Source of the DNA: a virus
Reading direction: 5' to 3' (one strand)
Virus record (IMG/VR): IMGVR_UViG_3300008450_000004
Span: 52,882-116,881 of that record
Length of the DNA: 64,000 nucleotides
Shown: piece by piece, positions 1-64,000 of the stretch
How positions within the stretch are numbered: the first letter of the stretch is position 1
Layout of the letters: the number at the start of each line of letters is the position of its first letter
The notes under the pieces: model-generated
Told to the model about the DNA's origin: nothing
The model's database searches: none
The model's input: only the letters and a program-made list of their open reading frames with translations
Made by a program: the position numbers and the translations under genes

Positions 1-553
1 TAATCAATCAAATGCTCTATTTTTAGCATTGATGTATGAAAATGTTAAAGGAAAAGAAATTACTATTCCTTGTCGTACATACCCCTCAGTACCTTGTGAA
101 ATAATTCATGCCGGTGCTAAAGTAAATTTCAAACCAGTTAAAGGCACTACAATCAAAGGAGCATACCAGTTAGAACCAACCAACGTTTGGGATTCAGCAT
201 TATCATTTACTGCGGATATGTACAAACCTGGTACTCATATGTGTGTTTCATTTACAGGTCCCTATAAACATTTTAAATTATCCAAAGGAGGAGCTATATT
301 GACTGATAATGAAGAAGCATATCTTTGGTTTAAAAGAGCAAGATACTCAGGACGTAGAGAGTGTTCATATCATGAAGATAATCTTGATATGATAGGTTGG
401 AATTTTTATATGATGCCTGAATTAGCTGCTAGAGGATTACTTTTAATTGGACAGTTTTATAATATGGATGGTACTAAAAAACATAATGCTGATTTAGAAT
501 TACCATACCCAGATTTATCACAATTTGAAGTTTATATAAAAGCTAATAGATGA
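1..553 (+). CDS. DegT/DnrJ/EryC1/StrS PLP-dependent sugar aminotransferase (5' end probably outside the window)
   Basis: DSALS motif, SFTGPYKHFKLSKGGAILT (PLP-Lys region), GWNFYM. Confidence 0.8.
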   Translation, partial: NQSNALFLALMYENVKGKEITIPCRTYPSVPCEIIHAGAKVNFKPVKGTTIKGAYQLEPTNVWDSALSFTADMYKPGTHMCVSFTGPYKHFKLSKGGAILTDNEEAYLWFKRARYSGRRECSYHEDNLDMIGWNFYMMPELAARGLLLIGQFYNMDGTKKHNADLELPYPDLSQFEVYIKANR

Positions 554-1431
554 AAAATAAAGTAGTTATACAAATATTCCCTATGGTAAATGAAATAGAT
601 TACCTAGAACGAACTTTATTATTACTTAAACAATCGTCAGTATACGTAGACAAAGAAAAATTTCATATTATACTAGACATAACACTCCCCACATCAGATT
701 ATCTTACAAATTGGAATGATTCTATTTTAAAACAAGATTATTTTATTAATAAATTTAAAAATCTTGAAAAATACGCTGATTGGTGTGATGAATATTATTT
801 TAATGTAGATGATAAAGTAAAAGGATGTGTAGATTGTTGTATAAACAATATCTACAAGTATCCTAATGTAGATGATATGATATGGTTAGATATAGATATA
901 GTATTTAATCCTTATACGTTAAATTTAGTTTTAGAATCATCTTTAGAAGTTAAACAAATTCAACAAAATTATATTATTACTCCTGAGTATGTTAAATTAT
1001 GGGATAGTACCTGGGATTCTGTAGTTAGTGATACTTTTATGAATGAACCATATGGTTATGAAAAAACTAATGATTCTATAATTGATACTATTACTACCTA
1101 TGGTGATATAACCCTGGAATCATCTGGGGTGTATAAATGGGGTGGTTCTTGGTTTACTTTATATTCTAAAAAATTACTAGACTACATCCAGTTTCCTAGA
1201 GACATAGAAGGATACAGTCCTATAGATACTTTTATAATGGAGTGCTGCAAATACATTCCTAATACTACTCAATATAAAATAAAAAATCTTGTAGTAGCCG
1301 AAGATTATAAATACATTGATAGAACATTATATAGCACCTATTTAAAATCTATCAATAGAAAACAAGATCTATCTCAGATAGGATGGGATAAAATGGTTAA
1401 TCATCTAAAAAATAATATACTTAAACGATGA
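550..1431 (+). CDS. putative glycosyltransferase (GT-A like)
   Basis: WLDIDIVF DxD motif; lies in the sugar cluster. Confidence 0.5.
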   Translation: MKNKVVIQIFPMVNEIDYLERTLLLLKQSSVYVDKEKFHIILDITLPTSDYLTNWNDSILKQDYFINKFKNLEKYADWCDEYYFNVDDKVKGCVDCCINNIYKYPNVDDMIWLDIDIVFNPYTLNLVLESSLEVKQIQQNYIITPEYVKLWDSTWDSVVSDTFMNEPYGYEKTNDSIIDTITTYGDITLESSGVYKWGGSWFTLYSKKLLDYIQFPRDIEGYSPIDTFIMECCKYIPNTTQYKIKNLVVAEDYKYIDRTLYSTYLKSINRKQDLSQIGWDKMVNHLKNNILKR

Positions 1432-2015
1432 AAAGAGCATTAATAGGAGCAGGAGGTCATGCACAAGAAGTAAGAGCACATATGGGTGATTTTACTATGA
1501 AATGCTTTGTAGATGATCAATATTGGGAATTAAATAAAGATTATATTTTTCCTTTATCTAAATTTGATCCTAATGAATATGAAGTACTAGTTGCTGTAAG
1601 TAATAGTAAAGATAGATATAACATAGTTAATAAATTACCCAAGGAAACAAAATACTTTACATACATTCACCCTTCAGCTCAAATATTATCTCCAGTTAGT
1701 ATAGGAGAAGGTTCATTTGTAGGAGCTAATTGTATTTTAACTTATAATATAACCATAGGTAAACATGCTATATTAAACAGAGCAATTCATGTTGGACATG
1801 ATTGTAAAATAGGTAATTACTTTAGCGCTATGCCTGGATCTATAGTATCAGGTAATGTAACAATACAAGATTATGTCTATTTAGGTACCAATTCATCAAT
1901 TAGAGAAAAATTATCAATCCATAATTCAGTAACAATAGGATTAAATTCCGGGGTAATAAAAAATATTGAAGAACCAGGGACATATGTTGGTGCTCCCGCT
2001 AAAAAAATAAAATAA
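1428..2015 (+). CDS. NeuD/PglD-family sugar O/N-acetyltransferase
   Basis: IGAGGHA N-terminus, hexapeptide repeats, VGAPAK end. Confidence 0.9.
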   Translation: MKRALIGAGGHAQEVRAHMGDFTMKCFVDDQYWELNKDYIFPLSKFDPNEYEVLVAVSNSKDRYNIVNKLPKETKYFTYIHPSAQILSPVSIGEGSFVGANCILTYNITIGKHAILNRAIHVGHDCKIGNYFSAMPGSIVSGNVTIQDYVYLGTNSSIREKLSIHNSVTIGLNSGVIKNIEEPGTYVGAPAKKIK

Positions 2016-2911
2016 TGAAAATATTCGCTAATTTTCGATCAGCTGAAGAAGATGTAACATTTAATATACTAAAAGAAAAATTTAGTGATAAACCTATTAC
2101 TTTCTTTTATGATTATATCCCTCAAAATATATCTGAACTACAATTAAATCCTTATAATTTTATTATGGTTCATGAACCAAATGAATTTTTTGGAATGCAT
2201 AGTTGGGTAAAACAAAATCATCATTTGTTTAATATAATATTAACATGGAATAGAGATATATTAGACAATTGTGAAAATGCTTATACATTTACTTGTAATT
2301 ATCAACAAGATTCTCATGAATATTATAACTCACTATTAAATACTGAAAAAATCTTTGAAGTATCATTTTTAAGTGGTACCAAAACTATATCAGATGGACA
2401 TAAATTTAGAAATGAATTATATCAAATAAAAGATCAAATTCTTATACCTAAAAAATGGTTTTACGTACTAGAAGATTTTGATACAGAACATAATGTTAGA
2501 CCAGGATATAATGAATACTCCAAAGATCTATCTCATTTACCAGAACATCTAAAAAAGATTCCTCAAGTATATGGTAAAAGAATATGTTATGATAAACCAA
2601 TGTTTCATGTTTGCGTTGAAAATGTAAAACAAGATAATTGGTATACTGAAAAAATAGGAGAAGCTTTTTGTACTAAAACAGTCCCAATTTACTGGGGTTG
2701 TTCGAATATAGGGGATTATTATGATTCAAGAGGTATCATTACATTTGATACTAAAGAAGAATTAATAGACATAGTTAATAATTTAACTCCTGAAAAATAT
2801 TATAAAATGAAACCATATGTTGATTTTAATTTTGAAGTTGCATTACATGATTCATTTACAAGTAAACTAGTTATGTTTTTTGAAGAAATAACTAAAATTA
2901 ATAATATCTAA
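2015..2911 (+). CDS. GT10-like (fucosyltransferase-like) glycosyltransferase
   Basis: FHVCVEN...WYTEKI...TVPIYWG signature. Confidence 0.75.
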   Translation: MKIFANFRSAEEDVTFNILKEKFSDKPITFFYDYIPQNISELQLNPYNFIMVHEPNEFFGMHSWVKQNHHLFNIILTWNRDILDNCENAYTFTCNYQQDSHEYYNSLLNTEKIFEVSFLSGTKTISDGHKFRNELYQIKDQILIPKKWFYVLEDFDTEHNVRPGYNEYSKDLSHLPEHLKKIPQVYGKRICYDKPMFHVCVENVKQDNWYTEKIGEAFCTKTVPIYWGCSNIGDYYDSRGIITFDTKEELIDIVNNLTPEKYYKMKPYVDFNFEVALHDSFTSKLVMFFEEITKINNI

Positions 2912-2924
2912 ACAATAAAAATAT

Positions 2925-3659
2925 ATGACCTCTATTAAAAAATTAACCATTGAAACTACAGAATCTACATCTGAATTATGCCATATAATGGCTTCTTATA
3001 AAACAGATAAGTCCCCATTAGTAAGTCCTCTTCTTGGGCGCCTTGAAAATGATAATCGAAACTTTATGGTTGACGATTACTTTTATCCATCTGCTGAATA
3101 TGCACACGCCTATACTGGTGTTTATGATTTCTTATTTTCTCCTTTTAGAAATAAAAAAATAAAATTAGGTGAAATAGGAGTTCATTTTAATCACTCAATA
3201 CGAGGATGGAGAGAATGGTTTCCTAATGCTGAAATTCACGGATTTGAATGGGTAGAACAGTTTATAACAAATGCTAGAGCTGAGAATATACCTAATGTTT
3301 ATTATCATTATACAAATGTATTTGAAAAAGATGCTATTGATAAATCAATGATTGAAGCTGGGGGTGGGTTTGATATTATTATTGAAGACAGTTGCCATCT
3401 TTTAGAAACTCAAGTAAATGTTGTAGAAACAGCACACAAATATCTCAATCCAGGAGGAATATTAATTATTGAAGACATCTACCCCATTATAAAAAATAAA
3501 GATGATAGAGGCCATGGAGATTACTTAGAAGAAGAATTCTCAGATGCTATAGAACCATTTAAACAATATTATTCTAATATTATATTTGTAAATGCTCAGC
3601 ATAAATACAAATATACTGGATTATATGGAGATGTTAGAATGTTAGTTTTGTACAAATAA
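2925..3659 (+). CDS. class I SAM-dependent (sugar O-)methyltransferase
   Basis: TDK..H.YT..YD, EIGV, FDIIIEDSCH, LNPGGILIIED. Confidence 0.8.
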   Translation: MTSIKKLTIETTESTSELCHIMASYKTDKSPLVSPLLGRLENDNRNFMVDDYFYPSAEYAHAYTGVYDFLFSPFRNKKIKLGEIGVHFNHSIRGWREWFPNAEIHGFEWVEQFITNARAENIPNVYYHYTNVFEKDAIDKSMIEAGGGFDIIIEDSCHLLETQVNVVETAHKYLNPGGILIIEDIYPIIKNKDDRGHGDYLEEEFSDAIEPFKQYYSNIIFVNAQHKYKYTGLYGDVRMLVLYK

Positions 3660-3672
3660 AAATAAATAAAAA

Positions 3673-4611
3673 ATGAAAAAAGTTTTAATTACAGGAGGAG
3701 CTGGTTATTTAGGCTCCGTATTAACAGAGGTATTATTAAATAAGGGATACCAAGTAACAGTAATAGATAATATTACATATAAACAAACATCAGTAGCACC
3801 TTTTACTTATAACAAAAATTTTAAATTTGTTTTAGGTGATGTTAGAGATGAAAATTTACTATCATCATTAGTAACAACACATGATATTATTATTCCATTA
3901 GCTGCTATTGTAGGAATGCCAGCGTGTGAAGCTAATCCTCAATTAACTATTGATGTTAATTACAAACAAGTAAAAAACATTACAAAATGGGTTACCAAAG
4001 ATCAAGTAGTATTAATCCCTAATACTAATAGTCAATACGGTTCATCAACTGAAATTATTACAGAAGATTCACCATTTAAACCACTTTCATTATATGCTGA
4101 AACTAAATGCGATGCTGAAAAAGCAGTATTAGATTCAGGTAATGGAATTGCTTTAAGATTAGCAACAGTATTTGGTATGTCATATAGAATGAGAATGGAT
4201 TTATTAGTCAATGATTTTGTTTATAAGGCAGTAACAGATGGTTATTTAGTATTATTTGAATCTCATTTTATTCGTAACTACATTCATATTAGAGATATTG
4301 CTAATACATTCTTATTTATGATTGAAAACTATGAAAAATGTAATAACAATGCCTTTAATGTTGGATTAACCTCAGCTAATTGTACTAAATTAGAATTAGC
4401 TCATAAAATCCAAAAATTCGTTCCTGATTTGGTTATTGTTGAAAATAATTTTAAGCAAGATTTTGATCAAAGAAATTATATGGTTTCAAATACTAAGTTG
4501 GAAAGTCAAGGTTGGGTACCTACATTTACACTTGAAGATGGTATTGAAGAACTTATTAGTGGATACAAATTAATTACTAAATTTAAAAACAAAGACTTTA
4601 CAAACTTATAA
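3673..4611 (+). CDS. NAD-dependent nucleotide-sugar epimerase/dehydratase (extended SDR)
   Basis: TGGAGYLG and YAETK motifs. Confidence 0.9.
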   Translation: MKKVLITGGAGYLGSVLTEVLLNKGYQVTVIDNITYKQTSVAPFTYNKNFKFVLGDVRDENLLSSLVTTHDIIIPLAAIVGMPACEANPQLTIDVNYKQVKNITKWVTKDQVVLIPNTNSQYGSSTEIITEDSPFKPLSLYAETKCDAEKAVLDSGNGIALRLATVFGMSYRMRMDLLVNDFVYKAVTDGYLVLFESHFIRNYIHIRDIANTFLFMIENYEKCNNNAFNVGLTSANCTKLELAHKIQKFVPDLVIVENNFKQDFDQRNYMVSNTKLESQGWVPTFTLEDGIEELISGYKLITKFKNKDFTNL

Positions 4612-6152
4612 TGGATGTTTTATTTATAACCCCCGGAAACGCTAGTGGTATTTACCAAAATTTAGCAAATGATTATGCTGCTATTGAACCACCAACATGG
4701 GCTTTACTATTAGCCGAATCTTGCCGATCAGTAGGGTATAAAGTAGGGTTAATAGATATTAATGCTGAACAGTTAGATAAAGATGAGGTAATAAATAGAA
4801 TTAATACTTTTCAACCCCGTTTAATTTGTTTTGTAGTTTATGGACAGAATGTAAACGCAGGCACCGTAAATATGAGCGGTGCTACGTTTATGTCTAAGTA
4901 TATTAAAGAAAAAAACATTAATATTCCTATTAGTTACTTAGGATCTTATCTTCAAGCATTGCCTATTAAAGCTATGAATGATGAACAATCAATTGATTTT
5001 GCTTTTACTAATGAAGGTGTTTATGCATTACGTAATGTACTCTCTAGACCTAATTTCATGAATGAATTGAGTGATATTAAAGGTATAATATGGAGAGACA
5101 ATAATATTCCTAAAATAAATCTATCTGAAATAGTAGTACCTAATGGAAAAATGGATACTGATCTTCCAGGCTATGCTTGGGATTTATTACCATTTAAAGA
5201 AAAACCACTTGATTTATATAGAGCACCTATGTGGCATGCTGAGTATGATCAAAATAAGCGTTCACCATATGCTGCTATTCAAACCTCATTAGGGTGTCAA
5301 TTTGGATGTGATTTCTGTATGATTAATATATTAAATAGAAATAATGAAGATGAAATAGGTGTAGCTGGTAACTATAGTAATATGCGTCACTGGTCACCTG
5401 AGTTTATTATAAAAGAATTTGATAAATTAGTTGAATTAGGGGTACATACAATTAAAATAACAGATGAAATGTTTTTACTTAATAGGAAATATTATGTTCC
5501 TTTATGTGAAATGCTTCGAGATAGAGGATATGGTAAATTTTTAAGAATGTGGGCTTATTCACGTGTTGATACAATTAAACATCCTGATTTACTTAAATTA
5601 GTAAGAGAAGCTGGTATTAAGTGGTTGGCATTAGGGATTGAAAGTGGTGATAAAACAGTACGTTTGGAAGTATCTAAAGGTAGATTTGAAGATGTTGATA
5701 TTGATAAAGTAATCCAACATGTTCATGATGCTGATATTGAAGTAATGGCCAACTATATCTTTGGACTCCCAGGCGATAATAAAGAAAGCATGCAGAAAAC
5801 CTTGGATTTGTCAAAGGAATTATGTACATTCGGGTGGAATGCATATGCTGCTATGGCACTACCAGGAAGTAAATTATATAAAGAAGCTATTGATAAAGGA
5901 ATCCCATTACCTGATACCTATGAAGGATTCTCATTTCATGGTTACAATACATTCCCTTTACCTACAGAAACACTAACAGCAGCTGAAGTATTGGAATTTA
6001 GAGATAAAGCATTTGATGAATATCACTCATATCCTCCGTTTTTAGAAAAAATTAAAAATAAATTTGGTTCTATAGCAGTTGATAATATTAATAAAATGTT
6101 ACAAATTAAACTAACACGTAAAATTATAGAAAATGAAAAATCTTCTAACTAA
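4611..6152 (+). CDS. B12-binding radical SAM protein
   Basis: N-terminal cobalamin-binding-like domain, CQFGCDFC (CxxxCxxC), GIESG, YIFGLPG. Confidence 0.9.
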   Translation: MDVLFITPGNASGIYQNLANDYAAIEPPTWALLLAESCRSVGYKVGLIDINAEQLDKDEVINRINTFQPRLICFVVYGQNVNAGTVNMSGATFMSKYIKEKNINIPISYLGSYLQALPIKAMNDEQSIDFAFTNEGVYALRNVLSRPNFMNELSDIKGIIWRDNNIPKINLSEIVVPNGKMDTDLPGYAWDLLPFKEKPLDLYRAPMWHAEYDQNKRSPYAAIQTSLGCQFGCDFCMINILNRNNEDEIGVAGNYSNMRHWSPEFIIKEFDKLVELGVHTIKITDEMFLLNRKYYVPLCEMLRDRGYGKFLRMWAYSRVDTIKHPDLLKLVREAGIKWLALGIESGDKTVRLEVSKGRFEDVDIDKVIQHVHDADIEVMANYIFGLPGDNKESMQKTLDLSKELCTFGWNAYAAMALPGSKLYKEAIDKGIPLPDTYEGFSFHGYNTFPLPTETLTAAEVLEFRDKAFDEYHSYPPFLEKIKNKFGSIAVDNINKMLQIKLTRKIIENEKSSN

Positions 6153-6741
6153 AGAACAATTAATTGCTTTTGAAACAGATATAGCAGATTGTTTTAATAA
6201 TGCTATGATAAAAGCTCCTGTTCATCTATATGATGGAAATGAAGAACAAATGATTGATATTTTTAAAAAAGTCCAATCAGATGATTGGGTTTTTTGTACT
6301 TGGCGTTCACACTATCAATGTTTATTAAAAGGTGTACCTCAAGAACAAGTTAAAAAAGATATTATAGATGGAAAATCTATTACATTATGTTATCCTGAAT
6401 ATAATGTATATTCATCTGCTATAGTAACAGGAAATATTCCTATTGCTACTGGTGTTGCTTTAGATATTAAACGTAAAAAAGGAACTAATCATGTTTGGTG
6501 TTTTGTAGGAGACATGACATCTGAAACAGGTACTTTTTTTGAAAATTGGAAATATGCTGTTAATTATGATTTACCTATTACGTATGTAATTGAAGACAAC
6601 AGCAAATCAGTTTGTACTGAAACTAAAAAAACATGGAACTCAGATAACTTGTTTTTTTCTAATGAAACAAGAAAAATTATTTATTATCAATACGAAACAA
6701 AATACCCTCACGCAGGTGCTGGTAAAAGAATCCAATTTTAA
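6133..6741 (+). CDS. TPP-dependent enzyme, E1 alpha-like subunit
   Basis: VHLYDGNE, TWRSH, GD..(x)n..EDN TPP-binding motif. Confidence 0.85.
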   Translation: MKNLLTKEQLIAFETDIADCFNNAMIKAPVHLYDGNEEQMIDIFKKVQSDDWVFCTWRSHYQCLLKGVPQEQVKKDIIDGKSITLCYPEYNVYSSAIVTGNIPIATGVALDIKRKKGTNHVWCFVGDMTSETGTFFENWKYAVNYDLPITYVIEDNSKSVCTETKKTWNSDNLFFSNETRKIIYYQYETKYPHAGAGKRIQF

Positions 6742-6743
6742 TT

Positions 6744-7280
6744 ATGAAATATTTTGATGAATTAAAGCGATCTATGGATTGGCTTAGTGAAAAACCAGAC
6801 ACCCTATTCTTAGGACAGGCTGTGGAATATGCTGGAACTGCAATTACTAATACATTAAAAGATGTAGACAGAAATAAAATGCTTGAAATGCCCGTAAATG
6901 AAGATATGCAAATGGGCATGACATTAGGTATGGCTTTAAATAACACAGTACCTATTTCTATTTACCCTAGATGGAATTTTTTATTATTAGCAGCTAACCA
7001 GTTAGTAAACCATATAGATAAAATTAAAATTATGTCTGATGGTGGGTATGCACCTAAAATCATTATTAGAACATCTATTGGTGCACAACGCCCACTTCAT
7101 CCTCAGCACCAACATATTGCTGATTTTACACCTGGTTTTAAAGCTATGTGTGATTGGGTTGATTTTATTAGATTAGATGAACCTTACCAAATTTTTGATG
7201 CATTTAAATATGCATATGAAAGAACAGATAACCGTCCAACTGTACTAGTTGAATGGGGAGATTACTACGGAGAAAAATAA
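6744..7280 (+). CDS. transketolase/E1 beta pyrimidine-binding subunit (no C-terminal domain)
   Basis: EMPVNEDMQMG, NQLVN, HPQHQH. Confidence 0.85.
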   Translation: MKYFDELKRSMDWLSEKPDTLFLGQAVEYAGTAITNTLKDVDRNKMLEMPVNEDMQMGMTLGMALNNTVPISIYPRWNFLLLAANQLVNHIDKIKIMSDGGYAPKIIIRTSIGAQRPLHPQHQHIADFTPGFKAMCDWVDFIRLDEPYQIFDAFKYAYERTDNRPTVLVEWGDYYGEK

Positions 7281-7283
7281 CAT

Positions 7284-8459
7284 ATGAATAACTTTTATTT
7301 ACCTTTAATGAGTGATAATATTGATAAAGAAGATATCAATTCACTAATTGACTTTTTAAGTCAAGATCAAATACCTAAATTAACCAACGGACCTAAAGTC
7401 ATTGAATTTGAAAACAAATGGGGTGAATGGTTAGGAACTAAATATAATCTAATGGTTAACTCAGGAGCATCTGCTAATGAATTAACAATGTTAGCTTTAA
7501 ATTACATACACGGCCAAGGTGAAATTATAGTACCACCACTTACTTGGATTTCAGATATTTCATCTGTTATTTTTAGTGGATTTAAACCTGTATTTTGTGA
7601 TATTAATTTAAAGAATTTCTCATTTGATATTGATAAATTAAAACAAACAATCACACCTGATACTAAAGCTATATTCTTAACTCATGTATTAGGTATTAAT
7701 GCTTTAACTGATGAGTTAATTCAGTTATGTAAAGATAACAATATATTATTGATTGAAGATGTTTGTGAATCACACGGTGTAACATTTAAAGGACAAAAAG
7801 CTGGTTCAATTGGTTTTGCTTCTAATTTTAGTTTTTATTTTGCACATCATATGTCTACTATTGAAGGTGGAATGATCTGTACTAATGATGAATATTTTTA
7901 TCAAGTATGTAGAGCATTACGTTCTCATGGTATGACTAGAGAAATGACTGATAATAATTTAAAACAAGAAATCATTGAAAACCACCCTGATTTAAATCCA
8001 GATTTTATTTTCCTACACCCAGCACATAATTTTAGAAGTACTGAAATCAATGCAGTAATTGGTTTATCTCAAATTAAAAAATTAGATTCAAATAACACAC
8101 ATAGAATAGATAATTTTAATTATTTTATGAGTAAACTAGATTCTAACAAATACCATACTGATATTGAATTAGAAGGTCAATGTAACTATGCTTTTATAAT
8201 TGTATTAAAAGATGGTTCATTTGAAATGAGAGATAAAGTAGAATCAACATTACGAGAAAAAGGTATTGAATTTAGAAGAGGCTTATCAGGTGGTGGTAAT
8301 CAATTAAGACAACCATATTTTAAGAAAAACTATAACATCAACTATGATGATTTTAAAAATATGGATCATGTTCATCATTTTGGTTGGTATGTTGGTAATT
8401 ACCCAACATTAGAAAGAGAAAAAATTGATACATTAATTAAAACACTAAACAATCTATGA
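7284..8459 (+). CDS. DegT-family aminotransferase or 3-dehydratase (ColD/RfbH-like)
   Basis: VNSGASAN, EDVCESHG, SFYFAHHMSTIEGG; His rather than Lys at the PLP position, as in 3-dehydratases. Confidence 0.8.
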   Translation: MNNFYLPLMSDNIDKEDINSLIDFLSQDQIPKLTNGPKVIEFENKWGEWLGTKYNLMVNSGASANELTMLALNYIHGQGEIIVPPLTWISDISSVIFSGFKPVFCDINLKNFSFDIDKLKQTITPDTKAIFLTHVLGINALTDELIQLCKDNNILLIEDVCESHGVTFKGQKAGSIGFASNFSFYFAHHMSTIEGGMICTNDEYFYQVCRALRSHGMTREMTDNNLKQEIIENHPDLNPDFIFLHPAHNFRSTEINAVIGLSQIKKLDSNNTHRIDNFNYFMSKLDSNKYHTDIELEGQCNYAFIIVLKDGSFEMRDKVESTLREKGIEFRRGLSGGGNQLRQPYFKKNYNINYDDFKNMDHVHHFGWYVGNYPTLEREKIDTLIKTLNNL

Positions 8460-8950
8460 GAATACCAGTACACCCAGATGTAAAGATTTATAACCACGAT
8501 GTCCATTATGATTTTAGAGGTGAATTATGGACATTATGGAAAGAAGGCGAATTTCCTAGAACTGATGTTAAATTCAATCATGATAAGATTTCTACCTCAA
8601 GAAAACATGTTTTAAGGGGAATCCATGGTGATTCTAAAGCATGGAAGTTAGTAGAATGTCTTTATGGTGAGCTATATTTTGTTGTTGTAGATAATAGACC
8701 TGAATCAAAAAACTACAAGAATTGGACAGGTATGATGCTCTCAGACAAAACAAGACAATCAGTATTACTCCCCCCAGGATTTGGAAACGGATTTTTAGTA
8801 ATGAGTGATCATTCAGTATTTCATTATAAATGGGCATATGAAGGAAAATACCCAGATGTTGATGAACAATTTACATTAAAATGGAATGATCCTGAATTAG
8901 ATATTGAATGGCCTATTGATAACCCAATTTTACAAAAAAGAGATAAATAA
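8456..8950 (+). CDS. rmlC: dTDP-4-dehydrorhamnose 3,5-epimerase family
   Basis: DFRG, VLRGIH, PPGFGNGF, WNDPELDIEWP. Confidence 0.9.
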   Translation: MRIPVHPDVKIYNHDVHYDFRGELWTLWKEGEFPRTDVKFNHDKISTSRKHVLRGIHGDSKAWKLVECLYGELYFVVVDNRPESKNYKNWTGMMLSDKTRQSVLLPPGFGNGFLVMSDHSVFHYKWAYEGKYPDVDEQFTLKWNDPELDIEWPIDNPILQKRDK

Positions 8951-9429
8951 TGAATTTTAAAAATTTTATTAGAGAAGTTCCTGATTTCCCTAAACCAGGG
9001 GTTTCATTTAAGGATATATCGCCTTTATTGCAATCACCTATGTTTCCTTATATTATTGCACAAATAAAAGCACTATCATCTATTCCTAATTATTGGGTAG
9101 GTATTGATTCTAGAGGCTTTATATTCGCCTCAGCCTTATCTATGTCTAGTGGAGGTGGATTAGTAATGTGTAGGAAAAAAGGTAAATTACCTCCTCCAGT
9201 TGTAAGTGAAACATACAGTTTGGAATATGGTGAAGATACATTAGAAATGCAACCTGGTAGAGGTACTGTAGTAATAGTAGATGATGTTTATGCTACTGGT
9301 GGTACTATGGATGCTGTTGAAAAATTATGTATTAAAGCAGGGTATAATGTTATAGATAAATTAGTATTAATTGATTTAAAATTTCTTCATGAACCCACAA
9401 ATGTTAAGAGTTTAATACAGTATGAGTAA
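8950..9429 (+). CDS. apt: adenine phosphoribosyltransferase
   Basis: PDFPKPGVSFKDISPL, RKKGKLP, YSLEYG, VDDVYATGGT. Confidence 0.92.
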   Translation: MNFKNFIREVPDFPKPGVSFKDISPLLQSPMFPYIIAQIKALSSIPNYWVGIDSRGFIFASALSMSSGGGLVMCRKKGKLPPPVVSETYSLEYGEDTLEMQPGRGTVVIVDDVYATGGTMDAVEKLCIKAGYNVIDKLVLIDLKFLHEPTNVKSLIQYE

Positions 9430-9976
9430 AGTTTTTATAATAGCACTAACAGATGAAACAGGTGGTGTTGGAGAGATAGGAAATTATCCTATTATATATA
9501 GTGGTGTTGGTAAAATTAATGCTACTATGGCTGCTTATAATGCCTTTACTAAAGGATATACTGAGGTTATTAATATTGGGTCTTGTGGGTCATTAAAACA
9601 TAAACCAGGAACAATAATTAAAGTAGGATCTGTATTTCAAGATATAGATGCTAGACCTTTATGTGAATATGGAGAAACACCATTTGAACCACAATATAAA
9701 CAAGTAGTTTTAGATAGAACTACCCTTTCTACTTGTTTTTCTACAGATTATTTCATAGATTTATCTCAGAAAGAAAAATATTCTAAAGAATACATCAAAA
9801 TGGTAAATAATTGTGATATATTTGATATGGAATGTTTTGCTTTAGCTAAAGTATGTCATCGTTTCAACATTAAATTTAGCTCATATAAATGGGTTTCAGA
9901 TAATGGTGATGGTGGTGATTGGAAAGAAAATTGTAAAATAGGTTTTGAACAAGTAAAACGATTATTGAATGAGTAA
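9422..9976 (+). CDS. MTA/SAH nucleosidase-like protein (PNP_UDP_1)
   Basis: GVGKINA, INIGSCG, DMEC, VSD. Confidence 0.85.
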   Translation: MSKVFIIALTDETGGVGEIGNYPIIYSGVGKINATMAAYNAFTKGYTEVINIGSCGSLKHKPGTIIKVGSVFQDIDARPLCEYGETPFEPQYKQVVLDRTTLSTCFSTDYFIDLSQKEKYSKEYIKMVNNCDIFDMECFALAKVCHRFNIKFSSYKWVSDNGDGGDWKENCKIGFEQVKRLLNE

Positions 9977-10751
9977 TCTAAAAAAAGAAGAATTTAAAAA
10001 TTTTAATGTATTAATTATAGGTGATACATGTATAGATCAATTTATTTATGGTTCTGCTGTTCGTTTAGCACCCGAAGCACCTGTACCTGTATTTAATCCG
10101 TTAAATGAAGAAACTAATGCAGGAATGGCAGGCAATGTTGTTGCTAATCTAAAAGCATTAGGCATCCATACTTATTTTATATGCAACCCAGAAATTGTTA
10201 CTAAAACAAGATATGTTGATGATAGATCCGGACAAATTTTATTACGTGTAGATAAAAATGATAAAATAGCTCCAATTGAACCTGGTACAATTAAATCTAT
10301 AAAAAACAATATGGTTAATGGTACTAAATTAGATGCTATTATTGTTAGTGATTATGATAAAGGTTTTCTAGGAGAAGAAGATATTCAATTTATTTGTGAA
10401 AATAATACTAATGTATTCATCGATACTAAAAAAATACTAGATAAATGGTGTGTTAATGCTTCATTTATTAAAATAAATCATGTTGAGTATGAACACACAG
10501 AATATTCTTTAAAAGACTTAAACATTGAAGACAAATTAATCATTACTTTATCAAACAAAGGATGCCAGTATAAAGGTAAATTATTTCCCGTTAATAAAGT
10601 TCAAATTAAAGACGTATCTGGAGCAGGAGATACTTTCCTTTCAGGATTAGTAGCAGAATATGTTTTAACTAAAAATATAGAAAAATCAATTAAATTTGCC
10701 CAAGAATGTGCTACTGTAGTAGTACAAAAACAAGGCGTAGCAACAGTATAA
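9969..10751 (+). CDS. heptose-7-phosphate kinase-like PfkB protein (RfaE/HldE domain I)
   Basis: RLAPEAPVPV, SDYDKG, DVSGAGDTF. Confidence 0.88.
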   Translation: MSNLKKEEFKNFNVLIIGDTCIDQFIYGSAVRLAPEAPVPVFNPLNEETNAGMAGNVVANLKALGIHTYFICNPEIVTKTRYVDDRSGQILLRVDKNDKIAPIEPGTIKSIKNNMVNGTKLDAIIVSDYDKGFLGEEDIQFICENNTNVFIDTKKILDKWCVNASFIKINHVEYEHTEYSLKDLNIEDKLIITLSNKGCQYKGKLFPVNKVQIKDVSGAGDTFLSGLVAEYVLTKNIEKSIKFAQECATVVVQKQGVATV

Positions 10752-10753
10752 TT

Positions 10754-12433
10754 ATGGTCACGTATAACATAGAATCAGTAGGCAATGTATCTTTTCATGA
10801 GCCACTCAATGCAGAAGCATTTAAATTTAAACATGAAAAATTTTCAGAATTAATTCCCAAAGGCTCAATTGTTTTAGATATTGGTGCTCACGTTGGTGGA
10901 TTTAGTATTGTATTTGGGAGTTGTGTAGGTGAAAATGGTAAAGTACTTGCTTTTGAACCTAATCCTAAAACGTATGGTGTGTTAGTAGAAAATGCAAAAA
11001 ATAACCCTACTTTTAATATCATTCCTCACAATTTAGCTAGCACCCCTGAAACCAAAAAATACACATTTAATTATTCAGATCCTACTTTATATAATAATGG
11101 AATGAATGGTGGTTATTTTGATGAACTAAAATATGGGGAACAAATAAAACAATTTCATGGTTATAAAGTAGAAGTAAATGGAGTAAATACTATTGATTTC
11201 TTAAAAGAAAAATATAGTGATTTAGTTGATAAAATTAACTTTATTAAAACCGATACTGAAGGGTTAGATAAAGAAGTGTTAAAAACATTAGCACCGCTTA
11301 TCAAGAAAAATAAACCTGTATTAATGGTTGAAGCATTTAGAAGTTTAAATGAGGAAGAAATTGAAGATTTTTATAATGTTTTAAAATCGTTTGATTATGA
11401 AATATATGATGTATCTCCTTTGGATAATAAAACAGATTGTACTGGTCCCTTAACTAAAGAAGAATTTGGACATTATGTTCATCACGTAGTAGATAATGGT
11501 AATTTTTTCTGTTTCCATAAAGATGAAGTTCATAAATATAATTTGCCTCTTACTAAACCTGGTAAAACAGCAGTTGTTGTTTTTGGTAGAAATGATGGAT
11601 ATAAAGAAAAAGAACGATTTGCCATTCACTTAACTACAATGTTGGAAACATTTGATGAAGTAATTTATGTAGATTGGAATTCACCAACTCATAGTTTTTT
11701 ATATGATGTTATGGATTTAATTCCTAAAACTGGTAGATTAAAACATTTTGCTATTCCACCTGAATATGCGGATATGATGACCATGAATGATCCTAAAGCC
11801 CAAGTATGTAATACAGTTTTAGCATTTAATCTAGGTATAAGGCGCACTGATGCTGAATGGATTGTATTATCTACTACTGATATTATTCCTCCAACTAAAG
11901 AAGCATTAAATGATTTTATTTTTAAAGCAAATAAAAATGCAATGTATTCGTTTAGTAGAAGAGATATTGAGTATGATGATGTAATTGCTAATCTAAATAA
12001 TTTAAATGAACATAGAAAACATCTAGATGCAACCACAGAACCAAGATATTTCCCAACTAAAGTAACCCCTAATGATAATTACAGTATGTTTAACTGCTGT
12101 GGTGATTTTCAATTAGCAACTAAGAATCTATGGTTTAAAATTAGAGGATATGAAGAACCTATGTTATATGCTTGTTTTGTAGATACAAATGCTCAAAAGA
12201 AAGCTGTTTTATACGGATTTGATTTAGTACCAGTATATGATGTTCCTTTGTATCATATGTCTCATAAAGGTATGGGGAATGATGGAGCATCACCTTCAAA
12301 ACAATTTTATAACGATGCTGGAGAATGGGTAGAATATTTTGACAAATACATAGAACATGATCATATTATGTTTTCACGTAATGCTGATACTTGGGGATTT
12401 TCAAATGTTGAAATTGAGTATGAGGTGATTTAA
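10754..12433 (+). CDS. FkbM-family methyltransferase fused to a glycosyltransferase-like domain
   Basis: DIGAHVG, AFEPNP, KTDTEG followed by GRNDGY, VDWNS, NLGIRR; start moved to the ATG after the upstream stop. Confidence 0.75.
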   Translation: MVTYNIESVGNVSFHEPLNAEAFKFKHEKFSELIPKGSIVLDIGAHVGGFSIVFGSCVGENGKVLAFEPNPKTYGVLVENAKNNPTFNIIPHNLASTPETKKYTFNYSDPTLYNNGMNGGYFDELKYGEQIKQFHGYKVEVNGVNTIDFLKEKYSDLVDKINFIKTDTEGLDKEVLKTLAPLIKKNKPVLMVEAFRSLNEEEIEDFYNVLKSFDYEIYDVSPLDNKTDCTGPLTKEEFGHYVHHVVDNGNFFCFHKDEVHKYNLPLTKPGKTAVVVFGRNDGYKEKERFAIHLTTMLETFDEVIYVDWNSPTHSFLYDVMDLIPKTGRLKHFAIPPEYADMMTMNDPKAQVCNTVLAFNLGIRRTDAEWIVLSTTDIIPPTKEALNDFIFKANKNAMYSFSRRDIEYDDVIANLNNLNEHRKHLDATTEPRYFPTKVTPNDNYSMFNCCGDFQLATKNLWFKIRGYEEPMLYACFVDTNAQKKAVLYGFDLVPVYDVPLYHMSHKGMGNDGASPSKQFYNDAGEWVEYFDKYIEHDHIMFSRNADTWGFSNVEIEYEVI

Positions 12434-12453
12434 TATTTATTTAAAATAAATTT

Positions 12454-12999
12454 ATGACAAAAAATAAACGTATTTTAGATAAATCAAGTAGAGTAATAAC
12501 TTTAGGTGATATAAACAACGATAATGCGTGTTCTGTAATAAATTTTATTTATGATATAAATAACGAAGATGAACCTAAAGAAGCAGACAAACGCAAACCA
12601 ATTCAATTAATTATAAACTCACAAGGAGGAAGTGTATATGATGGTATAGGAATAGTAGACGTTATTGAACAATCTATAACACCTATACATATATATGTTC
12701 ATGGTCAGGCACAATCAATGGCTTTTGCTATAGTTACATCAGGACATTATAGATATGCAGGAAAACGTGCAGTTTTTATGTATCATCAAGTAAGTTGGGA
12801 AATGGCTCAAGAAAAACTTATACAACATGAACAAGAAGTAAAAGAAGGAAAACGTTTGTGGAAAGTATATGATGATATTGTTTTAACTAATACTAAAATA
12901 CAATTAAAACAATTAAAACAAATCCATAAGGAACGTAAAGAATGGTATCTGACTGCAGAAGAAGCACTTAAATTAGGTGTAATTGACGAAATTCTTTAA
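12454..12999 (+). CDS. clpP: ClpP-like protease proteolytic subunit
   Basis: INSQGGSV, QAQSMA (Ser), MYHQ (His), AEEALKLGVIDEI. Confidence 0.85.
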   Translation: MTKNKRILDKSSRVITLGDINNDNACSVINFIYDINNEDEPKEADKRKPIQLIINSQGGSVYDGIGIVDVIEQSITPIHIYVHGQAQSMAFAIVTSGHYRYAGKRAVFMYHQVSWEMAQEKLIQHEQEVKEGKRLWKVYDDIVLTNTKIQLKQLKQIHKERKEWYLTAEEALKLGVIDEIL

Positions 13000-13059
13000 T
13001 ATTATATATTTATTAATGTGTTAAAATAGGAAAACTAAATAACAATAAATACAAATAAT

Positions 13060-13344
13060 ATGAACCCAAAATTAATAGTAGATATAAACAAAAACGAAAC
13101 AAAAAAGGGTATTAAAGTACAATTCGTGTTTCCTGAGCAACTTCAAGGTGATCAAAAAGCTGAAATGACTCAAAAGATACAACAAAAGTTAACTCAAGGG
13201 TTAATGCCCTATAAATTAACTGTAAGTCAAGACACAGATGTACCTTATGAAAACATAATAGGATTTTTAATTCCTATATCAGACATAAAACTACTAATTA
13301 AAGATGCAATAATGGGTACCGATAAAGTACCAAATAATATGTAA
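13060..13344 (+). CDS. hypothetical phage protein
   Basis: ORF behind a TATATTTAT motif. Confidence 0.6.
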   Translation: MNPKLIVDINKNETKKGIKVQFVFPEQLQGDQKAEMTQKIQQKLTQGLMPYKLTVSQDTDVPYENIIGFLIPISDIKLLIKDAIMGTDKVPNNM

Positions 13345-13347
13345 TAT

Positions 13348-13683
13348 ATGAAAAAAAGAAAAATACCAATTCTTAAATTATCTATATCTTCGGATACAGA
13401 TTATTCTGAAATGATAAATATCCCTGGTGTAAAAGACGTTGTGATAGATGAGTTGGTATTAGCTATTAAAGAAGGAGTACTAAATAAAAAGAAAAGTATA
13501 TCCTTATTTGCCTTAGCAAACACAGAATATTATATTAATGTAGATAAAGAGCAATGGAATGCTTCTTTAAACAATGCTTTAAATTATTATGTTAATATAG
13601 AAAATTACAATAAATGTATTGAATGTAGAGATATTATAAATCAATTAAGTTATGAACAACCATCCAGAAAATCAGACAAATAA
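13348..13683 (+). CDS. hypothetical protein with C-terminal UvrB/C-like motif
   Basis: ENYNKCIECRDIINQL. Confidence 0.5.
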   Translation: MKKRKIPILKLSISSDTDYSEMINIPGVKDVVIDELVLAIKEGVLNKKKSISLFALANTEYYINVDKEQWNASLNNALNYYVNIENYNKCIECRDIINQLSYEQPSRKSDK

Positions 13684-14077
13684 AATTAAAAACACCATAG
13701 AGAATATTATAGGCGCTAATACTACTCTTAAACGCAAAAGAAAAACAGAAGAAGACGTTAATCGAGAATGCTTTGAAAAACTAATTACATCATTAGAAGA
13801 AATAGAAGTACGCTCAGTTTTATTAGAAGAAGAGTTTGAGTTAGGATTACATAAATATGAAGAAAACTTCTATTCAGTTATAAATTCTTTGTTACTTTTA
13901 TACCTAGGAAAAGAGGCTTTATCCGTAGTAAATTTTTATCTATTTGATAGATTTAATTTAGACGGTTCAGAAAATCATATTACTGATAAAGAAGGGAATA
14001 TAATACCCTTACAAAATCCTACTGATTTATGGGATGTTGTTCAGTTTATAAAAGGAAACGTATCTAAAAATGAGTAA
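13652..14077 (+). CDS. hypothetical protein
   Basis: ORF overlapping its neighbours. Confidence 0.55.
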   Translation: MNNHPENQTNKIKNTIENIIGANTTLKRKRKTEEDVNRECFEKLITSLEEIEVRSVLLEEEFELGLHKYEENFYSVINSLLLLYLGKEALSVVNFYLFDRFNLDGSENHITDKEGNIIPLQNPTDLWDVVQFIKGNVSKNE

Positions 14078-14723
14078 ACCTAAGGGATCTAAAGGAGCAC
14101 CATCTAAACATTATTCAAAAGCAGATTTATTACGAGCAATGCGCTTTACTAAATCAATAAAAGCGGCTGCTCGTTATCTAGGGTGTAGTTATCAACATAT
14201 AAAACCATACTTTAAAATGTATAGGTTAGATGATAGTGATATAAATTCACCTACCTTATTTGAAGTACATAAAAATCAACAAGGTAAAGGTATACCTAAA
14301 TATTTACCTAATAGGCGTAAAGAACCAAATGTTAAAAATATTGTAACAACGGGTACTGGTTGGGAATCATTTAGTGAAAATAAAATAAAAGCAAGATTAA
14401 TTGCTGAGGGTTATGTTAAAGATGAGTGTTATAAATGTGGGTTTTGTGAAAAACGAATGACTGATTATAAAACACCACTATTACTAAATTTCAAAGATGG
14501 CAGTAAATTAAACTATCTATTAGATAATCTAGAATTAGTATGTTATAATTGCTATTTTCTATATGTAGCCGATCCTATGTCATCAGATCAAATTAGAGAT
14601 ATTGAAAGTAACCAACAAGTAAAAACAATATCGTTTGATTGGGAAACAGAAAAATATGTTCCTTCTACAATAATAGATGATGAACATCTTGAAAATATGA
14701 AAGCTTTAGGTTTATTAGTTTAG
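14070..14723 (+). CDS. HTH plus degenerate HNH-like zinc-binding protein
   Basis: SIKAAARYLGCSY helix-turn-helix; CxxC...DG...N..NL..VCYNC; the usual catalytic His is absent. Confidence 0.55.
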   Translation: MSKPKGSKGAPSKHYSKADLLRAMRFTKSIKAAARYLGCSYQHIKPYFKMYRLDDSDINSPTLFEVHKNQQGKGIPKYLPNRRKEPNVKNIVTTGTGWESFSENKIKARLIAEGYVKDECYKCGFCEKRMTDYKTPLLLNFKDGSKLNYLLDNLELVCYNCYFLYVADPMSSDQIRDIESNQQVKTISFDWETEKYVPSTIIDDEHLENMKALGLLV

Positions 14724-14772
14724 TTTGGAAAAGCAAAGAAAAAATTTTATATTTAATTAAATAAAAAAAAAT

Positions 14773-15063
14773 ATGAGTTACGATTTATCAGAAAAATTTA
14801 ATGATTTTACAATTCCTAAAGAGGCACTTGAACAAATCAAAACAGGTTTAATTACAATCCCTAAAAATATGCTTAAAACAATATTATTTGCAGGAGAAAA
14901 TAAACTGACCAATTATGATATTGATTATTGGGTAGCAGTAAAACCTAAGCGTCAATCCGATGAAAATTTACCTACTTATAAAGCAAGACGTAAATTTCAA
15001 AATGCCTTAACAAAGTATAGACCATATCTTTACGATTACTCAGAAAACAATATAATAATATAA
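14773..15063 (+). CDS. hypothetical protein
   Basis: ORF after a GCAA-N11-TATATTTA motif. Confidence 0.55.
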   Translation: MSYDLSEKFNDFTIPKEALEQIKTGLITIPKNMLKTILFAGENKLTNYDIDYWVAVKPKRQSDENLPTYKARRKFQNALTKYRPYLYDYSENNIII

Positions 15064-15068
15064 TAAAC

Positions 15069-15293
15069 ATGAAATACTATCAAGTACAAGTACAATTTAC
15101 CTTAGATGAAGGTAAAAAACAAAAATTAGCATATTTAGTAGACGCTGAAAGTTGCATCGAAGCAGAAACAAATACTGTAAAACACTTAATGGGTGCTGGA
15201 GAGCATAATTTTGAAGTAAAATCAGTAGTAGAATCTAAAATAGTAGATGTAATATATGTATCAACAGTAACAGAAAATAAAGAAGAAGAATAA
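15069..15293 (+). CDS. DUF4494-like small protein
   Basis: YLVDAESCIEAE...FEVKSVVESKIVDV. Confidence 0.6.
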   Translation: MKYYQVQVQFTLDEGKKQKLAYLVDAESCIEAETNTVKHLMGAGEHNFEVKSVVESKIVDVIYVSTVTENKEEE

Positions 15294-15294
15294 A

Positions 15295-15459
15295 ATGAAA
15301 AAAGTAGCAATCTTAGTATTATTAGCGGCAACTATTGTTGCTTGCCAATCAACAGAAAATAAAACAGTATCAACAACCGATTCAACATTTATTGAAGTAG
15401 ATTCAATGGAATTTGAACCAATAGTTCAAGATACCTTCACTACAGAAGTAGTAAACTAA
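15295..15459 (+). CDS. small lipoprotein (54 aa, not in ORF track)
   Basis: MKKVAILVLLAATIVA-C lipobox followed by an acidic Thr-rich tail. Confidence 0.6.
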   Translation: MKKVAILVLLAATIVACQSTENKTVSTTDSTFIEVDSMEFEPIVQDTFTTEVVN

Positions 15460-15465
15460 CAATTA

Positions 15466-15603
15466 GGTACCACGATGCTTCCCGTAAGATCAGCACACTG
15501 TCAGTGGTCATTTAGTGACATAAACGAATAGCCCAAGGTATAAGTTACAGTCACATCCCCAACAAAGACTAGAAGACGTTCTAGAAACTGGTTGGGTTTT
15601 TTA
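15466..15603 (+). ncRNA. candidate structured RNA ending in a terminator-like hairpin
   Basis: non-coding, raised GC; ACCAC/GTGGT, CTAGAA/TTCTAG and CCCAAC/GTTGGG stems, then a T tract. Confidence 0.3.
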
Positions 15604-15613
15604 TTTTAAAACA

Positions 15614-15904
15614 ATGAATATAGGAAGTATAGTAGAATGTATAAATGATTCATTTGATTCAAAATCAATTGAATTAATACCCAATAGACCTAAAAAAGGA
15701 AAAATTTATACTATTAAAGGTATTAAAGATTATCCTGATAAAAATTCTACAGGGGTGTTATTAGAGGAAATAATCAATGAACCTTTAATGTTACCTAATT
15801 TAGAGGGATTATTTGAACCTACATTCAATATTGAACGATTCAGAGAATTACCAGAAGTAAATATTGAAGAATTAATTGAAGAATTAACATTAACTCATGA
15901 CTAA
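15614..15904 (+). CDS. hypothetical protein
   Basis: ORF; IGSIVECIND...GKIYTI. Confidence 0.55.
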   Translation: MNIGSIVECINDSFDSKSIELIPNRPKKGKIYTIKGIKDYPDKNSTGVLLEEIINEPLMLPNLEGLFEPTFNIERFRELPEVNIEELIEELTLTHD

Positions 15905-16565
15905 AATAGTTTTTATAAGTGATACACATACAATGCATGAAGACTTAGTATTACCTCAAGGTGATATTTTAGTCCATGCTGGTGATTTTACCGGAAGAGG
16001 TAAACCACACGAGGTAGAAAATTTTTTTAGTTGGTTAGAAAAACAATCTAAATTCTTTAAACATATTATTTTTATTGCTGGTAACCATGATATATGCTTT
16101 GAATATAAAAGTACTTGGGTTGTAGATGCAATAAAATCTCTACCAGATAACATACATTACTTAGAAGATTCTGAGGTTATTATTGATGATATTAAATTTT
16201 ATGGTTCACCATGGCAACCTGAATTTTTTAATTGGGCATTCAACTTACCAAGAGGAAAAGCATTAGAAGAAAAATGGGATATGATTCCACAAGATGTTGA
16301 TGTATTAATCACTCATGGCCCTCCAATGTATATATTAGATTATACTATAAGAGATATGTGGAATGTAGGGTGTTTAGCTTTATACAACAAAGTATTACAA
16401 ATTAAACCAAAACTTCATGTATTTGGGCATATTCACGAAGGATATGGTGTAAAAGAGCATGAAGGTATTACATTTGTAAATGCAAGTAGTGCAACAATTG
16501 GATATTCTTTAACAAATAAACCCATTGAAATTAAATATACTAAAGAAAATATAGAATTTTTTTAA
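15897..16565 (+). CDS. calcineurin-like metallophosphoesterase
   Basis: SDTH, AGD, AGNHD, THGPP, FGHIHE. Confidence 0.9.
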   Translation: MTKIVFISDTHTMHEDLVLPQGDILVHAGDFTGRGKPHEVENFFSWLEKQSKFFKHIIFIAGNHDICFEYKSTWVVDAIKSLPDNIHYLEDSEVIIDDIKFYGSPWQPEFFNWAFNLPRGKALEEKWDMIPQDVDVLITHGPPMYILDYTIRDMWNVGCLALYNKVLQIKPKLHVFGHIHEGYGVKEHEGITFVNASSATIGYSLTNKPIEIKYTKENIEFF

Positions 16566-16628
16566 TGATTTTAAATAGTTATTATATTTATTGACAATCA
16601 AGTTTGTAGATAATTAAAATATAAAACT

Positions 16629-16916
16629 ATGATTAAAATTTTTAAAGAATTATTTAACGATAACAACTCTATCAACGAAAAAGCGGTGGTAGGTTTTATC
16701 GCTTTTTTTATGCTTGTCGTGGCATTAGGGGTAGATCTTATTACAGGTTACTTTGGTTCACCCTTAGTATTAAATGAATTCATATTTGATGGATTTATGG
16801 TTATTGTTTTAGGTTCATTTGGTATAGCATCTGTGGATAAATGGATGAATAAAAAAGATAAACGTAATGGTGAAGAAAATAACAACAGCAACAACGATAA
16901 CAAAGGAGACGAGTAA
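16629..16916 (+). CDS. holin-like two-TM membrane protein
   Basis: two hydrophobic helices and a charged C-tail; late-type promoter motif upstream. Confidence 0.5.
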   Translation: MIKIFKELFNDNNSINEKAVVGFIAFFMLVVALGVDLITGYFGSPLVLNEFIFDGFMVIVLGSFGIASVDKWMNKKDKRNGEENNNSNNDNKGDE

Positions 16917-16926
16917 CATAGTGAAA

Positions 16927-17175
16927 ATGCCTATTTCATTTGAACAATTTTCAAAAGACCCAGTTAAAGGGTTATTATTTATAGTTCTTATTGCTATTGG
17001 TTACTTATATGTTGATGGTAAAATGAATTACCAATCACAAATAGAAAAACATGAAGCAAAAATAGTATTATTAGAAAATAAAACTGAACTATTATACACA
17101 GCCCTTAAACGTAGCGATAGTGCTCTAGCAGTAACTGTTACTAAATTAGAAATCTTAACTCAAATGTCTAAATAA
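16927..17175 (+). CDS. TM plus coiled-coil protein (lysis cluster)
   Basis: single TM then heptad repeats; ATG at 16927 preferred. Confidence 0.45.
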   Translation: MPISFEQFSKDPVKGLLFIVLIAIGYLYVDGKMNYQSQIEKHEAKIVLLENKTELLYTALKRSDSALAVTVTKLEILTQMSK

Positions 17176-17510
17176 TGAAAATAATCTCAATCTTTTTTTT
17201 AATAGCTATATTAGCTATAACAACCTCCGAACCAGTAAGAAAAAAAGAATCGGAAGTTGATGTAGAAGCAATCTTAGTTAAATGCGATAAAAACTTAATT
17301 AAAGCATCAACAATAACTAAAAAAGCAGATCAACAACAAAAATCTAAAATGATTGAGTTACATGAAACTGTAACTAAATTAAAAGAAGAAAAAAAAGAAT
17401 TAGAAACTACATTAATTAAAACAAAACATGAACTACAAACTGTTAAAGAAGTTATCAATAACAATGTTGTTGATACTGGTGAGCGCTTCGACTTATTCCC
17501 AAAGGACTAG
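17175..17510 (+). CDS. N-anchored coiled-coil protein (i-spanin-like)
   Basis: N-terminal TM/signal and long coiled coil; overlaps the next gene. Confidence 0.4.
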   Translation: MKIISIFFLIAILAITTSEPVRKKESEVDVEAILVKCDKNLIKASTITKKADQQQKSKMIELHETVTKLKEEKKELETTLIKTKHELQTVKEVINNNVVDTGERFDLFPKD

Positions 17511-18243
17511 AACAATAGGCTCAGATACATTTGTAGTGTTTACTCGTGAGCAAGCAAAAGCTATTAGCGATACATTTGTATCTCAAAGACAAACCATAAA
17601 AAAATTAAAACAAACTGATAGTCTTTATATTATTAAAGAAAAACAATATAATACACAAGACAGTACTAAAAGAATAAAAGACAGCCTCACTTACTTTGAA
17701 CAAATAATCCCAACGCTAACTGAAATAAAAGAGTTATTAGCAATTCAAGTTGAGGTACCATTTAGAAATAATTTTGAAATTGGAGTTGGAGTTGGGGCAT
17801 CAACATATTTTGGAGCGTATCGATCATTTAATACCTTAATAAATACTAAATACTATATTCCGTTAAGTATAGGTATATTGAAATATAATTATCACAAACA
17901 TTTAACAACACGGTTTGAAATAATATCTACTCAAGTATCAACAGGTCCAATCAATAAACAAATAGTAGCGGGTGCATTACTCGCAGATTATAACATTGCC
18001 CCAAACATTTATAGTATTCGAGTAGGTATGATCCCCTTAATAAGTATTGGATATACAGTCTTTGGATTACCAAATGAATCACTGATTATTGGTGCTGGGT
18101 TGAAAGGGTATTTTACATCTAAAACAGCACTTGAATTAAATATCAGATACCAATTAACAGATTTAGATAATATAGGTAGTAATGATCATTTTATATGGGG
18201 TCATTTAATGATAACAAGAAAAATAAATCATAAAAATAAATAA
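17428..18243 (+). CDS. secreted coiled-coil plus outer-membrane beta-barrel-like protein
   Basis: signal peptide; C-terminal amphipathic beta strands (EIGVGVG, GAGLKGYFT, ELNIRYQLT). Confidence 0.5.
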   Translation: MNYKLLKKLSITMLLILVSASTYSQRTRTIGSDTFVVFTREQAKAISDTFVSQRQTIKKLKQTDSLYIIKEKQYNTQDSTKRIKDSLTYFEQIIPTLTEIKELLAIQVEVPFRNNFEIGVGVGASTYFGAYRSFNTLINTKYYIPLSIGILKYNYHKHLTTRFEIISTQVSTGPINKQIVAGALLADYNIAPNIYSIRVGMIPLISIGYTVFGLPNESLIIGAGLKGYFTSKTALELNIRYQLTDLDNIGSNDHFIWGHLMITRKINHKNK

Positions 18244-18314
18244 AAGTAAATTATTTAAAATATTTATTAAATTAAGCTTTGCTACGCAAGGCTTTTTTTG
18301 TATTATTACATAAA

Positions 18315-18773
18315 ATGGAATTAATAAGCACACATATATGTAAAGCATCAGATATTGGTATACATAACAATATGTTTGGAGGTACATTAGTTGGCTGGGT
18401 AGATGAAGCCTCAGCAGTATATTCTGCTCAAATCTGTGATACACCTAGAATGATTACTATTAAAGTAGATGAATTTATCTTTAAAAAACCAATAAAGTTA
18501 GGAAATATTATAAAGATTTATGGGAAAGTAGCAGAGTTCGGAAATACATCTATAACATTATACATTGAAGCTAGAAAACATAATGTATATACAGGCATTC
18601 AAGAAGTCGTAACTCATACAAAAATGAAATTTGTAAGAATAGATGATGAAGGTAATCCTCTTCGTATATCTAACCGTGTAAAAGAACGATATTGGGGTCG
18701 TTTAAAAACTTTTGGTAAAGGACTTCTTTCTACAGAAGAAAAAGAATTAGAAATAATTCCAAAACTAAAATAA
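18315..18773 (+). CDS. HotDog-fold acyl-CoA thioesterase
   Basis: DIGIHNNMFGGTLVGWVDEAS, FVRIDDEGNP. Confidence 0.85.
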   Translation: MELISTHICKASDIGIHNNMFGGTLVGWVDEASAVYSAQICDTPRMITIKVDEFIFKKPIKLGNIIKIYGKVAEFGNTSITLYIEARKHNVYTGIQEVVTHTKMKFVRIDDEGNPLRISNRVKERYWGRLKTFGKGLLSTEEKELEIIPKLK

Positions 18774-18893
18774 AATATTTAAAAATATGATGATAGTAAT
18801 TTTAACAATAATAATATGGGAAATAATAAAACCATATTTAATAAAAATGTTTTATAAAATATTAGGAGAATAATAAATTTTATATTTAAAAAT

Positions 18894-19478
18894 ATGATAA
18901 CATTAATTCAACAATTTAAAACTTGGCTTTGGAAAAACATTGGATGGAATATTCAGTGGATATATATGAGATTTTATAATCTATATAGATGGCTTCCAAT
19001 AATCTGGAAAGATCGTGATTGGGATGATTGGTATATATTTAATATACTTCAAATTAAATTAAAACATCAAGCAGAGTATATTGGAACTAAAGATCGTCAT
19101 ACTAGAGCTCAATATGATGCTCAACGTATGAGAACATGTGTGCGATTAATAGAAAAAATAAAAGAAGAATTTTATCAAGACGAATATATGGAATATCATG
19201 ACACTAAATTTTATTCTGAGCCAGTGGATGATCATCCTGGGTATCATAGTTTACAAATAGAAACTTTATCTGAAAACTTTGATGAATATTTCTTAGCATA
19301 TCCGTTAGACTATAAAAGAGTCCTTAATGGAGCTGGGTGGTTAGATATTAATGAATGTAAGGATGATGCTGACAAAAGACATCGAATTGCTATGAATATG
19401 TCTCATTTAAGAGGACAACGAGCAAAGAAAATATTATTCCAGCTCTTAGATAGACATATTGAAGGATGGTGGGATTAG
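18894..19478 (+). CDS. hypothetical phage protein
   Basis: WLPIIWKDRDWD...IEGWWD. Confidence 0.65.
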   Translation: MITLIQQFKTWLWKNIGWNIQWIYMRFYNLYRWLPIIWKDRDWDDWYIFNILQIKLKHQAEYIGTKDRHTRAQYDAQRMRTCVRLIEKIKEEFYQDEYMEYHDTKFYSEPVDDHPGYHSLQIETLSENFDEYFLAYPLDYKRVLNGAGWLDINECKDDADKRHRIAMNMSHLRGQRAKKILFQLLDRHIEGWWD

Positions 19479-19537
19479 TTTAAAAGGCAAGGTAAAAATA
19501 TTATCTTCACATAACTCATTACTAAATAAATAAAAAT

Positions 19538-20296
19538 ATGATTATAGCAATAACAATTTTATCTGTATTATTAGTTATTACAATATTATTTGTAATAGCA
19601 GGTATAATACACATTCTAAAAATTCAAAAAGAATTAAATTCAATAAGTGAAGAACAGTCACGCCAAAACGAGGACATCAGGAATTTAATGATTGCTCATA
19701 TGACATTAGTTCAAGCATTAAAAGATGCAACAGAAATAGAACAATTAAATAAAGTTTATAATTACAATAAAATAAAAGGAGAAGCATAGTATGGTAAATA
19801 CCACAGTTGACATAGACATAGATGATATACTTTGGAGTATGTCTAAGTATAAAAAACAAAAAATGGCTGATGCACTATATGATGATGGAATTATACCTAC
19901 ATATCTTAATGCTGATGTTGCTGTTTGGGAAAGTAGAATACCTCAAACTAATCTAGAAAAAGAATTATCTGAAATACTTGATAAAGTATGGGATAACAAA
20001 AGATTTATTAATAATGATGATTTAGAGGTATTAAGATATCTTTCGAAAAAAGGATTATAATAGGCAAAGCTCTTTAACTACATTTACCTCAAATGGTAAA
20101 AAAACGTAAAAAATGGATTCCACCAAAAGAGTTTATTGTAATAAGTGACGATGGTTATTTTGTTGGGTTACATAAGGGGGGTAAGTTTAAATGGTCATTT
20201 GAATTATCTGAAGCTAAACCACTTACCAACATCGAGCAATTTGATACAATAAAAAAAGGTTACATTGGCAAGGAAGTTTTATTAGATTTCATTTAA
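19538..20296 (+). CDS. three small hypothetical proteins (19538-19789, 19791-20060, 20093-20296)
   Basis: ORF track; GNCAA-type promoter motifs upstream of the first and third. Confidence 0.5.
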
Positions 20297-20344
20297 GAAT
20301 AAAAAAGATTAGGATCGTCAAGATCCTTTTCTTATCTTTACACT

Positions 20345-21148
20345 ATGATGAAGATCAAGTTAAATAAAGGTAGAATATTCTTTACAAGTGATACTCACTA
20401 CGGTCATACAAACATATGTCGTGGTGTGAGTAACTGGAGAGATGAAAACGGTAATGTACCTATTCATCAAACTCGTGATTTTAAATCACTTGACCATATG
20501 AATGACTATATCGTTAATTCTATTAACAGTAAAGTAGGAGAAGATGATATTTTGTTTCATTTAGGTGATTGGTCGTTTGGTGGGTTTGATAATGTAGCTA
20601 AATTTAGAAGTAGAGTTAAATGTAAAAATATTCATTTAATATTAGGTAACCACGATCATCACATTGAACGTAACAAACAATTATTAAACTACTACAAAAA
20701 TCCAGAAACATTAAATATAATAGAAGGAGATGCTTCCGAGAATTATTATGAGGAATATAAGTTTGGAGAATATTGGAATAATAAAGTATATGCTCAAGAC
20801 TTATTCAGCTCAGTAAACCAATATCTACGATTACAAGTATATGTTTACCCAAGTACTAAATTGTATGCTGGTGATGTTGATTTAGTATTAATGCATTACC
20901 CAATCGCAAGTTGGCACAACATGAATGATGGTGTTATACATCTTCACGGACACGTTCATTTGCCTCCAGATAAAAAATTATCACAAGGTAAAGCAATGGA
21001 TGTGGGTGTAGATGGAAATAATATGGTACCTTATTCATTAGGTGAGATTATGAATATAATGGATAAACAACCAATTGCTAAGTTATCATTACCTCAAGAC
21101 CATCATGAGGAGAGGTTGATGGGTAGTAAAGGAAGTTCAAGTTTTTAA
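20345..21148 (+). CDS. metallophosphoesterase
   Basis: SDTHYGH, LGD, LGNHD, MHYP, HGHVH, DVGVD. Confidence 0.9.
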   Translation: MMKIKLNKGRIFFTSDTHYGHTNICRGVSNWRDENGNVPIHQTRDFKSLDHMNDYIVNSINSKVGEDDILFHLGDWSFGGFDNVAKFRSRVKCKNIHLILGNHDHHIERNKQLLNYYKNPETLNIIEGDASENYYEEYKFGEYWNNKVYAQDLFSSVNQYLRLQVYVYPSTKLYAGDVDLVLMHYPIASWHNMNDGVIHLHGHVHLPPDKKLSQGKAMDVGVDGNNMVPYSLGEIMNIMDKQPIAKLSLPQDHHEERLMGSKGSSSF

Positions 21149-21150
21149 TT

Positions 21151-21435
21151 ATGAATATACTAACAAAAATATTATTTTTATTGTTTATAGTATTAAGTAG
21201 TTGCTCTACAGATGATAATGTTGATTACAATTGCACTCAAGGTACTATTAGAATATTAAATAAAGAAAAATATCCATGTGGTCGAGGTGGAGGATATTGT
21301 TCATTTATGTTTTATTTATATGATGGTAAAAAGGCTTATTGGTGTGATACTGATAGAGATACTTGGAATAAATATAATATAAACGATACATTACCTACAT
21401 TAGTAATAACTAAAACTGTATACAATGATAAATAA
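21151..21435 (+). CDS. putative lipoprotein
   Basis: LSS-C lipobox after a hydrophobic stretch. Confidence 0.55.
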   Translation: MNILTKILFLLFIVLSSCSTDDNVDYNCTQGTIRILNKEKYPCGRGGGYCSFMFYLYDGKKAYWCDTDRDTWNKYNINDTLPTLVITKTVYNDK

Positions 21436-21829
21436 AGAATTTACCCCTTACGAACAAGCATTAGCTTTAAAAGCAATTGGATTCAATGAACCTTGTTTAA
21501 AATATTGGAATGGTATTGGAGAATATTTTGACCAAAAAGATTGGTTTAATTGGAATCAATCTGAAAAGTTTGTTTCTATTCCTCTATACCAACAAGCATT
21601 TAGATGGTTTAGAGAGAAGTATAATATTCAAGGTTATATCTATTCAAGTACTGTCAGAGGTAATTCGGAAAAAACTAAACAGTTTACAGGGTACATTTGG
21701 AATATAAATGGTATTGATATGCCTTTTATTTCTACAGATGCTAGAGATGAATTACATGATACATACGAAGAAGCAGAACTCTATTGTCTTAGAAAATTAA
21801 TTGAAATAGTAAAAACAAAAATAAGATGA
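21425..21829 (+). CDS. hypothetical phage protein, paralog of 40509-40907
   Basis: shared blocks KEF.PYEQAL, PLYQQAFRWFREKY, YEEAEL.CL.KLIEIVK. Confidence 0.7.
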   Translation: MINKEFTPYEQALALKAIGFNEPCLKYWNGIGEYFDQKDWFNWNQSEKFVSIPLYQQAFRWFREKYNIQGYIYSSTVRGNSEKTKQFTGYIWNINGIDMPFISTDARDELHDTYEEAELYCLRKLIEIVKTKIR

Positions 21830-22260
21830 AACAAAGAATATATTTAGATGATATCAGAACACCGATCAACCCAAACAACGAATGGGTAGATGGTATTCCA
21901 AATTGGATTGTAGTAAGAAGCTATGATGAGTTCGTAACCAAAGTAAATGAAATTGGTTTAGATAACATTGAGTTTATTTCTCTCGACCATGACTTAGGTG
22001 ACAGCGCTATGAAAGAATGGCATACAAATGTATATCATAACTATAAATTAGATTACAATAACATAACTGAAAAAACAGGTTATGATTGTGCTAAATGGTT
22101 AGTTGAACAATGGTTAGATGGTAAACCAGTAGTTGATGTTTATACGCATTCAGCGAATGCTATCGGAAGTGCTAATATTATGGGTCTTATTAATAATTAC
22201 AGGCATATTAACAAATTGCCACAAAATTGTGTTAGAGTACAAATTGAACATACAGTATGA
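21826..22260 (+). CDS. cyclic-phosphate-processing receiver-domain protein
   Basis: IYLDDIRTP, ISLDHDLG, TGYDCAKW, HSAN..G. Confidence 0.75.
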   Translation: MKQRIYLDDIRTPINPNNEWVDGIPNWIVVRSYDEFVTKVNEIGLDNIEFISLDHDLGDSAMKEWHTNVYHNYKLDYNNITEKTGYDCAKWLVEQWLDGKPVVDVYTHSANAIGSANIMGLINNYRHINKLPQNCVRVQIEHTV

Positions 22261-22755
22261 TTTTAAGAAATAAATTATTGCAAGCACTAACATTAGTGCT
22301 AATAGTTATGGTAGCGGCTATGGTAATCTTTAAAATAGCTGATATGTTACCTGATCACCAAGTTAAAATAACTTATAGTGTAGGTGGTGCACAACGCGTT
22401 TATATTGTAAAATCTAGTTCAGTATCACATAAAACTAATAGTGAGTGTATTACATTTACAGATGATAATGGATGTAGTCATACAGTATGCGGAACATTTG
22501 AAACAGAAATAATAAAATAAAAGAATTAATATGAAAAAAACAGTTATAGATCTTTGCGTAACATTAATAGTCATTGGTAATATGACATACGCCTTACAAT
22601 GTTTTAGTATACTTACATTACCGTTATGGATATATACCCTTCCATATGCATTGTTTTTACTTTCATTATTATTTTTTTACATAAAAAAGTAATTATTATA
22701 TCTAAAAATAGGGATTGTCAAAATTACTTTATTATCTTTATAAAAAATAAAGGTT

Positions 22756-23343
22756 ATGAAAAATATTTTTAAAATTGATCCAAAAACACTTGAACTAAAA
22801 CCATTTAATGTTGTTAAAAAAATATTAATAACAGCAACAATAATATCAACTATCCTGAGTTCAGTATTCTTATACTCAGGATATAAGTTAGGTAAAAGTA
22901 CTTTAATTAGTCTTTCAGAAGAAGAAAAATTAATTATTATTCAAGAACGTAATAAATTTTCAGAAGAAAAATTAATTGAGAAATTAAAAGAATTAAACAT
23001 TAAATTTCCTCATATAGTATTTGCTCAATCAAAACTTGAAACAGGTAATTTTACAAGTAAAATATTTCGAGAAGGAAATAATTTATTTGGTATGCGTGAA
23101 GCTAAACAACGAATAACAACTGCTAAAGGTACTGAAAATAATCATGCCTTTTATAATACATGGTATGAATCAGTTTTAGATTATTCCTTCTATCAATGTA
23201 AATATTTATCAAACATTACAACTGAGGAATTATATTTTGATTATTTATCTCAATCATATGCTGAAAATATTAACTATGTTAGTATATTAAAAAATATGAT
23301 TAATAAAGAAAATTTAAAAGCTAAATTTAGTTTATCAAAATAA
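22756..23343 (+). CDS. membrane-anchored GH73-like glucosaminidase
   Basis: TM helix, AQSKLETG, NNLFGM, YAE...Y. Confidence 0.75.
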   Translation: MKNIFKIDPKTLELKPFNVVKKILITATIISTILSSVFLYSGYKLGKSTLISLSEEEKLIIIQERNKFSEEKLIEKLKELNIKFPHIVFAQSKLETGNFTSKIFREGNNLFGMREAKQRITTAKGTENNHAFYNTWYESVLDYSFYQCKYLSNITTEELYFDYLSQSYAENINYVSILKNMINKENLKAKFSLSK

Positions 23344-23377
23344 AAATATTATATTTACAAAATTAAAATAAAATAAT

Positions 23378-23704
23378 ATGAGTGGAGGATACTTTGATTA
23401 TAAACAATGGCACATCCAACAAATTGCTGAGGATGTAGAAACTATTATTGAGAAAAATGGTAGGAAAAAAACAAATGAAGAAATCAAAAATGAAGGAAGG
23501 TATGACCCTGATTGGTATAAAAAATACCCTGAAGATCTCTATCATTATCAATACCCAGATGAAGTAATTGAAAAATTTAAGGAAGGTTTAGTTATACTTA
23601 AAGAAGCAGCTATATACGCTCAACGTATTGACTGGTTATTATCGGGTGATGATGGTGAGGAATCATTCCATAGACGACTAAAAGAAGATTTGGATAAAAT
23701 ATGA
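23378..23704 (+). CDS. hypothetical phage protein
   Basis: MSGGYFDY...IDWLLSGDDGEESF. Confidence 0.65.
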   Translation: MSGGYFDYKQWHIQQIAEDVETIIEKNGRKKTNEEIKNEGRYDPDWYKKYPEDLYHYQYPDEVIEKFKEGLVILKEAAIYAQRIDWLLSGDDGEESFHRRLKEDLDKI

Positions 23705-24306
23705 GTAAAAATTTAAAAATAATATTTTTGGATAACGATGGAGTAATATGCCTATCCAATAATTGGGGCAGTCGTGTTAAAAAACGAAATAGTTGGAGCG
23801 GTTTGAAACTTTCAATGAGTTCAAGAGAAATACCTGTTGAATATCGTTTCGATAACTTTGATGAAAAAGCTATCAAAGTATTAAATGAAATCTTAAAAGA
23901 AACTGGAGCAGAAATAGTAGTTAGTTCTGATTGGAGACATCATGCAACATTAGAAGAGTTAGGAGAATATTACTTATCTCAAGGAATAATAAAAGCACCT
24001 ATCTCTGTTACTTCCGTAACTAGTGATATTAATCCAGAGCTTTGGAAAGTATTAAGACACAGAGCTGATTTAGAATTAGAACGTTCTATTGAAATATTGA
24101 ATTGGCTAGATAAGCACCCAGAAGTAACGAATTGGGTTGCTGTTGATGATTTAAATATGTCTGTTAAGTATTTATCTGATCGTTTTACTCATAAAGATGG
24201 ATTAGATGAAAAGCCGGGCTTAACTAACTTCGTTCATACAGTAAAATCTAATGAAGGGATAAAGCAAAGTGGTATTAAAGAAAAAATAATAAAGTATTTG
24301 ATATGA
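23701..24306 (+). CDS. HAD-family phosphatase (HAD_SAK type)
   Basis: FLDNDGV, VSSDWR, WVAVDD. Confidence 0.8.
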   Translation: MSKNLKIIFLDNDGVICLSNNWGSRVKKRNSWSGLKLSMSSREIPVEYRFDNFDEKAIKVLNEILKETGAEIVVSSDWRHHATLEELGEYYLSQGIIKAPISVTSVTSDINPELWKVLRHRADLELERSIEILNWLDKHPEVTNWVAVDDLNMSVKYLSDRFTHKDGLDEKPGLTNFVHTVKSNEGIKQSGIKEKIIKYLI

Positions 24307-24528
24307 AAACAATAACGCAACAAATACAAATAAAAAAATAACATGAAAGAAACACATATCGCATTATTACAATTATCGTTTGGCAATGATATACTTAAAA
24401 CAATTGATTATATTAAAGAAGCTGGAGTAGAAACGATTATACTTTCTTCTGGAGAAGAAGTGGCTTCGGATAAATTTTGCAATAACATTAAAGAGTATTA
24501 TAATTTAACACACTAAAACAAAACAAAC

Positions 24529-25011
24529 ATGAATTTAAAATTAAACAGTTGGTATGTATGGTTATGGGATTATACATATTCAGAAAGAGTTCCAAACAAT
24601 CTTTGTCCTTTATTTTGGAAATTAGTAGTAGCAGTATTATTATTTATTCCAAATGTTATTTTTAGAATACCTACAGTAATAGTTAATTTATTTTATAGTA
24701 AAGGAAATAAAATAATTGAAGGTAGAACAGGTATAGGTATATTAATTTATATGTTTTTAATTGCTTCTGTATTTGTATTATATTCTATATATAACTATTT
24801 ATTATGGTTATTTGAAGCTTATAGTTATGATAAAGACTGTGCTACTTTTGGAGGGATTGGTTTATGTGTAGCTTTATTCTTTCTTATTAGATATTATTGG
24901 TTAAAGAAAGATGTAGGATATGCTATTAAAGAAACAACAACAGATAATATAATAGTAAATTATGCTTCATCTTGGTATAACAAACATTGCCCTAAAATAA
25001 ATTGGAAATAA
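24529..25011 (+). CDS. membrane protein
   Basis: three hydrophobic helices; NLCPLFW and KHCPKINW motifs. Confidence 0.6.
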   Translation: MNLKLNSWYVWLWDYTYSERVPNNLCPLFWKLVVAVLLFIPNVIFRIPTVIVNLFYSKGNKIIEGRTGIGILIYMFLIASVFVLYSIYNYLLWLFEAYSYDKDCATFGGIGLCVALFFLIRYYWLKKDVGYAIKETTTDNIIVNYASSWYNKHCPKINWK

Positions 25012-27008
25012 ATAACATGAAAGGATTATTAAATAATAATGAAACATCGTTTGTTAATCCTGAACAAAAACAAACAGCAGTTGAATGGTTACATGAAATT
25101 GCAAAACAAAGAGAACCTGATAAGTTTGATTGGCAACAAGCCAAAGCAATGGAGAAAGAACAGATAATCAAAGCTATTGACTATTGTAGAGATAAATACA
25201 TTGATTCGGAAAATTACTACAACGAAACCTATGGAAAATAAAATAACAGCAATGCAACAACTACTTACTCAACTAAAAGACGAAAGAGCAAAACTTCCAA
25301 TACTTATTGAATGGGATAGATGTTATCAAGCTATTGAGATGGTAATACAAAATACTTATTTACCAATCGAGAAGAAGCAAATAATGTGTGCTTATGTTGA
25401 AGGATGTAGTGATTCTATTTTAGACGAATCAACAGATAAAACACGGTCAGAAGATTATTATAATGAAACATTTGAAAAAGAAGTAAGATGAAGAGAAATG
25501 AATTAAGAATTGGTAATTTAGTTGATTTAGGTAATAGAATTGCTAAAATTATTGAAATAAGTAATTTATCTTGTGTAGTTGTTGATTTAGAAGAAACACA
25601 AGATACAATAGAGGATTATGAACGAACAAAACCAATACCATTAACCGAAGAGTGGTTGTATAAATTTGGGTTTAAGGATATAGATAAAGGTGATCATGAT
25701 TATAATACATATACCGATTCAAACCACGACTACTATTTACAAATTGATGTTAGGAAAAAAGATGGTAAATATAGTATTTTAGATAATTCTTTTGATGATT
25801 TAAGGGATTTTTCAATGGTAGATATTAGTTATGTTCATCAACTTCAAAACCTTTATTTTGCTTTAACAGGTGAAGAATTAATTATGAATAATAATACATA
25901 CTCAATACCCATTTACGAAAACGGAATAAAAACAGAATGGAGTGTTGATGGTATTGTAGGTGATGAAAAATATTATCAACTATTAGAATTAGGTAATGGA
26001 AAAGATTTACCTGATATGATTAACACAACAATAAAAGGATAGAAAGTTATGAATAAAGAACAAGAAGGTATTATTGAGTTGGTTGGTCAAGAATATACTA
26101 AATGGTTTTATGATAATGCGGTTCCATCTGTTAGTGGTAAGCCTATATTAAATGGGGAATGGATATTAACTAGATGTGAATTCATCAACAAATGTAAAAA
26201 CGATTCTGAGTTCTCTGAAAAGTGGGGATTAAAGATTGAGGAACGAGAGTTAGATATGATGGAAAGATGGGTGATAGCAGATTTAACACCTAATATGGAA
26301 GAATTTGATTTTGCTAATTATATGTGCGATAAACATAATGTCCCAACCAAACTAATCACAATAACATATAAAAACGAAAGGATAGAAAGTTATGAATAAT
26401 AAAATCAAAAAAGGAAATCTGAATTATGACCAATCAGGTAGAGCATACCCCGATAATCCACAAATAAAAGAAAATTGGAATTGTATTTGGGAAAAAGATG
26501 GTAAACATTATAAGTTAGTTAGTGATAATGAGCATAAAGAATGGGAAGAAATAGAAAAACAATAGAAAGTTATGAATAATCTTAGAACTATAACTCTTAC
26601 AAATCCATCATATACTTTTGTTGGAATATATCCTAAACTTATAATAAATTTTGATACAGATAAAAATGATACTGAATTAGATGGGATGATTGTTGATGGT
26701 ACTGAAACTACACTTAATAAAGTATCTACAACCGTTAAATGTAAATTATCATATAAAGATGGTAAATTAACTGGAGAAAAAATAAAATAATGAATAAAAG
26801 AAGAGACCAAATAGAATCACTATTAAATATGGAAGACCCAATAACAAAACAAAATTGGATGGGTTGGGATAAAAAAGACTGTTCAGAAGTAGGGTTGTGC
26901 GAAATCCTATTAGCACAACTTATCAGAGAACATAAACAAGAGAATGGTGAGTGGTATGATACCGATTACGATAAAATAAAATTAAGATACAATGAACAAC
27001 CTAGATAA
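25002..27008 (+). CDS. run of small mosaic accessory genes (includes an unlisted 57-aa ORF at 26392-26565)
   Basis: tightly packed ORFs; KQTAVEWL and NELRIGN family motifs. Confidence 0.55.
26039..26579 (+). repeat. three copies of ATAGAAAGTTATGAATAA at consecutive gene starts
   Basis: exact 18-mers at 26039, 26382 and 26562. Confidence 0.85.
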
Positions 27009-27063
27009 AACATACACAGCACTCCTTCAAGACATTCTTGATAATGGATTTTTCCGAAGATAG
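26992..27063 (+). pseudogene. orphaned 5' fragment of thyA
   Basis: MNNLDKTYTALLQDILDNGFFRR* aligns with the ThyA start MNKLDLDYQNLLKDILENG. Confidence 0.75.
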
Positions 27064-27106
27064 ATAATGTTCCTGTATTTTATAATATTTATAATAAAAA
27101 AATATT

Positions 27107-27826
27107 ATGAAAGCATACATTTATAAAAAGACACTACTTCTAACTGGAAGATCATATATAGGTCAACATAATGGAAATGATCCTAACTATTATGGAAGTG
27201 GAGTAGATTGGAAAAAAGATATTAAAAAATACAATATAGACTGGAATCAGGATATTATAACTGAAATTTTAGAATACGTTGAAGATATTAATCAATTAGA
27301 TGAAAGAGAAGAATATTGGTTAAAACATTTTGATGTAGTCAATAACCCGTTATATTACAATAAAACAACAAAACCATTTGGTCCTATTACTCATTCTGAA
27401 GAAACAAGAATAATAATATCTAATAAAAATAAAGGGAAAAAAAGAGAAGGAGAAGCATTAGATAATTTAAGAAAAGGACATAAAAAACGTATTTTAAATA
27501 TAAATAGAGAGAAGATATCTCAAACTAAAAAAGGACATGAGTGTTATAAAAATCCTGAAAGAGCAGAGAAAATAAAAAAAGCTAATTTAGGAAAAAAAAG
27601 AACAGAAGAAACTAAACAAAAAATGAGCAAAGCTCTTCTAGGTAAAAGTACAAAACCTAAAAAACAAATAAAAGAATATGATTTAGAACAAAATTTCATC
27701 CAAACTTGGAATTCAGTAAATGAATTAATATCTTATTATAAAGAAAATAATTTAGGTTTTGATTATACTACATTTTTAAAAAAACAAAAAGAAAATAAAC
27801 CTTATAAAAACCGTTATTGGTTATGA
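27107..27826 (+). mobile_element. free-standing GIY-YIG homing endonuclease with NUMOD3-like repeats
   Basis: YIY...YIG, YYGSG, HSEETR, RTEETKQKMS. Confidence 0.85.
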
Positions 27827-28941
27827 ATAAATTAGATTTAGATTACCAAAATTTACTAAAAGATATTTTAGAAAATGGCATAAAAAAAGAAACTAGAAAT
27901 GGTGGTACCATTAGTGTATTTGGTAGACAAATACGTCATAAAATGAGTGAAGGATTTCCACTTCTTACAACCAAGAAGATGAGTTGGAAATCAATTGTAA
28001 CAGAGTTATTATGGTTCTTACGTGGTGAGACATCAATAGAATATCTCTTAAAAAACGATTGCAATATCTGGACAGGAGATGCGTATAAGAATTATTGTGA
28101 AAATATAAATCTTCCACCAACACGAACATTACCATTGGGAACTAAGGTAATTCCTACATTATACACACAAGAAGAATTCATCAACAAAATCAAAACAGAT
28201 GATGAGTTTGCTAAACAGTGGGGTGAATTAGGTCCGATTTATGGTAAGCAATGGAGAAGATGGAAAGGTAAGTTAGTTGATAAATCAATAGAGTTTGATG
28301 CACATACTGCCTGGGTACCTGAGCAAATAGATCAAATTGCAAACTTAATCAACGACCTAAAAACAAACCCAGACTCAAGACGATTAATGGTTAATGCTTG
28401 GAATGTAGGTGAATTAGACCAAATGGTACTTCCTCCTTGTCATTATAGCTTTCAAGTTTATACAAGAGAGTTGAGTAAAGATGAACGATTAGAATGTCTA
28501 AATAAGATAAAGGATAAAGATGGTTTGTTTATCACAAAGTTACCACATAAACATTTACGTGAGCTGTTTGAAAAACATAACATTCCAACCAGAGCAATCT
28601 CTTTAATGTGGAATCAACGTTCAGTAGATACATTCTTAGGTTTACCATTCAATATTGCTTCTTATGGATTGTTATTAGAAATCATTGCTAAAGAAGTTAA
28701 TATGGTTCCTGATGAACTTATAGGTAACTTAGGCGATACACATCTTTATTCTAATCATATTGAACAAGCTAAAGAACAAATTGGTAGAGAACCATATCCA
28801 TTACCAACATTAAATATTTTTGAACCAACAATTGGTAAAAAAATATCTATACTTGATAATTTACATATATGGTCACCTAATTGTTTTATTATAGAAAACT
28901 ACCAATCACACCCAACAATTAAAGCACCTTTATCAAATTGA
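27823..28941 (+). CDS. thyA: thymidylate synthase
   Basis: FPLLTTKK, ELLWFL, LPPCHY, QRSVD.FLGLPFNIASY. Confidence 0.97.
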   Translation: MNKLDLDYQNLLKDILENGIKKETRNGGTISVFGRQIRHKMSEGFPLLTTKKMSWKSIVTELLWFLRGETSIEYLLKNDCNIWTGDAYKNYCENINLPPTRTLPLGTKVIPTLYTQEEFINKIKTDDEFAKQWGELGPIYGKQWRRWKGKLVDKSIEFDAHTAWVPEQIDQIANLINDLKTNPDSRRLMVNAWNVGELDQMVLPPCHYSFQVYTRELSKDERLECLNKIKDKDGLFITKLPHKHLRELFEKHNIPTRAISLMWNQRSVDTFLGLPFNIASYGLLLEIIAKEVNMVPDELIGNLGDTHLYSNHIEQAKEQIGREPYPLPTLNIFEPTIGKKISILDNLHIWSPNCFIIENYQSHPTIKAPLSN

Positions 28942-28969
28942 TCGATATTTATATTAAATAACAAACATA

Positions 28970-29281
28970 ATGAAAAAATCAGAGCTAAAACAAATTATTA
29001 AAGAAGAAATTAGTAAGATAATAAACGAATTTAAATACGAAATAATTGATCCTCAACAATCAAAATAATCATTAAATAATATATTAGACGCAATAAAATT
29101 ACTAAATAACAATGGATTGAAATTAACTCCTGAAGATAAAAGTGGTCATTATTCAGGCGGATATAATCATATCAATTCAATGTATGTAAATAGCCCCGTT
29201 CCTTTTGATGTATTAATAAGAAAGGCTAATGATATATTAGCTCAAAACGACATGGAGCACTTAAAGATTATTGAAGTATAA
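28970..29281 (+). pseudogene. ELKQIIKEEI-leader protein with an in-frame TAA at 29066
   Basis: the frame stays open for about 70 codons after the stop. Confidence 0.55.
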
Positions 29282-29284
29282 TAA

Positions 29285-29944
29285 ATGAATAAAACTCCTC
29301 CTTACATATCAGATGATTTTCAAATAGGACCAGATGGTGCGTTTGAATACATTGAAGATGATATTGTTAGAAATAGAGGAAATAAAAATATGAGTAATAA
29401 AGAAGATAAAATATTAAGGGAAATATACAAACGTGCTTATGCTGCTGCTACACCACCAGCCGATTTTGATATATTAATAGCTAATGCTACCTTAGACGAA
29501 TATAATAGAAAAGTAATACCATATAACGATTATGAGTTAGAAGATGGTATTGCCCAACAAATAATAGATGATGTAATGAAGGAATTTAAAGTAGCGAAAT
29601 GGAAACGTCAATTGTTTAATAATACATATTGGTTAGGTTGTTCACCTAAGAGTAAACAAGATGATTTATCAGATTGGAATGTTACACTTAATGATGGAAT
29701 CTCTATAATAAATTAAGGCTTGGCAGAGTCTTTTTTGTATATTTATAAAAATAAATTTAACATGGATGATATTGAAGAAAAAAATTATCGAATGGAGTTA
29801 TTTAGGAATTCACCTAATTACAAATGGCCTAAAGTAGATTCAGAGGAAATGATTAAACCTCATTCAAAAAAAGGTCGTAAACCAAAACCCTCTAAACGTA
29901 TTATAAATAAATCATCTGAACATTATAAATGGTGGAGAGATTAA
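29285..29944 (+). CDS. two hypothetical proteins (29285-29716, about 29762-29944)
   Basis: ORF track. Confidence 0.5.
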
Positions 29945-30144
29945 TATGATAGTAACAAATAAAACACAAGAAGTTATAGAAGAATTTGGTGTAGACCTGG
30001 TTTATGAAGTAATTGAAATAGTGTCAATGTCAGATGCTGATGGTGCATATACAATGTTTGGGGATATGGGTATGTTTGATCATCAGGCCTGTGTTGAAAT
30101 GTTGTATTTCGAATAAAAAATTATATTTTTAATTGTATAAGATT

Positions 30145-30177
30145 GGGACTGTCAAAGTCCCTTTTTTATCTTTACAC
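30145..30177 (+). promoter_or_regulatory. hairpin plus GTCAA-N11-TATCTTTA promoter motif at the head of the cassette array
   Basis: GGGAC-TGTCAAA-GTCCC-TTTTTTATCTTTACAC. Confidence 0.55.
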
Positions 30178-30267
30178 CTGTTAAACGTCCGATGATAAAC
30201 AATCGTTTTAATGTTGTTTATCATTTGTTATATTTAGTTTTCGTTTAATTTACAAAATAATAAAAAT

Positions 30268-30516
30268 ATGGAAAAAGAAAAATTTATTGATGATAATGGT
30301 AAAGAAATATATGAGATTTCTTGTAAGACCGTATATAAGGAAGAGGATTTATCACCACATATTGTGTGTAATTTCACCTTAAAAAATATTGATGAAAATT
30401 GGGTAGTCAATATGAAAGAAGAAGATAGAGAAGAATTCATAACTGATGCTTTTTATAAGTTAAAATATTTTTTAAGGGGTGAAATTGGTAGTATTAAAAA
30501 ATTAAACGAAAATTGA
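30268..30516 (+). CDS. cassette 1 ORF, hypothetical
   Basis: ends just before the ATATAAC core. Confidence 0.65.
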   Translation: MEKEKFIDDNGKEIYEISCKTVYKEEDLSPHIVCNFTLKNIDENWVVNMKEEDREEFITDAFYKLKYFLRGEIGSIKKLNEN

Positions 30517-30650
30517 ATATAACGATTCGCAGGTATGAAACGTGCCAACACAAATGATAATTGAAACAATGAATTTGAAATTAACATAAATACTAACTTA
30601 GATGCACCAAGGGCATGTTTTATACTTGCTGTTAGGCATCTGTAAAAATT

Positions 30651-30818
30651 ATGGATATGAAAACGAAAAATTACATTAAAACTTATTATAAGTTATACTT
30701 TACTGAGTGGAAATGGGTAATACTTGGAGTTGGTGCATTACCAATATTTGTACTGATATTGTTATCAGGGATACTACATGACATTACACACCCACTTAGT
30801 AATTTTTATTGTGCATAA
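30651..30818 (+). CDS. cassette 2 ORF, 55-aa single-TM protein (not in ORF track)
   Basis: MDMKTKNYIKTYYKLYFTEWKWVILGVGALPIFVLILLSG...; stop codon lies within GCATAAC. Confidence 0.6.
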   Translation: MDMKTKNYIKTYYKLYFTEWKWVILGVGALPIFVLILLSGILHDITHPLSNFYCA

Positions 30819-31073
30819 CGGCTGCGTGTATGAAACGTAGCCACACACAACACTTGATATAAACCACAGACCTTAATTGGCTATGTTTTATACACGTTGT
30901 TATAAATATGGTTTTAGGTGGCGAAAGCAGTAGCACCATCTATTTGAATGTATTTGATTTAGTACTGGCGAGGGAAAAGTTAGTCATTCACACCTAAAAC
31001 TTGTTTATAACGTTTTGCGTATTGGCGTTGTTGCCAACACTAATGTTAAATTGAAAAAATAAATTTGAAATAT

Positions 31074-31295
31074 ATGGAAAATATTGATTTGAAACAAGAA
31101 AGCAATAATGCTAATACGCTGTTATCGGCAGTTTCTCGTCCTGTTGCTAAAATGAAAGTACAATGGCATGGGTATGATTGTATTATACAGAAACTACGAT
31201 ACAGAGATAAGGTTGCTAAACTCAAACCTGATTATAGTGGTAAACCCATGCCATACGATTATTTTTGGGTAGATTTTAATGAAATCGGTTTTTGA
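31074..31295 (+). CDS. cassette 4 ORF, starts inside the hairpin loop
   Basis: MENIDLKQESNNANTLLSAVS...; reads through the stem and GTT. Confidence 0.55.
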   Translation: MENIDLKQESNNANTLLSAVSRPVAKMKVQWHGYDCIIQKLRYRDKVAKLKPDYSGKPMPYDYFWVDFNEIGF

Positions 31296-31350
31296 AATTG
31301 CCGATAACGGTTTGCGTGTTTATTTAGTTGCGATTTAAAAATACAAAATT

Positions 31351-31545
31351 ATGATAAAAGAAAAAGAATACTTAGAAGCAAAAAAGATTGTTGAAACCTA
31401 CGAAAGCGAGCAATTGAATAAACACGCTGTTAGTGGGCAAAGCGAACAGTTACCAAACTCTTGCGAATGTGATAATGTAGAAACATTCAATGGCTGGGGT
31501 AACGAAAAATGTATTAGATGTATAGACTGTGGCAGAGTTTGGTAA
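31351..31545 (+). CDS. cassette 5 ORF, zinc-ribbon-like, starts inside the hairpin loop
   Basis: EQLNKHAVSGQSEQL crosses the stem; CEC...CIDC. Confidence 0.6.
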   Translation: MIKEKEYLEAKKIVETYESEQLNKHAVSGQSEQLPNSCECDNVETFNGWGNEKCIRCIDCGRVW

Positions 31546-31608
31546 TTGCCACTAACTATTATATATACTTAACCATATTTTCTTACCAATAAAATCAATA
31601 ATTTAAAT

Positions 31609-32406
31609 ATGAAAATTCTTAAAGTATTTGAAGAAAAATTAAGATACAAAAACTATTCTAATAACAGTATCAAGTTATATATTTCTTATTTAAAACTTTT
31701 TTTAGAAACGGAAAAAATTAAAGACCCATATCAAGTAAGAACTCAACAGATAGTCTCATTCCTTGAAAATTACCCATATACTTCTTGTAGCCAACAAAAT
31801 CAATATATAGGTGCTCTTAAACTATTTGCTAAATATATCTTAAATAAAAAGGATATTCATTTAAGTAAAATAGAAAGACCTAAATCAGAAAAGAAATTGC
31901 CGAAAGTGGTAGATGGAGAGCTTATCAAAACACAACTACAAAAAATAGAAAATATTAAACATAAAGCAATTCTTAGTTTAACCTATTCAGTTGGACTAAG
32001 AGTATCTGAAATAGTTAATCTTAAAATCGAAAGTATCGATTCTAAACGAATGTTGATTCACATTAAAAACGCTAAAGGTAAAAAAGATAGAATTGTACCC
32101 TTATCACCAACTGTTTTGAATCTACTTAGAGAATATTATATAGAATATAAACCAAAAGAATACTTATTTAATGGTCAAAACTCAAATCAATATTCAATAG
32201 GTAGTTGTCAAAAAATCTATAAAAAATACATTGATGAGAATAGTTCAATACATAATCTTCGACATTCTTCATTTACCGGCTTATTAGAAAACGGAACTGA
32301 TTTAAGAATAATTCAAAAAATAGCAGGACATTCTAATATCAAAACTACTGAAATATATACTCACGTATCAAATCAACTCTTAGGTAAAGTGAATTTAGTT
32401 ATTTAG
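31609..32406 (+). CDS. tyrosine recombinase, integron-integrase-like (N-terminal SAM-like domain)
   Basis: GLRVSE (R), AKGKKDR (K), HNLRH, AGHSNIKTTEIYTHVS (H, Y); 265 aa. Confidence 0.92.
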   Translation: MKILKVFEEKLRYKNYSNNSIKLYISYLKLFLETEKIKDPYQVRTQQIVSFLENYPYTSCSQQNQYIGALKLFAKYILNKKDIHLSKIERPKSEKKLPKVVDGELIKTQLQKIENIKHKAILSLTYSVGLRVSEIVNLKIESIDSKRMLIHIKNAKGKKDRIVPLSPTVLNLLREYYIEYKPKEYLFNGQNSNQYSIGSCQKIYKKYIDENSSIHNLRHSSFTGLLENGTDLRIIQKIAGHSNIKTTEIYTHVSNQLLGKVNLVI

Positions 32407-32437
32407 AAAGTCAAATCTTCTTTATTATCTTTACAAT

Positions 32438-32995
32438 ATGAAAAAAATTTTAGTAATACATCCTGATGATAGGTCAACCGATTTTTTAAAACCAATATAT
32501 GAAAATCTACCTAATATAACTGTTATTACAGGGGGTATTTCATATATGAATGTTAGACAATTAATAAAAGAGCATGATAGAGTAATAGCCATGGGTCATG
32601 GTTCACCTTACGGTTTGTTTTCAATGGGTAAATTTCCTAATTCAGGTGGTATGATTATTGATTCAATGATGGTAGATGTCTTAAGTGAAAAAAATAACAA
32701 CATATATATTTGGTGCAATGCAGATCTGTTTGTTGATAGATATAAATTAAATGGTATATACTCAGGTATGTTTATTTCTGAAGTAAGTGAATCAATTTAC
32801 TGTGGAATACCTTCAACTCAAGAACAAATAAATGAATCAAATAATACATTTGCTAAAGCATTAGGAGAACAATTATTAATTGAATCATCACTTGAACGAG
32901 TATATGATAATACAAATCAAGCTTATCGCTTATTATCTGAATTAAATCAAGTTGCTAAATATAATCAACAACGATTTTATTACGCTTTAGATTAG
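32438..32995 (+). CDS. hypothetical protein with possible His-Cys dyad (peptidase-like)
   Basis: MGHGSPYG...IWCNA. Confidence 0.45.
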   Translation: MKKILVIHPDDRSTDFLKPIYENLPNITVITGGISYMNVRQLIKEHDRVIAMGHGSPYGLFSMGKFPNSGGMIIDSMMVDVLSEKNNNIYIWCNADLFVDRYKLNGIYSGMFISEVSESIYCGIPSTQEQINESNNTFAKALGEQLLIESSLERVYDNTNQAYRLLSELNQVAKYNQQRFYYALD

Positions 32996-33442
32996 AAAAG
33001 GCAAAACAATTTTATTATATTTAAATAAATAAAAAGATTATGTATAAATGGAAAGTTACATTCACTACACCAACAGCAGGTGGACGTTCACTCACAGAAA
33101 TAATAGAAGCACAACAATGGTTTTATGCTAAAGCCATGTTAGAGTCAAAGTATGATAAAATTAAAATTCTTCAATATACACCTATTAATAAATAATATGA
33201 ACGCAATAAAAATAGTATATTACTCAGAGGTTATAAATAATATGGGTAGAACAGAAAGCTCTGCTAAAGGACATAATATATTTTCCGTTCTGAACAACCC
33301 ATATGAGTGGACTGATGATATGGAGTTTTATGATGAAGGAGGGCAAAAGTACTTTATTGATGACCTTATAGGTAAAGAAGTATCAGTACCGGATATTGGA
33401 ATATTTACTGTAGAAGAATAAAAATTTAAAATAAAAATAAAT

Positions 33443-33763
33443 ATGACAACAATAGCACAGCAATTAAAAATTAAAGAATTTCCATTTTTTATTAAAGACT
33501 CTAAAGGAAATTTAATCTACTATGAAAATTCATATGGTTCTTGGAGTAAATATGAATATGATTCAAATGGAAACGAAATCTACCGTGAAATATCAAACGG
33601 ATATTGGAGTAAACGTGAATTTGATTCTAATGGAAACGAAATCTATCGTGAAAATTCATATGGAACAATCATAGATAACAGACCTAAAACAGTTGAATTA
33701 ACAATGGATGATATTGCTAAGATGTTAAGAATTGACGTTAATAATTTAAAAATAAAAAAGTAA
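33443..33763 (+). CDS. tandem beta-repeat protein
   Basis: repeats of (EY/EF)DSNGNEIYRE(N/I)S.G. Confidence 0.65.
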   Translation: MTTIAQQLKIKEFPFFIKDSKGNLIYYENSYGSWSKYEYDSNGNEIYREISNGYWSKREFDSNGNEIYRENSYGTIIDNRPKTVELTMDDIAKMLRIDVNNLKIKK

Positions 33764-33768
33764 ATAAT

Positions 33769-36443
33769 ATGAGCACATTTAAAACATTACCAAGTAATCA
33801 AATCAATGATGGTATCCAGTATTTAGCATTTTATCCTAATGGGTATGGCGCATCAATCGTTCAACATAGATTTTCATACGGGTACGATCAAGGCTTGTGG
33901 GAATTGGCGGTAGCTAAAGGTACTGAAGAAGATTGGAATATATGTTATGATACTCCAATTACGTCAGATGTGTTAGGTTACTTGTCTGAGGCTGAAGTAG
34001 AAGATGTACTTCTTCAAATAGAAGCTTTAGAGGCTAATCCTAAAATAGTACCTTATAGTGAAGGCACAGTAATATTAGATAAAATATAAAATATAAAATA
34101 TGTCAATAATGAGTTTATTAGGTATGTTATTTTTAATATTAGCATCTATACCAAAAAATAAAATTACCAAAACACCCCATAACGAAAATCTTATTAATTT
34201 GGTTTTATCTATTTTGTGTTTTGTATCATTTATATTATCAATGACGTTACATTAGTTTGTATAGCAAAATTATTTTTATATATTTAACATGAAAAACATA
34301 CATTTATTACCAACATCAAAACCAAGTAGGTTAGTATATTCAGGTAACAATAAAAATTTGTTATTTTCAAAAGAACCTATTTCATTTAGAACATTTGAAA
34401 GAAGTCCACAAAACATCTACATCACTTCTGATGAAGAAATTAAAGAAGGAGATTATATTATTTCCTTAGTTGATGATGAATCATTTGAAATGGTATGGAA
34501 ATGTGATAAATCTCAAATCAAAAATATGATTGATTTTGATTTAGAGTTTAAAAAAATAATACTAACAACAGACCAAGACTTAATTAAAGATAATGTACAA
34601 TCTATTGATGATGAGTTCCTTGAATGGTTTGTAAAGAATCCAAGTTGTGAGAGTGTTGAGGTGAAAATTGATTGTGATATATGTGCTTTAGAGTGTACAA
34701 CAATTAAATGTCCTAATTTGTTTTACAAAATCATCATTCCACAAGAAGAACGTAAACAAATTAAATGTTATTGTGGTCATACTATAACTTGTGATTGTGA
34801 ACCTTTACAAGAAACACTTGAAAAAGCTGCTGAAAAATTTTGGGATAAGTTAAGTTTTGACGATGCTTTTAAAGCAGGTGCTAAATGGCAAGCAGAAAGA
34901 ATGTATAGTGAGGAAGATATGATTGAGTTTGCAGAGTTTGTAGCCACTTATCCTGATAAAAATAAAAATATAAATGGTCAAATATTACATGCTAAATCAA
35001 AATATGATGGCTCTGAAAGAACAGTTGATTTATTAGAACAATTTAAAAAAAAATAATATGAATAAATATGACACTCAACAACATATAATAGTATGGATAA
35101 TGATACTAATACCTTTATTATGTTTGTTTTTATGTGATTAAGGTTTGAACAATTTAAAAAAATAAGACTTATGGAATCAGTAAAACAAACAGCAGTAGAA
35201 TGGTTAATAGAACAATTAACCCCTTCAATATCATTGCAACAAAAACATATTGATGAATTAAAAGAACAAGCCAAAGAAATGGAGAAACAGAGAACAATTT
35301 CATTTGCTTTACTTTGTATGCTTAGTAAACAAGACGTACACATTAATTTAAGAAATGACCTTGTTAGAAAGTACAACGAACAATACGGAGGTAACAAATG
35401 ACACCAAAAGAAAAAGCTAAAGAATTACTTGATAAGTTTGATTGGCAACAATCGCATTAAAAAAGATGCTAAAAGAAGGACAGCCTACATCCTTTGTAGT
35501 AATCAGGCTTATGATTTTAAAATTACATTTAAATAAAATAAATTATGAGTAAACCTAGTTATGAAAAATTATTTGAAGAAAATTGGAAATTAATAAAAGA
35601 AAATGTTTGGATTAAAAATAAGTAATAAAATAGATACTAATACCGGTATATTTCCAATAACACAATTTAAGTTTGATGAAAAAACCGGTTGTCATTGGGC
35701 TAGTTTAGGTAAAATTTGTGATTTAAACTATGGTGAGCGAGAATGGTTAATTTCCTGTCCTGAAGATGAGGGTTGTTGGATAAAATCTAAATGGAAAAAA
35801 TTACATAAAATGGAAGATAAAATTACGAGCACAGTAAATGCGCTAAAGAAGCAAATAAATGAATAAAGTTAGGTAGCACGAAAATGTAGTTAAGGGTGAC
35901 AAAAACGATAGTGTAGGGAAACCGAAAAGAAAGTTTCGGGCGCCCGAAAAATAAGGTTAGGGTGACGGGTGGAATGAGTTTAGGTGATTGGTGGGGGTGT
36001 GGTGGTGCAGGACGAGAAAATTATGCACAACACCACACCAATTCACAACGACTCATATATCAATATATATTATTCGCACATTTTGTACCAATTTTTTATG
36101 TTCTTTTGTATTTTTTGTATGTTTTTGTTTGTTTTGTCAAGGCTTTTTACTTATTTTTACCTAAACAATAAAACCAACCATGTCAAACGTAAAAATTAAG
36201 TCTATTTTTGAACAAATCTCAGAAATAGCATTCAACACAGCCGATTTAGGCTTTGCAAAACAACACACAATTGAATTTGTTTCATCAAAAAACATCAACG
36301 ACAAAGACAAACAATCAATTTTGTTCAATATTAATGAATGTAAAACCCTCTACAAATTTCAAAACTACATTGCTAATGCATTACTTAAATATGAAGGGTT
36401 AGGGGCAGACAGGATGGCGAATGAATATAAACAACACAGATAA
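33769..36443 (+). CDS. small accessory genes (33769-34089, 34289-35056, 35171-35401, 36180-36443 and others)
   Basis: ORF track; KNIHLLPT and KQTAVEWL family motifs. Confidence 0.55.
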
Positions 36444-36644
36444 CGCAAAGTAAACGCGCAAAAACACTATATACGAATAACTACAACATCCGTAAACCAG
36501 CAACATAAGTGGAGAAAAATAATATTAATTAAGATATACCATACATGGTAATATCAGGCGTTATTAATATGCTGTTTCGTATATTTTTTTACCTAAATTA
36601 GACAACCACTCCGGTTGTCTTTTTGTGTCCTCATATATTTATTG

Positions 36645-36870
36645 TTGTTCAAGGATGAATTCGTCTCAGTAGCCAGTGAGTTACTCAACCTAGTAGCACA
36701 GCCCTTTGTGGCACCGCCAACAGTTATAGTCTAGAGAACAAAACAACTAATGGAACTGTATGATATCCAGATAACGCATATCAAAAACAAAATGTAGCAA
36801 CTGTGGGAACTCCAAAAAATGAATCCAGCACGTATGGCTCAGCAGTAGTGTAAAACTGAGATAAGACATA
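36645..36870 (+). ncRNA. candidate structured ncRNA of about 220 nt
   Basis: no ORF; follows TATATTTAT; GTCTCAGT (36663) pairs with ACTGAGAT (36855); internal hairpins. Confidence 0.4.
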
Positions 36871-37086
36871 GAATAATTTTTGAAAACCTAGTACTTTTGT
36901 GCAGGCTATCTTTGTGCTCGGCACAGCTTTTTTTCGTATCTTTCCACCAATTTTATTTTAAAATTTTTACTAATTGGAAGGCACAATTATTTTTTGTATC
37001 TTGTAGCTAATGCTTTTTTACCACGAATTTTTTGTCAATTGGTAGGCATTATTCTTTTTACTATATTTATATAAAATATTTTTACA

Positions 37087-37476
37087 ATGACAAAACAATT
37101 AATAAACGAAGCCAAGCGATTCCAGGAATTAGCAGGCATTAACGAAGTTAAAATTCAACTATCACCTCTTAGTATAATTAGATTTTTGGAAGAATATGAT
37201 GATGAGGTTTCTAAGAAAATATTCGAACCCCTTATGCAGCAATATGGTATACCTAAAGAAATAGCTACATATTATGCGTGGACTCCAGCAGATTATATGT
37301 ATGGTGAGAATACAGCTGAGTGCTCTATTGAGAGTGAAGATGGGCAAGTATCTATTGTGGCTAGTCTTAAACCTTACGATACGGAACTTGAAGAGTTAGA
37401 TCCTGAATATTCTAATAGTCACCCATACAATATAGCAGGAAAAAATGTTTATATTATTGATACTGATAATTTTTAA
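37087..37476 (+). CDS. acidic protein with leader MTKQLINEAKRFQELAGI
   Basis: leader identical to 37673 ORF; remainder unrelated. Confidence 0.7.
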   Translation: MTKQLINEAKRFQELAGINEVKIQLSPLSIIRFLEEYDDEVSKKIFEPLMQQYGIPKEIATYYAWTPADYMYGENTAECSIESEDGQVSIVASLKPYDTELEELDPEYSNSHPYNIAGKNVYIIDTDNF

Positions 37477-37500
37477 TTAAAAATAAACACATTTTAAATT

Positions 37501-37529
37501 AAAGCGCTCACTACGAGCGCTTTTTTTTT
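37501..37529 (+). terminator. intrinsic terminator (further copies at about 38234 and 38950)
   Basis: AAAGCGCTC-loop-GAGCGC followed by a T tract. Confidence 0.8.
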
Positions 37530-37672
37530 GCCTCACAACAGCACTTGTTGCCTGGCAAAACCTAAATCGTATATTTACACCAATTTCTTTTTATCACAAA
37601 TTTTTTTTGAAATTTGTATTCTTCTTGGTAGGCATTATTCTTTTTACTATATTTATATAAAATATTTTTACA

Positions 37673-38230
37673 ATGACAAAACAATTAATAAACGAAGCCA
37701 AGCGATTCCAGGAATTAGCAGGCATTAAAAAACTAAATGAAAATATCTCCCCTAGTGGTAGAGCAGTTTGGATGCTCCAAAATCCAGGTAACCCAAATGA
37801 CACAATCCGAGAATTAGAATACGATGATAATACGGGTGAATTTGAGGTTTCTGACGATGGTTTTAAAAAAGGACCAATATGGGAAGCTGAAAGTGGGTTA
37901 TTTGATGATGTTACAGCTATTGGAAAATCTGATGGTAATACTTGGATATTAAAATTTGGGAATGCTGATGGTGAACCAATACTAGATGGATTTAAAGAAG
38001 GAGAGGATTTTATTTTTGTACCAAAAAGTAAATTACAACCATTAGAAACTGCATATTCTGGATTTTCTGGTGATGATATGGAGGGTATTCATGGGTATTT
38101 GAAAAATAACGACTGGGAATTAGAAACAGGCACAGAAGAATGGATGGATTTAGCCGATATAATAGGTGAAGAAAACATGTCTGAATATATAGATTTTATC
38201 GAGAATACATTAAAAATAAACATATTTTAA
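37673..38230 (+). CDS. acidic protein with the same leader
   Basis: as for 37087. Confidence 0.7.
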   Translation: MTKQLINEAKRFQELAGIKKLNENISPSGRAVWMLQNPGNPNDTIRELEYDDNTGEFEVSDDGFKKGPIWEAESGLFDDVTAIGKSDGNTWILKFGNADGEPILDGFKEGEDFIFVPKSKLQPLETAYSGFSGDDMEGIHGYLKNNDWELETGTEEWMDLADIIGEENMSEYIDFIENTLKINIF

Positions 38231-38336
38231 TTTAAAGCGCTCAATACGAGCGCTTTTTTTTACCTCACAACAGCACTTGTTGCTAGGCAAAACCTAAATC
38301 GTATATTTACACCACAATAAAATAAAAATAAAGGTT

Positions 38337-38615
38337 ATGGAAAATCAATTAGAAAAATTAGACGGATTTATGGGCACAGAAAGTGGTAAATCCTCAAAAC
38401 GTAGGGGCCGTCCAGCAGTTGAAGGCTCAAAACGCCAAGCTGTATTAGCTGCTCGCGCAGAGCGAGCTGCAAACGGAGCAGAAATTAAACGTGGTCGTCC
38501 GGCTTCAGAAACATCAAAGAACAACATCAAATTGCAAGAACGTGCTGAACGTATTGCTCGTGGTGAGGTAATTAAACCCGGTCGTCCAAAAATTAAAGCT
38601 GAGGTTACTGCTTAA
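38337..38615 (+). CDS. AT-hook (GRP-repeat) DNA-binding protein
   Basis: KRRGRP, KRGRP, KPGRPK. Confidence 0.7.
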   Translation: MENQLEKLDGFMGTESGKSSKRRGRPAVEGSKRQAVLAARAERAANGAEIKRGRPASETSKNNIKLQERAERIARGEVIKPGRPKIKAEVTA

Positions 38616-38698
38616 GGCAGTAACTTTTTACTAAAGGACCTGCGAATTTTTTGTTTGCAGGTTCTTTTTTTTGTATATTTATCTAAAAATTTTTAACC

Positions 38699-38938
38699 AT
38701 GAATAAAGAAAAAATACTAAAACATTTACGCAAGGCTGAAGAAGAAGTAAATAATATCTTAGATGATGCTATGAGCAATAATACTAGCATTACCAACATT
38801 GATTTAGAATACATGAGTCAGCAAATTAATAACCTTATTTCCGAACTAGAGGAAATTGATGAATTAGAGTCTGACCTAGAGGAGGACCCGTGGGAGGATA
38901 TTGAGGATGAGGATGATAAGCTGTTTGATGATTATTAA
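38699..38938 (+). CDS. small acidic protein
   Basis: D/E-rich C-terminus. Confidence 0.55.
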   Translation: MNKEKILKHLRKAEEEVNNILDDAMSNNTSITNIDLEYMSQQINNLISELEEIDELESDLEEDPWEDIEDEDDKLFDDY

Positions 38939-39189
38939 TGTATTAAATTAAAGCGCTCAATACGAGCGCTTTTTTGTGCGGGAGGGAGGGGGGGGGAAGG
39001 GAGGATCTGGAGCCCCAGAGCCTGAAACCTCAGACACCCGACACCCTAGAGGGAGGATCTGGAGCTCCAGGCTTTCATCTACTAAAGGCGCTATTCTTTT
39101 TTAAATATTATTACATAAAAATATTGGAAGGCAAGATTATTTGTATTATATTTACATCACAATTAATAAAAAACAAAAAAATAAAGGTT

Positions 39190-39618
39190 ATGAAAAATCA
39201 AAATGGATTAGCGTTATTTAACGCAATGAAAGAAGAAGCCAAATCATTAGGTATTGATGTTACAGGAATGAAAAAGGCTGAAATCGAAGCAGCAATCGTA
39301 GCTAAACAAGAAGAGTTTGTTACTCAAAACACAGATGATGTAGACCCTCAAACGGATGATGTTGTAATTAACATTACAAATGAGGGAGTAATCAAATCAA
39401 CTAGACCAGGTAGACCAGTAAATTTAGACAGTGTAAGACAAAAGACGCTTGCTGAAAAGCAAAAGTTACGTGAGGAGGGTTTATTGAGAAGAGGTAGACC
39501 GGCTGTAGAAAATTCAGCTCGCCAACAGAGAATGCAGGCGCGTGCTGAAAAGTTAGCCGCAGGTATTCAGGTTAAACCAGGACGTCCTAAGGCTGTTAAA
39601 ATAGAAGTTGTTTCATAG
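39190..39618 (+). CDS. AT-hook protein, paralog of 38337
   Basis: RPGRP, RRGRPAVENS, KPGRPK; start moved to the ATG after the promoter motif. Confidence 0.7.
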   Translation: MKNQNGLALFNAMKEEAKSLGIDVTGMKKAEIEAAIVAKQEEFVTQNTDDVDPQTDDVVINITNEGVIKSTRPGRPVNLDSVRQKTLAEKQKLREEGLLRRGRPAVENSARQQRMQARAEKLAAGIQVKPGRPKAVKIEVVS

Positions 39619-39721
39619 TTAATAGTTGTTTTATTTAACATAGCGTCTCAGAAATGAGGCGCTTTTGTTTTGTACGTCAAAGTAATTTTGTTATTTTTAT
39701 ATCACAATTAATAATTAAACA

Positions 39722-41999
39722 ATGAAAAGACAAGTATCAGACATTTTAGAGGCAGGATTAGGACCTGTATCTTTTTTACAAATTAATCACAATAAAGGTA
39801 CATATATGGGAGTTTGTCCTTGGTGTACAAAGGATTTGAATAAAGTAAAAGCAATTAATTTTGGTGATTTATATATCAATTTAGTGACTATCCAAACTGA
39901 TCATATGGGTGTTTGTAAAGAAAGAAGAGCAACTAAAATGAAAGTATTTATTTAATTTTATGTGGCGAGTCAAGGCTCGCCACTTATCTTTATATCACAA
40001 TTAATAATTAAACAATGAAAGATTTATTAAAAAAATTTTTACATGGTGAAAAAGAAACACCAATTATTTACAAATCAAGACCAAACAGAATTTTAGCTCG
40101 TTATGAACGCGTGCAACGACTTAGAAATATTGCATTAGACGAAAACACTTTTTGCAAAGTTTATCAAGCTAATAGGTTACTTAGAGAGTTAACAGCACAA
40201 TTAAATCAAATCAATTCTTATCAAATTTTGAGTATAAACTAAAAACACTTTTGTGGCGAGTCAAGGCTCGCCACTTATCTTTACATCATGAAAACAATTA
40301 TTATAAAATTATTCGTAGTATTATGCTGTAGTGAATATAGCGATGGAAATTATTATTATGAGACTAAATCATTAAATGATAAACCAATAACATATGCTGT
40401 ATATAGCACGTTAAAATATAATATTGGGGATACAATTCAATATAAACTGAAATAATTTTGTTTAGTCAGAATTTGTTGTTTATATTTACATCACAATTAA
40501 ATAAAATTATGAATAAAGAATTTGTGCCTTACGAACAAGCATTAGTTTTAAAAGAATTAGGATTTGACGAGCCTTGTTTTAGGTGGTATGATGAGAGATG
40601 GGGTGATGATTTACAACAAGATAAATTTAACACTAATAAGGATTTATTTATGACTGATTTAGATTGTTCAGCCCCACTCTATCAACAAGCCTTTAGATGG
40701 TTTAGAGAGAAGTATGACTTACATTGTTGGCCTGAACCAACTGGTTCTAATAGGTACTGTTGTAAATATGATGGGAATGATGAAACGGGATATAGATGGG
40801 TCGGGTATTTAAGAAATGATAACAAAGAAATTTTATTTTACCTAACTTACGAAGAAGCAGAACTCCATTGTCTTAAAAAATTAATCGAAATAGTAAAAAA
40901 CAAATAAATAATCATGAAATATATAGTAATAGATCACGAAGTAAATGTTAGTATTATATGTAATACTCAGAAAGAAGTTATTGAGTATTGTGGGTATGAT
41001 GTCCACGAAATTACATTTGAGCAACTAGTGGAGGATATAAAAGGCATTTATGAGGTAATTGAAATAGAGGGTGATATAAAATGCTTAAATAGTGTGGGGG
41101 AAGATGAATTAATAATGGTCTTAGATGATATAGACGGGGAAACAATGGAATGTGTTATTAGAGATGTCGGAATGGAAGATCAAATGCTCCGCCAACTAAT
41201 AATGACAATGCCTTTAAATCAAATTGAGGAATTAATAATTGAACGAAAAGAACTTGATTGTCAAAATTAATTACTTATATTTACATCACAATTAATAAAT
41301 AAAACGATATGAAAATTTTTAACGGAATCATCAGTGTATTATTAGGATTAGTATCACTGTATTTAATGTTTGTTAAGTCACAAACCGATCAAGACCTTAT
41401 TTTAGGATTTACTGTGTTGTTAATGTCAATTATATTCATGTGTTTCATGATTATGGGTGAACAAAAAGAAGACATTGAAAAACTAAGACATCATATCCTG
41501 AAGGTAAAAGGGATAAATTAAGATAATTAATTTGGTTTTAATTGTTTAAGTATGTGGATGGGCAAAGCTCATCCACTATTTTTATCTCATAATAATTAAA
41601 ACAATGAAAATAATTTTAGAACCACAAGAATCAGAAGAAATGTTCCACACTGCATTATGCAACGGATTGTCTTACATTTCAAGTCACGGCTTAACTTTAG
41701 AAGCAGATGAGCAAGACTATCAAGCCGCTAAGCAGAGCCTAAACTCAAAGAACCCCGATCGAGGAATCTGCTACGAGGATGTCTTATTAGAAGTACTCCG
41801 TATAGGTAAATCATTAACCCTAATCGATGAAGAAGGAGATGGCGATAATAATAGCACAATTAGTCTCTCAGATGTTCACGAGCGAGTATCTCAAACACCG
41901 ATAGACCATCTGACAAACATGATCACTGAAAACGATGATGCTGAAACTGCAGACGTAATTATTCAAACCGTATTTTATCAGGACATTATATTCGGATAA
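39722..41999 (+). CDS. series of small early-type genes, most with their own promoter (39722, 40015, 40509, 40914, 41309, 41604)
   Basis: most are preceded by GNCAA-N11-TAT.TTTA.ATCACAATTA. Confidence 0.6.
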
Positions 42000-42485
42000 T
42001 TAAAACCTGCGATTTAAACGCTCGAGCGCATGCAAATACATAAGCATGCGCTCTTTTGTCTCTAGCGCATATGATCGCATGTATGCTAATGTAAAGCGAC
42101 ATTTACGCGAGCTAGCGCGAGCGATAAAAAAGAAACACCCGGATGTGAGGGAGTGAGGGGAGTACAGGCCCTAGCGGCCCGCTAGCGGATTGACAGCGGA
42201 ATGATCCCATACCACCCGCGATCCATGTGCGTGGCGGGATTGGCGCAAAATAAAATGTGACATATTCACAACTCGCACACGTCTTTTCGCCATCGACAAT
42301 ATATACATATATCCCAACTTTTTGCGTTTACATTTTCGGAATAACCCCTTTTGAGAAAACTTGCAGAATATCAAAGAACACTTTTAAACGAATTTTTTGC
42401 GTCGACAAAAGTATATACTAATATATTGGCATACCAGAGCAAGTTGGATTGATAGTATGCCCATTATAAAGATGACTATCTTTTG

Positions 42486-42559
42486 CACGCCTGGGTGGAT
42501 TCGAACCACCAACACTCGGATTTGGAGTCCGATGCTCTACCAATTGGAGCTACAGACGC
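42486..42559 (-). tRNA. trnW: tRNA-Trp(CCA)
   Basis: acceptor GCGTCTG/CAGGCGT, anticodon arm TCGGA-CTCCAAA-TCCGA, T arm GGTGGTTCGAATCCACC. Confidence 0.9.
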
Positions 42560-42675
42560 ATGTACGGGTCTTTCCCCGTTAGTCACCGCTCGCATTTTGC
42601 GCATCAACTTGGACTTGCTTCCAAAAAGCTTTTCCTCATATCTATTATAGCTGCAACCGCGGTTCTCACTACTCG

Positions 42676-42802
42676 TAGTCAGGACAGGATTCGAACCTGT
42701 AACGCTTCCGCACTTCTGCGTTGATACCTTTTTTGTTTAATGTGAGGTTCGGACATACCTCATTACAGTTTTTTAGTGTCTAACCAATTCCACCACCTGA
42801 CT
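42676..42802 (-). ncRNA. tRNA-like RNA A with expanded anticodon domain
   Basis: acceptor AGTCAGG/CCTGACT, Leu-like D arm, T arm ACAGGTTCGAATCCTGT, long unrelated middle. Confidence 0.75.
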
Positions 42803-42873
42803 AACCATTAACTATACTCCTCAAGACATCATTTCTGATTTACTGCTAGAAGCCAGTCATTCATAGTTAATAT

Positions 42874-43083
42874 TTACCCCACCTTGAGATTACTGGTAAG
42901 TAGTTATTTGGGTTTTCTATTTCTTAAAAACCTCCGAGGCATCCCTCATAAAAACATCCAACACTACTGGGAGAGATTGTGTCAGTCCCTTTATCCCAAG
43001 ACGTCCCACTCGCGCCGTAGACATTCTGCGAGTTCATTGTTTAAGTCTTGAACCAAAGACTCTGAGTACCTCTTACTCAATAC
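42874..43083 (-). ncRNA. multi-hairpin ncRNA candidate of about 210 nt
   Basis: stems GAGTA/TACTC, AGTCTT/AAGACT, ACTCGC/GCGAGT, GGTTTT/AAAACC, GTAGT/ACTAC. Confidence 0.55.
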
Positions 43084-43087
43084 GATT

Positions 43088-43231
43088 TTAATCTACTTTG
43101 TGTATTTCATTAACTAATTGAATGAACATAGATTTTGTTATATATTCTTGTTTAACCCACATAAAAATTAAAGACATTTTTTCTTCATATGTTTTTTTAG
43201 ATTTTAATTTTTCAATGAGTTCTTTTATCAT
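43088..43231 (-). CDS. 47-aa hypothetical protein
   Basis: MIKELIEKLKSKKTYEEKMSLIFMWVKQ... Confidence 0.5.
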   Translation of the reverse strand: MIKELIEKLKSKKTYEEKMSLIFMWVKQEYITKSMFIQLVNEIHKVD

Positions 43232-43240
43232 AATATATTA

Positions 43241-43627
43241 TTATCTTAACCCCATAGTAACATACCAACAACCAAATTGGGAATCATACTCAATTTTGGC
43301 TATATACTTATCGTTGTAATACTTACCATCAGAGTATTTAGTATAACCAATTTTATATAAACTTTGTTCATAATCACTAAAACTAACATTTTTTAATGTA
43401 TATACATAAGCAGAGCAAATATTGTTTTTTGTAAAGTAATATACCTTATATTCTGACAATGTTGTTGCTGATAGATAATAATCACCATCTTTGTCATATC
43501 CTTCAGTAAGAATATAACCCCTTTTATCCATTTCACCTTTAATATCCCTAAAAGAATAACCAACAAAGTTCTGTGCTTGAGTTGATAATCCAATTACCAA
43601 CATCAAAAATAATAATAGTTTTTTCAT
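43241..43627 (-). CDS. secreted hypothetical protein
   Basis: signal peptide MKKLLLFLMLVIGLSTQA-Q. Confidence 0.65.
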   Translation of the reverse strand: MKKLLLFLMLVIGLSTQAQNFVGYSFRDIKGEMDKRGYILTEGYDKDGDYYLSATTLSEYKVYYFTKNNICSAYVYTLKNVSFSDYEQSLYKIGYTKYSDGKYYNDKYIAKIEYDSQFGCWYVTMGLR

Positions 43628-43644
43628 AATTTTAATTTTTTGTA

Positions 43645-43755
43645 TTATATTTTAATTAATTTACCACACTTATTACATTTATAATAGTCCATACCGATAA
43701 ACCATCCGATATGATTTTCATGCTTACAAAATAGCTGTTTAATAAACTTTATCAT
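43645..43755 (-). CDS. 36-aa zinc-ribbon mini-protein
   Basis: LFCKH...CNKCGK. Confidence 0.5.
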   Translation of the reverse strand: MIKFIKQLFCKHENHIGWFIGMDYYKCNKCGKLIKI

Positions 43756-43767
43756 TTTACTTTTTCG

Positions 43768-43856
43768 AACTCAGAGCGGGATTCGAACCCGCATCTCCTA
43801 TACCAATATAGGGCGTTACCAATTGTGGTATTCATTTCCACTTACGCCATCTGAGT
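43768..43856 (-). ncRNA. tRNA-like RNA B (hairpin inserted in the D loop, non-canonical anticodon loop)
   Basis: acceptor ACTCAGA/TCTGAGT, T arm GCGGGTTCGAATCCCGC, CCTATA-TTGG-TATAGG. Confidence 0.7.
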
Positions 43857-43975
43857 TTTTTACACCTTATTCTAATACCCTTTTATATCGGTGCAAACCT
43901 GCTTATCTATCAGGGACTAATAGGAATTTACTACTAGTTTGAATAATACGAGTTTTTCAAGGGTACAGGTTATTA

Positions 43976-44063
43976 TAGTCAGGACAGGATTCGAACCTGT
44001 ATTCAGGGACTTGGAGTAAATTCCCCCTCCGAGTTTGTATGGTAACCAACACACCACCTGACT
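43976..44063 (-). ncRNA. tRNA-like RNA C
   Basis: same acceptor and T arm as A, different middle. Confidence 0.75.
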
Positions 44064-44144
44064 GTAACACCGACGCCTTTACTTTCACGAGGACTTGCAT
44101 ATCTTTTTCAACATTTCTGTTTTAGGACTCCATCGGTATTTTTG

Positions 44145-44240
44145 CAGTCAGGACAGGATTCGAACCTGTACACTCCATTACAGAGTAACCCCATAGGTGA
44201 GTTATGTCCTCGAAAGCGTCTACCATTCCGCCACCTGACT
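44145..44240 (-). ncRNA. tRNA-like RNA D
   Basis: same acceptor and T arm as A; D arm GGCGGAATGGTAGACGC. Confidence 0.75.
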
Positions 44241-44377
44241 ATTTGATGAGGTTGGAGGTCTTAAAAATTTACCCATAAGTACTCATCACCTATTCTGCCC
44301 GATAGGACTTAACATTCATGAGAAGCCAAATTTCTCCAATGTCTGTTACTTTATTATTTGACATCAAGTAACCGCTG

Positions 44378-44538
44378 TAGTTAGGACAGGATTCGAACCT
44401 GTACCACTTTCAGAGGAGCTGGCTTGCCTTTGGCTTCCCATGTTCTAGACCATGTTGCTCTGTGGTGTACTGTATCCAGCGTTTACCATTGTAAGCACAT
44501 ACTATTACTCTTTGTACTTGACATTCCGCTACCTAACT
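44378..44538 (-). ncRNA. tRNA-like RNA E (inserts in the D loop and anticodon domain)
   Basis: acceptor AGTTAGG/CCTAACT (compensatory change), same T arm. Confidence 0.7.
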
Positions 44539-44540
44539 TT

Positions 44541-44582
44541 TATAAACATAATATATTTTCTTTGACCTCCCAAATATTTATT
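44541..44582. promoter_or_regulatory. divergent promoters for the RNA cluster (minus) and late genes (plus)
   Basis: minus strand GGTCAAAGAAAATATATTATGTTTA; plus strand AATATTTATT before ATG 44586. Confidence 0.5.
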
Positions 44583-44585
44583 AAT

Positions 44586-45530
44586 ATGAAAAACTATTAC
44601 GAAGAATTGTTCCAATATATGTCAAATAATCCTGATTTAGTTGGTCCATTTAAAAAACTCCAACAAATTAAAGATAATCCAATTGAAGTTATTAAAATGT
44701 ATAATAAATATAAGGAGGAAGTTATTAATTATACAACTCAAAAGAAACAACATGATAAAATGAGGTTACGTGAGGTAAAAAAATTTACAATTAAATCTGA
44801 AGATAAAGCAGCATTTATTAATCGTCTTGAAAAATTAGGGATAGCTATTGATAGTTATGATGTTGTAGATGATAAATTAAATAGTTCATTTTCAATTGAA
44901 TTTAATGATCCTGAAGTTATTAATATGGTTAATCAAGTATTAAAACGTTCCTCTAAAATAAATCAAGTTAAATCATCTAAAAAAGTATATACGGATAAAA
45001 AATCAAAAAGTAAGGACACTTTAGGAGAAAATAAAAATCCTATAGATGTCATAAAAATGGATGTACCTTTATTTATTCGTTTGCTTGAATATGCTCGTGA
45101 AGATGCTAAAACAGATATGGATCTTCATGATGTGGCTGAAAATATAATTAATATGTCTTCTAAAGGACGAACATTAAGTATGAACGATTATAGTAAAATT
45201 GTACTTAAAAAAGTAATGGAGAATTTTAATCCTAGTGATTATGAATGGGAAAGTGATCCTGAATTTTTAAAAGTAATGCCTGAAGAATTATATAAGGGTA
45301 GCTCTGTTAAGTGTAAAATATTAACTGTAGATGGAGAGGAAGAAATATTATATTTTAGTTTAGAGGATATAGGAGAAGAAGTAGGTATAAATGAAGAGGC
45401 AGAAGGTATTTGTAGGGCTAGAGATAGCAAAGGCGTTATTTATGAAATGGAATGTGCTGTAATGAATACAGGAGGTGATGGTTATTATATTGTTGATGTT
45501 AATGGTGATACACTTACTACAGCTGATTAA
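44586..45530 (+). CDS. hypothetical multi-module phage protein
   Basis: MDVPLFIRLLEYAREDAKTDMDLH module; start corrected to exclude the RNA gene. Confidence 0.6.
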   Translation: MKNYYEELFQYMSNNPDLVGPFKKLQQIKDNPIEVIKMYNKYKEEVINYTTQKKQHDKMRLREVKKFTIKSEDKAAFINRLEKLGIAIDSYDVVDDKLNSSFSIEFNDPEVINMVNQVLKRSSKINQVKSSKKVYTDKKSKSKDTLGENKNPIDVIKMDVPLFIRLLEYAREDAKTDMDLHDVAENIINMSSKGRTLSMNDYSKIVLKKVMENFNPSDYEWESDPEFLKVMPEELYKGSSVKCKILTVDGEEEILYFSLEDIGEEVGINEEAEGICRARDSKGVIYEMECAVMNTGGDGYYIVDVNGDTLTTAD

Positions 45531-45690
45531 AATAAAATTAAATTTTGTAAAAAGTTTGGATATTTAAAAGAATTTTTGTATCTTTAACCTACGGGTTTAG
45601 TTAAAAAGGTAGAGAGAGAAAAGGAAGAATGGTAGGAAGAGGGAATGGGGATATAAAACGTCGTATATTTATATATAAACATATACAATT

Positions 45691-46175
45691 ATGAGATTTA
45701 AAAATCAAATTATAGATGGCTTAACACAAGCCCAAAACATAGGACAAAAATTACAAGTTCAAGTTAATCGCGGTATATCTCAAGAAGAACTTATTGAAAC
45801 TGTAGATCATTTAAAAGAACATTTAGAAAGAATTAAAGAATTGGTTAACATCGAACATGAAGATTTTGACTTTACTTTTAACCAAACATACAACGGATAG
45901 TTATGGAAATGTTTTTATGGATTTTAGGAGTACACCTAATTGAATTAATAGGAATAGGAATATTCTTTTTAATTAAAAAAAATTCTAACTTAGAAAAAGT
46001 TGTTAATCAACAACAACAACATATAGAAAATTTAGACTTTATTACATCTCAGTTAATATCTAATTTATCTAAAATAGATGAACGTGCTCACGTTGAGGGT
46101 GATGCTGAGTTAGAAGAAATATTTAGAAATACAATTGAATTAAGAGAACTGTTGAAAACAATTTCTGACAAATAA
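45691..46175 (+). CDS. two small proteins (coiled coil; TM plus coiled coil)
   Basis: ORF track. Confidence 0.55.
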
Positions 46176-46210
46176 TTTGTTTCCCCCATTTTTCTTTATT
46201 ACCGTCGTAA

Positions 46211-46918
46211 TTGATGGAAAATAATCAAGACAAAACAGGTCCTAGTGTGTACTTTACCCAAGAAACTGAGGATGCTATCGTAGAATACTTACAAACTTCA
46301 GACGAATCTAATAGAAATAAAATTTATAATAGTAAGATTAAATATGCTTTTTACAAACTAGCAGAAAATATCATACATACATTTAAATTTTACTATACAG
46401 ATATTAATACTATTGAAGATTTAAAACATGAAGTAGTTACATTTTTATTAGAAAAATTACATTTATACTCTCCTGGAAAGGGTAAAGCATATTCTTATTT
46501 TGGAACTATTGCTAAGAGATACTTAATTATCTATAATAACAATAATTATAAAAAACTTCAGAGACATGGGGAGATGGATGAAATTGAAGAGGATAAGTCA
46601 TATTTAGATAAAACTATAAAAGAATCTGAAGAAGATATTAATTTGAATTTGTTTATAACTTTATATATAAGATATATAGACAAACATCTTTATAAATTAT
46701 TCCCTAAACCACAAGATGCTAAAACGGCAGATGCTATTATAGAATTATTTCGAAAAAGAGAATCATTAGAAATATTCAATAAAAAAGCTTTATATATATA
46801 CATTCGTGAAATAACAGATGTTTCTACTCCTCAAATAACTAAGATAACTAAAAAACTGAATAATTTAAGGGTTAAGTTATATAACGAGTATTATTCTACA
46901 GGATACGTAAAATTTTAA
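46211..46918 (+). CDS. phage sigma factor (gp55-like late sigma)
   Basis: region-2-like EDLKHEVVTFLLEKLHLYSPGKGKAYSYFGTIAKRYL; heads the structural module. Confidence 0.6.
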   Translation: MMENNQDKTGPSVYFTQETEDAIVEYLQTSDESNRNKIYNSKIKYAFYKLAENIIHTFKFYYTDINTIEDLKHEVVTFLLEKLHLYSPGKGKAYSYFGTIAKRYLIIYNNNNYKKLQRHGEMDEIEEDKSYLDKTIKESEEDINLNLFITLYIRYIDKHLYKLFPKPQDAKTADAIIELFRKRESLEIFNKKALYIYIREITDVSTPQITKITKKLNNLRVKLYNEYYSTGYVKF

Positions 46919-46947
46919 ATCCTTTATATTTATATTAAATAATAATT

Positions 46948-47334
46948 ATGATCAATTTTAATGACGTAACACTTTTTGGTAATACATCATTATCAGATAT
47001 ATTTAAACAGATACATAAAAATAATAAATCTGTTGATAATCAAATTAATGAACTTATTGGAGCCCTTAAACCCCTTGCTTCATCTAATGCTGGTTCAGCA
47101 GTAATGTTGATGCCTACCGTTAAAGATTTAATTGACGTTAACGTAAAAAATAATGATCAATTAATTAAAATGGCAGGTATAGCCCAGCGAGCTACTAATA
47201 CACATTCAGCTAATGAACCCTTATTTGATATGAGTGAAATTCAGTTATTATTAGAAGAACAAAACGCTATTAAAGAAGAAGGTACAAAACTGTTAGAAAC
47301 AGCTCAAAAAGATTTACAAAAACGCTTAGAATAA
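46948..47334 (+). CDS. hypothetical protein
   Basis: ORF. Confidence 0.6.
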   Translation: MINFNDVTLFGNTSLSDIFKQIHKNNKSVDNQINELIGALKPLASSNAGSAVMLMPTVKDLIDVNVKNNDQLIKMAGIAQRATNTHSANEPLFDMSEIQLLLEEQNAIKEEGTKLLETAQKDLQKRLE

Positions 47335-47335
47335 A

Positions 47336-48556
47336 ATGGCTTTAAAATACGGTTTAAAAGGTAGTAATCAAATAAGTAACCCCATAAAGAAAAAAACCAC
47401 AGGACAAGGTAATTCTTTTGCTTTATCTTACGGAAAGGTTTTTGGAGTAGTTACAGGTATTAATTTACCTACCGTTAAAATGTATGAAAAAGCAAATAAA
47501 AGAATAGGAGCTATATTTTATAAAGACTATTATGTTAGTCGAACTGAAGACGGAAATTTAACAGACAGTTTTTTAGATACATGCGCTATTGCTTATCCTT
47601 TCTATAGTAGTGTCCAAGATTATCCTTTATTAAATGAAATAATACTTACATTACCTGGGGTATCTATAGGATCTCAAACAAAAAACGATATTAAAGGTAA
47701 TATAAATTATTGGTTATGTACTATTAATCTTTGGGGAAACAGTGAACAAAATGCTCAATCTTCTAATAATGGTTCTCCTTTAGGAAAAACATATAATGAA
47801 AATGGAAATATAAAAAATTTAATAACATATGAAGGAGACTATATATTATCTGGCCGAACAGGTCAATCTATTCGTTTTGGTAGTACCGTTGGATTGTATA
47901 GCAATCCTGCTAGTTTAAATTATAATGAATGGAGTAAAATAGGAAATAATGGAAGTCCAATATTGATACTTTCTAATGGGTTAAATTTTAATAGTACCCC
48001 ACAACTTTTATATTCAGAACAAATAAACAAAGATGCTTCTTCTATTTATTTAACTTCAACTCAAGCTTTACCTATAGAAATAGATTCTACTGGTTTAAAA
48101 TCTCCATTAATAGGAGAGCCAGTATCACCTGAATCTTATAATAACTCACAAGTTATATTAAATGGTGATAGAATATTAATTAATTCTAAAAAGGATGAAG
48201 TAATGTTATTTTCTAAAACAAATACTATATTAAAAGGAAATGGAATTAATTTAATAGGAAGTTCTATTGAATTATCTTCAAATGATATATATTTAGGTAA
48301 AACATCAAACGGAGAGTTACCAAATGAACCTATTTTATTAGGTCAAAAAACATTAAATATGCTTAGTGAATTGTTATCATCTATGCAAACGTTTTTAAAT
48401 AGTATTTCGTCTGCAACTGATAGTAATGGTGTTCCTATAGCTGCTATAAAAATAGCTGCTGATAAATTTAACCAAAGCTTAGAAAAAATATCAGAACAAT
48501 TAGATCCTGATAATACAGATAAATTTATAGCATCTAACCAAGTATTTGTATCATAA
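47336..48556 (+). CDS. baseplate hub/spike-like protein (gp5-like)
   Basis: YPLLNE, EGD.ILSGRTGQSIRFGS, EPILLG; structural context. Confidence 0.55.
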   Translation: MALKYGLKGSNQISNPIKKKTTGQGNSFALSYGKVFGVVTGINLPTVKMYEKANKRIGAIFYKDYYVSRTEDGNLTDSFLDTCAIAYPFYSSVQDYPLLNEIILTLPGVSIGSQTKNDIKGNINYWLCTINLWGNSEQNAQSSNNGSPLGKTYNENGNIKNLITYEGDYILSGRTGQSIRFGSTVGLYSNPASLNYNEWSKIGNNGSPILILSNGLNFNSTPQLLYSEQINKDASSIYLTSTQALPIEIDSTGLKSPLIGEPVSPESYNNSQVILNGDRILINSKKDEVMLFSKTNTILKGNGINLIGSSIELSSNDIYLGKTSNGELPNEPILLGQKTLNMLSELLSSMQTFLNSISSATDSNGVPIAAIKIAADKFNQSLEKISEQLDPDNTDKFIASNQVFVS

Positions 48557-49782
48557 TGAGTAATGTATCTTCATTAATATCACCAGGAATAACTAAAACT
48601 TTAAATAGTACAGGTTTACCTAGTGCTTTTGGTAACCAAGTTAAAGAATCGGCAAAGAAAAAAATAATATCAGCTGCTTTAGGACAAACCCAAATACTTC
48701 AACAAAAATTAGAAGATGTAATAAAGAAAAAATTAGAATTAGAAATAACTCATACTTTTAATTTAAAAAAATTAGATTCACAATATATTCCTAATAAACC
48801 AGAGAAATCAGTTTTAACTGAAGAAGAATATAATGTTGCTGTAATAATTGAGAACGCTAGATATACGGTTGAAAAAGAATTATTAGATAAACAACAAAAA
48901 GATATTGAGATTCAAATACAAAGTATAGTTAAGGATCCTAAAATTAAAAGAACAATAAAACAAAAAGCATACAAATTAAAGGTTAAAAAAAATAAAGCTA
49001 AAAATAAAGCAGAAAAAACTAAAGCATTTAAAGCATTACTTTTAAGTACTGCTAAATCTGTAGCTCCTTTATTAATGTATTCTAGTCTTAGGATAATAGC
49101 TAGGTTAGCTGTTCAAAATAGTAATCTTAAAGACTTAGTAGACCAAACTAATGCTATAATTGAGGCGGCAACTACTCCAGAACAATTAGAACAAGCTAGA
49201 GTAAGTAGAAATACGGCGTATAATGTATTAAATAATAATGAAAGAAATTTAATAGATATTAAAGATAAGTTAGAATTAATTACTTTAATAACAAGTACTC
49301 TAACAATATTAAGTGATGTATTAATTACGTCATTATCACCTCCTGGTACTCCTGCATCTGCTTATAAACCATATGAAACTATATTAAAAACATTAGAAAT
49401 ATTAAATAACAGTTTACTTGTTTTAGTACCTATTTTAGATATATTAATATCTGAATTATCTGATTTAAAAAAACAATTACGAGAAATCGACAATAGATTA
49501 GATTTACAAACTATAGATAGTGGTAATTTAGAAGCAGTAAATGTATTATTAAATAATATTAAACAACCAAAAGACGAAACTTATAAAGGATTTAAATTAA
49601 AAATTAAAGAAGATCAAGATCCTCGTACTTTTGTTAAAGATAGTATTAAACGTCATTATGCCGTTGCTTTTGATAAAGATAATGTAGAAGTAATTAAAAG
49701 TGAATATTCATATACATTAGAACCACAGATATTAATAGATCAATTAAAAATAATTATAGATCAACGAAATTTACAAGCTTAA
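48556..49782 (+). CDS. helical virion-associated protein
   Basis: coiled coil; structural context. Confidence 0.45.
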   Translation: MSNVSSLISPGITKTLNSTGLPSAFGNQVKESAKKKIISAALGQTQILQQKLEDVIKKKLELEITHTFNLKKLDSQYIPNKPEKSVLTEEEYNVAVIIENARYTVEKELLDKQQKDIEIQIQSIVKDPKIKRTIKQKAYKLKVKKNKAKNKAEKTKAFKALLLSTAKSVAPLLMYSSLRIIARLAVQNSNLKDLVDQTNAIIEAATTPEQLEQARVSRNTAYNVLNNNERNLIDIKDKLELITLITSTLTILSDVLITSLSPPGTPASAYKPYETILKTLEILNNSLLVLVPILDILISELSDLKKQLREIDNRLDLQTIDSGNLEAVNVLLNNIKQPKDETYKGFKLKIKEDQDPRTFVKDSIKRHYAVAFDKDNVEVIKSEYSYTLEPQILIDQLKIIIDQRNLQA

Positions 49783-49795
49783 AATATTTATACAC

Positions 49796-50137
49796 ATGAA
49801 TGTAAAAACATTTAAAAATTTAATAAAAGAAGCGGTAGCTGAAGCAGTTCGCGAAGAGTTACATGCTATTCTAAATGAAAGTAAACCAACAAAATCATTA
49901 CAAGAAAATAAAACATTTAATTTTACTAGTAATGATGTATCAACTGTAGGTGACGTAAGAGCTCAACTAAGAAACAAAATGGGAACTATGTTTGGTTTTG
50001 AACAACCTACTATATCTAATAATGGAGTACCATTAGTTGTCGATTCAGCTAATGAAAACCCATTTGCTAACTTTATAATGGATGCTGCTCTTAACATGAC
50101 GGCTCAAGATAAAGCAGGATTAAACAATTTAGGATAA
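49796..50137 (+). CDS. hypothetical protein with LIKEAV..VREE..ILNE leader
   Basis: ORF after a late-type motif. Confidence 0.55.
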   Translation: MNVKTFKNLIKEAVAEAVREELHAILNESKPTKSLQENKTFNFTSNDVSTVGDVRAQLRNKMGTMFGFEQPTISNNGVPLVVDSANENPFANFIMDAALNMTAQDKAGLNNLG

Positions 50138-50138
50138 A

Positions 50139-50549
50139 ATGCCAATACCTCAAGTAACACGTGTAAATCCTTTAGATTTGCAAAAAAATATTGCAATTGG
50201 GATATCTTTACCATTTAACGGACCTGGAGTATTTAATGAAACACATAGTACTAAAGAACAAACAAAATCTAATGTTATTAATCTTTTACTTACAAATAAA
50301 AAAGAAAGAATAATGAATCCTGATTTTGGAGCCGATATTAAAGATTTATTATTTGAAGGAATGACAGAAAATCTTAAAAATATTATTCAAGATAGAATAG
50401 CTACTTCATTTTCAACTTATATTCCACAAGCAAGTCTAGATAAAGTTGATGTAGTTTTTAGTGAAGATACTAATACTATAAATATAACAGTCAATTATAC
50501 ATTAAATATTTCAGGTACTCCAGATCAAGTTACTATAGAATTTCAATAA
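50139..50549 (+). CDS. baseplate wedge gp25-like protein
   Basis: NLLLTNKKERIMNPDFGADI..LLFE. Confidence 0.88.
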   Translation: MPIPQVTRVNPLDLQKNIAIGISLPFNGPGVFNETHSTKEQTKSNVINLLLTNKKERIMNPDFGADIKDLLFEGMTENLKNIIQDRIATSFSTYIPQASLDKVDVVFSEDTNTINITVNYTLNISGTPDQVTIEFQ

Positions 50550-50551
50550 AA

Positions 50552-52375
50552 ATGGCAAATAACGTATCATATATAAATAAAAGTTTTAGTGATTTTAAAT
50601 CAAATCTAATAAATTATGCTAAAACATATTTTCCTAACACATATAACGATTTTTCGGATGCCTCTCCAGGTAATATGTTTATTGAATTAGCTTCTTATGT
50701 AGGTGATGTAATGTCATTTTATTTAGATACTCAAATTCAAGAAAATTTTTTATTATACGCTAAAGAAAAAGAAAATTTATATGCTATGTCTTATGTTATG
50801 GGATATAGACCTAAAGCATCTTATGCTGCATCTGTTGACTTAGATATATATCAAATAATGCCCTCTACAATAAATGTAGTAACAGGTGAAACAATACCTA
50901 ATAATGTAATATATGGTTTAATAGTTCCCGCTAATACTAATATAGTTTCAACATCCACCGGAGAAAATTTTATAACAACAGATGTTGTAGATTTTACAGA
51001 TTTATCAGGAGCTGAGGTAAATTTTATAGATAGTAACTTTTTTTTAATTAAAAAAACAATTAAAGCTATATCAGCTGAAATAAAAACATCTACTTTTACT
51101 TTTACTACTCCACAAAAATTTCAAACTATTACTTTAAATGATACTAATATATTACAAATTTTAGATATAACAGGAAGCGATAGTAACCAATGGTATGAAG
51201 TACCTTATTTAGCTCAAGGAACCATATATCAAAAAACAACTAATACAAATTCTGACTCTTCTCAAGTACCTTATTTATTACAATTACAAAGAACTCCAAG
51301 AAGATTTGTATCTAGATTATTATCTAATAATACACTACAATTAGAATTTGGTGCTGGAGTATCTAATACTTCAGATACTAATATTATTCCTACTCCAGAT
51401 AATATTCAATTAGGATTAGTTCCAGGAATTTCAGATTTATCTAATAATTATAATAAAGCATCCGTATTTTTTACTAGAGAGTATGGATTAGCTCCCTCTA
51501 ATACAACACTACAAGTTAGATATTTAGTTGGGGGAGGTATATTATCTAATGTACCATCAAACGATTTAACACGAATAGACACATCTGGAATATATTTTAA
51601 AAATGGAACTCCACCTGGTATAGGTTTACCTACTCAAGTATTACAAAGTGTAGTTAGTAATAATCCTATTCCTGCTACGGGAGGTAGAGACGGAGATCAA
51701 GTTGAAGAAGTTAGAAATAATGCGTTATATGCTTATTCGTCTCAAATGAGAGCTGTAACTAAAACAGATTATATAGTAAGAGCATTATCTTTACCATCAG
51801 AATATGGAAGTATTGCTAAAGTATATGCAACTCAACCATTAGCTTCAGATAACAGTAGTAAAACTTCTAATACATTAGCATTAGATATGTATATTTTAGC
51901 ATATAATTCTAGTAAACAATTAATCAATGCTACTAATAATTTAAAAAATAATTTATCTACTTATATTAATGAATATAAAATAGCTACAGATGCTATTAAC
52001 ATTAAAGATGCATTTTATATTAATATAGGTATTAATTTTGATATTACTACTGCTGTTGGGTTTAATAATAATGAAGTAATTAGTAATTGTATATTGTCTT
52101 TAAAAGATTATTTTGATATAAATAAATGGCAAATAAATCAACCTATTATATTATCTGATATAACATCTAAACTATTAAAAATAAAAGGAGTACAATCAGT
52201 AGTAAAGATTGAAATAATAAATAAACAAGATTCAACTGGAAATACTTATTCTTTATATGGTTATGATATTTTAGGAGCTACTAGTAATGGAGTTATTTAT
52301 CCTTCATTAGATCCTTCTATTTTTGAAGTTAGATATCCTAATACTGATATTTCCGGGAGGGTAGTTGTTTTTTAA
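50552..52375 (+). CDS. baseplate wedge gp6-like protein
   Basis: YINKSFSDFK, FIELASYVGD, GGRDGD, QMRAVTKTDY. Confidence 0.88.
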   Translation: MANNVSYINKSFSDFKSNLINYAKTYFPNTYNDFSDASPGNMFIELASYVGDVMSFYLDTQIQENFLLYAKEKENLYAMSYVMGYRPKASYAASVDLDIYQIMPSTINVVTGETIPNNVIYGLIVPANTNIVSTSTGENFITTDVVDFTDLSGAEVNFIDSNFFLIKKTIKAISAEIKTSTFTFTTPQKFQTITLNDTNILQILDITGSDSNQWYEVPYLAQGTIYQKTTNTNSDSSQVPYLLQLQRTPRRFVSRLLSNNTLQLEFGAGVSNTSDTNIIPTPDNIQLGLVPGISDLSNNYNKASVFFTREYGLAPSNTTLQVRYLVGGGILSNVPSNDLTRIDTSGIYFKNGTPPGIGLPTQVLQSVVSNNPIPATGGRDGDQVEEVRNNALYAYSSQMRAVTKTDYIVRALSLPSEYGSIAKVYATQPLASDNSSKTSNTLALDMYILAYNSSKQLINATNNLKNNLSTYINEYKIATDAINIKDAFYINIGINFDITTAVGFNNNEVISNCILSLKDYFDINKWQINQPIILSDITSKLLKIKGVQSVVKIEIINKQDSTGNTYSLYGYDILGATSNGVIYPSLDPSIFEVRYPNTDISGRVVVF

Positions 52376-52404
52376 TATATTTATTATAAAGTAAAAATAT
52401 AATT

Positions 52405-52995
52405 ATGACATTTACAAGAGAACAAATTGAAGCAGCAGTTAAATTAAAAGGATATGTTTGGTTTGAAGGTGCAAAAGACTACGATTTAAATATTGTTGGA
52501 GTTAGAAACTCGGCAACTGGTAACAAAGTTACTAATGTTTTTGATGATACTATGACAGTGTCTTATAAACTAAATGGACAGTGGGTTTTTAAACAATGGA
52601 TGTGTACAACTGACCCCGGTACTAAAGGTGTTAAAGAATTTCATAACGCAGCTGGGGTTGCTCGTTTAGTAGAAGGACAATACAGAGGTTCACATTCTAT
52701 CGGATTACATCAGGGTAAATATGAAGCTTTAAAACAAGCTAAACCCGTTAAGGTATATCGTGATGCTAATAAAGACATGACCTATGATGAAAGTAAAACC
52801 GAAACTGGTGTTTTTGGTATTAATATTCATAAAGCGGGTGCTGATTCAACTTATGTTGAAAATTGGTCAGAAGGATGTCAAGTATTTAAAAAATCTGCTG
52901 ATTTTGATTCATTCATGATAATCGCTAAAGAAGCAGCAAAAATACATGGCGCTTCGTTTACTTATACATTAATTGAAAGTGCTGATATAAAATAG
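52405..52995 (+). CDS. L,D-transpeptidase-like cell-wall enzyme (possible lysin)
   Basis: GINIHKAG...WSEGCQV His/Cys motif. Confidence 0.6.
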   Translation: MTFTREQIEAAVKLKGYVWFEGAKDYDLNIVGVRNSATGNKVTNVFDDTMTVSYKLNGQWVFKQWMCTTDPGTKGVKEFHNAAGVARLVEGQYRGSHSIGLHQGKYEALKQAKPVKVYRDANKDMTYDESKTETGVFGINIHKAGADSTYVENWSEGCQVFKKSADFDSFMIIAKEAAKIHGASFTYTLIESADIK

Positions 52996-53227
52996 TGAGA
53001 GGAGCTTCAGACATAACTAAGTTGAAATTTGAGTATAATAATAAAAAAATAGTACCTATTTCAACTTGGTTATCTGAACTTAATATTATTTATATAAAAT
53101 TTCAAAAAACAGATAATACAACAATAAACATTGCTTATAATGATTTAACTAAATATATTAAATTAAATAATTAAGTTAAAATAGTAAAAATATATAATTA
53201 CCATATTTATATGTATAAACTATATCT

Positions 53228-54316
53228 ATGGCAATTTATAAAATATTCCCAGAAAAAAGCGCTACTTTATATTCATATTCCTCTAGTCTTAATTCAGGAT
53301 TAGATGAAATACTAGAATTAAGCACATTTTACACAGTGACTAATGAAGTATCACGTGTATTATTAAAATTTCCACAAAGTGAAATCACAGATATAATAAA
53401 TAATAAAGTATCAGGAAGTACTTATGATGCTTATTTAAAGTTATATTTAGCTAATGCTACTGAAATTCCATTAGATTACACTATATTTAGTCACCCTATA
53501 TCAGGAAGTTGGAATATGGGTACAGGAAGAGCAACTAATTTGCCTATTACAACAGACGGAGTTAGTTGGAAATTTAAAGATCAATTAAGTGGTAGTGCAT
53601 GGACAACAGGAACATTTCCAGGAAATACAACCGGATCATATACTGGTTCAAATGTTGGTGGTGGTGTGTGGAACATTACTGCTTCTTATGCTTCTAGTCA
53701 ATCATTCACTTATATAACTCCAAAAGATATTGAGTTAAAAGTTACAAATGTTGTGTCCGCCTGGAACAGTGGTTCCATTAGCAATGATGGATTTATATTA
53801 AAACATAGCTCATCATTAGAATTTACATCAGCCTCTAAATTTGAATTAAAATATTTTTCAGGTAATACTCATACTATATATCCCCCATGTCTAGAAATTA
53901 GGTGGAATGATTCTATTTATAATAGTTCTTTAACTCAAGTAACATCCGATTTAATAGTAGCTACTATAACAAATAATCAAAGCAAATATCAACAAGATTC
54001 AGTACAACGTTTTAGAGTAAATATAAGAGATAAATATCCTACTAGGATTTTCCAAACTGCTTCATTATATTTAAATAATAAAATATTACCCTCTTCTTCA
54101 TATTGGTCAATAAAAGATTTAGATACTGAGGAAATTGTTATAGATTTTGACACTAATTATACAAAGATAAGTGCCGATTCACAAGGTAATTATTTTGATG
54201 TATATCTATCAGGGATGCAACCCGAAAGATATTATCAAATTTTAATTAAAACCATATTAAGTAATGGTGAGGTATTAATATTTAATGATAATTATTATTT
54301 TAAAGTAGTAAGATAA
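53228..54316 (+). CDS. virion structural protein (DNRLRE-like)
   Basis: SRVLLKF, LKLYL, WNMGTG, NDGFILK, YPPCLEIRW. Confidence 0.55.
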   Translation: MAIYKIFPEKSATLYSYSSSLNSGLDEILELSTFYTVTNEVSRVLLKFPQSEITDIINNKVSGSTYDAYLKLYLANATEIPLDYTIFSHPISGSWNMGTGRATNLPITTDGVSWKFKDQLSGSAWTTGTFPGNTTGSYTGSNVGGGVWNITASYASSQSFTYITPKDIELKVTNVVSAWNSGSISNDGFILKHSSSLEFTSASKFELKYFSGNTHTIYPPCLEIRWNDSIYNSSLTQVTSDLIVATITNNQSKYQQDSVQRFRVNIRDKYPTRIFQTASLYLNNKILPSSSYWSIKDLDTEEIVIDFDTNYTKISADSQGNYFDVYLSGMQPERYYQILIKTILSNGEVLIFNDNYYFKVVR

Positions 54317-54660
54317 TGTCAAAAATAGCTATACAAAAACGAATATTTGATAAAAATAATTTCCCTAAAGTAGTAGACACTCAGTTTTCTCAATTGATTA
54401 ATACCACACAAGGAGAAGATACTCTTAGTTTTACTTTAGAGGATTTTTTTACATTATATGAACAACTATTTTTTCAAATTCCTAAAGAAGGAGATACTAA
54501 TTCTCATAGATATATTCTAGAAAAAGAAGCAGAATATTTAGGAATTAATTTAAATACAGATGATATTCAAGCTTTGTTATCCGAAATAACTACATTAAGA
54601 CAAGAAATATTAACAACACAACAAACAATAAAAACATTAACTTCAGGTTCAAATGGCTAA
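54316..54660 (+). CDS. structural-module protein
   Basis: context. Confidence 0.5.
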   Translation: MSKIAIQKRIFDKNNFPKVVDTQFSQLINTTQGEDTLSFTLEDFFTLYEQLFFQIPKEGDTNSHRYILEKEAEYLGINLNTDDIQALLSEITTLRQEILTTQQTIKTLTSGSNG

Positions 54661-57600
54661 TAATATTCAAATAGTAGGAAATATAATAGATACTAATGTT
54701 GTTAGTAGATATTCGTTAGATGATATTAGGTTAATAGGAACAAATGAAATTCAAAATTATTTTGACCCTAATACAGACTATGTAGAATATTTTATATACG
54801 ATATTAGTGGAGTTTCTTTATTAGGATTAGATTATTCTTATCAAAATTTTAAACTTCCCGTAGATTCGGGTTTAACTCCATCTGTTATTCCTGCTCCTAA
54901 TATACAAAATCAAATAACTAATAGTGATTTAGGAACATTAAATTATAACACACCAAGTACAGGTTCATCGTTTACCTCTATTGAAATTGACCCTATAAAA
55001 GATCTACAAAACTCAGGGTATAGTTCAGGTGAGTTTAAAATACAATATAATTTCTTTAAAAATAAAGCAGGTTCGCCAAATGATACATTCTTTTTAAAAA
55101 GAATATCAGCTGACCGAACAGAAATTAGTATAGCTTCTACTTCTAAATCAAATGATGAAATAGAAAACATTGCTAATAATTTAATAAATGAAATAAATTC
55201 ATCTTTTTATTTTGTTAATTATCTTGTTAATTTTGGTTTAAATACTCAAATAATAACAGTAAACGTAGCTTTAGATAAAATAAATTCTGGATATGAAATA
55301 TTATTTAAACTTTACAATCCATTACCAGATAATATTATTGAAAAAGCAGATTTATGGGTAGTTGAAGAAAAAGTAAACCCATATATTTTTAACATTAATT
55401 TAGATACTTTAGTTTTACCTCCGGCACCATTAATGCTAAAAGGAGCTAATTTTAATATTCCTGTTTCTAAAGAAATAAATACTATATCTACTCAATATAC
55501 TGGGTATAATGATTTATTTTCATCCTTACAACTTACTCAATCTAATACTTATAATAAATTATCAAATACATTAACTTCAAATAGTATTAATATTAATGTT
55601 GATTATACTGATTATAATAATTTTAGTTTTTTTGGTTCTGTAGAACAACGATTAAATGGATTTTACAATAAAGTAAAAGATATAGAAGACTATAATAATA
55701 CTATTTTAAATTATTCGTCTAGTGCTTCTTTTAATCCTTATCTTAAATTAGAAATTAACAAATACTCAGCTAGTATAAATAATATTATTTCTAATTTCGA
55801 TGGATATGAAACATATCTTTATTTTGAATCTACCTCATATGCTTGGCCTAAATCAACTTCAACATTACCCTATACTTTATTTCCGACAGGATCAACGTCT
55901 GCTTCGGTATGGTTTGCTAATAATACTATTTCTGCTTCTACATATGATGAGTTAAATTCAAATAATTTAATTAATGGAATACCAACATATTTAAGAGATG
56001 ATCCTAATAATAACCAATATTTACTTTTTTTAAATATGATAGGTCATTATTTTGATAATATATGGATTTTATTAAAATCAGTAACCGATATTAATTTAGC
56101 TAATAATAATTCAAATAAAGGAATATCTAATGATTTAGTTTATCAAATTTTAAAATCATTTGGAATAGAATTATTTAATAGTAATGAAGGTAATAATATA
56201 GAACAATACTTAGTAGGTAATAATACAGGTAGTTTTACATATAGTGGATCATTAACTGACTTTTCAGCTACTAGTAGTTATTTAAATAATATTCCTAAAA
56301 AAGATTTAACATATGAATTATATAAACGAATATATCATAATTTACCTTTATTAGTTAAAACTAAAGGAACAACAACAGGTTTACAAAATATTGTAACTAT
56401 GTTTGGTATTACTAGTAGTATTTTAAATGTTAAAGAATATGGAGGAGAATTAAAAACTGAATATTTAAAAGGATATAGTACAAACAAGGTTAGAGTTTTA
56501 GACATAATAAGTACAGGAAGTGTTTTATCTCCTTTAACTACTATTCAACAAAACCCAACATCATCTGCAGATTATTTAGATAATGATTTACAATTTGTAG
56601 ATATATCGTTTTCACCCCAAACACAAATAGATTTATATATTTCTCAATCTATATCTTCTGTTAATACATCCTGGGATATGGATGAATATATAGGAGATCC
56701 TAGACAACAATATTATAGTAATTATCCTAATTTAGATATTCAACGTAAAATATATTTTGAACAAGGAACAGGTTCATATTCTGGATTTGTTTCATCTTAT
56801 TTAGATTATAATGGGTTTATACGTCTAATCCAGTTTTTTGATAATTCATTATTTAAAACATTAGAAAGTTTCACACCAGCTCGTGCAAGTCTATCTACAG
56901 GTATTACAATTAATTCACCTGTTTTAGAAAGAAATAAATTTGCCTATGCTAATCCTACTACAAGTACAACAGAAAGCATACATGAAGGTGAAATTAATAG
57001 TGGAAGTATAGGATCAGAATATGGATTTTTATATAATAATCTATCAGATGATAAAGTAGCATATTATAATGGAGAAATAAGTGGTAGTGAAGTTAATTTA
57101 TATAATACTTATTTTATACCAAGTAACGAAAATCCATATTTAATAGATATAGATGTTTGGAATTCACAACATAATATTACAGAAAGTATAAGTCTTGAAA
57201 AATTTAACTTATCTGATCATAATGTATTATTTAATAATGTGTCTAGTAGTGTAACATCTAGTACTAGAAGAATAATAGAAAATCCTGGTCTACCTGATAT
57301 TGTTTTGGAACAAAAAACAAGCTCTATATCGTCATCAGCTGAATTACAAGATTCATATTTATCTTTAACTTCATATAAAAATTCTAGGTATGATGGTAGC
57401 AAAATAATATCTTCTAAATATAATGAATTTACATCAGGTGATTCAGGTTCTTTTGGTAAAACATCAGCTATAGATAAATTTCAAACATATTTTTTAACCT
57501 TTAAAGAAATTAGAGGTGCTTATCCTGAATTAGTAGGTAAATCTACATTATGGATTAATAGTTTAGTAGACAAAGACGGAAATCAATTAGCAACAACAGA

Positions 57601-58402
57601 TAACACCAGTTCGAATTATTATAATAATTTAATTGATAATTTTGGAAAAGATAGCGCTGTTAATTTACAAATAACTACATTTTTAACAGGTTCATCTCAA
57701 ATAGATTTAAATCAATCAACAACTGTTTATAGACCTGCTTTATTATGGCCTAAAGTTATACTAACTAATGAATCCGGAAGCCAAACAAATTTTGCTGGAC
57801 AAGGTACATTTATAAAAGAAAATATATATCTTATATATAACTTTGAAAACCCTAATTTTAATCAGATTCAAACATTATCACTAAAAATGTTTACGTCATC
57901 TTTATCTGACCCCAGATTATTAACCTGTAGTGCTGATTTATCTCCACTTTGGTTTGATGCTAATAAATCTAGTCCAACTAATTCTAGACAAGACAACACT
58001 AGAGCAGGAACTGGCGGATATGGTGGGTACGATCCAGCAATTAATTTTAATCTTAAACCAGGATATGAAATAAGATTTAATCAAGACGAAAATGAAGTAT
58101 ATACAATGACTAATATATACCAAAATTCTTCTGGACGTAATAACCCAGTATATATAACACTTGATAGAGATTTAAATTCAGCTTTACAAAGCTCAATGAG
58201 TCTCAGTACTCCAACCGGTTCTTTCCCTGGAGTATTAATTAGAGAAAATCAAATAGATCCATCTAAACTAGTGATAAATACTATTAAATCTGAATTAGTA
58301 GGAGGATCGCCAGGATATTTAACACCACAATATATGACACCTGAACTATCTACTAATTTAGATGGCGTTGTTAAAACTTTAAAAGAAAACGGAATATTAT
58401 AA
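54653..58402 (+). CDS. large baseplate/tail structural protein
   Basis: FLNMIGHYFD, YKRIYHNLP.LVKTKGT; Ser/Thr-rich. Confidence 0.6.
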   Translation: MANNIQIVGNIIDTNVVSRYSLDDIRLIGTNEIQNYFDPNTDYVEYFIYDISGVSLLGLDYSYQNFKLPVDSGLTPSVIPAPNIQNQITNSDLGTLNYNTPSTGSSFTSIEIDPIKDLQNSGYSSGEFKIQYNFFKNKAGSPNDTFFLKRISADRTEISIASTSKSNDEIENIANNLINEINSSFYFVNYLVNFGLNTQIITVNVALDKINSGYEILFKLYNPLPDNIIEKADLWVVEEKVNPYIFNINLDTLVLPPAPLMLKGANFNIPVSKEINTISTQYTGYNDLFSSLQLTQSNTYNKLSNTLTSNSININVDYTDYNNFSFFGSVEQRLNGFYNKVKDIEDYNNTILNYSSSASFNPYLKLEINKYSASINNIISNFDGYETYLYFESTSYAWPKSTSTLPYTLFPTGSTSASVWFANNTISASTYDELNSNNLINGIPTYLRDDPNNNQYLLFLNMIGHYFDNIWILLKSVTDINLANNNSNKGISNDLVYQILKSFGIELFNSNEGNNIEQYLVGNNTGSFTYSGSLTDFSATSSYLNNIPKKDLTYELYKRIYHNLPLLVKTKGTTTGLQNIVTMFGITSSILNVKEYGGELKTEYLKGYSTNKVRVLDIISTGSVLSPLTTIQQNPTSSADYLDNDLQFVDISFSPQTQIDLYISQSISSVNTSWDMDEYIGDPRQQYYSNYPNLDIQRKIYFEQGTGSYSGFVSSYLDYNGFIRLIQFFDNSLFKTLESFTPARASLSTGITINSPVLERNKFAYANPTTSTTESIHEGEINSGSIGSEYGFLYNNLSDDKVAYYNGEISGSEVNLYNTYFIPSNENPYLIDIDVWNSQHNITESISLEKFNLSDHNVLFNNVSSSVTSSTRRIIENPGLPDIVLEQKTSSISSSAELQDSYLSLTSYKNSRYDGSKIISSKYNEFTSGDSGSFGKTSAIDKFQTYFLTFKEIRGAYPELVGKSTLWINSLVDKDGNQLATTDNTSSNYYNNLIDNFGKDSAVNLQITTFLTGSSQIDLNQSTTVYRPALLWPKVILTNESGSQTNFAGQGTFIKENIYLIYNFENPNFNQIQTLSLKMFTSSLSDPRLLTCSADLSPLWFDANKSSPTNSRQDNTRAGTGGYGGYDPAINFNLKPGYEIRFNQDENEVYTMTNIYQNSSGRNNPVYITLDRDLNSALQSSMSLSTPTGSFPGVLIRENQIDPSKLVINTIKSELVGGSPGYLTPQYMTPELSTNLDGVVKTLKENGIL

Positions 58403-58429
58403 TATTTATAACAGTAAAATTAAACACAA

Positions 58430-59083
58430 ATGGCTATATTAAATCCTACAACTATAACAGTAGACGCAATTTTAACCACAAAAGGACGCCAATTATTAGC
58501 GCGTAATGATGGTTCATTTCAAATAACTCAATTTGCTTTAGCAGATGACGAAATTGATTATACATTATATAATCCTAATCACCCTTCAGGTTCAGCATAT
58601 TACGGACAAGCTATTGAAGCTACTCCTGTATTAGAAGCTATACCTAACGATACTCAGATGATGAGATATAAATTAGTAACACTTCCTCGTGGAACTGCTA
58701 AGTTACCTGTAATTAATATTGGATATAATAGTATTATTATTAAACAAGGATCATCATTAACTATTACTCCTCAAACATTAAATTATTTAGGAGCCACTAG
58801 TACTTTTGAAAGTAGTGGATATACCGTTATGGTAGCAGATGGAAGATTATTATCATCATTTCAAGGTACTGGTATAACAACAACGACTCCTAGTACTAAT
58901 TTAAACACAACAACAGGAGCTACATTATCTATAACTCAAATAGGAACCTCATTTAGCATTACAGGTACAACAATTAATACATTATACGGTACAACACTAA
59001 CATCATTAACTACAACTATTACAGTAATAGGTAGAGACAGTGGTGCTAGAATTACTATTCCTTTAGTTGTAAATAAAATTTAA
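58430..59083 (+). CDS. baseplate/tail protein
   Basis: DAILTTKGRQLLA, FALADDEIDY. Confidence 0.6.
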   Translation: MAILNPTTITVDAILTTKGRQLLARNDGSFQITQFALADDEIDYTLYNPNHPSGSAYYGQAIEATPVLEAIPNDTQMMRYKLVTLPRGTAKLPVINIGYNSIIIKQGSSLTITPQTLNYLGATSTFESSGYTVMVADGRLLSSFQGTGITTTTPSTNLNTTTGATLSITQIGTSFSITGTTINTLYGTTLTSLTTTITVIGRDSGARITIPLVVNKI

Positions 59084-59095
59084 AAACAATAAAAT

Positions 59096-60082
59096 ATGTC
59101 ATTTATAAGATACGCACAAGACGACTCAGTAGTAAGTTCAGAAACCGTAGTAAGAGGTTTATTTAGCGGTGATACCAATACATTATCTACATTTTTTACA
59201 GCAAGTAGTAATACAGAATATTACTTAAATGTATATGATTCTATTACCTCTAATCCTTCATCATCCGTTCAGTTTACTGTACAATACGGTAATTTATATG
59301 GATCTGGATCAGCTTTAATTAATTCATTAGTAACAAGTTCATCTCCTAGTCGTATTGTTTACGGACAATATAGAAATTTAGTTTATGGTACTGAAACTGT
59401 AAATTTTAGCTTTGATGGAATTACAACAGCCGAAGATATATATGTTATTAATTATTCAAGAGCTAGATATAAAGAATCATTACTTCCTGGGGCTTTAAAC
59501 ATAAAACTTAGATCAGGAAGTGCTCAAATATTATTAACAGACGATAGTAATGTATCTAGTACAGCTAATTTTATTGGTGAAAATAGATATTACAATATAG
59601 TTAGTGGTAGTGATGGATCCGCTTATACTTCAAGTGCATCTTCAATCTATTATGGGTTTGTGTTTCCTGATCTTAATATTGTAGTTTTGAAAGCAAGTGG
59701 TTCTAATTCAGTATCATCTTTTGTTGCTCCACTTGTAAAAACATTTGCTAATAACAATAATCAAGGAAAAATATATAATTCTATTTCAGCCTCAGGAGCA
59801 GCAGGAAATTCAATGACTGCTAAATCAGCAGAAACTGTATCTTCTCGTTACTTTTTTACACGAGTAAAAAACAATGAATTTAATTATACTACTAATCCTT
59901 CTATTATTGATTCAAACGGTAATTTACTTTATACTAGTTTAGTTAATAATCCACAAACCTATGTTACAACTGTAGGATTGTATAACGATAATAATGAATT
60001 ATTAGCTATAGCTAAATTATCTAAACCTTTAGTTAAAGACTTTACCAAAGAAGCATTAGTGAGGATTAAGCTCGACTATTAA
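59096..60082 (+). CDS. baseplate/tail-collar-like protein
   Basis: YVTTVGLYND..ELLAIAKLSKP. Confidence 0.6.
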   Translation: MSFIRYAQDDSVVSSETVVRGLFSGDTNTLSTFFTASSNTEYYLNVYDSITSNPSSSVQFTVQYGNLYGSGSALINSLVTSSSPSRIVYGQYRNLVYGTETVNFSFDGITTAEDIYVINYSRARYKESLLPGALNIKLRSGSAQILLTDDSNVSSTANFIGENRYYNIVSGSDGSAYTSSASSIYYGFVFPDLNIVVLKASGSNSVSSFVAPLVKTFANNNNQGKIYNSISASGAAGNSMTAKSAETVSSRYFFTRVKNNEFNYTTNPSIIDSNGNLLYTSLVNNPQTYVTTVGLYNDNNELLAIAKLSKPLVKDFTKEALVRIKLDY

Positions 60083-60177
60083 TTTTCTTACGGTTTTAAT
60101 TATAGCTTAATATTTATTATCGTATCTTTAGTAAAATAAAATATATCAAAACCCAGAAATAATAATTGATAAAATAA

Positions 60178-61197
60178 ATGGGAGCATTTAAACAACTCCA
60201 TACTTCGGATACTACTGTAATACCATATACAGCTAATAAGTTATGGTCATTTTCTTATAATAGTACTCCTAACGATGGGTACATTACCTATTATACAGGT
60301 ACTAATACTTTTTTTTCAATTGATGGATTAACTACAACTAATGGAGAATATCAATCTTTAGTTTATGCATTAACTAATCAACTTTATTATCAATCTTATA
60401 CTAGCTCACTAAATACACAATCATTAGCTACATCAGTATATTATGAATCAGCATCTTCACAAAGACCTACTTCATCTTATTACAAATATGAAGAAAAAAA
60501 TATAATAAAAAATTTCCCTTCAGGTTCTGGAGATAGAATAGGTTTATTAGGTATTAGTAGTGATTTATATGGTAATAATATTTTACCGTATAGTTTTAAA
60601 GTATCTTCATCTTTAATAATAATGATTGATGATGGTAATGGTAATTTATATGATGTTACTTATATTCCTACATTATATGTAGATGATTCATACGTAAATC
60701 CATATTATGCTCTATCTACAGGTTATATATCTTCTAGTTATCTTACTTCATCATATTTAATGGAAAATGGAAGTAATTTTACACCTATCCATATAGGTAA
60801 TATATTTTATGGACACGGAATGTGTGTTATAACAAATAATGACTATATTGATTTTTTAACTTCTCCTGTATTTCCTATTAATATTAAATTTCAAAATAAC
60901 TATAATATTTACGAAACTGAAGTAAAATGTATAGTTAAAGAAAGCGAATTTAATACTAGTTATAATCCTTCAATACAAAATGGAATAGTTACTAGCGCTA
61001 GTATATCTAGTTCTGTATTTTATTATAATGATGGAGTACTAAAAGATTTTGCTACAGGATCAGATTTTTCTCCTTATGTAACCTCTATCGGATTATATAA
61101 TGGAGATGATACTTTATTAGCTATAGCTAAATTAGCTAAACCTATTCTTATATCACCTAATACAGATATGACATTTATAGTTAAATATGATATTTAA
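60178..61197 (+). CDS. baseplate/tail-collar-like paralog
   Basis: YVTSIGLYN..TLLAIAKLAKP. Confidence 0.6.
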   Translation: MGAFKQLHTSDTTVIPYTANKLWSFSYNSTPNDGYITYYTGTNTFFSIDGLTTTNGEYQSLVYALTNQLYYQSYTSSLNTQSLATSVYYESASSQRPTSSYYKYEEKNIIKNFPSGSGDRIGLLGISSDLYGNNILPYSFKVSSSLIIMIDDGNGNLYDVTYIPTLYVDDSYVNPYYALSTGYISSSYLTSSYLMENGSNFTPIHIGNIFYGHGMCVITNNDYIDFLTSPVFPINIKFQNNYNIYETEVKCIVKESEFNTSYNPSIQNGIVTSASISSSVFYYNDGVLKDFATGSDFSPYVTSIGLYNGDDTLLAIAKLAKPILISPNTDMTFIVKYDI

Positions 61198-61726
61198 AGA
61201 ATTAAATATAAAGCAAAAACTAAGAACAGGTAGTGGTACTTATAAAGATGTATATGATTTATCAACTCGTCCTAATTTAATTGTAAAAGTATTTGATACA
61301 TTAGGTAATGAAAGTGTATATGATGTTCAAGAAGAAGAAGAATTAGGTAAAAAACATCCTGATTTGTTTGCTAAAATAGAAAAAGTAAACTATAAAAAAG
61401 GATATATGATTCAAGAAAAATTAGATAAAGATAAATTTTTAAAAGATGTTGATAATCTTGAAAAAGAAATAATAGCTGAAACTCCTAGTTTTAACTCAAT
61501 AGATATAGTATCTTATTTGTTTGATCATTTATTAAATAATAATAAAGATGCTATTAAAGTTATAAAAAATATATTACAAGATAATAATAATAAAAAATTC
61601 TATAATAAATTAATTACGTATTTATCTAAATTATCTAAAGTCAAAAGAGATGTACATAGGTTAGATGTTCATAAAAAAAATTTTGGATATGATAAACAGG
61701 GTAATATAAAAATGTTTGATATATAA
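61187..61726 (+). CDS. minimal protein-kinase-like protein
   Basis: GSGTYKDVY, IVKV, DVHKKNFG, KMFD. Confidence 0.6.
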   Translation: MIFKELNIKQKLRTGSGTYKDVYDLSTRPNLIVKVFDTLGNESVYDVQEEEELGKKHPDLFAKIEKVNYKKGYMIQEKLDKDKFLKDVDNLEKEIIAETPSFNSIDIVSYLFDHLLNNNKDAIKVIKNILQDNNNKKFYNKLITYLSKLSKVKRDVHRLDVHKKNFGYDKQGNIKMFDI

Positions 61727-62189
61727 TATGTTATACACACAGCCAGCTTTAACAGTTGAAGATTTAATTAATGATGAATTATTTGATCCATCACAATATG
61801 AAGGTTATATTTATATGACTACTAATTTAGAAACAAGTCGTAGTTATATTGGAAAGAAAAATTTCTTTCACAAAACTAATAAAAAACTTAGTAAAAAAGA
61901 AGTAATAGCTTTACCTGTAACACGTGGTAGAACTAAACAAACTAAACTTGTAATAAAACCAAGTGATTGGAAGACATACTATGGCTCAGCTCAAGAAATA
62001 AAAGAAAATCTTAAAAATTACCCTAAAGATAAATTTGTACGAGTAATATTAAAACTATGCAAATCAAAAAAAGAATTAACTTATTATGAAAATAAGTATT
62101 TGTTTCAATACGGGGTATTAGAAGATTCAACTAAATGGATTAACGATAATATTCAAGGACGTTTTTTTACTAAAGATTTGATGGGCTAA
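61716..62189 (+). CDS. GIY-YIG endonuclease (Seg/EndoII-like)
   Basis: GYIY...YIGKK, WKTYYGS, YYE. Confidence 0.8.
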   Translation: MIYNMLYTQPALTVEDLINDELFDPSQYEGYIYMTTNLETSRSYIGKKNFFHKTNKKLSKKEVIALPVTRGRTKQTKLVIKPSDWKTYYGSAQEIKENLKNYPKDKFVRVILKLCKSKKELTYYENKYLFQYGVLEDSTKWINDNIQGRFFTKDLMG

Positions 62190-62212
62190 ATAAAGTTTGT
62201 ATATTCCCTAAA

Positions 62213-63166
62213 ATGGAAAATCAAGCTTTATTAGTATTATTAGAATCTATATTAGGTAAAGGACACTCTACTAGTAAGGGCAATGTAGCATTTCATTGTC
62301 CTTTTTGTAACCACCATAAACGTAAACTAGAAGTTCAACTTGAAACTAATGAAAAAAATGAAAATCCATGGAATTGTTGGACATGCCCTCCTACCAATAA
62401 TTCTAAAGGTAAAACTATAAAATCTCTATTAAAAAAGATAGAGGCGCCTGATGATAAAGTAAAAGAATTAAACTTAATAATTAGACCAGGCAAAGCTAAA
62501 CAGATTATTGAACAAACCGTAAAACTACCAGAAGAATTTATTCCTCTTTATAATGTCAACACAACCGATAAATCCATAAAATTAGCCGCAAGACATGCGA
62601 TTAAATACATTAAAAATAGGGGATTGACGGATCTTGATATTTTAAAATATAACATTGGATTTTGCGCGGAAGGTAAGTATTATAATAGAATAATTATACC
62701 TTCTTATAATGAATTAGGACGTCTAAATTATTTTATAGCACGTGATTTTTCAGATACTTTAGGTCGTAAATATGATAACCCAACTATACCTGTTAAAGAC
62801 ATTATTGGTATGGAATTATACGTTAATTGGGAAGCACCTATAGTATTAGTTGAAGGTATGTTTGATTTCTTAACAATTAAACGTAATTGTATTCCTTTAT
62901 TTGGTAAAGTAATTCATGATATATTAATGAAGAAATTAGTATCATCTGATGTAGAAAAAATATACATAGCATTAGATAAAGATGCAATTAAAGATGCTCT
63001 GAAACATTGTGAGATATTAATGTCTTATGGTAAAGAAGTATACCTAGTAGAATTAGATGGTAAAGACGCAAATACAATAGGTTTTGAGAATTTTCTTAAT
63101 ATTATAGAAAATACATTACCTATTACATTCCAAAGCTTATTAGCAAAAAAATTAAATAATATATGA
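62213..63166 (+). CDS. DNA primase (zinc finger plus TOPRIM)
   Basis: CPFC...CWTC, RIIIP, VEGMFD, LDKDA. Confidence 0.88.
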   Translation: MENQALLVLLESILGKGHSTSKGNVAFHCPFCNHHKRKLEVQLETNEKNENPWNCWTCPPTNNSKGKTIKSLLKKIEAPDDKVKELNLIIRPGKAKQIIEQTVKLPEEFIPLYNVNTTDKSIKLAARHAIKYIKNRGLTDLDILKYNIGFCAEGKYYNRIIIPSYNELGRLNYFIARDFSDTLGRKYDNPTIPVKDIIGMELYVNWEAPIVLVEGMFDFLTIKRNCIPLFGKVIHDILMKKLVSSDVEKIYIALDKDAIKDALKHCEILMSYGKEVYLVELDGKDANTIGFENFLNIIENTLPITFQSLLAKKLNNI

Positions 63167-63948
63167 TAGATAAAAACACAAATGTAATTAAGGATCCTAC
63201 AATTAAACGTATTATACAATACAGTGAAGACAACAAACAAATTAATATCTTAGATCAACGTTTTTATAAACGTAATAGTAAATATTATCCTTCTGTATCT
63301 AGTATATTAAATTATTTTCCTAAAAATCAATTTTTTCATTCTTGGTTAAAAGATGTAGGTCACAATAGCGATATTATAGCATCTAAAGCCGCTGCTGAAG
63401 GTACACAAGTCCACAACGCCGCTGAAAAATTTCTAAATGGTGAAGAAATTGTCTGGATAGAGGAAAACGGCTATGTTAACTATAATTTAGATGTTTGGAA
63501 AATGATTTTAAAATTCACTGAGTTTTGGAATCGTGAAAAACCAGAATTAGTAGCAGCCGAATACCATCTATTTTCAGACCAATATGAATATGCTGGTACT
63601 GCGGATTTAATAGTAAGACTACGTAATAAATTATGGTTACTTGATATTAAAACATCTAACTCATTGCATACTAGCTACGATTTACAACTATCAGCATATG
63701 CTAAAGCATGGAATGAAACCCATGATGAAAAAATAACAGATATAGGAATCATATGGTTAAAAGCAGCTACTCGTGGCGAAGATAAAAAAGGTGAAAAAAT
63801 ACAAGGAGCAGGATGGCAACTAAAAATAATAGATAATATTGAGAAAAACTTTGAAATGTTTACTAAAGTATATGATATATACAAACTAGAAAATCCTGAT
63901 AATATGCCTTATAGCCAAGTATTACCAACATCCGTTAAATTAATATAA
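63163..63948 (+). CDS. PD-(D/E)XK exonuclease
   Basis: YPSVSSIL, GTQVH, AGTAD, DIKTS, QLSAYA. Confidence 0.85.
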   Translation: MIDKNTNVIKDPTIKRIIQYSEDNKQINILDQRFYKRNSKYYPSVSSILNYFPKNQFFHSWLKDVGHNSDIIASKAAAEGTQVHNAAEKFLNGEEIVWIEENGYVNYNLDVWKMILKFTEFWNREKPELVAAEYHLFSDQYEYAGTADLIVRLRNKLWLLDIKTSNSLHTSYDLQLSAYAKAWNETHDEKITDIGIIWLKAATRGEDKKGEKIQGAGWQLKIIDNIEKNFEMFTKVYDIYKLENPDNMPYSQVLPTSVKLI

Positions 63949-64000
63949 TTTATATATTTATAATATATAACATTATGTTTAGATATGAATAAAATACAAG

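Follow-up and report, generated by a model that had tools for sequence, protein, structure and literature searches.

The window, the whole 64,000-nucleotide stretch of DNA that was analysed, derives from a lake-water phage. At 30184-31556 it carries five cassettes followed by a conserved attI-like site, behind which lies the gene for a 265-aa tyrosine recombinase. Each cassette unit consists of a hairpin (AAC, 4-5 nt, a stem of 12-20 bp, 1 nt, GTT) and a body with its own closing inverted repeat. A first-pass annotation had described five such hairpin-plus-body units ahead of the recombinase, and every element of that description is present in the sequence. In its hairpin format, the AAC and GTT ends, the stem and the asymmetric spacer hold; the spacers measure 4-5/1 nt. 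Its starting point for the array, 30145, has to be given up, as positions 30145-30168 are a terminator-like hairpin that belongs to the preceding gene. The features are as follows.

30145..30168, + strand: terminator-like hairpin and T-run of the preceding gene, GGGACTGTCAAAGTCCC then TTTTTT; upstream edge, outside the array
30169..30183, + strand: distal flank, left of the first AAC, without the ATTGnnnnT motif found before other AACs
30184..30520, + strand: cassette 1 (337 nt); hp0 30184-30229 (+ strand, spacers 4/1, 12-13 bp stem); body-closing repeat 30227-30251/30499-30523 (25 nt, 92%); 82-aa ORF 30268-30516
30521..30816, + strand: cassette 2 (296 nt); hp1 30521-30633 (+ strand, spacers 5/1, 18 bp stem with three G-T pairs); body closed by GTTAGGCA../..TGCATAAC; 55-aa ORF 30651-30818
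30817..31008, + strand: cassette 3 (192 nt); hp2 30817-30901 (+ strand, spacers 4/1, 20 bp stem); body-closing repeat 30899-30914/30996-31011 (16 nt, 81%); only a 29-aa ORF, 30908-30997
31009..31305, + strand: cassette 4 (297 nt); hp3 31009-31123 (+ strand, spacers 5/1, 18 bp stem); body-closing repeat 31121-31135/31294-31308 (15 nt, 93%); ORF from 31065 or 31074 to 31295
31306..31553, + strand: cassette 5 (248 nt); hp4 31306-31431 (+ strand, spacers 5/1, 18 bp stem); body-closing repeat GTTAGTGGGCAA/TTGCCACTAAC; 64-aa Cys-rich ORF 31351-31545
31553..31608, + strand: attI-like insertion site and leader of the recombinase gene, TAAC then TATTATATATAC; conserved with the recombinase, upstream sequence differs
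31609..32406, + strand: tyrosine recombinase, 265 aa, Pfam Phage_int_SAM_4 and Phage_integrase; IntI-related, without the IntI insertion

The closing repeats of cassettes 1, 3 and 4 were obtained by a repeat search, and those of cassettes 2 and 5 were read by eye from the sequence. The ORF of cassette 2 takes its stop from the TAA of TAAC, and the ORFs of cassettes 4 and 5 start within the loops of hp3 (at 31065 or 31074) and hp4, respectively. At the distal end, 28 of the 31 blastn matches to hp0 begin exactly at 30184; the flank at 30169..30183 may, by inference, be what survives of the original insertion site's left half. At the other end, the last AAC (31554-31556) forms no hairpin and stands 52 nt upstream of the recombinase ATG at 31609. 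The earlier suggestion that this AAC is attI-like is borne out by its conservation with the recombinase and by cassette differences that end there. Homology to the related phages is shared from this last TAAC (31545-31553) onwards, and all sequence before it is different.

Across the full 116,881-bp genome, hairpins of this type were detected only in the array, apart from one marginal match at window position 15892, and none lay on the minus strand. The idea that hairpin primary sequence is unconserved could not be maintained: the hairpins fall into sequence families, and hp0 is 100% identical to copies in other phages. The inverted repeats are private in that each body has its own, yet they contain a conserved outer motif, ATTGnnnnTAAC / GTTAnnnn(C/T)AGT. 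Pfam and PHROG returned no known family for the five cassette proteins of the window, and the cassette bodies had no homologue in about 220 loci, where only the hairpin-encoded start of the cassette 5 protein was matched. An Rfam scan of 29900-31800 yielded chance-level matches only (E 5.6 to 9.5), with no attC model among them, and a phage DNA search with window positions 29000-33500 yielded a single 88-nt match.

The recombinase and its association with hairpin arrays

The match of the recombinase to IntI4 (2a3v) is split, with query residues 8-176 aligned to 10-180 and residues 207-255 aligned to 259-307. Where IntI4 has 78 residues the phage enzyme has 30, and the IntI-specific insertion (I2 helix region) is thus absent, as the first-pass annotation had suspected from the short length of the protein. 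The IntI model TIGR02249 likewise gives 142.9 bits against a cut-off of 265 and leaves positions 207-253 unmatched. Identity as a housekeeping Xer protein was also considered and rejected, with scores of 183.3 bits against 220 for XerA, 150.7 against 335 for XerC and 149.4 against 330 for XerD.

In a quick tree, the recombinase groups with Bacteroidota IntI, apart from the XerC/D-like paralogues of the hosts. The tree comprises 14 phage sequences of clade A (13 hand-chosen loci and the window), 6 of clade B and 1 from the phage Freya, together with 15 bacterial array-linked recombinases, 12 Bacteroidota IntI and 10 Xer paralogues; proteobacterial IntI and archaeal XerA are left out. Within the limits of this tree, kinship of the enzyme with Bacteroidota IntI rather than with the hosts' XerC/D-like paralogues is supported. 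Five Flavobacterium genomes each encode one array-linked homologue (47-50% identity) and two separate paralogues (31-36%). The family is large: of 8,000 candidate protein clusters that were scored, 7,516 have E <= 1e-30, and such genes are annotated as XerD or integrase. Related recombinases are also present in the host Flavobacteriia and could supply the activity in trans, and no experiment ties the phage recombinase to the rearrangements described below.

Most of the 56 viral loci with sufficient flank carry a hairpin array upstream of their recombinase homologue, the co-occurrence for which the first-pass annotation had proposed a search. Across 56 related viral loci (some of them duplicates) and the window slice, 249 hairpins of this kind were found in 209,930 nt upstream of the recombinase versus 3 in 350,590 nt downstream, and the reverse strand contains 0 in 560,520 nt. 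The arrays co-occur with the recombinase clade, always on one side and one strand of the recombinase. Around full-length Bacteroidota IntI genes, for which only 1.5-kb flanks were available, no clear arrays of this hairpin type were found.

Strand-specific pairing and covariation

The ends of the cassette bodies carry the signature of circular permutation. With neutral scoring, the body-closing repeat scores at least 9 in 144 of 179 bodies, while the same score is reached in 9 of 217 controls across the hairpin and in 10 of 143 that skip one cassette. An initial search for these repeats without hairpin anchors was dropped, being too noisy in AT-rich DNA. Mismatched pairs are unevenly distributed, with 155 G-T versus 12 A-C in phage body-closing stems and 400 versus 49 in phage hairpin stems. 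The search for hairpins was itself biased towards G-T, a bias that did not enter the choice of body stems. Bacterial relatives display 56 G-T versus 2 A-C in body-closing stems and a weaker excess, 180 versus 112, in hairpin stems.

Covariation was observed in an alignment of short hairpins (A1, n=47), which includes hp2. Compensatory change occurs in 18 of its 20 pairs, and pairing extends to 97.9% of its cells, against 68.3% after shuffling (a level as high was reached in 0 of 500 shuffles), although the hairpin detector demands a stem and such pairing percentages are partly built in. The A1 consensus is a continuous 20-pair stem with a single bulge beside the loop, and one G-T pair is kept in 45 of the 47 sequences.

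Folding of both strands of the predicted circles, a check called for in the first-pass annotation, gave -20.6 to -27.8 kcal/mol for the plus strand at the circle junctions versus -14.0 to -21.9 for the minus strand and -8.2 to -17.5 in array context. For cassette 1, the values are -24.7 kcal/mol at the plus-strand circle junction and -8.2 in array context. The energy z-scores of isolated plus-strand hairpins are modest (-1.07 to -3.63), and for hp0 and hp2 the minus strand folds equally well by energy.

Cassette differences and their explanations

Whole-cassette gain and loss is observed in cultured isolates of Polaribacter phage Freya, whose flanks are 100% identical and whose breakpoints fall exactly at AAC. 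A comparison of cassette order and content among relatives, as first proposed, thus finds near-identical cultured phages that differ by whole cassettes. Freya_10 equals Freya_9 plus one 305-nt hairpin-and-body unit, and Freya_8 lacks 902 nt bounded by AAC and AAC. When Freya_1, 2, 5 and 9 are compared with Freya_10, the differing blocks end at the attI-like site and the junctions are ambiguous only within AAC. In these four comparisons the junction partners share nothing but AAC, the attI side reading AAC|ACCCCTATAAC and the hairpins AAC|GTTCTACAGC and similar, and breakpoints are not scattered within repeats. Because the exchange point is on the AAC (5ʹ) side, each hairpin travels with its downstream body.

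Metagenome contigs provide a deletion variant of the array itself. In run X5, a contig of 476 nt that aligns with 0 mismatches connects 31006 directly to 31304 and consequently lacks exactly the 297-nt cassette 4. In run X4, cassette 5 forms a separate contig (31304-31556) bounded by both AAC junctions, and contig ends cluster at AAC junctions. A relative in run X7, roughly 95% identical, loses homology at 30184 and regains it at 31553. This comparison of sequencing runs used assembled contigs, not raw reads, and revealed no circular intermediate; starts, ends and circles are not visible in such data. Low-depth joints and joints with sides of fewer than 30 letters (e.g., 30241>30509 and the thyA joints) were left out. 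No complete cassette was found to recur at another array position in another phage, and what the phages share is confined to hairpins and the N-termini that these encode; whole-cassette sharing was limited to duplicates of the same phage (L011=L012, L019=L025, L027=L028=L029, L044=L045). The attI pattern count is loose, and in L011, L036 and L038 it probably selected a match other than the junction.

The locus is, with high probability, a phage-borne integron-like gene-cassette platform. The integron-like reading of the first-pass annotation finds support in a conserved system, in whole-cassette differences at AAC and in the variant without cassette 4; the anatomy, strand-specific pairing and covariation are likewise observed, whereas cutting by this recombinase, a single-stranded substrate, circles and the role of the cargo are all inferred. 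It remains conceivable, if unlikely, that the same enzyme uses the same exchange point on duplex DNA, at double-stranded core sites around TAAC, with hairpins that serve termination, promoter context or replication. Conservation of the junction motifs (ATTGnnnnTAAC, a G that follows AAC, a T that precedes GTTA) would allow duplex DNA to be bound sequence-specifically; moreover, the attI-like partner is hairpin-free and single-hairpin z-scores are modest. However, the G-T excess lies on one strand in phage and bacterial body stems (155:12 and 56:2), the compensatory changes and the fixed asymmetric 5/1-nt spacer have no role in duplex DNA, and the private repeats make sense only as parts of a single folded site.

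Much less credit can be given to homology-driven shuffling without a dedicated enzyme, as in the PeSL cassettes of T4-type phages, with the recombinase as a lysogeny integrase or dimer resolvase. In support of this, hairpin modules recur, with identities of up to 100% from one array to another, and PeSL shuffling with circles is known from T4-type phages in the accessible portions of two reports (PMC2839356, PMC4122927); the Freya authors, in the portion of their paper available, took the integrase as a sign of temperate potential (PMC8776804). Nevertheless, the AAC common to the Freya junction partners is far too little for homologous recombination, the breakpoints do not scatter in the repeats, and the arrays are tied to one recombinase clade, side and strand. 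PeSL-type exchange within long near-identical repeats is not what is observed, as the junction partners share AAC only. A purely RNA-level role, in which the stems control mRNA processing, stability or translation of the small genes and no DNA recombination takes place, is more improbable still. In its favour, the strand that folds in phages is also the sense strand: the hairpin comes before the gene, the plus-strand (hairpin-strand) ORF is the longer in 222 of 236 cassettes, and an ORF starts inside the loop of 54 of 92 long hairpins. G-U pairs are also typical of RNA. In bacterial relatives, by contrast, the hairpin strand is opposite to the recombinase, which TAAC|TAATATATAG adjoins, and 54 of 64 cassettes carry their longest ORF in antisense to the strand that folds; their body stems still have a G-T excess. 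This arrangement favours folded single-stranded DNA and speaks against RNA structure. Nor can RNA structure account for cassette-wise AAC differences between identical genomes or for the link to the recombinase, although an additional RNA role in phages is not excluded.

Proposed mechanism, known systems and meaning

As an integron-like platform, the array would work as follows. A cassette comprises a hairpin site and the body downstream, most bodies carrying one small gene on the same strand. By inference, the 265-aa recombinase cleaves the DNA at or within the conserved AAC on the 5ʹ side of the hairpin. Strand exchange with the AAC of another hairpin would release a circle, and exchange with the AAC of the attI-like site beside the recombinase gene would insert a cassette. 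Within the excised circle, the two private repeat arms would flank and lengthen the hairpin, and the predicted product is one long stem made up of an R-box-like duplex (ATTGnnnnTAAC/GTTAnnnnCAGT), an asymmetric 5-nt/1-nt internal loop, the 18-20 bp stem and the loop. The substrate is most likely the plus strand, folded as single-stranded DNA. Classical IntI reads bulged bases with its extra helix; here, conserved G-T pairs and the asymmetric loop may mark the correct strand in place of those bases.

The closest known systems are classical integrons, above all sedentary chromosomal integrons with their long, similar attC sites. As in these, a single tyrosine recombinase stands beside an insertion site and an array of mostly single-gene cassettes, and the sites are imperfect palindromes bounded by AAC...GTT that fold on one strand, which applies to all five sites of the window. 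The start and end of a cassette are complementary because the site is split on insertion. Cassettes are gained and lost one by one, with exchange at a conserved triplet (Freya isolates and the run X5 contig), and variable cassettes start at an attI-type site that adjoins the recombinase, here TAAC|TATTATATATAC. Additionally, the recombinase gene is sense on the folding strand, just as intI is sense on the bottom strand in integrons.

The differences are equally specific. The recombinase of the phage arrays lacks the IntI insertion. Bulged (extrahelical) L-box bases are the defining strand mark of attC, whereas the phage sites have long, uninterrupted stems of 18-20 bp in which conserved G-T pairs take the place of bulged bases. 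The spacer is asymmetric (5/1 nt), and the R-box-like duplex extends over 12-25 bp with a conserved outer motif. Classical cassettes place the gene before attC, antisense to the folding strand, and are read away from attI. In the phages, the folding strand carries the genes, which often begin in the hairpin. The site thus comes before its gene, and reading of the array proceeds towards the recombinase; the bacterial relatives meet the antisense feature (54/64). Unlike classical integrons, the carrier is a phage.

In CTX-type filamentous phages, XerCD integrates at a folded single-stranded hairpin. The likeness to the array lies in a recombinase without the IntI insertion and a folded single strand whose unpaired central region is set between two binding arms. 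However, CTX integration is a one-off event in which the whole genome enters the host dif through host enzymes, with no cassette array or platform.

Phage integron components have been described by Qi et al. 2023 (PMC9892861), the available part of which reports that IntegronFinder found attC-like sites and cassettes in phage genomes, as fragments of bacterial integrons. Virulent phages with clusters of two or more attC sites and no integrase were among them, the elements were tested with bacterial IntI1, and flavobacterial phages such as Polaribacter phage P12002L and methyltransferase cargo are mentioned. In contrast to the array described here, that part of the paper contains no phage-encoded short recombinase with its own attI and hairpin-first cassettes. 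PeSL cassettes, as far as the accessible text of PMC2839356 and PMC4122927 describes them, resemble the array in that small phage genes of unknown function are flanked by repeated stem-loops in variable regions and modules are gained and lost between close relatives. Their shuffling is driven by homology between near-identical motifs, whereas the partners here share only AAC and have a dedicated recombinase and an attI-like site. In PMC8776804, 'integron' and 'variable region' each appear 0 times in the main text. A literature search found no paper that describes this system.

The cargo suggests a use. Among the large cassette ORFs in related phages, 9 of 20 are DNA methyltransferases; given this methyltransferase-rich cargo, the array probably serves as a reservoir of exchangeable genes for counter-defence and host takeover, a purpose that is inferred. 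Comparison of phage cassette proteins with bacterial arrays gave 5 weak, methyltransferase-level matches and no sign of exchange.

Integrons have been held to require the IntI-specific helix and bulged bases in attC. The present recombinase family is large and lacks both, yet it has the full genetic signature of cassette capture, including natural gain and loss in cultured phages. A wider hypothesis, about as likely to prove wrong as right, is that Bacteroidota and their phages run a second, insertion-less branch of integrons, whose short recombinase, related to IntI, would recognise long hairpins that have no bulges and carry G-T pairs and an asymmetric loop as marks. Phages would have reversed the design, with the recombination hairpin doubling as leader and first codons, and would maintain a fast-swapping counter-defence store (e.g., of DNA methyltransferases) as a counterpart to the defence cassettes in bacterial integrons; the short enzymes may reflect a stage that preceded the gain of the extra helix by IntI. 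For annotation, the system bears on genes labelled XerD or integrase, which are read as signs of lysogeny, as in the available part of PMC8776804. It also makes testable which function truly requires the IntI insertion, by what route integrons originated from Xer-like enzymes, and whether phages use cassette platforms to keep up with host defences. The cultured pair of Polaribacter phage Freya and its host offers an immediate experimental model.

The hairpin array and its recombinase

The source viral record (116,881 bp, 28.9% G+C), of which the window takes up bases 52882–116881, is classed as linear and approximately 70% complete, and the metagenomes holding this stretch are labelled freshwater, lake, drinking-water and "fungus." All large ORFs lie on the plus strand. 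The first-pass annotation described five units, each a hairpin followed by a body closed by its own private inverted repeat, in front of a recombinase gene. This observation is real: the units are present at 30184–31556. The last AAC, described as hairpin-less and about 50 bp before the recombinase ATG, is likewise found.

Features of the array and the adjacent gene
30184–30229, plus strand: hairpin hp0, AAC...GTT design
30521–30633, plus strand: hairpin hp1, AAC...GTT design
30817–30901, plus strand: hairpin hp2, AAC...GTT design
31009–31123, plus strand: hairpin hp3, AAC...GTT design
31306–31431, plus strand: hairpin hp4, AAC...GTT design
31553–31556, plus strand: TAAC, end of the fifth body; no hairpin after it, TATTATATATAC instead
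31609–32406, plus strand: 265-aa tyrosine recombinase; ATG 52 nt after the TATTATATATAC junction AAC

The design common to the five hairpins consists of AAC, 4–5 unpaired nucleotides (the first being G), a 12–20 bp stem, an 11–90 nt loop, one T and GTT. Successive hairpins are separated by bodies of 113–297 nt, whose closing repeats begin with GTTA and finish with TAAC. Each body carries one plus-strand ORF (82, 55, 29, 73–76 and 64 aa in cassettes 1–5), and two of the five begin within the preceding hairpin loop. None of the five products matches a Pfam or PHROG family. The cassette 5 protein (31351–31545) has a C-terminal Cys-rich stretch (C.C ... C..C..C) with the look of a small zinc ribbon. 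In a scan of the whole genome, this hairpin type occurs only in the array, apart from one marginal match, and the minus strand holds none.

The recombinase contains the Pfam domains Phage_int_SAM_4 and Phage_integrase and scores below the curated cut-offs for XerA (183 bits), XerC (151), XerD (149) and IntI (143). Motifs aligned to XerA and IntI4 include LRHS and IYTHV. The protein had seemed too short for the IntI-specific insertion, and alignment with IntI4 and the IntI model confirms that the insertion is absent. In attC sites, bulged bases are the feature read by this insertion; classical integron sites have them, whereas the phage array sites do not. The family is large, with 7,516 of 8,000 scored candidates at E ≤ 1e-30, and is annotated at source as XerD or integrase. 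In each of five Flavobacterium genomes, a single copy is linked to an array and two further paralogues are more distant. In a quick tree, the short phage and bacterial recombinases group with Bacteroidota IntI (SH-aLRT 97), apart from the Xer-like paralogues; the mutual order of short recombinases and Bacteroidota IntI is unresolved, and the homologue from the Polaribacter phages Freya sits on a long branch. Judged by sequence, the recombinase is IntI-related yet fails the defining IntI feature, its insertion. Of 301 Bacteroidota genomes sampled, 90 have full-length IntI above the curated cut-off (TIGR02249, model positions 1–315; e.g., loci L232–L243), a frequency far above our expectation.

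Arrays in viral and bacterial relatives

Viral contigs contain 56 relatives of the recombinase, at 30–88% identity. A refined scan (AACG...stem...TGTT, score at least 9) of 57 sources, including the window slice and some duplicate phages, placed 249 hairpins in the 209,930 nt that precede the recombinase start and 3 in the 350,590 nt that follow it; over all 560,520 nt, the reverse strand had 0. The hairpin-less viral loci mostly have less than 360 nt of upstream flank. Such arrays thus co-occur with this recombinase clade; failure to do so would have counted against the integron-like reading. Logos show T before AAC in 88% and G after it in 93%, T before GTT in 95% and A after it in 93%, and an outer motif pair, ATTG at −9 to −6 opposite (C/T)AGT at +6 to +9, in which T (96%) faces G (70%). 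Structure and spacing are conserved as first described, but the accompanying claim that primary sequence is not conserved falls to these motifs beyond AAC and GTT and to hp0, which is 96–100% identical among phages with recombinases 12–35% apart.

Approximately 30 copies of hp0 (30184–30232) occur, in viral loci L004, L006, L024, L037, L152 and others, often together with a conserved leader that spans about 50 nt as far as the ATG. Its word depth in metagenome contigs is about 600 versus 4–30 for its neighbours, and it behaves as a widely shared module. In locus L030, two 149-nt cassettes (2206–2354 and 2597–2745) encode one and the same 41-aa ORF (100% identity); this is a cassette duplicated within the array.

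Homologues in Flavobacterium and other Bacteroidota (42–50% identity) are accompanied by arrays of the same hairpin design, located just beyond the 3ʹ end of the recombinase gene and on the other strand (hairpins in bacterial loci, 99 versus 14 in 670,650 nt). Their junction, TAAC followed by TAATATATAG, is similar to that of the phage, and a private repeat closes 53 of their 64 bodies. The arrangement is akin to an "inverted integrase," in that the recombinase gene shares its direction with the cassette genes and the hairpins lie on the antisense strand. Such chromosomal arrays occur at positions of about 6800–12700 in loci L074, L077, L082, L088, L097, L108, L130, L140, L148 and others.

Cassette exchange at AAC

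Natural gain and loss of cassettes is evident in named phages. Recombinase homologues (35–38% identity) occur in Polaribacter phages Freya_1 to Freya_10 and Leef and Cellulophaga phage Ingeline, among others. Published as 44.0–48.9 kb with 66–78 ORFs by Bartlau et al. (2021, PMC8776804), where the integrase is taken as a sign of temperate potential, the Freya genomes (records of 43,978–48,920 bp) differ in size directly upstream of the integrase. The word "integron" does not appear in that paper's main text. With record ends joined to starts (positions are those of the joined stretch), Freya_10 is 100% identical to Freya_1, 2, 5 and 9 up to 3679, 4521, 5423 and 8314, respectively, and all four resume at Freya_10 8619, the AAC preceding ACCCCTATAAC before the integrase. 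The junction ambiguity is exactly three letters, AAC, in all four comparisons. Freya_10 is Freya_9 with a single 305-nt hairpin-plus-body unit added, whose private repeat is GTTAGCAAC/GTTGCTAAC; 902 internal nt, bordered by AAC on both sides, are missing from Freya_8, and Freya_6 has different cassettes after the AAC at 5423. Near-identical isolates thus differ by whole cassettes, the comparison of cassette order that the first-pass annotation had proposed. The exchange behind these differences is site-specific rather than homologous, since the junction partners share only AAC. Anchored at the site nearest the integrase, the isolates line up as a nested series, which is what insertion at an attI would give. 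An HNH endonuclease gene directly follows the integrase in all Freya isolates (L057–L063), and depositors let the records of Freya_1 and Freya_2 begin at the AAC of the attI-like junction or a single base ahead of it.

Contigs from four metagenome runs were aligned to window 28000–34000. A 476-nt contig of run X5 matches 30814–31006 and then 31304–31556 without mismatch, lacking exactly cassette 4 (31009–31305, 297 nt); the two sides of the deletion share only ATAAC, and 30 letters unlike the window follow 31556. In runs X3, X4 and X5 the ends of contigs are concentrated at the AAC junctions 30814/30843, 31007/31012, 31304/31333 and 31527/31556, and a relative in run X7 (about 95% identity) aligns as far as 30184 and then from 31553 onward. 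By blastn across all loci, 28 of 31 hp0 matches start exactly at 30184, several being 100% identical over 49–58 nt. Among long hairpins, 54 of 92 have an ATG reading at least 60 nt past GTT, and cassettes share ORF N-termini. The hp0 match starts, the contig breakpoints, the body-then-attI end of the array and the ORFs running from hairpin into body place exchange on the AAC side, making the unit a hairpin plus the body downstream of it. In the thymidylate synthase gene thyA (28028–28900), many contig joints skip 86–403 nt at very high word depth; these probably derive from other organisms' thyA genes without this phage's inserted segments.

Body-closing pairing was scored neutrally, with G-T and A-C treated alike. 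A body's start pairs with its own end (score at least 9) in 144 of 179 bodies, versus 9 of 217 for the two flanks of one hairpin and 10 of 143 for a body start and the end of the next body but one. This is the pattern expected if units were inserted as circles: each cassette would enter as a circle whose long hairpin is split at one side on insertion. When circle junctions were modelled for the five window cassettes and folded on both strands, as first suggested, each gave a single extended hairpin. Plus-strand energies run from −20.6 to −27.8 kcal/mol and minus-strand energies from −14.0 to −21.9; the same hairpins in array context reach −8.2 to −17.5 kcal/mol.

Folding strand and cassette cargo

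Stem mismatches in viral arrays are mostly G-T rather than A-C, both in body-closing stems (155 vs. 12) and in hairpins (400 vs. 49); the hairpin detector favoured G-T, whereas body stems underwent no such selection. RNAalifold gives 47 aligned short hairpins one 20-pair stem with compensatory changes in 18 of 20 pairs, and fixed-position G-T is kept in 45, 29 and 26 of the 47. Paired cells reach 97.9%; shuffles give 68.3%, with none of 500 matching the real alignment, and slid partners give 34–58%. As these hairpins were picked for having a stem, this percentage is partly built in, but the covariation is not. Single-hairpin energies are unremarkable (z −1.07 to −3.63). RNA rather than DNA structure was a serious rival explanation for the stems, because phage genes lie on the strand that folds (222 of 236 cassettes). 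The bacterial relatives decide the question: 54 of 64 cassettes there have their longest ORF antisense to the strand that forms the hairpin, and body-closing stems still show a G-T excess of 56 to 2 over A-C. The folding strand thus follows the recombination system, not transcription, which points to single-stranded DNA as the inferred substrate.

No description of this phage and bacterial array system was found in a literature search. Related papers describe parts of classical integrons and attC clusters without an integrase in phages, with methyltransferase cargo (Qi et al. 2023, PMC9892861), an integron-like subgroup in which the IntI insertion is "not fully conserved" (Smyshlyaev et al. 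2021, PMC8138268), and integrons in phyla including Bacteroidota (Ghaly et al. 2021, PMC8618304). Sequence comparison, with evidence that is unusually direct, supports the integron-like interpretation first put forward; dependence on the recombinase, a single-stranded substrate and circles are inferences. The median cassette is 361.5 nt long, and for cassette ORFs of 25 aa or more the median is 70 aa. When 20 of the 24 longest cassette ORFs were compared with families, ten had no match, one matched a DUF and nine matched DNA methyltransferase families (six N6_N4_Mtase, C-5 or partial; the others MT-A70, C-5 and weak D12-class). From such cargo, with which it agrees, a role in countering restriction is inferred.

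Follow-up and report, generated by a model that had tools for sequence, protein, structure and literature searches.

Integrons are the textbook example of cassette capture by structure-specific recombination; their definition rests on the integrase IntI and on a cassette site, attC, at the 3′ end. T4-type phages have hyperplastic loci for internal proteins, in which variable proteins bear a conserved N-terminal targeting peptide; shuffling at these loci is ascribed to homologous recombination. An insertion in the catalytic domain, specific to IntI, is described as necessary for attC recombination (PMC8138268). Canonical cassettes keep their ORF outside attC, as an earlier note on the DNA studied here had pointed out; this is right as a rule, the exceptions being short ORFs over attI1 and within attC. 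In class 1 integrons, ORF-11 and ORF-18 are described as spanning attI1, and short ORFs are also described within attC (PMC8876359). On phages, Qi et al. (2023) describe attC clusters or integron fragments in 21 genomes, mostly without an integrase, that are recombined by IntI1 (PMC9892861).

The DNA analysed here, referred to as the window, is a stretch of 64,000 nt. The source phage is large and uncultured. Between positions 30182 and 31608 the window carries what is probably an integron-like, phage-borne array of five mobile cassettes, each made up of a hairpin site at its 5′ end and a body, and served by an adjacent Xer-like recombinase. We found no published description of this type of array in a search of the main texts of openly accessible articles.

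Results

The hairpins (H) of the array follow one plan on the + strand: TAAC, 4–5 nt, stem, loop, stem, 1 nt and GTTA. Stem length is 18–26 bp, with G.T wobbles. Hairpins alternate with bodies (B) as follows.

30182..30230, + strand: minimal hairpin H0, 48 nt, at the far end of the array; degenerate left core TAAAC; GTTA at 30227-30230
30227..30523, + strand: body B0; terminal inverted repeats of its own at 30227-30251 and 30499-30523
30268..30516, + strand: ORF starting within body B0
30520..30634, + strand: hairpin H1, TAAC to GTTA; 18-bp stem with 3 G.T wobbles
30631..30819, + strand: body B1
30651..30818, + strand: ORF in B1, its TAA stop supplied by the next TAAC core
30816..30902, + strand: hairpin H2, 87 nt; 20-bp stem
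30899..31011, + strand: body B2, 113 nt; sole ORF of 29 codons (30908-30997)
31008..31124, + strand: hairpin H3, 117 nt; TAAC 31008-31011, arms 31017-31034 and 31102-31119, loop 31035-31101, GTTA 31121-31124
31074..31295, + strand: cassette 3 ORF, 73 aa; ATG in the H3 loop, leader from the H3 loop and right arm, remainder from B3
31121..31308, + strand: body B3; inverted repeats 31121-31135 and 31294-31308
31305..31432, + strand: hairpin H4, 128 nt; TAAC 31305-31308, arms 31314-31331 and 31410-31427, loop 31332-31409, GTTA 31429-31432
31351..31545, + strand: cassette 4 ORF, 64 aa; ATG in the H4 loop, helical leader, then a Cys-rich body (CxC...CxxCxxC)
31429..31556, + strand: body B4; inverted repeats 31429-31461 and 31534-31556 with one 9-nt insertion; last TAAC 31553-31556
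31553..31608, + strand: attI-like array end, TAAC then TATTATATATAC
31609..32406, + strand: Xer-like tyrosine recombinase, 265 aa, directly downstream of the array

The earlier note had counted five hairpins and five bodies, hairpin first, and the count is borne out by H0, with its TAAAC left core, together with H1–H4. Copies of the 48-nt H0 that are 94–100% identical occur in many related arrays, and the summed contig word depth across H0 was ~400–1240 in four metagenome runs. H2 is 88.6% identical to a hairpin in a related locus (L028). With G.T counted as a pair, the 18-bp stems of H3 and H4 have zero mismatches on the + strand and contain three and two wobbles, respectively. The inverted repeats of B0 (25 nt) are 92% complementary and their two mismatches, read by eye, are both G.T on the + strand. 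An Rfam search of positions 27000–34000 in E-value mode gave zero matches.

We collected 56 related IMG/VR loci together with their recombinase, all of these contexts being metagenome assemblies, and scanned them for hairpins of the form TAAC..GTTA with a stem of at least 9. Upstream of the recombinase gene the scan recovered 234 + strand hairpins; downstream of it there were 6, and the − strand yielded 9. Once 5 duplicate loci were removed, 203 hairpins in 36 arrays remained. A reversed-sequence control (43 hits) is an invalid null because reversal preserves self-complementarity, and the contrasts between strands and sides (234, 6 and 9) were used instead. Among GenBank phages there was no DNA relative except for an 88-nt piece, and a metagenome protein scan confirmed none of 175 stretches. 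A metagenome pattern scan found a single locus (L062), where the leader and B4 are present as an 81% copy that likewise ends at TAAC. The identical 128-nt hairpins of L031 have loops that looked tRNA-like; a tRNA scan of that locus was negative.

The strand bias bears on whether the locus might invert in the manner of a shufflon, with TAAC and GTTA acting as inverted repeats and the recombinase flipping the segments between them. Each hairpin and each body is indeed flanked by inverted repeats, next to a tyrosine recombinase gene. However, the related loci have 240 + strand but just 9 − strand hairpins, the window's ORFs of 150 aa or more are all on the + strand, no strand-changing joint is listed in four runs, and inversion of a hairpin would put its loop ATG on the opposite strand. 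Inversion of this kind seems to us extremely improbable.

Folded as single-stranded DNA, the + strand gives a complete hairpin in each of H1–H4. The − strand of H1 lacks a stable stem, that of H2 folds differently, and those of H3 and H4 reach only a shorter stem. Fold z-scores for the + strand, at −3.6, −1.3, −1.8 and −3.7, are modest. Across 213 related hairpins, found by a search that scored G.T and A.C alike, the + strand contains 422 G.T against 79 A.C pairs. G.T wobbles are equally apt for an RNA hairpin. A left spacer of 4–5 nt is combined with a right spacer of 1 nt in 153 of the 213, and the TAAC and GTTA cores, together with these asymmetric spacers, are retained across families with differing stems. 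The strand that folds, presumably also in vivo, is the coding strand, which places the putative recombination site at the 5′ end of the gene, opposite to the situation in integrons.

The ORFs of cassettes 3 and 4 begin in the hairpin loop, as the earlier note had reported, with ATGs in the loops of H3 and H4; an alternative TTG start for cassette 3 is possible at 31065. They were also said to cross the right arm and GTT in two different frames and to stop in or at the right inverted repeat, and both observations hold. The residues across the junction are NNANTLL SAV in ORF 31074-31295, where the G of GTTA is codon position 3, and NKHAV SGQ in ORF 31351-31545, where GTT is itself a codon. The stop codon TGA (31293-31295) of the former touches the repeat 31294-31308, and TAA (31543-31545) of the latter lies inside 31534-31556. 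We propose that both ORFs are whole genes within their own cassettes.

Reading frames that start in the loop are not a product of chance. Among 99 hairpins exceeding 100 nt, at least one + frame stays open all the way from the right arm to the body end in 60, whereas a − frame does so in 9. In the related arrays 63 ATG ORFs begin inside a hairpin and finish at −80 to +6 relative to the next TAAC, the stop being the TAA of TAAC in 16. In 50 of these ORFs GTT is read in frame as Val, while GTTA is in phase 2 in 11 and in phase 1 in 2; the two in phase 1 appear spurious and the other 61 were taken as real. DNA methyltransferases are the only annotated enzymes among the 61: in L050, a 271-aa C-5 DNA methylase and a 255-aa N6_N4 methylase begin in hairpin loops, with Pfam matches from residues 29 and 37, respectively. 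In two cassettes, lipoprotein-like signal peptides were read by eye, their charged N-terminus encoded in the loop. Upstream of the loop ATGs, A is found at −14 to −11 in 45–47 of 59 cases and at −3 in 40 of 59; A at such positions is described as stimulating translation in Flavobacterium johnsoniae (PMC6847099).

It could be argued that the loop-encoded parts are nevertheless untranslated, that the true starts lie past GTTA, and that the open frame is a by-product of constraints on the hairpin sequence. In the 11 homologues of ORF 31074-31295 the loop-encoded residues of the leader vary more than the conserved body, Met 27 is nearly invariant and flanked by invariant Lys residues, and three homologues have much shorter N-termini. 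Judged from this alignment, Met 27 could be the true start, but R22, P23 and K26, upstream of it, are also conserved. In the wider family, phase-2 cores often follow AT, GT or TT, giving an ATG, GTG or TTG that overlaps GTTA, and the C-5 methylase of L050 has ATG TTA 6 codons before its Pfam match. Comparison by eye of the H4 leader with that of L022 gave 3 synonymous against 7 non-synonymous changes, with no sign of peptide selection; nothing is concluded from this comparison. On the other hand, past GTTA ORF 31351-31545 offers no ATG, GTG or TTG in frame, and the N6_N4 methylase has no Met between its loop ATG and its domain. The excess of open + frames over − frames and the A-rich start context of the loop ATGs also argue for translation, as does the finding, described below, of thirteen unrelated leaders that are all open at 28% G+C. 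We consider it unlikely that the loops go untranslated, and favour translation from the loop ATG.

Two options for the mobile unit had been put forward in the earlier note, which favoured a crossover at AAC, so that the hairpin and its downstream body travel together. In keeping with this option, every recent transfer or indel that we detected has TAAC-to-TAAC boundaries. In one contig of run X5, position 31006 is followed directly by 31304, exactly 31007–31303 (H3 and B3, 297 nt) being absent; the joint shares the six letters ATAACG and has 193 nt on its shorter side. A second X5 contig carries 31020–31294. The segment 31007–31556 (H3+B3+H4+B4) occurs at 100% identity in an 865-nt X6 contig, with foreign sequence on both sides, and at 100% in L058 with different flanks; H4+B4 alone (31304–31556) is found at 96.9% in L059, again with different flanks. 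Contigs of run X4 begin or finish at 31007, 31304 or 31556. Only those parts of the window that had contig cover in the runs entered this comparison. In loci L058–L060 the TAAC that closes B4 leads into G and another hairpin, that is, into further cassettes, instead of the TAAC and TATTATATATAC-like stretch that is found ~55–68 nt before the recombinase gene in most arrays listed.

Sequence alignments between arrays agree with these joints. Segments of at least 90% identity with their right end at GTTA were seen in 0 of 12 in-array alignments, and in the four alignments of at least 96% the right end is TAAC in all and the left start is TAAC in three. In two pairs of loci (L007/L012 and L016/L025), bodies that are 93–96% identical are followed by unrelated hairpins. 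The presence of TAAC-bounded units in differing surroundings indicates that a cassette consists of a hairpin and the body downstream of it, and that the gene stays whole. A histogram of the endpoints of alignments of at least 160 nt (n=52) contains too few to decide alone, and co-conservation of upstream versus downstream hairpins (tblastx of bodies, 27 pairs) gave no discrimination, the matches being short and the hairpin classes alike.

Unit boundaries also bear on the proposal that the hairpins are RNA elements (for processing, stability or translational control) or plain repeats, that the mosaicism arises by homologous recombination among them and that the recombinase has another job, such as dimer resolution or integration. 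G.U pairs are suited to RNA, the transcribed strand is the one that carries the hairpins, and hairpin families are 80–100% conserved, which is enough for homologous exchange; in addition, the recombinase is Xer-like, not IntI, and some breakpoints fall inside loops (L012). Yet the recent boundaries are located on a 4–6 nt core common to all hairpins, whatever the family on either side, and the cores and asymmetric spacers persist where stems differ. Moreover, the arrays always abut the recombinase gene and mostly end in TAAC and a conserved site, and the Rfam search found no match. This proposal is highly unlikely in our view, and recombination at the TAAC core is preferred.

The option of a crossover at AAC does not cover everything, since older reassortment of leaders and bodies near GTTA was also found. 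It had been asked whether a given loop peptide is always joined to the same body; other pairings emerged both for the body and for the leader. The body of the cassette 4 ORF occurs in frame behind at least 13 other, unrelated leaders of 40–66 codons, all of them open. In 15 protein clusters this body has other N-termini, with the ..V|SG junction kept in 13, and nine clusters have the cassette 4 leader with other C-termini; clusters P0017 and P0018 diverge immediately before the V|SG junction. At the DNA level, the segment 31421–31556, B4 with 8 nt of right-arm sequence, recurs in L060 at 92.6%, preceded there by another hairpin ~200 nt long, and L061 carries 31295–31423 (H4 to 6 nt before GTTA) at 86.5% before another body. 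In two body families homology begins at GTTA, behind different hairpins or none. The breakpoints are scattered: they precede GTTA by ~6–8 nt in L061 and L060 but follow it by ~21 nt in the 9 same-leader proteins. Because they are older (86–93% identity) and occur at no single fixed base, breakpoints near GTTA look like the outcome of a secondary process.

The second option, a crossover at GTT that builds chimeric proteins, keeps some support from the swapped leaders and bodies and from the strongly conserved reading phase across GTTA. In its full form the crossover would be at G/TTA, as in canonical integrons; a cassette would be a body plus the next hairpin, the hairpin would donate promoter, start and leader, and chimeras would be the intended product. 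The combination of one body with many leaders and one leader with many bodies speaks for this scheme. So do the start of homology at GTTA in some body families, the in-frame GTT in 50/63 ORFs, by which most swaps would stay in frame, and a junction Val that is nearly invariant across the aligned 61 otherwise unrelated ORFs. It is opposed by the lack of GTTA right ends among the 12 alignments, by the TAAC-to-TAAC indel in X5, by the unrelated hairpins that follow near-identical bodies and by the scatter of the breakpoints near GTTA. Furthermore, the arrays listed mostly terminate in TAAC, not GTTA, and the two ORFs of the window cross GTTA in different phases, so that a swap would break both. 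A G/TTA crossover thus seems rather unlikely, and TAAC-to-TAAC cassettes remain the preferred units.

Besides the movement of whole cassettes at TAAC, GTTA might act in the DNA as a frame-locked splice point where leaders and bodies are swapped too, and the phage would then diversify a library of small effectors combinatorially through site-specific recombination within coding sequence; we put this forward tentatively, as a possibility to which we give limited credence. Unrelated hairpin families all retain GTT as a codon for Val, so swaps would stay in frame. Leaders might be exchanged at or near GTTA, for example via rarer recombination of the − strand fold, and would then be exchangeable functional modules, two of which supply the charged start of a lipoprotein-like signal peptide; others might be targeting tags.

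The recombinase aligns with IntI4 (2a3v) in two pieces, 30 query residues (177–206) standing opposite 78 IntI4 residues (181–258), and with XerA (4a8e) over residues 7–258 with no comparable break. Assignment as an IntI-type integrase was rejected, the IntI insertion being absent and the TIGR02249 score 142.9 bits against a cut-off of 265. Membership of the curated Xer families, whose dimer-resolution recombinases act on a single palindromic dif-like site, was rejected as well, with 183.3 bits for XerA_Arch (cut-off 220), 150.7 for XerC (335) and 149.4 for XerD (330); the best-scoring family is archaeal XerA. GenBank phages contain no relative of the recombinase above 38% identity, the nearest being integrases of Cellulophaga and Polaribacter phages. 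Since the recombinase lacks the IntI insertion, the array appears to be integron-like in its working and is not an integron.

Discussion

We envisage that crossover occurs within (A)TAAC(G), where the hairpin has its 5′ foot, the phosphate that is cut being presumed by analogy with folded attC strands, which are cleaved at AA/C. The 265-aa Xer-like recombinase presumably serves the array and would catalyse the reaction. In hairpins of at least ~113 nt, the loop would bear an A-rich, Bacteroidia-type translation start and an ATG, and the right arm, the GTTA core and the left inverted repeat of the body would be translated as a leader of ~17–60 residues. Translation would end at a stop codon in the right inverted repeat or at the TAA of the next TAAC.

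If recombination is confirmed, capture of hairpin cassettes would have evolved or spread beyond IntI, large environmental phages would own a dedicated engine for swapping small genes, and the array would offer a tractable model for a recombination site that tolerates translation. Software for integron detection that is keyed to IntI or canonical attC may miss such arrays.

Like the T4-type internal-protein loci, the array is a hypervariable phage locus in which unrelated small proteins share a conserved short leader. Those loci differ in that they are not known to involve hairpin sites or a dedicated recombinase, and in the targeting role of their leader, which for the leaders of the phage array is no more than conceivable. 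The phages of Qi et al. (2023) likewise carry hairpin sites and cassettes, DNA methyltransferase cassettes included; as characterized in the main text of that paper, they are set apart by canonical attC sites, identified with integron-detection software, and by the absence of an Xer-like recombinase, 5′ placement and a translated hairpin from the description (PMC9892861). As with ORF-11 and ORF-18, coding sequence overlaps the recombination site and the crossover point; in that case the overlap is described as aiding cassette expression, through separate short peptides and translational coupling (PMC8876359), whereas in the phage family the site would encode the N-terminus of the cassette protein itself, in 61/63 ORFs.

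The closest likeness is to integrons (IntI, attC and attI, e.g. the Vibrio superintegron). Both have short, mostly single-gene, hypervariable cassettes beside a tyrosine recombinase gene, conserved hairpin families with unrelated cargo, and a distinct site that ends the array next to that gene, which in integrons is attI, the entry point of new cassettes, and in the phage arrays is a candidate counterpart of attI. The sites are imperfect hairpins defined by structure, one strand folding better, with the unit boundary on the AAC side of the folded strand. Traits reminiscent of attC in the phage hairpins are AAC/GTT cores, an unpaired spacer, a variable loop and strand bias. The stems of attC are shorter than those of the phage array, which are 18–26 bp with G.T wobbles and an asymmetric spacer (4–5 versus 1 nt), and no counterpart of the extrahelical bases was seen. 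The bodies of the phage cassettes have their own terminal inverted repeats of 15–25 nt, which would extend the stem in a circle; the cassette genes point toward the recombinase gene, and the host is a large, lytic-looking phage.

An integron-type layout, with an ORF followed by a 3′ attC and a G/TT crossover, was rejected for this locus, where the unit is a hairpin and body from TAAC to TAAC, the folded strand is the coding strand and the site lies 5′ of the gene and would be partly translated. The phage family thus appears to do the same job as an integron differently: with an Xer-like recombinase that lacks the IntI insertion, with the polarity of gene and site reversed, and with the site used as coding sequence.

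Organization of the array

The window comes from a 116.9-kb IMG/VR virus record estimated to be 70% complete; its G+C content is about 28% and all ORFs of at least 150 amino acids lie on the + strand. Five hairpins (H0–H4) alternate with five bodies (B0–B4), each 3' of the hairpin of the same number, as counted in the earlier note. A hairpin and its body are termed a cassette.

Features of the array region
30182-31556, + strand: array of H0–H4 alternating with B0–B4
31074-31295: ORF of cassette 3; ATG at 31074 in the H3 loop, stop codon 31293-31295, crosses the right arm and GTTA
31351-31545: ORF of cassette 4; ATG at 31351 in the H4 loop, stop codon 31543-31545, crosses the right arm and GTTA
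Directly 3' of 31556: 56-nt stretch between the array and the recombinase gene
31553-31608: conserved TAAC plus TATTATATATAC-like motif, about 55–68 nt before the recombinase gene, also in related loci
31609-32406: tyrosine recombinase gene, 265 amino acids

Read on the + strand, H1–H4 each comprise TAAC, 4–5 unpaired bases, a stem of 18–20 bp whose two arms enclose a loop of 34–78 nt, one base and GTTA. The 11 non-Watson–Crick positions in these stems are all G.T on the + strand, and the hairpin scan therefore did not recover these stems from the − strand. In single-stranded DNA folds, the + strand gave the full hairpin in four of four cases; on the − strand H3 and H4 formed only a shorter stem, H1 no stable stem and H2 a different fold. 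Every body (B0–B4) carries terminal inverted repeats running outward from GTTA and TAAC. The coordinates confirm that both listed ORFs begin in hairpin loops, cross the right arm and GTT in different frames, and end at or inside the right repeat, as the earlier note describes.

Directly before H0, at 30145-30167, we read by eye a terminator-like G+C-rich stem followed by a T run. The 48-nt minimal hairpin (30182-30230) recurs at 94–100% identity in many arrays of related phage loci, including L005, L011, L025, L027, L028 and L038, with several copies inside single arrays. Its summed contig word depth in four metagenome runs is about 400–1240, compared with 2–40 in its neighbours, making it look like a highly abundant repeat that hardly varies.

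Hairpin arrays in related phages

A recombinase search retrieved 56 related loci on contigs from large uncultured phages, the longest measuring 288 kb. In a hairpin scan of these loci, the + strand yielded 234 upstream and six downstream of the recombinase gene, and the − strand nine; removal of five duplicate loci left 203 hairpins in 36 arrays, with size classes of about 48, 78–93, 111–136 and 186–202 nt. The hairpin array is a family trait of the related phage loci. Less than 1.2 kb lies upstream of the recombinase gene in 18 of the 56 loci because, where the contig range is known, the contig ends there; such ends would fit a hypervariable stretch that breaks assemblies.

The spacer asymmetry of 4–5/1 was found in 153 of 213 hairpins. 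When G.T and A.C were scored alike in the search, the + strand of 213 hairpins contained 422 G.T pairs versus 79 A.C pairs, a bias in line with folding of this strand; G.T wobbles would equally fit an RNA hairpin. In a separate observation, locus L031 carries two identical 128-nt hairpins (2205-2332 and 2596-2723), each with a body of just 21 nt; the loop looks tRNA-like by eye, and ARAGORN found no tRNA in L031.

The recently moved unit

All contexts compared were assemblies, and four metagenome runs were aligned to 29000-33000 of the window. In a 476-nt contig from run X5, 31006 is joined directly to 31304 with six letters shared at the joint (ATAACG), and the absent 297 nt are exactly H3 plus B3. 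A second X5 contig carries 31020-31294, so both forms are present in this sample. An 865-nt contig from run X6 holds 31007-31556 flanked on both sides by unrelated sequence, and contig starts or ends in run X4 fall at 31007, 31304 and 31556. The independent IMG/VR contigs L058 and L059 share 31007-31556 (100%) and 31304-31556 (96.9%), respectively, in contexts differing from that of the window. After the TAAC that closes B4, L058, L059 and L060 have G and then a further hairpin, and the window has TATTATATATAC.

Among related arrays, 13 alignments had at least 90% identity and at least 60 nt of body; L005/L006, which covers the recombinase gene, was set aside. In the remaining 12, right ends lie at TAAC in seven, within the body in five and at GTTA in none, while left ends lie at TAAC in seven, 8–10 nt before GTTA in four and within the hairpin in one. 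In L007/L012 and L016/L025 the bodies are 93–96% identical and the next hairpins unrelated. Together, the TAAC-bounded units and unrelated next hairpins indicate that what moved recently was a hairpin together with the body downstream of it, with loop-start ORFs remaining whole. Crossover at the AAC end, which the earlier note had favoured, is supported for recent moves by the X5 indel, X6, L058, L059 and the 12 alignments. In attC recombination of integrons it is established that the folded strand is cut between A and C of the 5' AAC (see also PMC9892861), and by analogy we infer crossover within (A)TAAC(G).

ORFs that begin in hairpin loops

In the related arrays, 63 ATG ORFs have their start within a hairpin and their end in the interval from −80 to +6 relative to the next TAAC; the stop codon is the TAA of TAAC in 16 and precedes the core by 7 or 9 nt in 21. 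The phases in which they cross GTTA are very unevenly used: in 50 of the 63 GTT is a codon, in 11 G occupies codon position 3, and the two in the other phase (phase 1) look spurious. In an alignment of 61 ORFs that are otherwise unrelated, the junction Val hardly varies. Where the hairpin exceeds 100 nt, the sequence from the right arm through the end of the body is open in a + frame in 60 of 99 cases versus 9 of 99 on the − strand. With hairpins of 100 nt or less it is open in 18 of 91, and ORFs start within the body; B0 and B1 of the window are examples.

Pfam matches were obtained for only 4 of 61 loop-start ORFs, namely two methylases and two zinc-finger-like hits. Two such ORFs in L050 are complete DNA methyltransferases, with Pfam matches from residues 29 and 37. 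The N6_N4 enzyme has no further Met ahead of its domain; in the C-5 enzyme one ATG overlaps the GTTA core, so some phase-2 ORFs may instead initiate at the core. Loop ATGs have an A-rich context, with A at −14 to −11 in 45–47 of 59 and at −3 in 40 of 59, compared with 17–33 of 59 at most other positions. Initiation in Flavobacterium johnsoniae is reported to be stimulated by A at −3, −6, −12 and −13 (PMC6847099), and isolated phages with the nearest recombinase relatives infect Flavobacteriia. On these sequence grounds the cassette ORFs are judged real and to begin in the loop, with translation predicted. For ORF 31074-31295, whose homologues have a conserved body and variable leaders (the N-termini encoded by loop and right arm), the conserved Met 27 is a possible alternative start.

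Two loop-start ORFs, L040:5321-5566 and L022:371-661, read as lipoprotein-like: the loop encodes a charged N-terminus, and the right arm and core encode a hydrophobic stretch that is followed by a Gly-Cys motif.

Reassortment of leaders and bodies

A search with ORF 31351-31545 returned 26 protein clusters: two with the same cassette, 15 with the same body and nine with the same leader. In the 15, a highly identical body stands behind N-termini that are unrelated and mostly longer; the V|SG junction at the GTT codon is retained in 13, and two (P0017 and P0018) diverge just upstream. The nine have its leader plus seven further residues, then different Cys-rich C-termini. At the DNA level, the match to L060 is confined to 31421-31556 (92.6%), which there follows a hairpin of about 200 nt, and the match to L061 to 31295-31423 (86.5%). 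A given loop peptide is hence not always joined to the same body. Of the alternative to AAC-end crossover, namely shuffling at GTT into chimeric proteins, one part stands, in that leaders and bodies do reassort, but none of the 12 alignments of recent units ends on the right at GTTA.

Identity is lower in the reassortments than in units bounded by TAAC, and the breakpoints scatter around the right arm and core, from which we take it that a slower and secondary process is at work. This process could be recombination of the − strand, homologous exchange between arms that resemble each other, or the genesis of cassettes on repeated occasions.

L012:780-900 is a broken chimeric hairpin. One hairpin family contributed its left arm and some of its loop, and the remaining loop, right arm and body derive from the L007 cassette, which shows that exchange within loops occurs too. 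In addition, two body families share a conserved start of about 175 nt that begins exactly at GTTA behind different hairpins; it comprises a TATATATA-rich stretch and the first 17–20 or so codons, after which the proteins diverge. In L020 it is preceded by a junction without a hairpin (TAAC, 4 nt, GTTA).

Members of the two body families
Family 1: L003:5305-5480; L035:4422-4600 and 1902-2084; L020:1611-1790
Family 2: L005:586-756; L040:885-1070; L011:3545-3735; L009:5150-5347

Proposed mechanism

By analogy with attC sites, the + strand would fold and the recombinase would bind the TAAC/GTTA foot and the stem; strand exchange within TAAC would then excise or insert a hairpin-plus-body unit. 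In the circular form, the terminal repeats of the body would lengthen the hairpin foot to a duplex of 15–25 bp. The terminal TAAC adjoining the recombinase gene would be the entry point for new units. In most of the arrays listed (judged without a count) TATTATATATAC or a close variant follows this last TAAC; in the more distant relatives L047-L053, comparison of the last 110 nt before the recombinase gene revealed a different conserved stretch 3' of TAAC. The TAAC plus TATTATATATAC-like stretch may serve as an attI-like site and also as the recombinase promoter. Since the strand that folds would also be the sense strand, the hairpin site would precede the gene; large loops would hold the translation start, and the arm would then be translated as protein.

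Comparison with known systems

Literature searches found no description of this hairpin-cassette system. The recombinase aligns end to end with archaeal XerA (4a8e) and in two pieces only with IntI4 (2a3v), where 30 residues stand opposite 78 of IntI4; it scores under every NCBIfam cut-off. The IntI insertion is reported to be essential for integron function (PMC8138268), and these alignments indicate that the recombinase is not an IntI. Clusters of attC carried by phages have been reported (PMC9892861); as described in the available part of that source, they are canonical attC, without the Xer-like recombinase or the layout of this array. Relative to integron cassettes, the order of site and gene in the phage array is reversed. 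Coding across recombination sites is known from ORF-11 and ORF-18 at attI1 and from short ORFs in attC (PMC8876359); these are separate small peptides, whereas in the phage array the site would encode leaders of the cassette proteins.
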